A DNA stretch of 64,000 nucleotides from assembly GCA_964016885.1 (NCBI GenBank), contig OZ024740.1:112592001-112656000 (forward strand), written 5' to 3'. Below, in pieces: positions 1-64,000 of the stretch; the first letter of the stretch is position 1, and each line of letters opens with the position of its first letter. The stretch is from Eledone cirrhosa. Its lineage: Eukaryota. The notes below the pieces were generated by a model. That model worked only from the letters and a program-made list of their open reading frames with translations. It made no database searches and was not told where the DNA came from. The translations under genes were made by a program, and so were the position numbers.

Positions 1-460
1 TCACAGAACCCCACGAGTCTGGAATCTTCCTCATTTCTAGCACCAAAACCATAATCCCCGTGGATCCTGTCGAAGCTATCACAGTGTTGCCCAACATGCC
101 CATTAAAGTCGCCTGCAATGATTATGAAGTCACCGTCGTTTATTTGAGAAGTAGTGTTTATTAGGGATTCATAAAACCTGTCTCCTAGAAGGTCCGACAG
201 ACCAGATTGGGGTGCGTAAACAGATATAATTGACACGGTTGTTTAGTATTAGTCTAATTTTAATGATTGTTATTTCCCACCTCCAAAAATATTGTAGCAT
301 GGTTTTTCACCGCCAAGGAATCTAGCTGACCTACCCTTCTATCTAGTCTCTTGTACACAGCGTACATCAAATTTCTTTTGTTCCAGCATCTCTACAATCT
401 CACCTGGTCGTCATTTCCTGGAGCCGACATTGATGGTACCAACTTTAAAGTTGTGAAGAT
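1..460 (-). pseudogene. Degraded AP-endonuclease fragment of an RTE-type LINE
   Basis: Minus-strand translation gives FKVGTINVGS..., VQETR and GDFIIIAGDFNGHVGQ...HGDYGFGARNEE..RLVGFC, which are APE motifs of RTE elements; frameshifts and stops present. Confidence 0.7.
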
Positions 461-673
461 CATCGGAAGGGTGAGAGTAAGAAAAGGACGAAAGCTTTGG
501 GAGGGGCCACAGAAATGAAATGGTGTTGGTTTGGGTTTTCCATGCTTGAAATAAAGAGGAGCATTTGCGTGGCATATATATATATATATATATAAATAAC
601 AGCTTAAAGTTTAAGCAAAGAATCGGTGCTTTCACTCTTCGGATTTTAGTCTTCACATATATTATTATATATA

Positions 674-746
<73 letters not shown>

Positions 747-769
747 GTGTGTGTGTATATATACATATC

Positions 770-1010
770 CAACGTTAATCCAAAAAATTTCAGAGATCTC
801 CATGGTGTGCATTTAGATGTTTTCAAGAGATATCTCGATCTTATACTGACGAAGATCCCGGATGAACCCACAGCACGAGGCAAAGCGCAAATAAGGGCGG
901 CAGCAACTAACTAGCTTTTGTATCAATAACCAACCAAGAAAAGCTGGCTGTAGAAAGTGTAGCATTAATGGCGGTGCCCCAGTATGGCTTCAGCCTGTCG
1001 GCTGGAACAT
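770..1010 (+). mobile_element. 3' remnant of a CR1/L2-like LINE
   Basis: Translation ...DVFKRYLDLILTKIPDEPTARG..IRAAATN resembles the FK..LD..L..VPDEP...AA.NS C-terminus of CR1-group ORF2; followed by a short 3' UTR. Confidence 0.55.
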
Positions 1011-1104
1011 GTATTAGAGTAATACACACACATATATACATACACGTATAACTATGAACACATATATATATACATACACATATGTATATATGGCTACACA
1101 CTTA

Positions 1105-1400
1105 GATGATTGATACTCCGTCGGTTACGACAAGTGTTACAGTTGATACGATCAACGGAAGAGTCTGCTCGTGAAAATAACGTGCAAGTGGCTGAGCATT
1201 CCACAGACACACGTACATTTAACGTACTTCTCGGGGAGATTCAGCGTGACACAGAATGTGACGAGGGTGGCCCTTTGAATGAAAAGCACAATTCAATTTT
1301 GCTAGCTGGGTGGACTAGAGCAACGTGAAATAAAGTGTCACAACGCACCGCCGGGATTCGAACTCACGATCTTACTGTTGTAAGCCGAATGCACTAACAA
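1105..1400 (-). mobile_element. tRNA-derived SINE, family 2
   Basis: Minus strand has a B-box-like GAGTTCGAATCCC; body shared with 3415-3690, 22792-23310 and 39640-39900. Confidence 0.65.
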
Positions 1401-2899
1401 CAAAGCTACGCACCTTCACACATATATATATATACACACATACACCCACACCCACACATACATATATACATGCACACACACACATATACCAAAGTGTATA
1501 TAATAACAACTACAACAATAATAATATTTGCAATACACACAATTCTGAATAGATGGTGATTAACTATATATATATATCTACGGCCTGTTGCCTCGTTTTC
1601 TTTAGAATTGAAGCTTTAAAAACTGGCACCAGAGGACTCTTATTCTTTAAAAAAATCTCCCGGAGCAGATAGCTGATGCATACTTTTATTGTACTATCAC
1701 AATACTTGCAAGCCACCAGTTGCAAGTTGATTGTTCAATTTTTACATTCCATCCTGTATTATAACAAAGACTTCGTCTTATTTTACATTGCCTTTTATTA
1801 TCTGTATAGATAATATCAACAGAGAGATAGATAGATAGATAGAGAGGGGTGGTGGTGGAAGGAGAGAGAAATGGTTGTAGTGGAGGTAGGTTTTGCTACA
1901 TCCTCGTCGTGATTGTAAGAGCGTTTATTGCGGCAATGATAGTTGTGGTAATGATAGTGGTCGTGGTGATGGTGTTATATATATATTCTAATACATAATG
2001 ACAATACGTTATATATTCACTTGCATCATCATATCACACTTAATATCCATAACTGAAAGGACATACAAATATGTTTCCTACTAAGTGTATTTTTCGAAAA
2101 CTCATCTAACAAGTACAATAACAACACAAACAATAATATTTATCTAGACACACGTATAAAAATATTTGATATGCTCCTCACAGCTCACCCGCACTAAATT
2201 AGACTCTGTTTGGCGCATAAACCGATGAGACCTTTCTTACAGCCTTAGCTTCAAGGGGCAAATAAATCCTCTTTCACAATGAGGTACAGTCCATAACACA
2301 TTTCCATAGCCGGAGAATTGTGAGTATCCCCACTCACACCTGTGCAGTATTTTCTGGCTCCATACCTGAATAGAGGAGTTCTCATCCTCCATCCAAATCT
2401 ACAGTACTAGAACCAGGGGACTTTGTTGAAGAAACACTGATTATATCTAGCCGGTAGCACCTGGCCCCCTCCACTACCTGTACTACTTGTAACGTTCAAG
2501 CTGTCAATGGTTATGGATTGTTTCTTTCTGGAACCTCTCAGGTCTAGGGAGACGCCTCCCGGGACAGGCAGCAAGCCAGTTCTCTCAGCCTTGGATGGAG
2601 ACTGCAATATATTTTTCACACAGGCCTCTACCTGAAGCCTGAACATGTCCATTGATACCATGCACGAAGAACGATATGGTATGAATGCTTTTATTGCATC
2701 TGACCATATTGCTGTGTTTTGGTGGTTTTATTTGCGCCAACCACCAATTTGATACTTTTCTCAGCCCGTTGTAGCTACATCGTTGTGAGAGTTTCATCCA
2801 TGGCTCCAACCTTCCTAATAGTTTATGGCTGTTTGTCGGGAGCTGCTTATTCGTCTAGCAAGAGCCCGATTATAACGCAACTGAACAGCTGCCGAGAAT

Positions 2900-3280
<381 letters not shown>

Positions 3281-3340
3281 AGTAAGCTTGCTTGAATGCA
3301 TCCCGCTAAACCAAGCATATAACTATATAAAGGCGTGTGC

Positions 3341-3386
<46 letters not shown>

Positions 3387-3819
3387 GCTTTTATATAGTT
3401 ATATGCTTGGTTTAGCAGTTAGGCTTTTCTGTTTACGATTGTGATCTCGATTCTCAGCGGTACCTTGTATTCTTGACCAAGACACTTCATTTAAAGTAGC
3501 TTCAGTCCTGTTCAAAAATGAGTTGTACCTGTAATTCAAAAGATCATACTTGTCACAAAAGGTTCCTAATTCATACTGAATTTAACTGCGAATTACGTTA
3601 AGATTACACGTGTCTGTGGATGGAATACTCAGCCCTGTTCTGTTGATAAAATAAGTAGAACAGTAGTTGTCAGATATGGTGGAGGTCTAACGCAAATAAT
3701 TACGAATCGTTTAATTTAAAAGAAGATATAATCTCATATATGTATATATATATATATATACATATATAGAATAAGTAAAAGCGAAGTAGTTTCAGATGTT
3801 CAAGTCCTTTAATAGTAAT

Positions 3820-4003
3820 TGTTTCTACTTTAGGCACAAGGCCAGCAAATACCCAGTGAATTACTGGTACTTTATTTTATCGACCCCGTAAGGATGAAAG
3901 GCAAAGTCAACCTCGGCGGGATTTGAACTCAGATCGTAAAGGGACGTAACTATGCTGGAAAGCATGGCGTCCGACCCTCTACCGATACTGCCAATCCACC
4001 ACC
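3820..4003 (-). mobile_element. tRNA-derived SINE, family 1, with target-site duplication
   Basis: A box TGGCAGTATCGG, B box GAGTTCAAATC, core GCCTTTCATCCTTACGGGGTCGATAAAATAAAGTACCAG; duplication agtcctttaata(g/a)taat at 3803-3819 and 4004-4020. Confidence 0.9.
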
Positions 4004-4020
4004 AGTCCTTTAATAATAAT

Positions 4021-4094
4021 GCTGTGATATATATTTCAATGACGACACTGGCCACACCGTTCTGTGTGCGAGTGTCGTGACATCATCAGACAGC
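4021..4094 (-). ncRNA. Type I hammerhead ribozyme motif
   Basis: Exact reverse complement of 5157-5230. Confidence 0.8.
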
Positions 4095-5156
4095 TTGTTA
4101 CATAATAAGGTTGTTTGCGAGGCAATCGAAATTGAATCGACATGGGAACGGACGAAGTTCGTGCTTTTGGGTTTTTCATCCGTTCCCTGACACTGGACGG
4201 GCGTAATAGTATCTTTCGGCAGGATAAATACGCGGAAACAAAAAATAAGATAAACCCCTATTTTCCTGCACCAAATCGCTTCTGAACAGAGGCCCCCTCA
4301 ATTCAATCTATACATGGACAGATGGACAATCATATGGATCATTTTACATATATGTACTCTGTGTTTTTGCATTTATTCACTATTGTCTCTGTTCTTTTCT
4401 TTTCTTTTGTGTTCCCTTTTGTGTACTTTTTGTCTGTTTTTCTTTGACTCTGTTCCATGTGATGGAAAGTATGACCGTGTAACGGATTGACTAATGCCTT
4501 GAACCATGTGGTTTGCCCTCCGTTATAAGGTCCGGCACTGCCGTTCAGTATCTGTAACACTCGAATCCCTCCCAGAACATATTACTTAAACATCTCTCTC
4601 CATATTATTTACTCCCTTCAATGTATATCTTTACTTAATCCGAATTATCACTTGAAAAATTTTTGAATTTAGAATTTTTGAATTCTTTATTGTTTAATTT
4701 ATAATCTCTGATATTTGATTTAGGATTTTAACCTTTAATTTTAATTTTTATTCCCAACTCTCACTCTTAACTTACTATGTAAAACCATAGTACCTAGAAT
4801 TAAGTTTATTTTACCTTATGAGTTGATGGTCAGTCTTACTGTCAACGCTTAGTGAAAGGTAGTATTATGACCTATAACAACTAACACCCTCCCATCCCCT
4901 CTGGCTTTCGGCTGACTGCCACAGTAGCGATGGTAGCAGTAAGCTTTGGCAAGGCATAGGTGGGCCACTGACAGCGAATTTCGTTGAAATCTGCGGTGCT
5001 AATGGTCAACTTCCTTAGGACATGCGCTTGCGCAGACCGGTGGGGGTGAATTGGTACTCACAAGGGAACGGATGAAAAACCCAAAAGCACGAACTTCGTC
5101 CGTTCCCATGTCGATTCAATTTGGATTGCCTCGCAAACAACCTTATTATGTAACAA

Positions 5157-5230
5157 GCTGTCTGATGATGTCACGACACTCGCACACAGAACGGTGTGGC
5201 CAGTGTCGTCATTGAAATATATATCACAGC
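5157..5230 (+). ncRNA. Type I hammerhead ribozyme motif
   Basis: gctgt-CTGATGA-[acgacact..agtgtcgt stem II]-GAAA-tatata-TC-acagc; stem I gctgt/acagc. Confidence 0.82.
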
Positions 5231-5383
5231 ATTATTATTAAAGGACTTGAACATCTGAAACTACTTCGCTTTTACTTATTCGATATTTACTCCGTCACTC
5301 CTATGTGGAAAAAGTACGTTGAGTGCTTGAATTGAATTGCATCAATATTTACCCTAATATATACATATATATATATATATATA

Positions 5384-6338
5384 TCTGTATATATATAAAA
5401 TTAAGTATGTGTGTGTGTCTGTATATTACCTATAAGGGCCTACATCTTACGACCGATTTTCATGAAACTTTACAGGCTCATAGATTAGTCATCGGGGAGT
5501 GTTTTTTATATATCAGCGTATCGTTTTGTTTTTTTATTCCGGGGTAATTCTGCAGATAAAAATCGATAGGGGAGGAGGAGTTCACCTTTTTTTAGGTATC
5601 GAAAAATAAGATTTTTGGCTCTAGCTCCCTCATTTTGCCAACGATTTTGTTCAAATTTCAAAGCAATATAGAATTTATCATTGCACATCCTGTAATGACT
5701 TTATATTTTGCATTTGTTTTTCAGGGACGGCGTGGCAGCCGCATAAACATTCTAAAATAGCACTTTTAGACTCAAATTTCCACTGTTTCGGCTCTAGCTC
5801 TCACATTATTCAACCTATTTCGTTCAAATTTTACACTACGCTAGATCTGATTATTTCACGTCTTAAACTGGCTTTACATTTTGGATTTTTTGTTCAGGAA
5901 CGGCGTGACAGCCGCTTAAATATTCGAAAATACCACCTTTTCGCTCAAATTTCCGCCTTTTCGGCTCTAGCTCCCACATTTTCAACCGATTTCGTTCAAA
6001 TTCGAAACTTCGGCTCCACCTCACACATAAATCAATTTATTTGGCTCAACTTTGGCCACTGACGTCGTCTGAGCTTTTAGTTGTATATTTGAGTTTCATC
6101 GGTTTCCAATCAAGTAGCGTGAGGAAATTTTGCTTAGTGCTAGAGGTCATTACCTCCCTCCCCCACTATGCCCCTTCGTCAGTCACCCGCGTTTCTCAGT
6201 GATAGAGGTCATCACCACCCTCCCCCGCATGGCTTGTGTGTGGCCATAGATGAGTCATCGCGAAGCAGTCGCTAAGATCAACACCTTTTCATCAAAGCAG
6301 ATATTATTTTACCTACCCAGGCAACGCTGGGTACTGCT
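5384..6338 (+). mobile_element. Non-autonomous Helitron (copy 1)
   Basis: Starts a|TC; subterminal hairpin cccaggcaacgctggg; internal tandem subrepeats; homologous to 53024-53900; the terminal CTAG is eroded into the TA tract. Confidence 0.7.
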
Positions 6339-6755
6339 ATATATATATATATATATATAATTGAATAAACAAGAGAGATAAACACTAATATAAACATACA
6401 TGTGTTCGAATCGTAAGGACTAGGTTTCTCAACAACTACTGAGGAACAGAGAAACGTGTTGACTTCACTTAATAAGATGTTGCGCGACAGTTTTCAAAAC
6501 TGTCTAGTTGTTACCAGGCGATTGCCCGATATAGGTCTGTTATTTTTCTTAATTTACTACTTAAAATTAAGTCTGACAAGCCATATTGCTGTAGTTAGTA
6601 TTTTTTCACCCTAGCTAACCGAGTCTTTACGATTCGAACACATGTATGTTTATATTAGTGTTCATCTCTCTTGTTTATTCAATTATATTACACGGCTCGG
6701 AAAAGCTTTTTTCTTAGAGCTATTTAATTGTAAGAGACTACTCTGAGTTTCCAAC

Positions 6756-6810
<55 letters not shown>

Positions 6811-6973
6811 ATTAGGATTGGTGTTCTGAATTAGCGATGTATACATGAATGCATGTATAGTATATTTGGCAATATACTGTATGTTTAATTTAAAATATTT
6901 TGAAGACCTTGCGCTATTATTTTAAAGTAGTGACTATGTCAATTATTTCTTTTTTCAACAAAGGAAGGGAGAT

Positions 6974-7016
6974 AAGCTGATAGATCTGTTTCACACTGTT
7001 GGTGTTCATCAGAGCT
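6974..7016 (-). ncRNA. Minimal type I hammerhead motif (inverted copy)
   Basis: Reverse complement of 7199-7242 with one stem III mismatch. Confidence 0.65.
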
Positions 7017-7198
7017 CAGCACTCGCCGACCTTTGCTGAAAATTGAAAATTAGGATTGGTGCTCTGAAATAGCGATGTATACATGAATGTATGTATAGTA
7101 TATACTATATAATCTCTCTGTATAATCAGTTCCTGATTATTACTGGAATTCCATAAGAATCCAGCCTCTATAATTTTCAGCAAAGGTCGGCGAGTGCT

Positions 7199-7242
7199 AA
7201 GCTCTGATGAACACCAACAGTGTGAAACAGATCTGTCAGCTT
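7199..7242 (+). ncRNA. Minimal type I hammerhead ribozyme motif
   Basis: aagct-CTGATGA-acac caaca gtgt-GAAA-cagatctg-TC-agctt; palindromic stem III. Confidence 0.82.
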
Positions 7243-7574
7243 ATCTCCCTTCCATTGCTGAAAAAAGAAATAAGTGACATAGTCACAAGGTCTTCAAAAT
7301 GTTTTTAATTAAACATACAGTATATTGCCAAATATACTATACATACATTCATATATATATAAGAAAATGAAGTGTAGGACATCTCGCGTAGGACATCCCG
7401 TGTAGGATATCTCGTTTTTAAAATAAAGAAACGAGATGTCCTACACGGGTGAAAGTATAAGGAACAGAAATCGAAAATGCAACTGGAGTCTTTTTAAGAA
7501 TATTTATTTATTTCCTCCAGTTGCATTTTCGATTTCTTTTCCTTACACACACACACACACGCGCACACGCACGC

Positions 7575-7695
<121 letters not shown>

Positions 7696-7929
7696 CACAA
7701 ATTAAAAATATATATAGAAACAGAGAGGGAAAAGGCGTATACCTTTTGAAAAACATAGCATTTGGTACATATACTCTCGGGTCTCAAATAAACATAACTA
7801 TCTTTTTCAGTTTCAACGTTATCCTCATTAGCATATTCATTTTGTGGTTTGAAGTTCTTCACTATTCAAATAGAACTCACAACATTAAGTTCTTGTTTGA
7901 ATATGTCACTATCTGTAAACCAACTTTTG

Positions 7930-7979
7930 TATTTTATCTGATGAAATGTTGGTACCCTTGAAATATATATAATAAAATA
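7930..7979 (+). ncRNA. Minimal type I hammerhead motif
   Basis: tattttat-CTGATGA-...-GAAA-tatata-TA-ataaaata; stem II weak. Confidence 0.65.
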
Positions 7980-8222
7980 AATATGGTTTTATAAAGATAC
8001 CTTCGATTTATTAATATTATTGATATTATACTCCATAAGAAAATATGTTGAGTACTTCTAATCTGTTATAAACTAAATTTATTGAATAATCAACAAATTA
8101 AATAACTCATTGCTTATATATATATATATTAGTAAAAGGAAAAGAAAATGCTGACAAATATTACCCAGTGAAAAATAGTTTAATTAGGAATAAGTATAAA
8201 TTAGTAATAATAATATAATTAG

Positions 8223-8282
<60 letters not shown>

Positions 8283-8367
8283 AAGTATGACCCCGACGGC
8301 AGAAATAGCCCCGATGGCTATTTCTGGACTAAAGTAAGAGTTTGTTTAGTCTGGTAAATAAATAGCC

Positions 8368-8538
8368 GAACTTTTCAAGGGGTACTTTTCAAGGGCAAAC
8401 TTTTCAAGGCGAACTTTTCAAGGCGAACTTTTCAAGGCGAACTTTTCAATGGGAAGATTGTAGTTGTCAAGAGGATTGGTCAAAATTTGTAGCAGACACA
8501 AATTTTGACCAATCCTCTTGACAACTACAATCTTCCCA
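8368..8538. repeat. Short tandem repeat (gaacttttcaaggc-like) followed by an ~89-bp palindrome
   Basis: About five 14-bp-like units, then tgggaagattgtagttgtcaagaggattggtcaaaatttgt...acaaattttgaccaatcctcttgacaactacaatcttccca. Confidence 0.85.
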
Positions 8539-9769
8539 TAAAGCCGGAATATAAATTACAGAATAATCAAAACTATATTGAAAACATTTTATTGCTGACA
8601 ATCGTTTATTCCAAACTTTCGTTTGGAATCATCGGAGCACTAGCTAAGTTTAGACATATAATTAACCTCCTATTCCACAGAACAATTGTAAAGATACGTA
8701 GATATTAGTGTTGTCATTAACAGTGTCATATTTAAAGAGTGAAGATGATGTGGTCAGTATCAGTGGATGCGACTGAGATTATAAAAGAAAAATACAACAA
8801 TTATAGAGGAATTAAAGAAGAGTTACTCGCAAAATGAGGACATTAACCGTACACATGCAAGCGTATAGAAAGAGTGCAGAGGTATTAGGCATATACAGAA
8901 TAACCAGGTAAGAAACAAGCAATGGTCCTAAGCTTATATATCACAGTATGGCAAAAGTATCACATAATACAATACAGGTATAAAAGCATATTAAGTAGAC
9001 AGAGATGCGTGGGTATGAAAAGCAGTTTCTATGAAGTTTATGGTGGATGCAAAGTGATAATTGTTCCGGTAATGTTCAAATGTGCATGTATTGTGAGTAT
9101 TAATATCAAGGTATTCCTTTCCATTAAATTGGTTATATTTTAGTAAATGTTTATCAGTAGTTACAACTATGGATTGTATATTGCTCCTATTACAATCTTA
9201 TCAAGGGTTAGAGTTGTTCTAGTGTGATCTTCCTAACTGATTAATTTCAGGAAGTGATTAGAGATCTAAACTAAGGGAATCTAGTGGGAAAGGGGAGGTA
9301 ATTGGCGATTTATTTGAGTATAAGAGAAAAATGTATAGTTGTTTACAACTCTAATTAGTTAAATTCTATACAATATATTATGTTATAAGTGAATCCTTTT
9401 ATATAATGCTATTTATTTTTAAATTTATATATATTTTTTCTATATAATATTTTAAAGGTCTCATTTTATCACTACCTACCCATATATTGATTAAATGAAT
9501 GAAATATTAGTAAGGAAGTTATTGTAGTTATAATAAATGGTGGCAACTTTATGTTTATTCCAAATAGTTATTGTAGAGTATAGGATCTGAGATAAACAGG
9601 AGATAAGTGGAGGAATGAGCTGATCATAAAATGTGATGCTGTGGGGGTAATTATATGCTGATAAAACCTAGAAGTAAAGTGTTAACGGTGGTGAGCTATC
9701 TATTTTTGATATTGTTATATACTAACAGCTAGGTTTGAAGTTGTGGAAAGATTGTCGGTGGTAGTGTTG

Positions 9770-11520
9770 GCACATGGAAAAAATTCTGAATTTCTATTTA
9801 AAAAGTTTAGCTTAGAATAGATTATAGTGCGAGTCTCTAGAAGAGAGAGGTTACATAATCTATTCGGTGGTTTATACGATGCGGCCTTATCTATTACTTC
9901 CCATTGAAATGTCTATGTTCTATTCCTAGTTTTCAGAGAGTGTATGTAGTTAGATAAAGAAGTGGAGTTGGCTAGATGGCGATTTTTGAAAGTGTGGAGA
10001 TGCGAGTTATATCTCGTCCTGAAGCAGTTCGAAGTAGAACGGATATATGTTTTTGAAGTGTTATTTGTAATGACTGTGCATGAGTAAATGATGTCTTTGA
10101 TTAAGCAATTCTTTCCTAAGAGGCAAGTTCTATTTGTTCTACAATTACAGTTATTTTGGTTGTTTATTTGCTGGATAATAGGGTGTGTAGATGCATGGTT
10201 GTTAGGGATAGCATTAGGGTAATGATGATTATCATTCCCATTGTTATTAATTTCATTAGTGCTATTCCTATTATTTTATTGCTACTAGAATTCTCTGGTA
10301 CTATGTTGTTATGTAAGTTCACCCCCCGTTGCGATTTAATTAGTTGGAAATAATTATTAATCTTCCTTTTATTACTACTAGCTATATGGTACGCGATGTT
10401 AGGTGTGGTAGAGTAAGATATTTTAATGGTATTTTTATTGATAAGATTATGGTATTTGTGGCCGAGTGAGAAGAAAGCCTTAGGCAAGTTGGTGGAAACG
10501 TTTAGATTGAAAGGGGGATTGAAAAATGTATTAGTTCTTCTATTTTTTTAAAATGTTATTTGAGGTATTGTTTATATTTCTGTTTATATTATTATTATTG
10601 AGGTGTTTATTTTGGTGTGAGTTAAGTCTCATATTACCCTTCGTACTAATGTTAGAGTGGCTAGTACTTTTATTACTTTTATTCGTAGCCATATTGTGAG
10701 AAATAATGTTGTAACTAGGTGATTTTATAGGTAAAAATCTAATTTTATTTTATGGCCTGATCGAGCTAAGGCCTCATTATAGTATTGGGAATTACTGTTA
10801 AATATAGTTTCATTATATGATAGTGCGGAAATTCTATTACATATCCTTTAGTAATTGAGTTTAATATAGATTTAGGGTGGTTAGACTTGGTATCTACATA
10901 AAGTAGTTTTTCGTTTGGTTTATGAAAGGGTGTATATATTTTAGAGTCCAGGCAAAGGGTAGCATCAAGGAAGGTAACGTTTTTAGTGTTTTATCTAAGG
11001 TAATACTTAAGTTGAAGTTTTTAAATATTTTATGCAATTGTTTCCTAGTTCTTTCTATATTAAATTTTGTATAGTCAATAAGTAGTAGTGCATCGTCGCA
11101 GTATAAACCACCATTGAGGTATGGCAGATCCTTATGAATTTTATTTAAGAGATATAGACCCACCAAATCAGTGACCTGCGCCGTGTCACTAGATCCCATA
11201 GTTATGTCAAAGTTGTTAGGTGTATCCTTGCGGGTCCATAATTGATCTTCAAGTATAATTATGGTTTTACGGGCCGCAAGGATGGCATCGATTTGGGATC
11301 TAGTAAGGTCACTATTATTCATAGCCATAATTAATGTCTTGTTTAATAGGGTAGGAGAAATAGAGGTGTAGCACGAATTAATATCAAATTATATAATTTT
11401 TTAATTTTTATTCTCAATAATATCATTGAACCATTGAATAACTTCACCAGTATTTCCCCATAGGTTAAGATATATTTTATGCTTAAATTGGGAGATGATT
11501 CTGTCTAATCCTTTTTTGCT
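9770..11520 (-). pseudogene. Penelope-like RT + GIY-YIG endonuclease, disrupted
   Basis: FDITMGSSDTAQVTDLVGLYLL, GLYCDD, IKISYSTTPN, CNCRTNRTC..C, IIY...TYIRST..FRTRYNSH..F, LCNL. Confidence 0.85.
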
Positions 11521-11608
11521 GATAATGTTAATGACAACACTAATATCTACGTATCTTTACAATTGTTCTGTGGAATAGGAGGTCAATTATATGTCTAAAC
11601 TTTGCTAG

Positions 11609-11655
11609 TGCTCCGATGATGCCAAACGAAAGTTTGGAAGAAACGATTGTCAGTA
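11609..11655 (+). ncRNA. Hammerhead variant (CCGATGA core)
   Basis: tgct-CCGATGA-tgccaaac gaaa gtttggaa-GAAA-cgattg-TC-agta; the inverted partner at 8593-8639 has the same core change. Confidence 0.55.
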
Positions 11656-11691
11656 ATAAAATGTTTTGAACATAGTTTGGATTATTCTGTA

Positions 11692-11775
<84 letters not shown>

Positions 11776-11999
11776 GGGATAACAAATTATTGTTATAGGT
11801 AGTCCACTTAGATGTAGTCCAGTGAGGGTACTCCGAGTAGTGGATAGTATTAACGCTTGGCTAAGTTTGACTCAACACGACGTTTCCATAGTGATGTTGC
11901 GAGTACGCGGTGATTTCTATGTAGTTTACACTTGGAGTAATAATAAATCAAGAAAGAAGGGTGACATGGTTTGCTATACAATAAGGGCTTTATTCACAT

Positions 12000-12107
12000 T
12001 GCTGACAATTGTTTCTCTGAACTGGTAGGTCTAGAGATCGCTACCCGCCTGTTTTTGCGTCAATCGATCACCAATACTTTGTTATAACCAGTCAATTCAT
12101 CAGAGCA
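12000..12107 (-). ncRNA. Type I hammerhead motif with an 81-nt stem II domain
   Basis: tgct-CTGATGA-(attgactggt...accagttcaga)-GAAA-caattg-TC-agca. Confidence 0.65.
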
Positions 12108-12689
12108 TGCGATAATGAAGGGAATACACAGGCATGGCTTCTATATATAGTAGTGGCATTAAATCAGAACAATAATAACAATACTAACAATATTAACAAT
12201 ACTACAATAAATTAGCTAGACCGTAAATAGTTAAAATAATCACAACATCAATCTAAGTAAGACATAGAGTATACTTATGACTTTAGCGTGTAAAACGAGC
12301 TGATACGAAGCAGATGTATGAAATTGACATGCAAAAGCTGTCATGGGGTGTATTATATATAGTGTAGAGATAATCTGGGGCTTGAAATAGAGGACCATTT
12401 ACTTTACTGTAGGTTTGCTGACCGTAAGAGTTATTTATTATCTGACAGATAAAATATTTTCATTGTAGTGAGGATGGTAATTTTTATGTGGTGTAAAGCG
12501 GATTCATTATTTAAGTGGTCTATATTAGATGAAGGGATTGTTAGTTCGAATCATGGGGTTGTATGGATAAGACAACAATAATAATGATAACAGCAATATA
12601 GTAGGTAAGTTAATACAGTTATCATTATTATTGTTGTCTTATCCATGCACGATTTGTTATTGATGCTCTGAAAGCTAAACAACCTCATG

Positions 12690-12948
12690 ATTCGATCTAA
12701 AGGTGGAACACTGGGAGAGGGCACTTGCCCTGGTGGTCAGGGTCACTGTGGCCTTTTAATGGGCTTTCTTCACAAATGTCCCTCGGAAGTCTCCCCTCTA
12801 TTGGGGAATTTTTCATTGTTATTTTTTTGTTACATCCTCTGTTTTTGTTTTTTTTTACACGCAGAAATGCCCATTTGTACCGTCCTGTATTGTCCCGTAC
12901 TGTCCTTAATGTCTACTTTATGTAAACCCTTGTGGTTAATAAAGAAAG

Positions 12949-12950
<2 letters not shown>
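12690..12950 (+). mobile_element. Retroposon 3' fragment ending in AATAAA and (TTA)n
   Basis: 12770-12950 is repeated at 60164-60330. Confidence 0.55.
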
Positions 12951-13009
<59 letters not shown>

Positions 13010-13016
13010 GTTATTA

Positions 13017-13255
13017 CTCTTTGAGTCTCAGTCATTGATGTTAGTTAACTGGAAAGTTTGTTGAGATGAATATCAAGCCACTACCTGCAGCCTCAGATAT
13101 TCAGGACGTATCGGAGGGTTCTTGCTGTTCCCAGCAAGCATGCCTTTTGAAGCGTTCCAAAAAGCGTGAAGGGGCCAATTTTCTTTAACCATCCCTGGAA
13201 ACTTTTTGAGATAGTCCCTAGTGCGCCTATGACAATCGGGATCACTTTGACTTCA
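13017..13255 (-). mobile_element. 3' fragment of a Dong/R4-like (restriction-like endonuclease) LINE in a (TAA)n tract
   Basis: Translation EVKVIPIVIGALGTISK...LQKACLLGTARTLRYVLNI* (13254-13093); TTA repeats on both sides. Confidence 0.7.
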
Positions 13256-13293
<38 letters not shown>

Positions 13294-13296
13294 GCA

Positions 13297-13483
13297 GGGC
13301 GGTGGATTGGCAGTATCGGTAGAGGGTCGGACGCCATGCTTTGAAGCATAGAGTTACGGCCCTTTATGGTCTGAGTTCAAATCTAGCCGGGGTTAACTTT
13401 GCCTTTCATCCTTACGGGGTCGATAAAATAAAGTACCAGTAATACACTGGGTATTTGCTGGCCTTGTGCCAAAAGTAGAAACA

Positions 13484-13485
<2 letters not shown>
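13297..13485 (+). mobile_element. tRNA-derived SINE, family 1
   Basis: Full copy of the 3820-4003 family with an (ATT)n tail. Confidence 0.9.
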
Positions 13486-13527
<42 letters not shown>

Positions 13528-13912
13528 TTATTGTTGCTACCATCATCATCATTGTCATTTCTTTCTGTTATCTACTTTTTTTGTTGTTTTCGATTATTTA
13601 TTTTTTATTTTTCTGTATTGGCATGAGTGTCTTCATTAGACCACTTGGCTTCAATTTTGGCGCTGCTCCAAAGACTTTATGCTTCTAAGCTTTTAAAATA
13701 GGTCAGTGCTGAAACTTCATCGTAGAAAATGGCAATGTTCTGTAGAGTAGTACATATTTAATTGGAGCCGATTGTAATGGTAAGGGTGTGCGTGCCTGAA
13801 TGTGTGTATGTGTGAGTATCTATTTTGCATAATATTACATGTAGGCAAATCTATGTTAATTGATGTGTATACACACACACACACATATATATATATAAAT
13901 ACATACACACAC

Positions 13913-13982
<70 letters not shown>

Positions 13983-14479
13983 GTTTATCCCGGGTTCAAT
14001 CGGGGTAACCTCCATAAGTAAGGTACTCAATATATAGCAGAGTATAAATATTTAACATATAAATGGCTTCTACAGGACTAGAACTGTTTCATACTGTCCT
14101 GTAGAAGCCATTTCTCTCTCTCGCTTTATATATATACACATATATATATACATATATATATAGATACTTATATATATATCTATATACATGTATAAATATA
14201 CTTTTATATATACACACACACACATATATATATACTATAAGGATAAGGATCAAGGATTCAGTGTTGCACCATGACATATTTAATAACATATTACATATGA
14301 AACATGTGTATTATACTCTGCTCTGCGCGAGCATCGAGTGCTCAACCGGCATACCGCCTACGGACGCAATTTTCTTGCAACTATACAACTATATATATAT
14401 ATATATATACGGGTTAATAAATAATTGTTATAGGTAGTCCACTTAAGTGTAGTCCAGTTATGGATATATATATATATAC

Positions 14480-14665
<186 letters not shown>

Positions 14666-14711
14666 ATGTGTGTGTGTGTATGTATATATATATATAAAAA
14701 TAACAGATTAA

Positions 14712-14762
14712 AGTTTAAGCAATGAATCGCTGCTTTCACCCTTAATGGGATCTTCTGAAACT
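14712..14762 (-). ncRNA. Hammerhead variant (CAGAAGA core)
   Basis: agttt-CAGAAGA-tccc attaa gggt-GAAA-gca..tgc-TT-aaact; same core at 32209-32259. Confidence 0.5.
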
Positions 14763-15801
14763 AACAAAGTCAATCTGTGAACGCAGAAGTGAATATTTCA
14801 AAAAACGTTGCAACCGGAGGAAGACAGGAAGACGATACTTTGGTTCGTGGAAACGTTCCCTGACAAAGAACGGGAAAAAACGAATATAATACGTCATTAT
14901 TTGGAGCGGTAAAAAACAATTACACGCAAAGACAAAACCACGTTTATGGTATAAAAGAAGTCGTAGACTAATATTCTATTAGATGGTTCATAGAGACGTT
15001 CTCTGTCAATAAACGGAAACAACGAAGATAATACGTCATATGTGGAGCGGGGAGAACAATTGCACGCACAGACAAAACCACGTAAATGGTATAACTGAAG
15101 TCGTAGACTAAAATTCTAACTAGGAAACCGAATGATTCTCGGCTTCAGAGTTAAGAATAAAGTAAAAAAATACAGATGTCTGAAATTAAATAAATACATA
15201 CACGCATCCAATACGTACATACACAAGCATACGCGAAAACACTCGCCATAGGTATACAAATACACGCACGTACACGAAAAAAAAAAAATAATAACAAGCA
15301 CGCACATACAGAACCGACGCAACGCCTGTATCCGCACGCATACGAATGAATACACCAAATATACATAAAATATATATATAAAAAAAATATATATATATAC
15401 ATATGTGTGTGCGTGTATACATATAATTAAATAAACGTATATAAATATTTAAATACGTATATAACAAGCGCACACACATACCTACATGTAAATACACATA
15501 TGTTCGGAGACGTACGTCAGCCAAAACACAAAGTACACATATACACACACCCTACATACGTACGAACCCGCATACACACACAGACGCAAAACTCCAGTAT
15601 ACACATAACCAAAGTATATGTACCAGAATATATAATATATACACCTTAACATATACAATCAAATATACGTACGAGAAACTAAACGTACCTACACAAAACA
15701 TACAGGTAATATATACTTACCTATACAAATAAGTAATGGTATAAACATAACATATACTTAGCTACCACATCAAGACGTAAAATATGCGCGTATAGTTCGA
15801 A

Positions 15802-17803
15802 CTATCCGTTAGGGTATAATGTGGGGCTGTAATACAGGAAAGTTTTGTGCAATTTATCTTTACAAGCCGAAATTGCCTCAGATTTTTTGTTTAAGATGTG
15901 GTCTTTGGCGTAGAGTATTTCCAGGGCCTCAGCGGCGCAGAGGTCACATGGTCTTTTATTTCCGTTATACGATGTAGCCCTAGCTAGGATTTCCCAGTGC
16001 AACTTATATTGGGTGTGGCTGTCTTTTAGACTCCAGATATAAGCTGAAAGTGACGTCATATTCCTTCTTAAAGGGTAACGAAAAGAATGGTTGTGCATGT
16101 AAAGACGCTGCTTGAATCTATTGGCGGTTAACCCTATGTAGGCCCAACGGGACTTGGGTGTTTCAACCTTACATTTGTAGACAATGTTACTAGAGAGGCA
16201 TTCCCGGATAGGGGGCAGTCAACCCGATTCCTACAATTACAGTTAGTACTAACTACACCTGTTCCTACGGCTAGGAAGTTTAGCTAAATTTGAAGCTGTG
16301 ATGTTATGTGCAAGGTTAGGAGTCGTAGAGTAAGAAATTTTAATAGTATTTCTATTAAAAATGTTACTATATTTATGTATAGGGGGAAAATGCTTCGTAA
16401 TAAGGGAGAGAACGATTTTTGCTAATGGTGTGGGCACCTCCATATTATATGGTGGGTTATACCATATAATGCGTCGGGATCTATTTCTTCTAGGTCTATT
16501 CTCGTACTCTGTATAAGCTACCTTATCGACAAATCCATTCCGAGCAAGAGCTTCATTGTAATATGTGGAATGGTTGTTGAAAATATGCTCGTTAGTAGAT
16601 AGACGGGAAAGCCTCAAAGAAACGTTTCTTACCAGGTTCTTGGTTATGCTGGCAGGATGGTAAGAATGCTTACTTATGTAATTAAGCGTATCATTCGGCT
16701 TTCTATACGGGTAATGCAAGCCATTCAATAAATTGAGAGTAACGTCGAGGTAATTAACGACCGAGAGGTTGGCCCCAACCTGTATGGAGAGGTTGAAACC
16801 TTTAAAGAAGGCTGTGAGTTCTTTTCTGAACCTGTCACAAGCACGTGGGCCGCACTTAGTCACGGTCAAAAGACCATCATCACGGTACAAACCACCGCTC
16901 ACGTTGGGGAATTCTTCCTTGATAGAGGAAAGAAGGAAAAGGCCGATAAGATCAGTAACCTCCGCAGAATCGCTGGCGCCCATACTCACGTCGAATGGGG
17001 TACTATTAGATTTTTTAATCCAAATAGAGTCGTCGAAATTAATCACCGACTTACGGGCATTGAGGATGACATCAACTTCGAAATCCTTAACCACTGTGAG
17101 TGTTTTAGCGAAATTGATAGCTCTAAGGAAAAATAAGTAAAGTGATGGAGGAGTAGTAATTATTGATGTCGAATTGGATAAAACGGCAATGTTGCTTGTT
17201 GCATATGCCGTTGAACCAATCAATCACCGCGAAAGAATTGTTCCGCAGTGCAAGAGGGGCCAAACTTCTAATTTCAGCTATAATTCTATCAAGAATCCTT
17301 TTACTAAGTCTACCTAAATCGGACTTCGTAGGGTTAATAAGCCGAATAGAAGGGTTGTTCGGAAAATTGGATTCAGGGTAAAGTGGGGAGAAATAGGGTC
17401 CAGAGGTTCGGTCCGGTCCAGGATGTTGAGATCAGAGGTGATTTTAAACCCAGCATCGTTGATTTCATTAATGACGCTCCGATTAGTTTTACGGTAATCT
17501 TTAGTTACAGCATTATGTAGCAGTTGATGGTAAGTACTGCGCTCCACTTGATATAGATTGCCAGTTTTGTCGGAATGGACGTGCGCGGCATTAGAATCCT
17601 TAATAGAACGAATTCTATTCTTCAGGTCCTGCGGGAAGGAATTGCTCCTATTCCGAAATTTATACTCCGTATGAGTTCCAAGACATCATTTTAGAAGGGT
17701 AGCAATGCTGGGTTACTCGGAGGGTTATTATAGGTTTTAAACCCAAATTTATCCTGTTTGTTGTCTGCTTTTCCCAGATTATAGAAATAAAAGGCACGCC
17801 AAC

Positions 17804-17804
<1 letters not shown>
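15802..17804 (-). pseudogene. Penelope-like RT + GIY-YIG ORF with frameshifts
   Basis: RWRAFYF, SDKTGNLY, FDVSMGASDSAEVTDLIG, GLYRDDGL, YLDVTLNL, WYNPPY, CNCRNRVDCP, YIGLTANRFKQR, CDLC..E. Confidence 0.9.
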
Positions 17805-17838
<34 letters not shown>

Positions 17839-17848
17839 CGTTATTTTA

Positions 17849-18320
<472 letters not shown>

Positions 18321-18434
18321 CCAGCTCTGCGCGCCTAACTTCTGCATGAACCCAGCCACCTAGCTGCTTTCCACTGCATATTGCACATGCCTTTACGCTT
18401 TGGCTTCTAACTAATTCACCAATCTCTCCTCTCC

Positions 18435-18465
<31 letters not shown>

Positions 18466-18629
18466 AGTTATTCCGGGTTGAATCGGAGGTAACCACAGTA
18501 AGTAAGGTACTCAATACATAGCAGAGTATAACATTTTTAATTTAATATAGATGAGATTCTACAGGACTAGAACTGTTTATTCTTTAGAAATCATCATGAA
18601 TCTGGACATCTATATTAATATATTAAAAC

Positions 18630-18724
<95 letters not shown>

Positions 18725-19327
18725 CTATACTTTAGAAGGGCCATGCTGCCAATGAAATCTCACGCACATGTTGGTTTTCACTTTAATTGATTTCAAATTT
18801 CCAGTTGTTTGGTTTAATAACCGGATTATTTATTTATTGTCAAAGCTCTTTCGTCACACATTCTGCGAGTTCCTCAATGATTAATTTGTTTGTTATTATG
18901 AGTCTCTTCTTTTGCCTGTCCAACACCATCTATGGTCTAGGACAGAACAAATTAGTAACTGAGGAGGTCATAGAATGCGTGACGAAAGCGGGTTGACAAT
19001 AACTAAACAACCGGTTTTAAAGCAATCAACTGGAAATACAAGGATGAAAAAGAACACAAAGTAGGGGTTACATTGAGTAAAAAGAAGGGGATATCAACAA
19101 AGGGAAGGTAGTAGATATAACAATAACACTAACTGTAATGACTGTTCTACTATGACGTCATAAGTGAAATATATGAAATTGTCTCAGCCAGGAGTTGGGA
19201 CCTCCCCGCAAACTAATCAGGTTGACTGAGATGATATCAATTATTGGCAAAGCTTGCCTCTTGGTCTTTAACACCCTAGGCTAGCTCTACAATGTGCGCT
19301 TGATTCTCCCCCTCCTCCATTATATGA

Positions 19328-19512
19328 TGGATTAGCAGTATCGGTAGAGGGTCTGACGCCATGCTTTGCAGCAAAGAGTTACGGCCCTTTATGGTCTCAG
19401 TTCAAATCCCGCCGAGGTTAACTTTGCCTTTCATCCTTACGGGGTCGATAAAATAAAGTACCAGTAATACATTGGAATATTTGCTGGCCTTGTGCCAAAA
19501 GTAGAAACAATT
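19328..19512 (+). mobile_element. tRNA-derived SINE, family 1
   Basis: Matches family consensus; partial copy also at 19985-20132. Confidence 0.85.
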
Positions 19513-20756
19513 ATATAACATTAAAAACATTACAAGGCCTGCATTTTTTTACTGCACAGTTCACACTCATTTATGGCAAATCGTGTTATCGGGCATAACA
19601 CCGTATTACCTTTTCCACCTCTTTGGATATTTCCACAACGTTGCTACGTGTTTAAACATTTTTAGCGATATATTTATTGATCGCAGTAAATTGCTGTATA
19701 TTTTAGTTGACACCGCCGCACCCTAGGCCCAGAGCCCATCGCCCACCCCTTCCTCTCCCATTCTTCTGTGACCCTATGGCCCTTTCCTTTCCCTTCTCTT
19801 TTCGTATTTATTTAAGAATATTTGTATTTATATTTGATTAAATCAAATTGTTGGTTATATTTATAGTTAATTATACAAATTTGTATAAAGCTGTGATCCT
19901 TTAAGGTTCAGTAATGCGGTGTATGTTGCTGCCTAGTTGGACTTAATGGTAGCGTTGGTCCTGCTTGTGGGCATTATATACCATGTTCTGAGTTCAAATC
20001 CCGCCGAAGTTAACTTTGCCTTTCATCCTTACGGGATCGATAAAATAAAGTACCAGTAAAATACTGGGGTCGATTTAATGGATTTGTCCTTCACCAAAAA
20101 ATTGCTGGCCTTGTGCCTATAGTAGAAATCATTATATACCATGCATATTCGCCAGTAAGCATACATCACGTCAACATCACTACTATCAATACCACTACGA
20201 ATGAAACCATTACTACCACTAACACCACTACTACTACCATCACCACTTTCAATAACACCACTACTACCATTAACACAACTAGCCCTATCCCCCAACTCCA
20301 CTACCAATAACCCCCACCGCCAGCATCACTATCACCCCGCCTCAACTTTGTTGGCGGCATTCTACTGTGAACACAGCATAGCTTCAGTGAACATATAACA
20401 TGTATTAGTGAAGGTAATTTTTCATAACAAGAGATTCCGAATGACATAAACGTTGATTAAGGTCAACTTGATATGAAATAGGGGGCCAGTCAGTGGCAGA
20501 GGGAATGTTGTGTAATTACATGGCAGTAGGATGCCAAGGGGGTTAATAGGGATATCTGGGGCACCCATTTATTATTATTTTTACGACAGGTATCAAACCT
20601 TCTCTGACTCACGTAATTTACATCTTAACTTTTATATTCCTCCTCCTCCACCTCCTCCCCGCTTTCTTATTACCATTCTATCTAGCCTTCTATCCTGTCT
20701 TGCTATCATTCTCTCTCTCTTTCTTTGTTTTTAATTTTCTCTCTCTCCCTCACCCA

Positions 20757-20879
<123 letters not shown>

Positions 20880-21213
20880 CATATATACATATACATTTAC
20901 ACACACACACACACATATATATATCTATATATATATATATATATCTTTGTTTTCATCTTTCTCTTTATTTTCTTTCTCTAACCTTTTCTCTCTTTCGTTG
21001 TCACTATCTCACCCCCCCTCTCTCTATTCTTCTCTATCATCTTTACTGTTTATCTCTCTCCTCTCTCTTTATCTTTCACTATCTCACTCACTTCAGTTTA
21101 CTTGTTAACACAACTTTGCTAAACTCCCACAATCTATCATATGATCGATATCAATTAATTAGTACTTCTTACTTCTTACTCCCGAAGAGACTTTATGTCT
21201 GCCGCCCACTCTG

Positions 21214-21356
<143 letters not shown>

Positions 21357-21571
21357 CGTTTCTGAATTTGTTTAGCAAGATTCTTTATCTGAAATCGTGT
21401 GTTGAAACCGATATTGTTATACTTTGGGAGGGTCATGTTGCCAATAAGAAACACACGCACCAGTTGCTTTCACTTCAATTTAATTTAATATATATTTATA
21501 AATTTACAAATTTATAAATTTCTGGTTGGTTGGTTGGTTCCACAACCAGATAGTTGTTTATATATATATAT

Positions 21572-21616
21572 AGTCATAGTTCTTTCGTCACACACTCTGT
21601 GACCTCTTCAGTGACT
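21572..21616 (-). ncRNA. Minimal type I hammerhead motif
   Basis: Reverse complement of 21745-21789. Confidence 0.7.
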
Positions 21617-21744
21617 GGGGATTTCTTTCTTCGTTTCTGTGCCTTTCCTTTCTTCTATCCTACGCCATTTTGTTTGGCGTAGGATAGAAGAAATGGCGTA
21701 GGATAGAAGAAAGGAAAGGCACAGAAACGAAGAAAGAAATCCCC

Positions 21745-21789
21745 AGTCACTGAAGAGGTCACAGAGTGTGTGACGAAAGAACTATGACT
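21745..21789 (+). ncRNA. Minimal type I hammerhead motif
   Basis: agtca-CTGAAGA-g-gtcaca gagtg tgtgac-GAAA-gaac-TA-tgact. Confidence 0.7.
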
Positions 21790-22570
21790 ATATATATATA
21801 TAAACAACTATCTGGTTGTGGAACCAACCAACCAACCAGAAATTTATAAATTTGTAAATTTATAAATATATATTAAATTAAATTGAAGTGAAAGCAACTG
21901 GTGCGTGTGTTTCTTATTGGCAACATGACCCTCCCAAAGTATAACAATATATATATATATATATATATAAACAAGGTTTACACACACACACACACACACA
22001 CATATTTGTCTTAATAGGCACCTGAACTGTTGACCTTTCAACATGACTGCAATTCACACACACATCCCTACTGACCATTATCACAACAATGAACCTCTTT
22101 ACTACACACACACATATTTGTCTTAAAAGACTTATTTTTCAGTGACTTCTCAATCAGGCGAAAAAGGACGCTCTTCGACAAACCTACGTTTGGCGCAAAA
22201 TCAATTTTTAACATTCACGTGACCTCTACCGACCAATCAAAATTGTTTTGACCACAAGAATTTTTGCAACACGAATTGGCGCGAAACTTATTTTAATACC
22301 TCTGGAGCCACTTTTTTCACATAAAACAGGTAGTATTTCCAAAACTAATCAGATTAGAGCAAACATCACGGGCGCTCTATCTCAAAATTACTTTTGAAAA
22401 CCATTAGAAATGCGCAACCGGTAAAAACTTAAAACTAAAACTGAATACTAACCAATACTTATTACTAATTTTTACTTATTCCTAATTAAACTATTTTTCA
22501 CTGGGAACAATTTGTCAGCATTTTCTTTTCCTTTTACCAATACATCACAACTCGTGTGTTACACCTCTAT

Positions 22571-22668
<98 letters not shown>

Positions 22669-22791
22669 ATATGTATATATATATATGTATATATTTACGT
22701 ATGTGTGTCTCAGCATTCTTACTTATGTACATGTACAGAAAACACATGCATCTTTCCGTATGTAAGTGTGTATGTATGTATGTATATAAAT

Positions 22792-23310
22792 TGAAGACGT
22801 GTGGCGTAGTAGTTAGTGGGCTGGGATCATGATCATCAGGTCGTCAGTTCGATTACCGGATCGAACGGAGAGTTTTGTCCTTGAGCAAGAAACTATATCT
22901 CACGATACTTCAGTCTACTGAGCTGGCAAAAATGAGTTGTACCTGTATAGTTCATGGGACCAGCCTTGGTACACCTTGCGGCACACTGAATCTCATTGAG
23001 AATTATATTAATGGTACACCTGTCTGTGAAATGTTAATTTCACGAAGTGGATTGACAGTATCGGTAGAGAGTCGGACGCCATGCTTTGACGCATAGAGTT
23101 ACGTCCCTTTATGGTCTGCGTTCAAATCCCGCCGAGGTTAACTTTGCCTTTCATCCTTACGGGATCGATAAAATAAAGTACCAGTAATACACTGGGTAAT
23201 TTGCTGGCTTTGTGCCAAAAGTAGAAACAGTTAATTTCACGAACAGGCAGTTCCACTGAATGAATCAACTGGAGCACTCATTGTCGAAACGACGGAGGTC
23301 CAATAACAAC
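22792..23310 (+). mobile_element. SINE family 2 interrupted by a family 1 SINE
   Basis: A/B boxes TGGCGTAGTAG...AGTTCGATT; nested SINE 23047-23229 flanked by duplicated gttaatttcacgaa. Confidence 0.8.
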
Positions 23311-23451
23311 GTTTTATGTATATATATATATTTAAATTTTGAAGACCAACACAATGCGTATGGAGAATGCTAAATTGTCAAGATAACAAAAGAATCTTAC
23401 ATATATATATATAAAGAAGAAATTAAAAGATGGTTAAAAGAGTTCCATATA

Positions 23452-23517
23452 TTTTATTATGCGCATTTCGAATACAAAATCATCCTGGGACAAAAATTGT
23501 GTTCTCATCAGATAAAA
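23452..23517 (-). ncRNA. Type I hammerhead ribozyme motif at the 3' end of PLE C
   Basis: ttttat-CTGATGA-gaacacaa...ttgtattc-GAAA-tgcgca-TA-ataaaa; palindromic stem III. Confidence 0.78.
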
Positions 23518-23695
23518 CAAGGTAACATGATATGATGCATAATAGCACTTGTTTACAGGAAAGTGCTAAGTCTACATATGACAGAAATATAAGTGTTAAT
23601 ACTATAGTAAGAAATAGATAGGAAAATAGAAGAAAAGGAAAGAAGAGGAGAAAAAAGAAAAAGAAAGAGAAGAAAGGAAAAAAGGAAAAAAAGGA

Positions 23696-23821
<126 letters not shown>

Positions 23822-24367
23822 TTGATCAGGAACGCTGTCAAAATGAAAACAGCTGTTAATAACAGTTAAAAAGTAAATTGATGAGGTGTATGTGCGAATA
23901 TTATAGACGGTATTCAAATATTAGAGGTCTAAAATATAGAAACTGGGTATATTATTTTATATTAGGTTTAAATACTAAAAATTGGATTAAGAAGTTTAAA
24001 AATGTATTAATAAAATAAAATAAATCTAAAAAAAATTTTTTACAAAATAAAATAAAAATAAAAATAGTCTATCTATGTCAAAATTAATAATTTCTAGTAA
24101 AAATCTATATATGTGGGGTATACTATTTAATTTTTATTTTATATCAACAAGTAAATAAAGGAAATTGCTAGAATGATGTATAAACGTAGAAAAACATATG
24201 ACGTCATAATTTGTTTACAAAATCTACGAAGGTTTGAGCGAAAATCTAGGGCTATAAAAAAAAGATCAAAGGCTTAATATATGATGAGAAAACCAAATTA
24301 ATACATTGTAGAATATAATGAAAGATGTGTAAAGATAACCGTGACACGTGGAATATGTTATAGGACA

Positions 24368-26150
24368 TCAGCTATATACTTTGTGAAAGGTCTTGTAGGA
24401 TTTATGATTACAAAATCCAAATAAATCAGTTCTTCGATTTATTATTGTGTTGAAATTCGAGATAATGGTAAATTTTTCAACTAGACATAAATTACAAACA
24501 CGAGATATGGAAGCATTGGAGTATGGAGATGCGTTGTAGATTTTACGCCAAGAAATTTCGTAATTTATGTGTTTGTCTTTTAAGGACCAAATAAGTTCTG
24601 AGAATGCGGTGCTGGTCCTTTTAAGTGGAGATTTAAATGTAGAAGAATGATTATAGAATCTTGCTTTAAAGGAGGTAGAAGTAGAGCGAATGTAGGTATA
24701 GGTATTGGTACTAGTTACCACTTTACATTCGTATACTAGGTTTTTATCGAGACAGAAATGACTAAGAGGACAATTAGTTCTAATAGGGCAGTTGCATTTA
24801 CGATTAAGATTATTTACAGAGTTATTAGCAAGTGGCCCAGGATTAATTATATTAGGAACTGGAGTGGTGGAATTAACTAAAGGAGGTGCTAAAGTTTCCA
24901 GATTTACATTACTATTTGATGCATTCCTCAAAGTTACGTTTGACGTCGTATTTATACTTGTGTTATTTTGCCTAGAGTTTACATTGACGTCGGGCCTTGT
25001 GTTATTATTATGACGCTCATGGTTGGATGCATATGAGTTATTATTTAATATTTTAGAATTATGTCTTGAGATAATTTTAGAAATGTTTAAAGTAGTAGAA
25101 TACGAGAATTTAATAGTATGCCTATTGAAAATCTTGCTATATATATGTGAAGGAGGGAAGCTGTTATGTAATGCCCTAAAAATAATTTAGGGATATTATT
25201 AATAATGGAAAGAGAGAAGGGAGCGTTGTACCAAAGAACATTTTTATATCTAGTCTCCCCCTTTTGTTAGCAGATTATTACTAGCTACATTACTAGAGTT
25301 ATTATAAGCTCTGCCAATATTAAGTTCTTTAGTATACCTAATTTTGTCTAGATATCCAGCCCTAGATAACGCATTATTATAATAGTTGGTATTAGCTTCG
25401 AAAATATCTTTATTAGAGGATAAATTAGAAATTCTTTTTTCTACACTTTTGACTATAGCAGTTTTAACATTATTAGGGTAGCTAGATTTAAAGTTAACGT
25501 AATTTAGGTTCTCATTACCCTTATGATATGGGTAATATAAGCCGGTATCTAGATTAAGGGATATATCAAGGAAATTTGCTAGTTTATCATTATTCTCGAA
25601 TTCAATTTTTAAGTTAAGATGCTTAAATAGATCAAGTATATTTTTCTTAATTATATTAAAGTTTACATTGTTACAATTAGAAACAGTAAAGAGAGCATCA
25701 TCATGATACATCCCACCGCAAAGTTGGGGAATTTTCCGGTTTAAAGAATTCAAGATGAAAATTCCAACTAAGTCGGTCAGTTGAGCTGAATCCGACGAAC
25801 CCATGGTGATGTCAAAATTGTTGGAAGTATCCGCCCATTCTTAAATTCCAAGATGGTTTTCCTAGCGGTGAGAATGATGTTTATTTCTTCACTAGTAATG
25901 TCCGTATATTTTAACGCACATGAGAGAGCCTTGTTTAGGAGTGAAGGAGAAATAGAAGAGTAGTAGCTAGCGATGTCTAATTGAATAATTTTCAGTTTGT
26001 TTTTATTTTTTAGGTCGTTGAACCAGTCTATTACTTCAGATGAACCCAAACATAAATAGTTGAGATTTATACGTAACCTGTGGGGCAATTCTATCCAAGA
26101 TGGATTTACTAACAACCCCTAGGTCAGATTTAGAAGGGGCAATTAGAAGG
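24368..26150 (-). pseudogene. Penelope-like RT + GIY-YIG ORF, disrupted
   Basis: LDIASYYSSI, MGSSDSAQLTDLVG, GMYHDDAL, FLDISLNL, CNCPIRTNCPL..FC, LVY..YIRSTSTSFKARFYNH, CNLCLVEK. Confidence 0.88.
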
Positions 26151-26152
26151 GG

Positions 26153-26218
<66 letters not shown>

Positions 26219-26223
<5 letters not shown>

Positions 26224-26803
26224 ATAAAATATGGAGAAAAATACTGCAGGTAGCGCATGGATAACGTGTAATAAAATGAGTCCCTCATCAGTGATTTGCC
26301 GACGATCATAGATATTTCATTGCATTAAAAATCATATACCTTACGTCGGTGCAATAATAACTAAAATAAGTTATTAGGACAATTAAAACGCGTAAAGCGA
26401 GTGAGACAGGAGAACAACAAAGAGTATAACTAACCGTAGGGGAATGAAACAAGCTTCATAATTATTATGTTTTGCATAAGCTAGGTGAATATATGAGCGC
26501 TTTAGAAAAAAGACCTTACACGAACGAGGGCCATGTGAGAAGAGAGAAAATATAGCTTTCGTCGTGTACAGGATGAAGCGAAGAGAGGAGAAACAGTGAG
26601 TGAGTGAAAGTGTGAGGAAGAGCTAACTGACATGACAGAGGGGGCGAAAGAAAGTAGGAGAAACAGAGAGAATGGGGGAACAGTAAGAGAGAGAGAGAGA
26701 AAAACACAGAATCGCAGTTTGGGTAAATATATGTAATAAAATATGGAGAAAAATACTGCAGGTAGCGCATGGATAACACGTAATAAAATGAGTCCCTCAT
26801 CAG
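26219..26803. repeat. Short element with ~75-bp terminal direct repeats between TA tracts
   Basis: 26219-26292 recurs at 26731-26803; family also at 31140-31253. Confidence 0.7.
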
Positions 26804-26887
<84 letters not shown>

Positions 26888-27022
26888 AAGTTAAATAAAA
26901 GTCAAATATGACTCCAGTTCCTCAGTGAATTAACAACCCAATAAGGAACTGGGCATATCAGAGTATTGACAATATTATACACCTAAACAACATATGTACT
27001 TGTCTATACCATACTAATTCAA

Positions 27023-27077
27023 ACTGCCTGAAGAGGTCACAGCCAAAGATGGCTGTCACTGAAATATATATAGCAGT
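27023..27077 (+). ncRNA. Type I hammerhead ribozyme motif
   Basis: actgc-CTGAAGA-ggtc acagcca aaga tggctgt cact-GAAA-tatata-TA-gcagt. Confidence 0.8.
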
Positions 27078-27219
27078 AATAAACGAAGCTAAATTTTAAT
27101 CATTTGACTTTTATTTAACTTTATTTTACACTACTCCGGAGTAACCAAACCAACCTGCGCACTTCGTCGAGTGCTCCAGCCTGCATACTGAGATGTTGGT
27201 ATACAACCAACATAAACTC

Positions 27220-27297
<78 letters not shown>

Positions 27298-28389
27298 TTT
27301 AAGCGAGAATAAACTCTATTTATGGGAGTATAAACCAGATGGACAAAAATGTCTATCTGGTTTGTATCCCATAAATAGAGTTTTTCTCGCTTAAATTTAA
27401 TATATATAATATTGCATCTTTGAGTGATTCCAGTCATTGAGCTGTTTAAGTATTAGAGACTAATTAATCTTTAATTAATATATATAGACATATATACTGT
27501 ATTATATTAAACACATGACAAACTGTCATACACTTTCCTAGGTACACGGAGTTTCCTGGTACAAGTTTATACTATTGATGCTTCGTTCGTTTTGGTACAA
27601 GGCCAGCAACTCCTCCAGTGCATTACTGGTACTTTATTTTATCGACCCCGTAAGGATAAAAGGCAAAGTTAACCTCGGCGGGATTTCAACTCAGCACTGG
27701 GGTAATTGCTGGCCTTGTGCCAAAAAGTAGAAACAATTATATATTTGTATTATCTTAAGCCTTTACATATGTCCATATAGGGTGGATTGATTGAATTTGA
27801 ACAGCGTTGATTGAAATGTCTTTGTTGTATTTGTTCTGACTCTTATATTCTGCGTTCATATCACACTGAGGTCAACATTACTTTACATCTTTCTGGGGTC
27901 GATAAAATAAAGTACTAATCAAACATTGCTCCACATTGTTGGTCTTGTGTCTAAATTATATCTATACATATGTATGTTTGTATGTTTAAGAGCAATGTAA
28001 ATGCCTTCTTTTCATTTTGCTTTTAAGAAATAAATCAGTACGTTATCAAATATCTGTTAGGTTTAACCCTTTAGCATTTACATGACTCTATATATACTAT
28101 TATATTTTCGTGTTAAAGGCTTTATCTTACATAATATCGAATCTATGAGATTTTGATATTATTTATTTTGAGAACAATACCTTAACATCAGTATGGGTAG
28201 CTAGTTACGACCGGTGTGAACAGAAAGAGGTGAGAGAATTCTGGCCGGATACAGCCGGTTTAAATGCTAAAGGGTTAAACGGTTTTAAAGTAAAAATCAT
28301 ACAATAGAAAGAAAAAAATACGAAAAGGAATGAGTAAAGAAAAACAATTAAATGGTAAAAGTAAGAGAAAGGCAAGCAAGAAGCGCCAG

Positions 28390-28810
28390 TCTTTACATGC
28401 TTGTCTAGCCGGTATGTCTTAGCTACACCCCACGGACAAAATGGCGAAGGCATTATCTGCAGAGAGCAGTCAGTGACACTCGATGTATCAGCCACTCTAC
28501 CACACTGGACTCTTTCCTCGGGCACAATGTACCCCTCCCGATTTATCGAGAAAATGGAAGTTAGGAGACCGAGGATATCCGAGGTCTCATCGGAGACGGG
28601 GATAAAGAGGAAGCAGTCGGTCTAGTCCCACTATTTGGATATCGTCTGCCTGGATTTGCGGTCGATTTGATAAGATTGGAGACGGAGAACGTGGGTCCCA
28701 GACAAGAAACTTACCTCCCTCGAACGGGAAAAGGGATATACTGTCTAGGAGTTTTCCATTACCACGGTCGAGGCCGACTGGCTCCAATTGTGACGGGAAA
28801 CTAGCCACAT
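28390..28810 (-). pseudogene. C-terminal fragment of a CRE-like non-LTR retrotransposon (restriction-like endonuclease region)
   Basis: LEPVGLDRGNGKLLDSISLFPFEGGKFLVWD and downstream EWLIHRVSL...NAFAI-like segments resemble the EP.GL.R.DGKRPDG....W..G..L.WD motif. Confidence 0.6.
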
Positions 28811-28862
28811 CCTCTCTGTTTTCTCACACATACGCGCGCGCGGCACACACGCACACACACAC

Positions 28863-28901
<39 letters not shown>

Positions 28902-29189
28902 TTCTTCTTCTCACTAGAAATCAACTGAGTTGAAGCTTGAAGAGGGTTAAATACCAAAGACACGCCATATATCATTACGAGGCCTCTAAAACTCTGTAAG
29001 AAATGAAGAAACTTGACAGTAAGATATTTTGTCAATTATGCCTATCTGGGTAAACACACCATTCAGTTTTGCACTAATAAAAAACAACGACCTCCCCCCC
29101 ACACACTCGCGTAAAAAAATTCATTCATAATTCTAACTCGTTTTGTAGACGTAAGCCTAATTCATTTTATAATGGTTTCTTATATAGTC

Positions 29190-29377
29190 ACAAGACCAGT
29201 AATTTTTTTAAGAGGAGGGGAAAGTCGATTAAATCGACCCCAGTGCATTACTGGTGCTTTATTTTATCGACCCCATAAGGATGAAAGGCAAAGTTAACAT
29301 CGGCGAGATTTAAACTCAGACCGTAAAGAGGCACAACTCTATGCTGCAAAGCATGGCGTCCGACTCTCTACCAATAC
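29190..29377 (-). mobile_element. tRNA-derived SINE, family 1
   Basis: Reverse complement of the family consensus; partial copies at 27595-27740 and 27845-27955. Confidence 0.8.
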
Positions 29378-30193
29378 ACCACCCTAATTCATTTTATAAT
29401 AATGAATGGTTTTTTTTTTCGATTTTTCTAAGAAAAACAAACGAACAGTAATAAAACAAATATAGTCATTTCTGTTACTCTTTACAATGACTATGCAGGA
29501 GATATAAACATAAAACAAATATTAATATTTATACAACACTGATTCGTTTACGAAGATATCGACTAAATTTGAAAAGTCGCCAGCATGCAAATGAACTATA
29601 AGTAATAGTCGAATGAGTTTTTAGGTAATTTACTGACGAATGTTTGTAGTTCATTTGCACTGTGGCAGCTTTTCAAAAAGGAAACAAATATTTACACACA
29701 CACTCACACACATATATTAGTTAGTTAACCTAGCTCCAGCCTGGACTGCGGCAGTATCTATGTGGACCCCATTTCATACTTCTCTGTCTCCCTTTGCTAT
29801 CATCAATTTATGCATAGATTCCAGTAACTTCTTTTATATTATCAATGCATGACATGACATCCACCAATTATCTCCGACTATCATTGTTATCTTTAATTCC
29901 TAGTTAGATTCCAGGCTAGGTTGTCAATATATGTGACATGACACCCACCACACTTCTATGTCCATCAATGATATCTTTAGTACCTTGTTAGATTCCAGGT
30001 CACTATCATTCTTCAGGTTGTTAATGTATGTAACATGACATGCTCCACACTTTTGCCACAACTTGCCACTGATCTCACAGGACCAGTTGTGAAGCTCCCT
30101 GTTTAGGGTGTCGTTCACAAATGTCTTAAACCATTTCTCCCAGTCCAAATGCACCAACGTTTTGTTGTTTTCTCCACTCTTCACATCATTCTC

Positions 30194-30307
<114 letters not shown>

Positions 30308-30395
30308 ATGATATTAATAAATGGGAGCTATATTTATAAAACTATTTATAAGGTCTGGTTTCTTGGGTATGTCACTATTTATAAAACAAATTTTG

Positions 30396-30458
30396 TATTT
30401 TATCTGACGAGAGTGTACCGAACCTTTTTGGTACCCGTGAAATATATATAATAAAATA
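30396..30458 (+). ncRNA. Type I hammerhead motif
   Basis: tattttat-CTGACGA-..gtacc...ggtac..-GAAA-tatata-TA-ataaaata; same family as 7930-7979. Confidence 0.68.
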
Positions 30459-30968
30459 AATATGGTTTTATAAATATAGTTTCCATTTATTAATATCATT
30501 GATATTATACTCCACGAACTTGTTGAGTGCTTCGAATCTGTTATAAATAAATTTGTTGAATTACTAACAAATTAAATATCTCTTTGCTTACATATATATC
30601 TGTCTCTATGTCTCTCTATATCTTACATATATATCTGTCTCTCTATCTATCTCTCTATCTCTCTTATTTAATAATTTTATCAAATTCATTCATTCTCTAA
30701 CTCACTCATTCTGTTACATCCTTTCTCTCCCTCATTTAAATGCTCTCTTTGCCACAATCGCTTATATCATGATCTTATTCTCTCTTGTTATTCAACAGAA
30801 TAGATTCCCCAGTCAACTTCCAATGACACTAATTATGGATATCAATTATGACCGGTGTTGCTTTCAGCCAAAGTCTTTTACTGGTCTAATAGACTTGCCT
30901 ACACTGGCACAAGTAAATATATACATACTCACATATCAAAATAAATATAGATAGATATGCATAATCAA

Positions 30969-31014
<46 letters not shown>

Positions 31015-31077
31015 GTATATATATATATATATATACACACAATTACAAACACACTCACATACAGACATATATGTATA

Positions 31078-31141
<64 letters not shown>

Positions 31142-31355
31142 AAAAAATGGGGAGAAGAATACTGCAGGTTGCACATGGATAACATGTAATAAAATGAGTC
31201 CCTCATCAGTGATTTGCCGACGATCATAGATATTTCATTGCATTAAAAATCATATATATATATATATATATATATATAACGAAGGAAATGTGGTAAGGAA
31301 CCAGGTGGACCATAACGCACCAAAGTACTCAATACTTGAGGTAGTAGAGTGGGTA

Positions 31356-31478
31356 ATAGGAACCAGTAAGACCCCGACAGCTGAGCTCAAGCCGTTTCGA
31401 CGGCTAATTCTGGACTAAATTTAGTCCAGAATTAGCCGTCGAAACGGCTTGAGCTCAGCTGTCGGGGTCTTACTGGTT

Positions 31479-31483
<5 letters not shown>
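31356..31483. repeat. Perfect 128-bp spacerless palindrome
   Basis: Symmetric about ggactaaa|tttagtcc (31419/31420). Confidence 0.92.
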
Positions 31484-31527
<44 letters not shown>

Positions 31528-32098
31528 CCACGTGTCTATAGCGAAATTTACTGCTAGAAAACACACCCGCCGAGGCTATAGAACGCAAGACTTGTTGACG
31601 AAGTAAATTCTTTGTTCTGTCGTCAAAGGCCATTAACTTGCAGACCCCTGCAAGCGGAATTAGTCGATCTCGGATTTACAGAAACCTAGCGTGGATGTTG
31701 TATGTTATATGTGATGTATATTGTATGCTATACGATATGCGTTGTGTGTTGCATTCGAGGTCCGCGTGATGGTCCAGGTCAGTCAAAATCTTTCCCTGAG
31801 TTCAATTTTTTTCGTTGCTATGGCAATGCGGCTGGACTGCCGGTCGCTATATTTGATTTGCAAAGCTGTCTAAACGTATTGCTATAACTATGGGGTATTA
31901 TTCTCCATCGAGTGCTAAGCTGCATTCTGAATCTGCATTCGTTAGATTAGCCGCATCCTAAAGTTTCGTTAATGCTGTACTAAAATTTATATATATATAT
32001 ATAGTTAGAACTTAGACGGGAACAAAAACAGAGAGGCAGTACAAATAAGAGTTTATTAGGTTCACGCCTTTGAGAGTGTATATATATATATATATATA

Positions 32099-34556
32099 GT
32101 AATAATAATAAATTTGAAGACTAAAATCCAAAGAGGGCTCGATAAGGATAAATATATATAAAATATATAAGAACCGTAGAGCAAATATTTATTAAAATAA
32201 CAGATTAAAGTTTAAGCAAAGAATCGCTGCTTTCACCCTTAACGGGATCTTCTGAACCTAACAAAGTCAATCTGTAAACGCAGAACTGGAAATTTCAAAA
32301 AACGTTGCAACCGGAGGAAGACAGGAAGACGATACTTTGGTTCGTGGAAACGTTCGCTGGCTAATAACGGGAAAAAACGAATATAGTACGTCATTAATAG
32401 GAGCGGTGAAAAACAATTACGCGCAAAGACAGAACCACGTTTATGGTATAAAAGAGGTCGTAGACTAATGTTCTCTTAGGTGGTGCATAGAGACGTTCTC
32501 TGGCAATGAACGAAAAAAACGAAGATAATACGTCATATGTGTAGCGTGGAGAACAATAGCACGCAAAGACAAAACCACGTAAATGGCATAGCAGAAGTCG
32601 TAGACTAAATTCTAACTAGGAGACCGAATGAATCTCCGCTACAGAGTTAAGAACAAAGTAAATAAATACAATACAGAAGTAATAGAAATAAATAAATACA
32701 TACACTCAAACAAATACGTACATACACAAGCATACGCAAAAACTTACCATAGGCAAACAAAACCACGCACATATAAATATGTGTGTGTGTGTAAGCATGT
32801 ATACAAATAAATAAATAATTATATAAACGTATATAAATAAATAAATACGTATATAACAAGCACACACACATACCTACATGTAAATACACGAATGTTCGAA
32901 AACGTAAGTCAACCAAAACATGAAGTACACATATACACACGCCCTACATACGTACGAATCTGCATACTCACACAGACGCAAAACTCCCGTATACACATAG
33001 CAGAACCATATGTACCAGATTATCTAAAAAAAATTATACGCCATAACAATCAAATATACGTACGAGAAGGTATACGTACTTTCACAAAACATACGGATAA
33101 TATATACTTACCTATGCAAATAAGTAAAGGTATAAACAAAACATATACTTAGCTCCCACATCAAGACGTAAAATATCCATGTATAGATCGTACTATCCGT
33201 TAGGGTATAACGTGGGGCTGTAATACAGGAAAGTTTTGTGCAATTTATGTTTACAAGCCGAAATTGCCTCAGATTTTTTGTTTAAGATGTGGTCTGTGGC
33301 GTAGAGTATTTCCAGGGCCTCAGCGGCGCAGAGGTCACATGGTCTTTTATTTCCGTTATACGATCTAGCCCTAGCTAGGATCTCCCAGTGTAACTTATAT
33401 CGGGTGTGGTTGTCTTTTAGACTCCAGATATAAGCTGAAAGTGACGTCATATTCCTTCTTAAAGGGTAACGAAAAGAATGGGTATGCATGTAAAGACGCT
33501 GCTTAAATCTATTGGCAGTTAACCCTATGTAGGCCCTACGGGACGTGGGTGTTACAACCTTACATTTGTAGACAATGTTACTAGAGAGGCATTCCCGGAT
33601 AGGGGGCAATCAACCCGATTCCTACAATTACAGTTAGTACTAACTACAGCTTTGCACGTGTTCCTACGGCTAGGTAGTTTAGCTAAATTTGAAGCTGTGA
33701 TGTTATGTGCAAGGTTAGGAGTCGTAGAGTAAGAAATTTTAATAGTATTTCTATTAAAAATGTTACTATATTTATGTGTAGGGGGAAAATGCTTTGTAAT
33801 AAGGAAAAGAAAGATCTTAGCTAATGGTGTGGGCACCTCCATATTATATGGAGGGTTATACCAACAAATGCGACGGGATCTATTTCTTCTAGGTCTATTT
33901 TCGTACTCTGTATATGCTACCTTATCGACAAATCCACTTCGAGCAAGAGCTTCATTGTAATAAGTGGAATGGTCGTTGAAAATATGCTCGTTGGTGGAAA
34001 GACGGGAAAGCCTCAACGAAACGTTTCTTACCAGGTTCTTGGTTATGCTGGCAGGATGGTTGGAATGCTTACTTATGTAATTAAGCGTATCATTCGGCTT
34101 TCTATACGGGTAATACAACCCATTCACTAAATTGAGGGTAACGTCGAGGTAATTAACGACCGAGAGATTGGCCTCAACCTGTATAGAGAGGTTGAAGCCT
34201 TTAAAGAAGGCTGTGAGTTCTTTTCTGAACCTGTCGCAAGCACGAGGTCCGCACTTAGTCATGGTCAAAAGACCATCGTCACGGTACAAACCACCGCCCG
34301 CGTTGGGGAATTCGTCCTTGATAGAGGAAAGAAGGAAAAGGCCGATAAGATCAGTAACCTCCGCAGAATCACTGGCGCCCATACTCACGTCGAATGGGGT
34401 ACTATTGGATTTTTTAATCCAAATAGAGTCGTCGAAATTAATCACCGACTTTCGGACATTGAGGATGACATCAACTTCGAAATCCTTAACCACTGTGAGT
34501 GTTTTAGCGAAATTGATAGCTCTAAGGAGAAGTGGTAAAGTGATGGAGGAGTAGTA
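32099..34556 (-). mobile_element. Penelope-like element D (same family as B)
   Basis: Collinear with 14696-17155; TA-rich tracts at both ends. Confidence 0.9.
33193..34555 (-). pseudogene. Penelope-like RT + GIY-YIG, 5'-truncated, frameshift near 33600
   Basis: YYSSIT, GLYRDDGL, CNCRNRVDCP, IVY..AYIGLTANRFKQRLY.H, CDLCAAE, CKH. Confidence 0.9.
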
Positions 34557-34582
34557 AATATATATATATGTGTGTATGTATG

Positions 34583-34627
<45 letters not shown>

Positions 34628-34634
34628 ATGTATG

Positions 34635-34702
<68 letters not shown>

Positions 34703-34768
34703 AATATATGGATTTAATGAAGATATAACTGCAGTCTTTTTTAATTAGAAGTTTTCGCTGTGAAAATA

Positions 34769-34937
34769 ATTGTTTCTACTTTTGGCACTAGGCCAGCAAT
34801 TACCCAGTACATTACTGGTACTTTATTTTATCGACCCCGTAAGGATGAAAGGCAAAGTTAACCTCGGCGGGATTTGAACTCAGATAATAAAGGGCCGTAA
34901 CTCTATGCTGCAAAGCATGGTGTCCGAGCCTCTACTG
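34769..34937 (-). mobile_element. tRNA-derived SINE, family 1
   Basis: Matches consensus; flanked by duplicated tgtgaaaataat. Confidence 0.85.
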
Positions 34938-35120
34938 TGTGAAAATAATGAAGCACAAACACTTTCAACTATTCTTCTGTACACAGAAAGACATACGAGA
35001 ATACCTTATGTTGTGTATAACTCCATTAGCTGCATCACCTTTTATATAATATGCATAGAAACGTAGAAAAATGATATACTGTATTGCGACTATATTTAAT
35101 TGATTTATATAATAGACGTA

Positions 35121-35242
35121 ATTCCTCTGATGATTTATTCGCGTCTCCAATACCTTAACCAAAATCGATAGATGATGATAGATGATTGATTGGTTAGATC
35201 GATTTTAAATTGTTCTCGAATAATTAAATGGTCATAAGGAAT
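35121..35242 (+). ncRNA. Degenerate hammerhead with a long stem II
   Basis: attcct-CTGATGA-t ttattcg...cgaataa t-TAAA-tggtca-TA-aggaat (GAAA changed to TAAA). Confidence 0.5.
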
Positions 35243-35455
35243 AAGAACTTTTTCCACCCGAAATACGTATTCTTCCTATATATGTTTGCTTTTTGTGTGT
35301 ACAACATACTGTGTGTTCTCATAAGATATATGGTTCTTTCTATATATACATATATCTATAAATTTGAATTATTGATACTCTGGACAAATGTAAATTGAGC
35401 TATTCTATTGAGAAGTACAATTATCATACATACTTGATATGTTATGATACCTTAA

Positions 35456-35486
<31 letters not shown>

Positions 35487-35565
35487 GGAAAATGTTTAAC
35501 CCCGACGGCAGAGCTAAAGCCGTTTCGAGGGCTATTTCTGGACTACTGTTCATTGGTTTCTCTTA

Positions 35566-35656
<91 letters not shown>

Positions 35657-36132
35657 CAAATGGAAGTACAGCATAATCGGAGCTCTGGCTACAGCTATGC
35701 TAACGAATGCAATCGGAATGGGCAGCTAAGCACTCAATAAGGTATATTACTTTAGAGTAATAACATTACGTTTAGACAGCTTGGCAAATTGAAGATTGTG
35801 ACCGGTAAGCCAGCCGCAAGAACCAAAGCAACGAGAAAACCAATTCAGGATAATTTGACAAACCTGGACCATCCCGTCGATATTAAGCAATATCTCTGGT
35901 AGGTTTCTGTGAAGCCGAAATCAACAAAATCTACTTGCAGACTATGCAAGTTATTGGTTTTGGAAGATCGAACAGAGGGTTCACTTTCTCAGCAGGTATC
36001 CGTTCTATGCTACGCCGGGTGTGAGTTATAGCAGTAAGACTGCTGGCGGTCACGTGGTTTTTCCAAAGGGAGGTAACCCCGGGTTTTGGTGGTCGAAATT
36101 CAAATTTTGAACAAAGGAATAAATTCCTTTCC

Positions 36133-36191
<59 letters not shown>

Positions 36192-36438
36192 GTGTGTGGT
36201 TGATGGCTGAGAGAAAGGAGTACTCAATACCGAAGTAGAGTTTTAATATTCATTTATTATGACTGAATAGTGAGTTTTGCTACTCTGTAATTTCGTCCAT
36301 TGAGCTGAGAAACATAAGTATCATACATATTATATATGTTGTGATACCTTAAATTCCTATATAATACAGACACACACACGCAAGCACGCACACACGCGCG
36401 CGCGCACGCACGCACACACACACACACACACACATATA

Positions 36439-36474
<36 letters not shown>

Positions 36475-37364
36475 CACACACATATATATATATATATATG
36501 AAAGAGAGAAAGAAAAGGGGATAGAAGTGTGAGTGAGCGAGTGAGACAACATTGCAAGCTAGTGGGTCATGTAATATGATATTGTTGTAGAGTAATTGGA
36601 ATATTTAAGTAGATAGATAATTTGATAAAATATAAAACTACGCAGCTTGAACAGTTGTAATAATGTATTTTTTTTATATGTGAGAAAGTAATGCGATAGC
36701 TTTAGTTCAAAGAACATTGATTCTTCTTTATTGAGGCACAAGGTCACGTATTTTAGGAGAAAGGTCGTCGTTCATTGACGGGTATATATTTTTGAGTCTG
36801 CATGGAAAAATGAAAGGCAAACTTAGTCCCGTTGGGGTTTGAATTTAGAATATAAAATAAGCACGTAATTAATACCGAGTTTTTTTTAAATCCGTCCCTC
36901 TACTATTTCTACCCTCGAATACCTTTAAGTACAAACAAAAAAACATTGAAATATGATAAGGTCATAGGGTAGAAATAGTAACATTCATTTTAATTATGGC
37001 ATGATTGGAACAAAATGTAAATACGATGTTGGAATATTTAACGGTAGCAACTTTGAGCAAACAATCAACCAGATTATGTTTCTTTCAATACCAGCTGTAT
37101 CAACTTCATCAAGCTATCTCAGTTTATGAGGATTTGGCAGGTCTAGGACAGTGGTTTCGAACCCAGCGTCTGCAAAGATAGCGATGGGGCCCATGTGATA
37201 AGCTTACAATTTATAGTAGTTTGTTATAAACATAATATACACATGCTACTGGGTACGTATAGGCATTTCTCTCTTTTGATTGTTATTCTTACTCTGTGCT
37301 AATCTGAGAAAGTAATAATTGTATTAGGGTGTACGTGTTTGAGAACCGCTGGTATTGGGATACA

Positions 37365-37645
37365 TATCTTTACTGAGCTAACCAAATGACCCCCGCCCCA
37401 GGGGAACCTCACTTTACTGCACCCTTATGAGTACATCTTTTTACTGCGTCTCCTAGGGCTATTTCTCTCTACTGAGCCAACCAAATGAGCCTCCTAAATG
37501 TTCTCTTTACTGAGTGAACCAACCAAGCCTCATAAGGGTACTTCTCTTTACTGAGCCAACCAATCAAACCTTCTAGGAGTACTTTTCTTTACTGAGCCAA
37601 CCAAATGAACCTCCTAGGAATTTTTCCTTTTACTGAACTAAACAA
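37365..37645. repeat. Degenerate ~40-bp minisatellite
   Basis: Recurrent tctttactgagccaaccaaatga..ctcctagg units. Confidence 0.8.
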
Positions 37646-38296
37646 GCTTCTACATCAGAGATCCCCAAAGTGTTCGATATTGACGATCAAGTGTCAATCA
37701 AACATTTGGAAAAAAACCTGACATTTGTATAAGAAATTAAAATGAATAAATATATAAAACACAACCTTGCTTATCTAGGTTTCTGTGTTATATAGAATTA
37801 GTCGTTACTGTCTATTTTTGTATTTTGTATACTGGTTTATTTATTTAGCTATCTATTTCTGTACATGTCTTGGGTCAAGGATTCTACAGCAGGATCGATT
37901 ATCGGGGGTTCTAGTTCTACATGGTCACTTAAGGCCCAGATATATTTTTATAAGAGCTTGCTTGGTCTACGAACACATCCTTTTACAGAGCCAACGAAAG
38001 AATATCTACATGATACATATATCAAGTTTGCCATTCAACTGTAACATCTACACATATTTTCCTAAATCATGAGGATTTGCTATGTTTAATGATCATCTAC
38101 ATAGTCTCTCTGGGTCCAGTCATACTAAGTTCACATTCAATTATAAACTTCATGAATTGACATATCAATACACTTAAATATAAAGGTGATCACGAATTAA
38201 CAGTTCAGAAAAAAACTGCAACTTCAGAATTAATCTAGTTTGGAACTATATAATTCTTGAGATTTGAAAAGTTTGCTGTTATTATTATGGTGCTTT

Positions 38297-38486
38297 AGGG
38301 CGGTGGATTGGCAATATCGGTAGAGGGTCGGACGCCCTGCTTTGACGCATAGAGTTACGGCTCTTGCCATTCTGAGTTCAAATCCCACCGAGGTTAACTT
38401 AGCCTTTCATCATTATGGGGTCGATAAAATAATGTACCAGTAATACACTGGGTAATTGCTGGCCTTGTGCCAAAAGTAGAAACAAT
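38297..38486 (+). mobile_element. tRNA-derived SINE, family 1
   Basis: Full copy; ttattatggtg occurs on both flanks. Confidence 0.88.
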
Positions 38487-38975
38487 TATTATGGTGGTCA
38501 GGTGAAAAATTTCTACATCAAAATTCAAAATGTGAGGAATTGAGGAACCTGGGATCACAAGGGAAGGAAAGCGATCTGTCGACCTGAGAATTGTTGGTCT
38601 TGTGTGATATTCAACTAGTGTTAAAGAGAGTTCTAAGTTGTTGAAGATGTAAATAGTTACTTTATAAGGAAATTACACAATATTTGTTTCGGTTACTTAC
38701 CAGTTTCATATACACTGTGACACACACGCACACACATGCATACACACACACACATAGATATATACACATATACACATACAACCACATATATACACACACA
38801 CATATATATACACACACATATATATATATACACACATACCATATATACATTCAGTTATAGGCTCACCCTGGGGTGAAATGCTATACTATGAGACAGTGGA
38901 ATATTTACTCATCAGTCGCTATTCGGAATTTCTCATTATCGATCTTCTTACGTGTGTGCATGAAGAGAGAGAAAG

Positions 38976-39023
<48 letters not shown>

Positions 39024-39062
39024 AAATAGAGAGTCAATCATATCTTTGTTTCCTCGCATGGA

Positions 39063-39104
<42 letters not shown>

Positions 39105-39383
39105 CGTTTCTGAATTTGTTTAGCAAGATTCTTTATCTGAAAACGTGTGTTGAAACCGATATTGTTATACTTAAGGACAAAATGAAAATGAAAACACACA
39201 CGCACATAGAACAAACAACCAACCAGTAACATACAATATAAACAAATAAATAAACGAATATAAACACACACAGACACCCGGATGTAACACATGCGCAAAC
39301 TAAGCACACAACACACACACACAAACAAGATGGCGTAGGACAGAACAAAGGAGAGGCACAAAAAACAAAGAAAAGAATCCCCA

Positions 39384-39426
39384 GTCACTGAAGAGGTCAC
39401 AGAAAGTGTGACGAAAGAACTTTGAC
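39384..39426 (+). ncRNA. Minimal type I hammerhead motif
   Basis: gtca-CTGAAGA-g-gtcaca gaaag tgtgac-GAAA-gaac-TT-tgac. Confidence 0.65.
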
Positions 39427-39548
39427 AATATATAACCAACCAACCGGAAATTTATAAATTCCTAAATTTATAAATTTATTATAATAAATTGAAGTGAAAG
39501 CAACTGGTGCGTGTGTTTCTTATTGGCAACATCACCCTCCCAAAGTAT

Positions 39549-39618
<70 letters not shown>

Positions 39619-40306
39619 TGGACCTGCGACGTGTCCCAGCTGTTTGATTAACGCAACAGCCTACTCGCGAAATCAACGTGTAAATAGCTGAGCATTCAAC
39701 AGACATGTTTACCCTGATCTTATTTCTTAAGGAAATTTAGTACTGTGTGACAAGGCTGGTCATTTGAATTGCTGTCACAACCCATTTTTGCCAGCTGAGT
39801 GAACTGGAGTAACGTGAAATCTAGTGTCTTGTTGAATGACACATAGTGTCTCTGGGAATCGAACTCACAAACTTACGATCGTGAGTCAAATAGCCTAACA
39901 GACGATCGAGCGTAGGGGGTAAATGGAGAGACACAGGGAGAGAGAGAGAGATGTAATATAACAGACCAGAGGTGGGGAACCTGCGTGCTTGAGGCCGCAT
40001 GCGGCCTCCGTGAGTTTCTTGTGCGGCCTTCATAAAAGCTAGCTCTTGTATTAATTAATAATTTATCATTTTGATTACAACAATTTCAAAATTAATGGAA
40101 TTAAATAAGAACGGTATGAATGTAAGTTTCAGTGACTACTGGTGGTAATAGCCAATTGTAGAATGTCAGGTGGCGTTCTACAATTGGCTGTTGTAAAAAA
40201 GACGCTTGTGACTTGTCATTTGTCAATCTTGTAACGTGCTTGTGACAGTCTCGTCTCGTATTGCTACCGGCCATTGTGAAAATCTAGTTATTATTGTTTT
40301 AATTAA

Positions 40307-40971
40307 CGAGTAAGTTACCCGCTCTTTGTGCGTGATGAATAAAAATATGTTAAAAATCAAATAGATATTGATTGGTTAAATTAACCAATTAAAGACCAAT
40401 TTATTGTATCAAAATTAAAAGTACACACATAGTATTATATAAATGTAAAATATGAAAAATTATGAATTTTGAAAAACATAATCATAGACTACGTTTCGAA
40501 CTTTTCTAGACATAGTTATAATAGATGATGGTCCATTTCGTGTCCTTGATAAAGTAACGTATAATTGGTCATGTGTAAAAAAAGGAGTTGGGTGATAGAT
40601 GGCAATTTTGCTAAGAGTTTGACATTGCGATTTGTTGGCAGTCATCGCAAAAGCCAGTCGGATAGGTAATTGTAGTCTAGAAAAAGTAAAAGGCAGTGTA
40701 ACAGCAACATAGCAACAAATAAATCAAAAACTACAAAAGACATAATTTGTTTAACTACAAATAACATAATTTGTTTGAAATTCATTTATAAAAAACATAA
40801 CGGAGACATTCATATACTTACCGGGAAAAATGGTAAAAAGGGAAGCCATTTTAAAGCATTAACTGACCAATCAAAATCGTGAATTGTTTGACCAATCTTT
40901 ACTCATTTTTTGTGTACACGACCGTCTTCACAAATAAATTATGCTCCAAACTTTTTAATATATAATATAGA
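40307..40971 (-). mobile_element. Internally deleted Helitron nested in the hAT 5' region
   Basis: Minus strand starts a|TC, ends with hairpin cgc..gcgg plus CTCG|t (eroded CTAG); carries a Pif1-type helicase C-terminus. Confidence 0.7.
40460..40690 (-). pseudogene. Helitron Pif1-family helicase C-terminal fragment
   Basis: FSRLQLPIRLAFAMTANKSQCQTL...FTHDQLYVTLSR...RNVVY matches Pif1 motifs V/VI. Confidence 0.85.
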
Positions 40972-41063
40972 TTTGTGGTTTTACTAGTACACGGTGTTAT
41001 TGTATTGCTAGCAAGTATACGCTTTCTTAAAGATAATATTTGATATTTGTTTTTACTCCATCA

Positions 41064-42869
41064 TATCAAATTGTAAGAGAAGAAAAGTAAATGAAGAAAA
41101 CAGAACATTTAATGTACCGTGGGAGTTAGATTTTTTCTTTACTTCTGTGAAAGATAAAATGGTGTGTTTGTTGTGCAATACAGTTTTAACTACTTTGAAA
41201 AAAGCGAATGCAAATAAACATTATTTGACTCATAAAGAACATAAATATATCAATTTAGAAGGTGAATCTCGACAAGCTGCACTTAAAAAATTGAAAAATG
41301 AAAAGCATCATCAACAGATGTCTTTTAGTGCTTTTGTGAAGAATAATTCCACTGCAGTTGATGTTTACAAAATAGCACATATACTTGGAAAAAGAGGAAA
41401 ACCATTTAGTGACGTAGAAATAATTAAAGAATGTATTGTTGAAGCAGTGGGTATGTTAGATCCAGAAAAAGTTGATAAATACAAACAATTGCCTTTTTTA
41501 GAAGAACTATAACAGATCGCCAGCACGAATTAGGTCAAAATGTAACAGAGCAACTTCGTACAATTATACAAAATGAAGATGTTTATTTTTCAATTGCTTT
41601 GGATGAAAGAACTGATAAAACTGACTTGGCGCAAGTTTTATATTTTATTCGTGCTGTAACTAAAGATTTTCAGTGTTACGAAGAACTTCTTGCGCTGGGT
41701 ACACTAACTGAAAGAACTCGCGAAGTTGACATTTTCGAAAACTTCAGAGAGGTATGTCATCGATTACAATTAAGTGTCAGTAATTTAGTCAGTGTCTGCA
41801 CCGATGGCGCACCCTCTATGAAAGGTAAAAAAGAAGGATTCGTTTCTTTTTTTAAAAAAGGAAAACTTAAACTTGAAAAAATTGATATCATTTCACTGCA
41901 TTTTGCATCAGCAAAATCTTTGCGCAAAATCCACCATTTTGCAAGACGCTCTGGATAGAGCAATTGCGATTGTCAACCATATTCGCGTTAATGCAATGCG
42001 TCATCGCGAATTTAGGCAGATTCTAACTTTAGACGAAGAAACGTACAGTGTTGATCTACCGTACTACTGCAAGGTTCGCTGGCTATCAACAGTACAGGTT
42101 TTGATAAAAGTTTAAACTTTACGACGACAAATTTTAAACTTTTATCAAGAAGAAGGAAAACTTTGTGATCTATCAGATGAAGCATTTTGCAGAAAAATTG
42201 CATTTTTGTCTGATATCAGGACAAAACATAACAATTTAAATATTTGCCTGCAAGGTAAAACGAAGCATATATATGAAATGGGGCAAAAGATCCAAGCGTT
42301 TCGAAAAAAATTAACATTTTTCAAAACATTACTCTCTCGCACGGATATATCTGCAGAACACTTCCCGGAGCTAGCAAAAATGTTGAATGAGCAGAAATGG
42401 GAAAACAAAATATTCGATGAATATGTAGGTGTCTTGGATTCTTTAATAGAAGAATATACTGAAAGATTTTCAGATTTTGACGAACACACACCTGCTATGA
42501 AACTGGTATTTGAACCACATTTAGTAGATATATTCCGAGGTTCCTACGGAACTACAAGTTGAGTTATTTGAGTTGGGGGAAGATAGTATCCTTAAATCCC
42601 TTTTTGACGCTAAAAAGGATCCCATAGAAATCTGGTCAAATGCTGTTGAATATCCACGCCTACGAGAGCATGCACGCCGTTTACTTTCCTGCTTTGGAAG
42701 TTCTTACTGCTGCGAGTCAACATTTTCTCTCATGACAAAAATTGAAACTACTTTAAGAACGCAAACCACAGATGCTTATTTAGAGGATCAATTAAGGCTG
42801 CGCATTACGAAGCTTGATCCAAATCTTCAATTACTTTCAAGCAAGAAACAAATGCAAATATCCCACTAA
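41064..42869 (+). pseudogene. hAT transposase (GTF2IRD2-like/Buster family), frameshifted
   Basis: KRRKV..ENRTF...W, CLLC..H..H, GKPFSD.E, FSIALDE.TD..D.AQ, CTDGAPSM, FHCILHQQNLC, VRWLS, FGSSYCCESTFS. Confidence 0.9.
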
Positions 42870-43257
42870 CTTGAATTTTCCATCGGATTTTAAAATTATT
42901 TTACGTATTGTTGCTATGTTAGTTTTTTTAACTTAATATTATTATTTTTCTATTGTATTTCTTTATAATTATGTGAATACAAACATATTTTATATTGTAA
43001 CTTTTTATGTTAAATAATAAATAAATGACTATAAAACTATATAAAACTATAATAATTTCACAAAAGTCGCATTTATAGGTATATCAACTTATGTGGCCCC
43101 CTTTATACTGCCTAATTTAAATGTGGCCTCTAATGATAAAAAGGTTCCCTACCTCTGTAACAGACGATCGTGGTGGTAAACGGAGTGAGAGGTGAAGGAG
43201 AGAGAGATGTAACAGACGATAAGGGGGTGGTAAACGGAAGGAGGGACGTAGAAGGGA

Positions 43258-43320
<63 letters not shown>

Positions 43321-43399
43321 CGACCGAGCGAGAGAGAGAAAGAATATACATTGAGAAAGAATCGACCCTAGGTTGAGAACCACTGGGTTAGAATATAAT

Positions 43400-43592
43400 A
43401 GTTTCTTAGATAGGTACAAGGCCAACAATTTTTGGGGAATGGAAAAGTCGATTAAATCGACCCCAGTGCGCGACTGGTACTTTATTTTATCGACCCCGTA
43501 AGGATGAAAGGCAAAGTTAACCTCGGTGGGATTTGAACTCAGATCATAACGGGCCGTAGCTCTATGCTGCAAAGCATGGCGTCCGACCCTCT
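43400..43592 (-). mobile_element. tRNA-derived SINE, family 1
   Basis: Reverse complement of consensus. Confidence 0.82.
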
Positions 43593-43710
43593 AAGAGAAC
43601 AACTTTAGAGGAACAAGATAGAGAGGGAGAAACAAAGAGACTGGAACATTTTCTAGGACTAACACTCCAAATGAGAAAGATATGTATTTCCTATCTGTAT
43701 GTTTGTGATC

Positions 43711-43773
<63 letters not shown>

Positions 43774-43814
43774 ATAATTGCATTACTGGTACTTTATTTT
43801 ATCGACCCCGTAAG

Positions 43815-44020
43815 TAATAATAATAAATGTGAAGACTAAAATCCGAAGAGGGCTCGATAAGGTTAATATATATATCAAAACCATAGAGCAAATATTTATT
43901 AAAATAACAGATTAAAGTTTAAGCAAAGAATCGCTGCTTTCACCCTTAACGGGATTTTCAGAATATCCCGTTAAGGGTGAAAGCAGCGATTCTTTACTTA
44001 AACTCTAATCTGTTATGTTA
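43815..44020. repeat. Solo fold-back terminus of the PLE B/D family
   Basis: Matches 32100-32250; palindromic over ~43905-44016 with the centre inside the hammerhead core. Confidence 0.8.
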
Positions 44021-44080
44021 ATATATATATATATTACTTCAAAATATTAATAAATATAGACATTCATGCGATCAAATATA

Positions 44081-44142
44081 TTTTATTATACATATTTCAG
44101 AGGAACTGAGCTATTTCATCAGTACGTCCTCATCAGATAAAA
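44081..44142 (-). ncRNA. Type I hammerhead motif
   Basis: ttttat-CTGATGA-gga..ctga...tcag ttcct ct-GAAA-tatgta-TA-ataaaa. Confidence 0.68.
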
Positions 44143-44346
44143 ATAAATTGATGTCTGACATACCTCAACTGTGCTGATGGTTCAATCCCAGTCCTGCCAA
44201 GAATGGAATTTGATCACATGAATGTCTATATTTATTAATATTTTGAAGTAATATTAATAACTCCAGAAAACCTTACTGTTGAGTGCTTCTAATCTATTGT
44301 AAAATCTTATTCATTGATTAATCAATGAACCTTGTTAAACTTTTGG

Positions 44347-44410
<64 letters not shown>

Positions 44411-44417
<7 letters not shown>

Positions 44418-44866
44418 GCAATATACCGTATGTTTAATTAAAAACATTTTGAAGAGCTTACGCTATTATTTTAAAGTAGTGACTATGTCACTTACTTCTT
44501 TTCGGCGAAAGAAGACAGAGAGGATAACAGTCTCTTTCATGCTGTTTGGCAATTATCAGAGCTAGGTACTGCCCTCTTCCGCCGAAAATTATAGAAGCTG
44601 GATTCTTATAGAATTCCAGTAATAATCAGGAGCTGATTATACAGCTCCTGATTATTACTGGAATTTTATAAGAATCCAGCTTCTATAATTTTCGGCGGAA
44701 GAGGGCAGTACCTAGCTCTGATAATTGCCAAACAGCATGAAAGAGACTGTTATCCTCTCTGTCTTCTTTCGCCGAAAAGAAGTAAGTGACATAGTCACTA
44801 CTTTAAAATAATAGCGTAAGCTCTTCAAAATGTTTTTAATTAAACATACGGTATATTGACAAATAT
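44411..44866. repeat. ~450-bp fold-back element (family of 6807-7350) with degenerate hammerheads
   Basis: Arms are reverse complements around ggagctgattatacagctcc; the core reads CTGATAA. Confidence 0.85.
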
Positions 44867-44912
44867 ATTATGCATACATTCATGTATACATCACTATTTC
44901 AGAGCACAAATC

Positions 44913-45080
<168 letters not shown>

Positions 45081-45858
45081 TAGGAAATGTATTATATGTA
45101 AAGTAAACCCCCGGATAAACTGTAAAACTAGAAACGTAGTCTATAGCATAAGATGTACAGAGGGTACTTGCAGAAACACGACAACAGCATACATAGGCGA
45201 GACAGCTCGTAGCATAGGTGAAATGATAGACCAACACTGGGGGGAACTAAAAGGACGAAAAAAAACGGTTCAGTACTATACGAATACGCCAGACAACAAC
45301 ATGACGGTAACATAGACAACATAGAAATTAAAATAATATCTAAACATAGAAATGACCCAGCAGATAGGCAAATCAGAGAGGCAAATGAAATAGAACTTAA
45401 AAGGCCAAAGCTTAAGAGAAAAAATGAATGGAATAACAACACCCAAACAAACAATATTGACCTAAGAGAAATATAAATAAATAAATAAATATATTCACAA
45501 GCACAATAACAACAAACATATAAACACACACTAGTAAACTAAGATAGAATACAATAACCAAAACACAGTCACCCAAACAGTAGATTCGTGGTTTGCTGAG
45601 CAAGGTATCAAAATACACTATGCTAAGGCAGAGTATATATATTGGGAGCAAAGAGATGTTTCACATTAAGGTCTTTATTAATTATACACAGTTACGACAA
45701 TTTCACAGATGAGTGACTCAGGAGTTATATAAATGCTATTAAACCCGACCCAGCCCGGTCTGCTCATCATACTTGTTAATCAAGCAAACCCAAAATCTAG
45801 TCTCGTTATTCAATAAAGACTTTAATGTGAAACTTCGCTTTGTTTCCAACACCCCCAA

Positions 45859-45993
<135 letters not shown>

Positions 45994-46255
45994 TATATAT
46001 ATATATATATATATGTTTATATATAGAGGTAAGAAAAAAATGATCTGCTCTCGAATACGAATTTCATCAAGAGGGGTAAATCAGATAACCCCGAGTGCCC
46101 CACTCTGCCAAGGTAGACAGACAGTGGAACGAGTTCTGAGGTCATGCACAAGCCCAGGGTAGATACATGTGGAAACAAAATCAAGTGGTGAAGGAGATCG
46201 TACATGTAATAATATCAGTATGTTTGTGACCATATTTTATATACATATGTACGTT

Positions 46256-46296
<41 letters not shown>

Positions 46297-46346
46297 TAAT
46301 GAAATGACAGGAGGCTGGATTTGTGTAAATCCTTGAAAGGTTTATT

Positions 46347-46404
46347 ATACTATGATCATTTCAATGACCGGGTTCCGTATGAATCCGGTGATATCATCAG
46401 GTAT
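46347..46404 (-). ncRNA. Type I hammerhead ribozyme motif
   Basis: Reverse complement of 47244-47301. Confidence 0.78.
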
Positions 46405-47243
46405 TCGAAATATAATACGTGAATGTAATAGATAAAATCCATGGGGCTGAAAATCGAGGACCCGAGGGCGACCGCTATTCCGCTCCTTCAACCTCAGCCG
46501 GTCGTCCTCGAGTGACGTGGCTAAAGTTCACAGTGTGCTACTACCGGTCAGATAAACGAAAACAGAAAGGGATGGGAACATAAGTTAGCGTCAATCTCAT
46601 GCCACAAGATAAAAGAAAGAAAGAAAGGAAGGAGAGAGAAGAAGGGGGAAGGAAGAAGAAGAGAAGCCAGGGTTAATGTCAGCTATAAGAAGAAAGACAA
46701 CTACTACCGGTCAGATATAGGCAAATAAAAGGGGGAAGGAAGATAAGTCTGCGGGAGGAAGACAGGAAGAGGGGAGAAGAGAAGGAAGAGAAGAGAGAAG
46801 TAGAAAAGTAAGGGTTGTTGGCTACAAGAAGGAAGATAGAAAGAAAGAGGAAGAAAGGTCGATATTAATGTCAGACCACAGTCAGGCCAGGAGTGGCGCG
46901 AGAAAATGTTCACAGGGACCCGCATCTTAGCAGAGGTGAATATATTGGGAGTCTGTGTGTTACAATGTTTAGACTTATAGGATGAAGTTAAAAAAATTAA
47001 TAATCAATATTCAATATTAAGGAGGTTAGAAAATTTAAAGTTAAACAGTTTAACATTTTCAGGTTGATATATCTAATAGTTCCGATTTGATCTGTAATTT
47101 AGCGGTACTATATGGCGGTTAAAACACCGGCCGCACTCGAGGACGACCGGCTGAGGTTGAAGGAGCGGAATAGCGGTCGCCCTCGGGTCCTCGATTTTCA
47201 GCCCCATGGATTTTATCTATTACATTCACGTATTATATTTCGA

Positions 47244-47301
47244 ATACCTGATGATATCACCGGATTCATACGGAACCCGGTCATTGAAATGATCATAGTA
47301 T
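47244..47301 (+). ncRNA. Type I hammerhead ribozyme motif
   Basis: atac-CTGATGA-tatc accgg..ccggt catt-GAAA-tgatca-TA-gtat; palindromic stem III. Confidence 0.8.
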
Positions 47302-47784
47302 AATAAACCTTTCAAGGATTTACACAAATCCAGCCTCCTGTCATTTCATTATAATATTTAACTCCGTAATAGCACCATCAACTACAAAAACAAAGACGGT
47401 TGAACTGCCTTACGTTGAGTACTCTCTATATTATTGCATTACGATTGACCATACGGAATAGACAGCTCTATACAGTGGTGAACCTCAAACCTGAATAAAT
47501 AATGCTCCTGAAATGTTGAGCACTTCAAAATGTAATAAGGAACAGCGGCATGGGACTGAATATATCTAACCACCATTCGAACTTTGGCTTCTCGGTGCTT
47601 TCGCCTGGCCCATTGCTACTTCCCTCTCAGTATATTCGAACTTCGACGAAACCCTACGGATTAGACCATAACATGTATTGTACTGCATTGTATTAACTAA
47701 ATTCGCTACCCTATACTTCTGGGCATGTATAACTCACACTGAATTCCCAGACTCGAACACACACTGTTTCCACATCTATACGCA

Positions 47785-48460
47785 TTATCTGACTGCAACT
47801 TGAACTATATTGTATTTCTCCTGTGTCTTGAACTCTCCATTTAATAGACAACGACTCTTGTTTGTTTATTTATATCTTTACATCTTTATTTGCTGTATTA
47901 ATGCTTTTCCATGTATTCTACCCCTATACATACATGTACTTTTTACTTCCCTTATTCGGACTTTTATTCGCGTGTACCCTTAGCACACGACACTGGAATA
48001 TCTCCCCCTGGGAACATGAATACTGCAACCTGAACTATATTGTATTTCTCCTGTGTCTTGAACTCTCCATTTAATAGACAACGACTCTTGTTTGTTTATT
48101 TATATCTTTACATCTTTATTTGCTGTATTAATGCTTTTCCACGGACTTTTACTCGCGTGTACCCTTAGCACACGACACAAGATTGTCTCCCCCCGGGAAC
48201 ATAAATACTGCGACCTGAACTATATTGTAATTCTCCTATGTCTTGATTTCTCCATCTTACTCCAACACCACTCTTGTTGGTTTATTTACATGTTTATACC
48301 TATATATTGATATGTTTATATATTTATACCTTTGCTTTAACAATGTGCTCTTCAACGTATTCCACTTCTATGTATCCATGTATTTCTACTCCTCACATTG
48401 CGACTTTTGCTCACTTGTACCCATTAGCACACGACACTAGAATGTCTCCTCCTGAGAACA
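47785..48460. repeat. Internal degenerate tandem repeat (~180-240-bp units, about 3 copies)
   Basis: actgcaac.tgaactatattgtatttctcctgtgtcttga and tagcacacgacac each recur three times. Confidence 0.8.
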
Positions 48461-49605
48461 AAAATAAATACTACACAACTATATCCCGCACTCTACATCC
48501 CACTAGGATAAATTACAGATCTACATAATACAATTAACGTTTCTTCATAAAAGACTCTCTTTAATTAAACCCCGCAACCCAAAACCTCATAGAAGTTCTG
48601 TAAATGTTTAATCTTCAATTTTCTGTTTGTTCAATTCTCAATCTTCTTACTCTTTAATTTTATAATGTTATTCTGAATTCTTTCAACTTCATCCGATAAA
48701 GTTAAGCAATATTTTAAGGTTCCAACTTTCTGTCGGACTGTCGGGTGGGTTTTAATGGCGGCGCGACCAGGCCCCTGGCGCACGGTCTTACCCGGAGTGC
48801 TTGGAAAAATAAATTTCCCCTTCTTTCGGTAAATGAAAATACTCGGCGTAGCTTAATTCGCCCTGCTGCCCTGAGCGCGGCCGGTGTTTTAACCGCCACA
48901 TAGTATCGTTAAATTACAGAACAAATCGGAACTATTAGATATATCAACCTGAAAATGTTAAACTGTTTAACTTTAAATTTTCTAACCTCCTTAATATTGA
49001 ATATTGATTATTAATTTTTTAACTTCATCCTATAAGTCTAAACATTGTAACACACAGACTCCCAATATATTCATCTCTGCTAAGATGCGGGTCCCTGTGA
49101 ACATTTTCTCGCGCCACTCCTGGCCTAACTGTGGTCTGACATTAATATCGACCTTTCTTCCTCTTTCTTTCTATCTTCCTTCTTGTAGCCATCAACCCTT
49201 ACTTTTCTACTTCTCTCTTCTCTTCCTTCTCTTCTCCCCTCTTCCTGTCTTCCTCCCGCAGACTTATCTTCCTTCCCCCTTTTGTTTGCCTATATCTGAC
49301 CGGTAGTAGTTGTCTTTCTTCTTATAGCTGACATTAACCCTGGCTTCTCTTCTTCTTCCTTCCCCCTTCTTCTCTCTCCTTCCTTTCTTTCTTTCTTTTA
49401 TCTTGTGGCATGAGATTGACGCTAACTTATGTTCCCATCCCTTTCTGTTTTCGTTTATCTGACCGGTAGTAGCACACTGTGAACTTTAGCCACGTCACTC
49501 GAGGACGACCGGCTGAGGTTGAAGGAGCGGAATAGCGGTCGCCCTCGGGTCCTCGATTTTCAGCCCCATGGATTTTATCTATTACATTCACGTATTATAT
49601 TTCGA

Positions 49606-49663
49606 ATACCTGATGATATCACCGGATTCATACGGAACCCGGTCATTGAAATGATCATAGTAT
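49606..49663 (+). ncRNA. Type I hammerhead ribozyme motif
   Basis: Same sequence as 47244-47301, 2362 bp downstream. Confidence 0.8.
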
Positions 49664-49857
49664 AATAAACCTTTCAAGGATTTACACAAATCCAGCCTCC
49701 TGTCATTTCATTATAATATTTAACTCCGTAATAGCACCACCAACTACAAAAACAAAGACGGCTGAACTGCTTTACGTTGAGTACTCTCTATATTATTGCA
49801 TTACGATTGACCATACGGAATAGACCAGCTCTATACAGTGGTGAACCTCAAACCTGA

Positions 49858-49951
<94 letters not shown>

Positions 49952-50067
49952 CCAGTAGCTGTGACCGTCAGATAGTATCAGTAATGGAAAGACTAATGGA
50001 AACGTTGTTTCCTTGGTCCAATTTGGTGTTCGTCTCTTTTCTCTCTCAAACACACACTCACGCATAG

Positions 50068-50181
<114 letters not shown>

Positions 50182-51691
50182 CTATGTATGTATATAAGTT
50201 CAAACAGACGGATGCATCCATTTGAGGAAAACTAGTCTGCAGGAATGAAAGGCAGTTGTAGAGCAGAATGGTTTAGTAAGGAGTTTAGAACAGGGAGACA
50301 CAGAGGGATAGGATAATGATAGTATGGTGTGGGTTAGTGTTGGTGGTGTTGGTGGGTGATGGAGGATGTTGATGGGGGAGGATGATGGTGGATGGTGGGG
50401 AATGTTGTCTGGAATAGGGAGACACATCGGAGCAGCATGATGACGGAAGCATGCTGAAAGATGGTGGCTGATTGTATGTATGTTTATGCGTATATGTCTG
50501 CAGTCTGAAGTGTGTATGTATAGGTGTACGTAAGCATGTGTACACGTGTATATGTGTGTGTCCGTACGCGTAGGTGTGTGTATTGGCATATGTGTGTCTA
50601 TGTTTGTACGTATGTGTGTACGAATGTCTAAGCATGTGTTTAAATTGGTGCGTGTGCCTGTATGTATAGAGGTATGTCTGTGTATGTGTATATGTATGTG
50701 TATGTGTGTGTGTCGGTGTGTATGGGTGTATGTGCTTAGGTATGTCTGCGTATGTGAATATATATATATGTGGATGTATTTAACGATGACTGCGTGCGTT
50801 TCTGTATGTATGTGTCTATGCGTGCGTGTGGCTTGTTTGCAACGGTTGTCGTGTTTATGATTTTGTCACGCCTGACCTAATGTCGACTCGAACCTGTGTA
50901 GTCTACGCTAGCTGCTTAATTTACTGTGCTATATGGTTTCATACTTGTTACAACGGTTCAAATACTGCCACATGCTTCATTACTCCAAGCTTTTACGTGT
51001 CTTCAGCTCCACAATATGTCAGCAAATGTGTGTGGCATGCCATTCCACTACCAGACGCCCACAACTTCTACCAGTGTCCAAACATTCTTTTTCCGCCATT
51101 GATCACCATCCACCACCATCCATCACCACTATTCACCACCAACCTCATCACCACCACCACCACCTACCACTCTCCAGCATCCCTCTCCATCCAACAATAT
51201 CCACACCCACCATTTGTCACCACCATTCTCCCTCACTATCCTCCATCCTCATTCAACATCTACCAAAACCCGTCACCATACACTATCATCCACCATTCCC
51301 CAGCCTCCTCCTACACCACCACCACCACCACCACCACCACCACTACCATACTCCACTACCACCCCTCATACACTATCATCCACCATTCCCCAGTCTCCTC
51401 CACCACCTCCACCACCATCCACCACTACCATCCTCCGCCCCCTCCATACACTATCATTCGCCATCCACCCGCCTCCTTCACCAGTCATCAACATCCACCA
51501 CCACATACCATTACCATCTTTCATAGTGTACCTTTGAAACCCTATCTAATACGTTGTTTTTAAAGACGGTAGCGTGTTATTTGAAGGAGATATGACTACT
51601 ATTTATAGCAAGTCAAACTACCACGCAACGACGCAGTCACTGGATTGTTGGAGCCTGGTTAAAATGAAATGTACTTTCATTTTTTAATTTA

Positions 51692-52170
51692 CTGGAGGAA
51701 GGGACAGTGGTCATGACCTTCACTGGTCCTCCAAAACCTCGAGGAAAGAAATATGTTCAGGACATTTACTGTCTCCCATCACCTGGAAGAAGAGACAATG
51801 GACAATACCCCTACCAGCCCTCTAAAACCTAGAGGAAGGGACTGTGCCCAGAAAGTTCATAGGCCCTTCACGATCTGGAGAAAGGGCCACGACCCATGAC
51901 TTGTTGGCCTCCATGACTCGGAGGATGGGACAGTACTCAATACCTTCCCAGGGCCTCCATAACTCGGAGGAAGGGACAGTACTCAAGACATTCACAGGGC
52001 CTCTATGACTCGGAAGAAAGGACAGTATTCGAGACTTTCACAAGGCCCCAATGCCTTGGAGGAAGGGGCAGTACTCAAGACCGTTACAAGCACTCCATGA
52101 CTCGATGGAAGGGACAGTGATCAAGACTTTCACAGTCTTTCCATAACTTGGAGGAAGGGACAGTGTTCAA
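51692..52170. repeat. 46-bp minisatellite, about 10 diverged copies
   Basis: Unit ctcggaggaagggacagtactcaagac.ttcacagggcctccatga. Confidence 0.88.
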
Positions 52171-52642
52171 TCCACCGTTGATTTGCTGCTTAAACTGTTA
52201 CTTAAAATGTCGAGTCCAACAGTAACGTGATGAGCAGGAAGGAAATTGAAGAGGGGCAAGGTCCTTGGCAGGAAGGATTAGCTGCACAACCGGGGCCTTG
52301 GTGTTTAACACTGTACTCTAGTCGTACAATGTGTACCCCATTCTCATAGTTATGCGCACCATTCTCCCAAAATAATAATTAATTCGACTTACAGTATGCT
52401 GACGGTCTAGTTTTTCACATGTTTTGCTTTGACCGCACAAAGGAATTTACTAAGCCTGCAACATCCACTACACAGTCCACACTCAGCTGCGGGAAATTAT
52501 CCTGAAGATAATTAACTCTCTCCAACACCTAGGATATTTCCACAACACTGACATGTGTCAAAGATGTTTAGCGATTTATTTTTTGGTCGAAGGTGTGTGA
52601 CGTAAGCGGCTGCCTAGTTAGCTTTGCTGGTAGCACCGGCCC

Positions 52643-52735
<93 letters not shown>

Positions 52736-52737
<2 letters not shown>

Positions 52738-52932
52738 GAAAAAGTCAGGACCACGACGGGTGTTTCGGCAGCTAGTTCTGCACTGTTCTGAACAGTTCAG
52801 AACTAGCTGTCAAAACGGCCGGAGCTCAGCCGTCGGGGTCCTGACTTTTTCCTATTACCCACTCTACTACTCATAGTTTCGAGTACTCTGGTGCGTTATG
52901 GTCAACCTGGTTCCTTACCACACTTCCTTCAT

Positions 52933-52935
<3 letters not shown>
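52736..52935 (+). repeat. Fold-back PLE terminus (family of 31278-31483)
   Basis: Imperfect palindrome 52736-52853, then an ACTC..GAGTAC tail matching the reverse complement of 31278-31360. Confidence 0.7.
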
Positions 52936-52998
<63 letters not shown>

Positions 52999-53023
52999 CA
53001 GTAGCCCTAGCATAATTATTTCA

Positions 53024-53900
53024 TCTGTATATATATAAAATTAAGTGTGTCTGTGTATTACCTATAGGGGCCTACATCTTACGACCGATTTTCATGAAAC
53101 TTTACAAGCCCATAGATTAGTCATAGAGGGGGGGAGGGAGCGGGGTGTTTTCTATATATCAGCGTATCGTTTTTTTTTTATTCCGGGGTCATTCTGCAGA
53201 TAAAAATCGATAGAGGGGTCACCTTTTTTTAGGTATCAAAAAATAAGATTTTTGGCTCTAGCTCCCACATTTTGCCACCGATTTCGTTCAAAATTTTAAA
53301 GCAAAATAGAATTTATCATTGCACAACCTTTATATTTTGCATTTGTTGTTCAGGGACGGCGTGGCAGCCGCTTAAATATTCAAAAATACCATCTTTTCGC
53401 TCAAATTTCCGCCTTTACGGCTCTAGCTCCCACATACGGCTCTTAAAGTGGCTTTACATTTTGGATTTTTTGTTCAGGAACAGCGTGGCAGCCGCTTAAA
53501 TATTCGAAAATACCATCTTTTCGCTCAAATTTCCGCCTTTACGGCTCTAGCTCCCACATTTTCAACCGATTTCGTTCAAATTCGAAACTTCGGCTCCACC
53601 TCACACATAAATCAATTTATTTGGTTCAACTTTTATACTACGATAGAACCTATCATTGCACATCTTATAGTAGCTTTACACTTTGCAATTTTTGTTCAGA
53701 GATGGCGTGGCAGCCGTTTAACTCTTCAAAATACGATTTTTTCCACCTCCCACATATTCCATACGATTTCACTCAACATTTCGCCATTTGCTACACCTTA
53801 CGACCAATTTTCAAGAAACTCGCAGTCGCTAAGATCAACACCTTTTCATCAAAGCAGATATTATTTTACCTACCCAGGCAACGCTGGGTACTGCTGCTAG
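53024..53900 (+). mobile_element. Non-autonomous Helitron (copy 2)
   Basis: a|TC start, hairpin cccaggcaacgctggg, CTAG|t end, no TSD. Confidence 0.88.
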
Positions 53901-54284
53901 TATACAATCTATTTTTATATAATAAACATATATCTAATACACAGACCTCTTATATATGTATAAATATATATTGTTGGATATGTTTCTGGCAAGACAAATA
54001 CGAAGACGTCGACTAGAATATTCCTCCTCCTTCAACATTCATCAGTTATTCAACATATTTTTGTTATATACTTGTGAAAAGATGGTGTAAAACTAAGGAG
54101 TACTCTTTCTTCTCTCTCTCCCGCTCTCTTCCTCTCTGTCCCTCTCCCCTCTCTCTACACCTCACCCCTCTCTCTCTCCCTTCCTCACTTTTGAGTACGT
54201 GTGTTTGAATGGAAGTTTGTCCTGTTTCATTCTCTTTACTATGATTCTTTTGTTTATGTACGTACATACATACTTACATGTATA

Positions 54285-54317
<33 letters not shown>

Positions 54318-54438
54318 GCGTGTGTATATATATATTATATATATATATATTATATATATATATATTATATATATTATATGTATATATGTATATATGTATG
54401 TATGTATGTATATATATATATATATGTATGTATGTGTA

Positions 54439-54492
<54 letters not shown>

Positions 54493-54941
54493 TACACACA
54501 TAACATAAATACATACGCGCACATACACAGAGAATACGCACTCATAATATACATACATAACTTATACAGACTTTATGAGTATGTGTAAGAATGCACGTAT
54601 CAATGGAGAAATTCATGGCTATATCGCAATAAAATTCCTGCATGATATCTTTATAAGCATAACACAATAACTTTTACAATGAGGTGTTATTAGATATAAT
54701 GTAAATATTTAGGCTGCAAGATTCCATCGGATATTGCTCGGAGAAGTGTTTGTCTGCTTTTTCTCAATATTGCTTCACTAAATATGGACAGATTTTCATA
54801 TACACCAGTTCCATATGACATTGATGGTCACTGTACACTTCTCTTTCCCGCTCTCTCACTCTCTGTGTGTCCGTGCCAATATGTGTGTATGTGCTACTAT
54901 GTAGTTTTGTATTTGTTAATACACACACACGCACACACTCA

Positions 54942-55013
<72 letters not shown>

Positions 55014-55066
55014 TACATATTTATATCTTTCTCACACACATACATATTCATATATATTTACATATG

Positions 55067-55098
<32 letters not shown>

Positions 55099-55349
55099 CA
55101 TATCTATAAACATACACATACAAGCATATATACATATATACATATATACATGAATACATAACACACCGTGCACACGCATATTCATTTATTTATTCATATA
55201 TATGAATGTATATATATTCATGTGTATAGATGTATGTAACTGCGTTTAAGTAAAACTGTATTATAAATTGTTTCTCCATATGGCAATATATTATGCATGT
55301 ACACACACAAACACATATATATTATTCCATCCAACACACACACACGCAT

Positions 55350-55409
<60 letters not shown>

Positions 55410-55421
55410 ATAAATAAATAA

Positions 55422-55547
<126 letters not shown>

Positions 55548-55715
55548 TATGTATACGGACATACATATATGTATACAGACGTACAGTAGTATGTATATAT
55601 ATACATACATATATATATGTACGTATGGATTTACCGAACATTTATTATAATGCTCGGTGTGTTTGTAAACAAACATCCCGAATTAAGCCGCACAGTGTTT
55701 AGCAACCATCGTTGC

Positions 55716-55791
<76 letters not shown>

Positions 55792-56988
55792 TTATGTACA
55801 TTATACATATATACTCCTATCCATATGTTGTTTGTCCCAAGCCCGAAGGTCATCAGGCCGTAGATTATCCGGATTCATTGACGTTAAGTGACTAAAAGTA
55901 CAAGACTTCCTCCTGGCTATGACGCCAGTCTACCACAGTGTTAAACTCCACCATAGAGCATTGATTATAGAGTACGGTGAAGAGTATATTTCTTATAGAG
56001 TACCATTCACGGAGTAGTGAAACAGTGCTATTGCTGTTGTTACACCTTCCCATTTCAAAATTTTAGTCAACTCCATTCTTCACATTTTCCTTTCCCAGCA
56101 TCATCATATTCCCAACACCCCCACCGCCAAATCAGCTCCCACAGAACTCATGTCATCGTTGCATACTGGTTTCCTCAAATCTAACCCTCAGTATTATTTT
56201 TACGCCCAAGCTATAATCTTTACCCTCTCTCCCTCTCTCTCCCTCTCTCTCTCCCGCTCCTTCTCCCTCTTTCTCTTTCTATCTCTCTCTCATTCTCTCT
56301 CTCTCCACGAAGAAGGACTATCGTCTGAAACCGTTCTTCATAGAGATATTTGTACAAGCAATAAAAACAATATCACTAATATTGGACGAATCTATGAAAG
56401 GATCTTTGGCAGCCACCCCTGCCCCTCATATTCTGCCTATGGTTGGATACATAAAACCAATACATTCACACGTATCTTTCATAAACAAACACAAACACAC
56501 ACACACACACACACACACACCACGCCACCTACATCCACACCACGTATAAACACAAACACACACGTGCGTATCCCCACATACACACACTCAGCCTTCGGAA
56601 TCCCCCCCCCGACCCTCTCTCCATCCACACGCACGCACACACCGACTTACACCCCACCCCATGTACACAGCGGTTCCCCTTTACCCGAACATGGAACCTC
56701 ATTCTTCCCCCAACTCTCACATTCACATACACACACACACACACACGTACATCTACACACATACACAAACACCACCTTCAACCCTCCCCGCTCGGACCCC
56801 CCGCCTCCCTCTCCCAACTCCACCCCTACACGCTCACACCCTTCCACCACTTGTTTATTTTTGTTTATTTTTATTTTTATTTGTACTTCTAAGAAAAAAA
56901 AAAAATCGCCACCCCCCTCCTTTTTAAAAAATGTCTTTCCCCCACTCCCCCACACACCCTCGGAACTCTCTTCCTACCCACTTTTCTC

Positions 56989-57019
56989 CTGATGAAGGGC
57001 TTATGCCCGAAACGTCGTC
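56989..57019 (+). ncRNA. Minimal hammerhead-like core
   Basis: CTGATGA-a-gggc ttat gccc-GAAA-cgtcg-TC; stem I poorly supported. Confidence 0.45.
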
Positions 57020-57303
57020 CCTCACCCCCCACTCTCAAAAGCATGAACCTAATAAACTACCATTTGTACTGCCTCTCTTGTTTTTGTTTCTGTCTAATAT
57101 TTAACTATATATATATATATATATATGCAAAAGTTTTATTTAAAATTGTTGGGTTACAACGAGTAAATATTTTATAACTGATATAAAAGCACTCAACAAG
57201 TTTTGGAGTATTTTACGATATTAAACAAATGGAAACTACATTTATAAAACCATATTTATTTCATTATATATATTTCAGTTTTATTAAAACTGTTTATATA
57301 TTG

Positions 57304-57371
57304 TATTTTGTCTGAAGAGGGCATACCATATTTTTTTAATATGATATCCCTGAAATATATATAATGAAATA
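57304..57371 (+). ncRNA. Type I hammerhead motif
   Basis: tattttgt-CTGAAGA-ggg...ccct-GAAA-tatata-TA-atgaaata; degenerate inverted relative (CTGGTGA) at 57491-57556. Confidence 0.65.
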
Positions 57372-57412
57372 AATATGGTTTTATAAATGTAGTTTCCATT
57401 TGTTTAATATCG

Positions 57413-57445
<33 letters not shown>

Positions 57446-57714
57446 ATACAATATATTAACAAATGGAAACTATATTTATAAAACCATATTTATTTCATTA
57501 TACATATTTCAAGGGCCACCAAGGCAGATTATGGTGCGCTTTCACCAGATAAAATATAATACAGATTAGTTTTATAAATAAATATTGACATACCCTGAAA
57601 AAATGCAACCTTAACGGTTGGAGCTTCGTGGATAGTCAATAATTTGTTGAGTGCTTTATATCAGTTATAAAAATATTTTAGCTTGTTGTATCCCAACAAA
57701 TTAAATATAACCTC

Positions 57715-57827
<113 letters not shown>

Positions 57828-58495
57828 CTATCCTCCACGCAAGAAACTTATCTGCTTGTCTATCCACCTACCAATATATTTGTTATGTACTTGAACATTT
57901 ATTTTTGCAAAAGAAAATTCCATACCTAACATATATCCATACAAAGATAACTGCACGCAGACACAGACAGACACTTTTACATACACATAAACATATACAC
58001 TGTAAACATACACACATATATTTTCATGTGCACGCAAACTTACATTAGCAAATACACACAAACTTATCTACCTGATATACTAATATTGGACAACGTATAC
58101 AGTCAAAATGGCGGAACAGCGTTTCCCATCATAGCTTTCCATCAAGGCTAGTAAAACTATACTGCAATGGAAATATTCGGTCTAAAAGCAAAAACAGCAG
58201 CCGTCAATTTAGACATTAACAACCATGGGGCCAAGGTCTTCTTATATTTATTTAATTATTTTTCATCACTATCCCTTTTTTCCCCTTCATTTCCATCTCA
58301 ACTTGACTACCTCCGGCACAAACCATCCCGAATCGCCTTCTTTCCCGTACTTGTCCGTCTGTGTATGTATGTGTGTATGTTTGAAATTCTACTTGCTTCC
58401 TGACTAATCCTTATATATATATGTATGTATGTATGTATATATTTATGTATATATATGTATGTATATATATATATAATATATATATATATATAATA

Positions 58496-58535
<40 letters not shown>

Positions 58536-58543
58536 AATATATA

Positions 58544-58658
<115 letters not shown>

Positions 58659-59083
58659 TTATTTATATATATGTACATATATGTACATTTATATATATAT
58701 ATATATAAGTATGTACACGCACATACACATATGTATACAGACGTACAGTAGTATGTATATATATATATACATACATGCACATATATATATATATATGTAC
58801 GTATGGATTCACCGAACATTTATTATAATGCTCGGTGTGTTTGTAAACAAACATCCCGTATTAAGCCGTAGTGTCTAGCAACCATCGTTGCTCCTTTGTT
58901 CAACACTGACAAAGGAACGCTATACCAGTTTCAAGCTTATTAGCTATCGTCAGCTTGTTGAATGTATATACTTACCTTATGCATATTAACGGCTGAGTAG
59001 CCCAATTTGCATATCGAGTGGGTTAATCGGCCGGGTAAACCGAAAACGATAAACGGAAAAAATGAAACGTTTCATTTTTTCCG

Positions 59084-59152
<69 letters not shown>

Positions 59153-59216
59153 GTATGTATATATATGTATATATATGTATGTATATATATATATATGTAT
59201 GTATATATATGTATAT

Positions 59217-59287
<71 letters not shown>

Positions 59288-59419
59288 AAACTCAAAATAA
59301 CAAAACACACACACACACGCACACAACACAACAACAACATCAACTGCCACCACCACCACTACCGCCGCCGCCATCACCATCACCAGCGACCGGGCCTTAA
59401 GAAAACAACTTTAATAATA

Positions 59420-59568
59420 ATTTTTCTGCTTTTGGCACGGATCCAGCATGTGGCCCAGCGCATCACTGGTACTCTCTTTTGTTGACTCCGTGGGGATGGA
59501 CGGCAAGGTTGACCTCGGCGGGATTTGAGCTCAGAGCGTGGAGGGCCGTGACTCTATGCTGTAAAGCA
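59420..59568 (-). mobile_element. Diverged SINE, family 1
   Basis: Recognisable but mutated consensus (gttgacctcggcgggatttgagctcag). Confidence 0.65.
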
Positions 59569-59671
59569 ATTATAATAATACTGGACTGTAGTACGATCGG
59601 CTTCAACTATACAAACTCTTGAAAGTCAACAGTTGACATAATCTTGTAATCTTGTATCAGTAATGACCGTA

Positions 59672-59713
<42 letters not shown>

Positions 59714-59839
59714 AAGTGAGTAGTGTAGCGTGTGTGTGTTTGTCTGTATGTATGAGTGTTGCTATGTGCGCGCATATGTATGCGCGTGTGTGTATGTCGT
59801 ACGTAATAGTGTCAATAAGTGATTTTTTTTTTTTTTTTG

Positions 59840-62800
59840 CGCGGGGACAAAAAATGGATGCCCGATCGCGCAGTTAAACCACTGGGAGTGAAGAACCCCT
59901 AGCCCTTGTCAGGGCATTCTTCTAGGAGAAGGCATCTCAGGAAACTGGGTTAACTCCGACATAAAACCTGCGGCTCAGTAGTTACCGATGATGTTGATCT
60001 TTTCTTCTTTTCGGGTTATAGCTACTGTCGCTCAGAGAGTGGGATTGGCTCAGTGCACAGTCTTTCCTCACTTTAAAAATATTCGTCACGCACAGGCATT
60101 GCACGAGTGCATTAATAATTATTAATAGTGTACTATTAAATGAAATCATTATTATTATTTCTCCACAAATGTCCCTTGGAAGTCTCCCCCCTATTGGGGA
60201 ATTTTTCTTTGTTATTTTATTTCAACCTCTGTTTTTTTACACGCAGAAATGCCCATTTGTACCGTCCTGTATTGTCCTGTACTGTCCTTAATGTCTACTT
60301 TATGTGAACCCTTGTGGTTAATAAAGAAAACATTAATAATTATTAATAGTGTACTATTATTATTATTATTATTATTATTACTATTATTATTACTTTTTTT
60401 TTTTTCAATTCAATGATGTTCCAGAACAATATAAAAGAGATAATTGGCAATTTAGGTTCTGGAACAAAAAAGATCATTGGCAATAAGGGCAGGGGCCCCA
60501 GGTTATCACAGCCTGGGCCCGCTCGTCATCGTGCCATTGTAATAGAGCCAAACAAGGCATTTAGTCTTGGCTGCTGGAACGTACGGACGCTGCTTGACAG
60601 GGATTCCTTGGGGCGTCCTGAACGAAGGACCTCTCTTGTTGCAAAGGAGCTTCGACGTTACGATCTTGACATCGTGGCTTTATCTGAGATGAGGCTAGCT
60701 GGAGATGGTCATCTTACGGAATTTTGTGGAGAATATACATTCTTCTGGAAAGGAAGAGATGAAGGAACCAGAAGAGAGGCTGGGGTAGGATTTGCTATTA
60801 AGACTGTGCTTGTGAACAAATTAGAAGAATTCCCAGTAGGGATTAGTGAGCGTCTTATGTCCATGAGAGTTCCGCTGGACAAGGGAAGATATGCTACCCT
60901 GGTGAGTGTGTATGCTCCAACTATGAGTTCTGTCGATGAGGAAAAGGTGTCCTTTTACCATGCCTTGAAAGGTGTTTTAAGAAATATCCCTCAGGCAGAC
61001 AAAGTCATCGTCGTGCTTGGTGACTTTAATGCTAGAGTGGGTAGGGATTTTAACACATGGAATGTAATCGGAAGGCATGGGGTGGGAAAGTGTAACAGCA
61101 ATGGTATTCTCCTGCTGCAGATGTGTGAGGAGCTGGATCTGTGTGTTACCAACACCATGTTCCAACAAAAGAACAAATTCAAGACCACATGGATGCATCC
61201 TGCATCTAAGGAATGGCATCTTTTGGACTACGTCCTAGTCAGGATGCGTGACAGACAGGATGTGCAGTGTGTTCGTGTTCTTCGTGGAGCTGAGTGCTGG
61301 ACGGACCACCGCCTGGTACGCGCAAAATTGAAACTAATCACTAAACGTAAAATCCGGGCTCCTGGTGTTGCCCTGCCCAAAAGATTGAATGCTGCTCGTC
61401 TTAAGGATAAAAATGTGAAGTGGACATTGGAAGAAGAGATGCAGGCTGCAGATCTTGGTGAGGATTGGCCGACCCTTAAAAAGTCGGTTTATGATGTAGG
61501 CAGGCGTATTCTGGGATTGGCGCAGAGGAAACATCAGGACTGGTTTGATGAGAATGATGTACATATAGAAGACTTGTTGGCTGATAAGAGGCGTGCTCTG
61601 TCACGCTACTTGACGGCAAAACCACAGGAGAGGAATACATTGCATGAGGAACTCAGGGATGTAAAATCACGTGTTAGGCGGAGTCTTTCTCAGATGAAGG
61701 ATCAGTGGTGGAGTGAGAAGGCTGGTGAGATACAAACTGCGTCTGATTCCAATAACACAAAGCTGTTGTACAGTCTCTTGCGTGAGGTTTATGGACCGTC
61801 TTCTTCTCTGGTGACACCGCTTCGCAGCAAGGATGGCAAAGAACTTCTTCGTGACTCACAGGGAATTCTACGAAGATGGCGAGAGCACTTTGATGATCTT
61901 TTGAATCAGCCGTCTGTCGTCAGTGAAGATTTCCTCAATCTCATTCCTGAAAGTCCTGTGAAAGTAGCTCTCGCAGAACCTCCGACGCTTGTGGAGGTTG
62001 CAGTGGCTATTTCGAAGCTGAACAGTGGAAGATCTCCAGGTATGGATGGCATACATGCTGAGCTCCTACAATATGGTGGTGAGAGACTCCTGCACCATCT
62101 TCACTCTTTGTTTGGCAGGATATGGGCTAATGAATCCGTACCTGAGGACTGGAGAGATGCAGTAATGATGGTCTTGTACAAGGGAAAGGGTAACAGGAAC
62201 GATTGTGGGAACTACAGAGGTATATCATTGCTTTCTGTCGTAGGGAAAGTTTTATGTAGGGTGCTTCTGGACCGTCTGCTGACACACATTGCAGATTGTG
62301 TTCTTCCTGAAAGTCAATCTGGTTTTCGTGCTGGACGCGGCACTACTGATATGATCTTCTCAGCTAGACAGCTCCAGGAGAAGTGCATGGAGCAAGGCTT
62401 GGATCTGTATCAGGTTTTTGTCGATCTGACAAAAGCTTTCGATACTGTTAACAGAGATGCATTATGGAAGGTTCTCCAGAAACTTGGTTGCCCTGATAAG
62501 TTCCTTGCTTTAGTTAGGTCTTTCCATGACGACATGGAGGCTTGGGTTAATGTCGGGGTAACATGTCGGAGCCTATCTCAGTAAAAAATGGAGTGAAACA
62601 GAGGGATATTCCAGCACCGACCCTGTTTGCCATATACTTTGCAATGGTTTTCTGTATTGCATTCAGGAATTGCGAGCATCGTGTTTACATCCGATATCGA
62701 ACCTCAGGCAGCATATTTAACATCAGGCGCTTTGCTGCGAAGACAAGAGTATTTACATCAATCATAAGAGACCTCTTGTATGCAGATGATTGCGATCTTG

Positions 62801-63960
62801 TAGCGCACACAGAGAGAGATATGCAGCACATTTTGAATGCATTTTCTGACGCTTGCACTGCCCTAGGATTGACTGTCAGTCTCAAGAAAACCATCGTCAT
62901 GTACCAACCTGCCCCTGGTAAGCAGTACACTGAACCAAACATCTATGTGTATGGCAAACGACTTGGAGTGGTTGATCAGTTTGTCTACCTGGGAAGCACT
63001 GTCAATCGATACAGCAACCTTGACAGTGAAATCTCACTTAGGATTAGGAAAGCAAGTGATGCTTTCGGAAAGCTAGAAAGGCGACTCTGGGGTCGGCGAG
63101 ACATATGCAGGAGGACAAAGGTAAAGGTGTACAGGGCATGTGTGCTCTCTTGTCTTCTTTATGCCTGCGTACCTGGGTCACATATCGACACCACCTTAAG
63201 CAATTGGAGCGTTTCCATCAGATGTGTCTCAGACGGATCCATGGCGTTCACTGGAGGGACCACATCAGTGATGTCGAGATTTTGGAAAGCTGTATGTGTG
63301 ACAGTATAGAAGCTCTTGTGCTTAAGCAACGACTCCGTTGGAGTGGTCACCTTGCCAGGATGAAGGATTCTAGAATACCAAAACAACTCTTTTATGGAGA
63401 GTTGGTTAAAGGAAAACGACCGCCACATAAACCAAAAAAGAGGTATAAGGATTCCTTGAAAGCCTCTCTGAAAGACGCTAATATCTCTGCTGATACATGG
63501 GAGAATATTGCTGCTGATCGTAATAAATGAAGACTGTATATGAGGGAAAAGTTGCCTTTGAGGCATCTCGAATCGCATACGAGAAAGTAAAGCGGGCTGT
63601 GAGGAAGGGCATTGCTGTTGCACTTCCATACGGCGAGGATCCTCCTATGGTGCTGACATGCAGCGTATGTGCGAGACTCTGCCTAAGCAAAGCTGGACTC
63701 GAAAGTCATCTTCGCAGCCATAAAGTAAGACCAGTGGTTGACTACCAGGCTGCTGTTGGAGATGCTACTCATCATGCTTGCCAAACATGTGGTAGAGAAT
63801 GTAAGTCAGCAGGAGGGCTCAAGCGACATGCAAAAGTACACGAACTCCAACCACAGCCGACTATTCCCAGTGAATGTTTTGGTTGCCGACTCTGTGCAAG
63901 ACATTTTAGATAATTGGCTGGGCTAAAAAGCCACATTCGATCGCAGTGCTGTTAGTTGCT
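59840..63960 (+). mobile_element. RTE-clade LINE, near full length
   Basis: APE-RT ORF with few lesions; GC-richer putative 5' UTR at 59840-60110 (boundary inferred). Confidence 0.85.
60413..63955 (+). pseudogene. RTE ORF2: AP endonuclease + reverse transcriptase + C2H2 zinc fingers; frameshifts near 62560 and 63170, in-frame stops at 63528 and 63911
   Basis: GCWNVRTL, ALSEMRL, GVGF, VYAPT, GDFNARVG, LDY, TDH; YRGISLLS, QSGFR, FVDLTKAFDTV, GVKQ, LYADD, FVYLGS, RLRWSGH..RM. Confidence 0.92.
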
Positions 63961-64000
63961 ATCGTGTGTGTGTGTGTAGATATGCTTATGTGTGTGCGTG

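What the first reader, a model, noticed from the sequence alone, without database searches (positions are those of the whole stretch)
46292..49862. ORF-less three-ribozyme element defining a 2362-nt ribozyme-to-ribozyme unit
Seen: two direct copies of a ~365-bp terminus, each with the same hammerhead (cores at 47248 and 49610), plus an ~840-bp inverted arm carrying a third. The repeats are nearly identical, the body has internal tandem repeats, and there is no RT. Established: retrozymes release monomers between tandem hammerheads that can circularise, and PLE insertions show tandem plus inverted termini. Inference: a recent, unusually long non-autonomous retrozyme-like element. Its two tgatca stems could form a dimeric hammerhead in cis, and read-through would yield long dsRNA.
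Basis: partly seen in the sequence, partly recalled or inferred. Interest (0 to 1): 0.72.

Follow-up and report, generated by a model that had tools for sequence, protein, structure and literature searches.

The report
Kilobase-scale ribozyme passenger of Penelope retroelements
This is one insertion of a protein-free jumping element whose self-cutting-RNA motif occurs thousands of times in this animal genome; it was likely pasted into TA repeats as two back-to-back arms by a borrowed Penelope-type enzyme, and its 2-3 kb unit is several times longer than published animal elements of this kind, but whether the RNA cuts itself or forms a circle is untested.

Summary
In detail: 368/369-nt direct termini 2362 nt apart, an 846-nt inverted arm, three identical hammerhead motifs and no ORF. 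It is not a purpose-built three-ribozyme element. It is one copy of an abundant non-coding family: 1875 exact hammerheads genome-wide, and hammerhead-to-hammerhead units of 2.0-3.3 kb. Copies end at two fixed sites about 144 nt apart, in (TA)n. Of 33 fully typed two-armed insertions, 32 pair one end of each type. This is the known Penelope-like (PLE) tandem/inverted/'tail' layout. The end signals resemble those of Hydra-clade PLEs in this genome, but no coding partner sharing the terminus was found. Reverse transcription runs through the predicted cut site. Repeated passes show no position-specific variants (0 of 80 differences), unlike an internal 514-nt duplication (352 of 609). That points to one monomer copied more than once, by a circle or a template jump. 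No RNA data were available. This scan noted the same anatomy before, in 0.3-1.3-kb families on other DNA. What is new here is mainly the size and this internal control.

The parts
46293..49864 (.). Whole two-armed insertion inside a (TA)n tract; no discernible target duplication
46258..46292 (.). Left (TA)n target
49858..49949 (.). Right (TA)n target
46293..47138 (-). Inverted, 5'-truncated arm ending at fixed end A (copy of 48873-49717)
46347..46404 (-). Hammerhead motif in the inverted arm (core at 46400)
47134..47138 (.). Head-to-head junction of the two arms, 5-base overlap with one mismatch
47134..49864 (+). Direct arm, 1.16 units long, ending at fixed end B
47139..47184 (+). 11-bp hairpin upstream of the hammerhead, with compensatory changes across subfamilies (also at 49501-49546)
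   Evidence: 4 of 11 pairs change on both sides
47244..47301 (+). Type I hammerhead motif: 4-bp stem I, long bulged stem II with U-U at its base, 2-bp palindromic stem III; predicted cut after 47297
47298..49659 (+). Predicted 2362-nt cut-to-cut monomer, no ORF
47361..47420 (+). RCTC...GAGY signal about 8 nt after end A
47504..47521 (+). RCTC...GAGY hairpin about 7 nt after end B
47792..48466 (+). Degenerate internal repeats (spacings 230, 185, 259)
48703..49216 (+). 514-nt segment, single here, duplicated or triplicated in many family copies
48793..48948 (+). Block conserved across divergent subfamilies, little predicted structure; candidate internal promoter (inference)
49606..49663 (+). Second direct hammerhead motif; predicted cut after 49659
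49721..49864 (+). About 144-nt 'tail' between end A and end B, present only on the B arm

Best explanation
This is one insertion of a high-copy, non-coding repeat family with a 2-3 kb unit, likely a passenger mobilised in trans by the enzyme of a Penelope-like retroelement, probably of the Hydra clade. Inferred mechanism: the borrowed GIY-YIG endonuclease nicks both strands of a (TA)n tract. Each nicked end primes reverse transcription at one of two internal start sites on the same sense RNA (A and B, 144 nt apart, each just upstream of an RCTC...GAGY signal). The two cDNAs run upstream through the hammerhead cut site, stop at random points and join head to head through a few matching bases. 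The B-primed cDNA here ran 1.16 units, so it passed the hammerhead twice. Two direct hammerheads plus one inverted hammerhead are the by-product. The template likely offered one monomer to be copied more than once. I favour a hammerhead-cut, re-ligated circle (about 50%) over a linear RNA with a template jump (about 30%) or uncut multimeric read-through RNA (about 20%). Shown: family, fixed ends, A+B pairing, read-through of the cut site, shared haplotype of arms and passes. Inferred: the enzyme, priming, cutting and circularisation.
For: Copy number: 1875 exact hammerheads, 3464 with a free loop II, and 1409 first-look candidates for the ORF-less body, with nested 5' truncations. 3' ends cluster at unit positions 220-225 and 364-368, almost always into (TA)n. 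Of 46 head-to-head pairs examined, 32 were A+B, 1 A+A, 0 B+B, 9 had one damaged end and 4 were cut by the locus edge. The tandem plus inverted plus tail layout is described for PLEs (PMC8557442, PMC3846280, passages). Two internal RT starts bounding the tail and cleavage of both strands were shown in vitro (PMC11167929, parts 1-2 of 4). Hydra link: an active 785-aa Hydra-type PLE here also has two ends about 140 nt apart. Its tail aligns to ours (z 5.1, 0 of 200 shuffles; best of 13 termini compared, ignoring two 9-nt stubs with degenerate z) and has CTC...GAGY after both ends; two Neptune-like tails lack it. Cut site read through: 1 of 45 examined copies of the 28-mer just after the cut stops within 2 nt of it. 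Single template: arms and passes of one locus share otherwise unseen alleles at 1.3 and 1.0 per kb against 0.05 per kb between loci. Of 80 differences between passes at 14 loci, 0 recur with the same polarity, against 352 of 609 for the internal 514-nt duplication at 24 pairs. There is no excess of differences downstream of the cut (22/1624 against 58/3165 upstream), which a linear RNA with a jump would tend to give.
Against: There are no RNA data, so expression, cleavage and circles are untested. The active hammerhead fold is far from the predicted minimum (-1.3 against -15.2 kcal/mol). In the Anolis PLE, uncut RNA was the dominant substrate and hammerhead mutants still inserted (PMC11167929). 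Li et al. saw cleavage in 1 of 9 dimers (10.64898/2026.07.22.740005). No coding PLE sharing the terminus was found in 30 loci each of four coding families. The window copy itself shows the opposite of the pooled trend: 0/156 differences upstream and 3/186 plus an indel downstream of the cut, one at a site polymorphic in the family. Its arm differences are clustered (10 of 10 in the inner 409 of 846 nt). Passes differ in the copy number of the 514-nt repeat at three loci (L149, L152, L158), which needs slippage or later deletion. The CTC...GAGY signal was not found after end B of a second Hydra-type family or, in strict form, after end A of a third. The loci were chosen by similarity or chromosome order, not at random.
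Confidence: 0.8

Rival explanations
1. Same non-autonomous PLE passenger, but the template is uncut linear RNA: either read-through of tandem master loci, or a cut monomer-plus-tail with a template jump. The hammerhead is then weak or protein-gated, and no circle is needed.
For: Unprocessed RNA was the dominant substrate for the Anolis PLE (PMC11167929). The active fold is disfavoured. Copies of up to about 1.7 units exist that could serve as masters (L149, L158). The window's termini differ only downstream of the cut. Young masters with few sampled daughters would also give no recurrent differences.
Against: Pure read-through should let 5' and 3' passes drift into separate lineages, as the internal duplication did; they did not. 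In a divergent subfamily the passes are 96.5% alike while 83% like the window (L277). There is no pooled downstream excess. The hammerhead is the best-conserved part across subfamilies 78-87% alike.
Confidence: 0.4
2. The body is a decayed or deleted coding PLE, or the long UTR of one, and the family is not independently selected.
For: One locus has a Hydra-type ORF fused to the family's last 940 nt (L263). Coding PLEs here have UTRs of 1-2.5 kb.
Against: That fusion is single-copy (1 of 30 loci of that family; unique junction). There is no protein similarity in the body. Complete ORF-less hammerhead-to-hammerhead units occur at 12 loci. Structure is conserved by compensatory change.
Confidence: 0.1
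3. A designed three-ribozyme, dsRNA-producing locus (host-selected or element-encoded), as the finding's title suggests.
For: A transcript entering from the left flank could form 846-bp and 222-bp duplexes.
Against: Arm lengths and hammerhead number vary freely between loci. The junction is a one-off truncation joint. No A>G excess was found (52 of 836 singleton changes).
Confidence: 0.04
4. Assembly artefact or post-insertion fold-back duplication.
For: The element lies between microsatellites, and no long reads were seen.
Against: The arms differ by 1.2%, the inverted arm ends exactly at family site A, and 32 other loci obey the same rule.
Confidence: 0.03

Closest known systems
Animal non-LTR retrozymes (PMC7229834: passages and Discussion read; bioRxiv 10.64898/2026.07.22.740005: parts 1-3 of 5 read)
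   Same: Non-coding unit bounded by type I hammerheads; more-than-unit copies; low GC; proposed PLE mobilisation. The hammerhead resembles axolotl HHR_Amex2 (2-bp helix III, U-U at the base of helix II).
   Different: The unit is 2.0-3.3 kb, against about 170-400 nt (with a passing 'to >1000 nt') and 51-972 bp; Li et al. capped tandem periods at 1000 bp, so they could not see it. At most about 1.7 units were seen, not long arrays. RNA and circles are not shown here.
Insertion units of EN+ Penelope-like elements, Hydra clade (PMC8557442: passages and section 11; PMC3846280: passages and section 9; PMC11167929: parts 1-2 of 4)
   Same: Partial tandem giving pseudo-LTRs, adjacent inverted 5'-truncated copy, tail on one end only, (TA)n targets, hammerhead in the pLTR.
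   Different: No RT or GIY-YIG ORF. The tail is about 144 nt rather than 30-40 nt, although an active Hydra-type PLE here has about 140 nt.
Non-autonomous PLEs and pLTR-flanked cargo (Chlamys MRC1, PMC8557442 passage; Pen3a-NRPS and non-coding captures, PMC3846280 section 9)
   Same: [quoted passage not shown]
   Different: The rotifer cases are single captures, whereas this is an amplified, multi-subfamily lineage. Unlike the Chlamys passengers, no 3' sequence identity to an autonomous family was found.
PLE hammerheads acting as dimers (PMC4209133, passages)
   Same: Short helix I, long helix II, palindromic helix III; a circular template was proposed there to explain more-than-unit copies.
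   Different: Those flank coding ORFs about 3 kb apart; here they flank non-coding DNA.

Membership tests
Autonomous EN+ PLE | ORF with RT and GIY-YIG endonuclease | tested here: not met
   Longest ATG ORF 73 aa; no tblastn hit in the element with two PLE proteins
Non-autonomous PLE (PLE-type insertion) | Partial tandem plus adjacent inverted 5'-truncated copy | tested here: met
Non-autonomous PLE (PLE-type insertion) | Two fixed 3' ends with a tail on one arm only | tested here: met
   32 of 33 typed pairs A+B; ends listed
Non-autonomous PLE (PLE-type insertion) | Variable 5' truncation and dispersed copies in (TA)n | tested here: met
Non-autonomous PLE (PLE-type insertion) | Autonomous partner sharing the terminus | tested here: inconclusive
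   None in 4 x 30 coding loci; only a weak tail alignment and motif shared with Hydra-type families
Non-LTR retrozyme | Type I hammerhead with intact core in each unit | tested here: met
   no Rfam hit
Non-LTR retrozyme | No coding capacity | tested here: met
Non-LTR retrozyme | Short monomer (about 150-1000 nt) in tandem arrays of two or more units | tested here: not met
   Units 1966-3346 nt at 12 loci; longest arm about 1.7 units
Non-LTR retrozyme | Self-cleavage and accumulation of linear and circular monomer RNA | not testable with these tools
   No RNA holder listed; contigs only
Plant LTR retrozyme | Type III hammerhead in true LTRs, 4-bp TSD | tested here: not met
   Type I hammerhead; the 5' edge of the repeat varies between copies; ends lie in (TA)n

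The most novel reading that the evidence does not exclude
A long-lived lineage of 2-3.3-kb non-coding RNA circles, several times larger than any animal retrozyme in the papers read, is copied round the ring from both ends of a DNA break by a Hydra-clade Penelope enzyme. The genome keeps the proof: each pass of the monomer is reset to identity, while an internal duplication is inherited linearly. The same enzyme complex can occasionally switch between this RNA and a coding PLE mRNA within one insertion.
Probability: 0.4. Interest if true: 0.65.

Novelty: new variant of a known kind. Interest (0 to 1): 0.42.

Why it matters
How PLEs regenerate their pseudo-LTRs, and what their hammerheads do, is still open: circles were proposed (PMC4209133, PMC7229834), while uncut RNA worked in vitro (PMC11167929). 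This family offers a protein-free substrate with mapped start sites and a built-in genetic control for single-template copying. It also shows that PLE passengers can carry 2-3 kb of cargo, a size that tandem-repeat screens capped at 1 kb miss. The kind of element and its layout are known, and this scan has noted the layout repeatedly, so the gain is incremental unless the circle is shown.

Tried and rejected
Rfam: no hit at gathering threshold for the window, and only TA-repeat noise at E up to 10. Partner search: 30 loci each of an active Hydra-type family, a Neptune-like family and two more Hydra-type families showed no shared terminus, apart from neighbouring insertions and one fusion. 60 further loci, chosen mostly for variant hammerheads, showed no ORF running into the terminus. 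An apparent Hydra ORF-terminus link in L017 was an insertion into that element's own TA end. The two PLE-passenger fusions (L263 Hydra-type, L275 Neptune-like) both pair PLE end B with our end A, but they involve two clades and could be target deletions, so they are not used to name the partner. Intron: a 416-nt deletion ending at a pyrimidine tract plus CAG occurs once in the genome and has a GC donor, so it is not accepted as splicing. ADAR signature: none in sense orientation. Expression: no RNA holder listed. Four runs of unknown kind, contigs only and from one study, hold the family; their depth is not a copy number. No contig bridges this locus's arm junction, which proves nothing. Folding z-scores of the terminus and hammerhead were unremarkable (-0.8 and -0.5). 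One search's repeat labelling failed and was redone. One search's cut-site pattern was one base off and was redone. In one search the part of L158 next to a deletion was left out. No earlier scan note matched this sequence. Literature: 6 searches showed no kilobase animal retrozyme in the listings or in the papers read. An octopus repeat-annotation paper has no mention of hammerhead or ribozyme (PMC13282606, term search only). No supplements were read; bioRxiv supplements are closed and may list longer families.

Full report
Observation. The element runs from 46293 to 49864 between two (TA)n tracts. Self-comparison gives direct repeats 47134-47501 and 49496-49864 (98.9%, spacing 2362) and an inverted arm 46293-47138 matching 48873-49717 (98.8%). 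A motif scan finds identical type I hammerheads at +47248, +49610 and -46400, with predicted cuts after 47297 and 49659. Rfam does not detect them. The monomer has no ORF above 73 aa from ATG and no similarity to two PLE proteins from this genome. Below, q is the position in the direct arm (q1 = 47134).

Family. The genome is 3.0 Gb. The 54-nt hammerhead occurs exactly 1875 times, against 0 for the control. It occurs 3464 times with a free loop II, and the 28 nt after the cut occur 4665 times. The ORF-less body gives 1409 first-look candidates, 40 of them scored, with nested 5' truncations. Hammerhead-to-hammerhead spacings at 12 loci range from 1966 to 3346 nt (the 3110 value spans a discontinuity). 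The variation comes mostly from a 514-nt segment that is single here and duplicated in many copies. Subfamilies 78-87% identical keep the hammerhead, the ends and an upstream 11-bp hairpin. In 20 aligned termini, 4 of the hairpin's 11 pairs change on both sides, while the hammerhead helices are nearly invariant. The shuffle control there ignores relatedness.

Insertion rule. The 3' ends fall at q220-225 (A) or q364-368 (B), nearly always followed by (TA)n. Of 46 head-to-head pairs, 32 are A+B, 1 is A+A and 0 are B+B; 13 could not be typed. Either arm can be the long one. In the window the inverted arm ends at A, the direct arm ends at B, and the two meet through a 5-base overlap with one mismatch. 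This is the tandem/inverted/tail layout described for PLEs (PMC8557442 and PMC3846280, passages). Frangieh et al. showed in vitro that a PLE protein cuts and extends both strands and starts at two internal RNA sites bounding the tail (PMC11167929). The three hammerheads are therefore a by-product of two arms, one of which ran past one unit.

Which enzyme. An active 785-aa PLE with Hydra hallmarks (RWK, DKT, CxCX5C, as listed in PMC8557442 section 11; sequence) also has two ends about 140 nt apart. Its tail aligns with ours at z 5.1. I noticed an ACTC...GAGT motif after end A in several families. An earlier scan note on twin hairpins prompted the check after end B. Both our ends lie 7-8 nt before such a motif; there are only 5 such starts in the monomer, and 3 of them lie in the tail zone. 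The active Hydra-type element has the motif after both ends. A second Hydra-type family has it only after A, a third not in strict form, and two Neptune-like tails lack it. No coding element shares our terminus in sequence. I put a Hydra-clade partner at about 65%. Two single fusions with coding PLEs, one Hydra-type and one Neptune-like, are suggestive only.

Template. Both start sites lie downstream of the predicted cut, so nearly every copy crosses it. Among 45 hits of the post-cut 28-mer in 37 loci, chosen because most lacked an exact hammerhead, 1 stops within 2 nt of the cut. The template is thus uncut or re-ligated there. Arms longer than one unit reach about 1.7 units. Within a locus, arms and passes share alleles unseen in the other sampled loci at 1.3 and 1.0 per kb, against 0.05 per kb between loci (66 loci). 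The two passes at 14 loci differ at 80 of 4789 sites, and none of these differences recurs with the same polarity. The internal 514-nt duplication differs at 609 of 10055 sites in 24 pairs, and 352 of those differences recur. So the internal repeat is inherited as two lineages, while the monomer passes are reset. This requires that one monomer be copied twice, at least often. A circle does this, as proposed in PMC4209133 and PMC7229834. A linear RNA with a jump also does it, but tends to predict extra differences downstream of the cut; pooled data show none (22/1624 against 58/3165). The window copy alone leans the other way (0/156 upstream, 3/186 plus an indel downstream). Three loci differ between passes in repeat number; in L158 the shorter pass is a hybrid of its own two repeat copies, which fits slippage or deletion. 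With 14 loci out of thousands, young masters with unsampled siblings cannot be excluded.

Ribozyme. Stem III is two pairs around a palindromic loop. The monomer active fold scores -1.3 kcal/mol against a -15.2 minimum that sequesters the core. The 8-nt palindrome duplex scores -7.2. Weak, dimer- or protein-dependent cleavage is expected, as reported for similar motifs (PMC4209133, PMC7229834, PMC11167929). Whether the two motifs can meet across 2.36 kb is untested. If the promoter is the conserved block at 48793-48948 (inference), this copy lacks it upstream of its first direct hammerhead and would be a poor source of monomer. Long dsRNA would need a flanking promoter, and no A>G excess was found.

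Comparison and verdict. It works like an animal non-LTR retrozyme and inserts like a PLE. It fails the short-tandem-monomer feature of retrozymes and the ORF feature of PLEs, so it is best filed as a non-autonomous PLE of unusual size. Published animal monomers are 170-400 nt or 51-972 bp, the latter from a screen capped at 1000 bp. Kilobase cargo between pLTRs is known as single events. Earlier scan notes describe the same two-armed anatomy in 310-1300-nt families, and call this genome cephalopod; they are leads, not support, and I did not verify the organism. Verdict: real, a new size variant of a known kind, interest 0.42.

Noticed in passing
L263 (G000:C1:58219500-58228500), about 3777-6865: Two-armed insertion in (TA)n. 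The left arm is the long-tailed end of a young Hydra-type PLE; the right arm is that PLE's ORF fused 81 nt after the stop to this family's last 940 nt, ending at A. It is single-copy, and is either a template switch between two RNAs or an insertion with target deletion.
   Followed up: partly
L275 (G000:C1:57310000-57319000), about 2453-7200: Same layout with a Neptune-like PLE (arms 99.5% identical), fused mid-endonuclease to this family's last 850 nt.
   Followed up: partly
L249, about 123-128 nt after the anchor near the ORF end: A copy of the 758-aa Hydra-type PLE that lacks its microsatellite-rich 3' segment and joins directly to the hammerhead; possibly a spliced copy.
   Followed up: no
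L150 about 3061-3080 (window equivalent about 48846-49261): 416-nt deletion from GC to a pyrimidine tract plus CAG; found once in the genome.
   Followed up: yes
window 4089, 5162, 7204, 7938, 21611, 21750, 23511, 27028, 30404, 39388, 44136, 57312: Twelve more hammerhead-like motifs in 64 kb. 21611/21750 and 39388 match a Neptune-like PLE terminus; several others carry the ACTC...GAGY tail motif.
   Followed up: partly
window 9784-11532, 15817-17804, 24386-26146, 33208-34550 (minus strand): Four decayed Hydra-type PLE ORFs; two have 140-bp tandem repeats downstream (14841-15118, 32350-32608), close to the tail length.
   Followed up: partly
L033-L062: Very young Hydra-type PLE family (785-aa ORF, 99% identity, many intact copies). 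Its terminus has CUGAUGA...GAAA but no canonical type I hammerhead by my scan.
   Followed up: partly
window 60350-63309 (+): LINE with AP endonuclease and RT, in two frames.
   Followed up: no
window 41012-41958 (+): Spin-doc zinc finger (PF18658) ORF fragments, probably a DNA transposon remnant.
   Followed up: no
window 44409-44868: 227-bp near-perfect inverted repeat with a 6-nt spacer between TA tracts; probably another two-armed stub.
   Followed up: no
L107, L112-L118 (G000:C12, 17.0-17.5 Mb): The same Neptune-like fragment recurs about every 60 kb, suggesting a large segmental tandem array.
   Followed up: no
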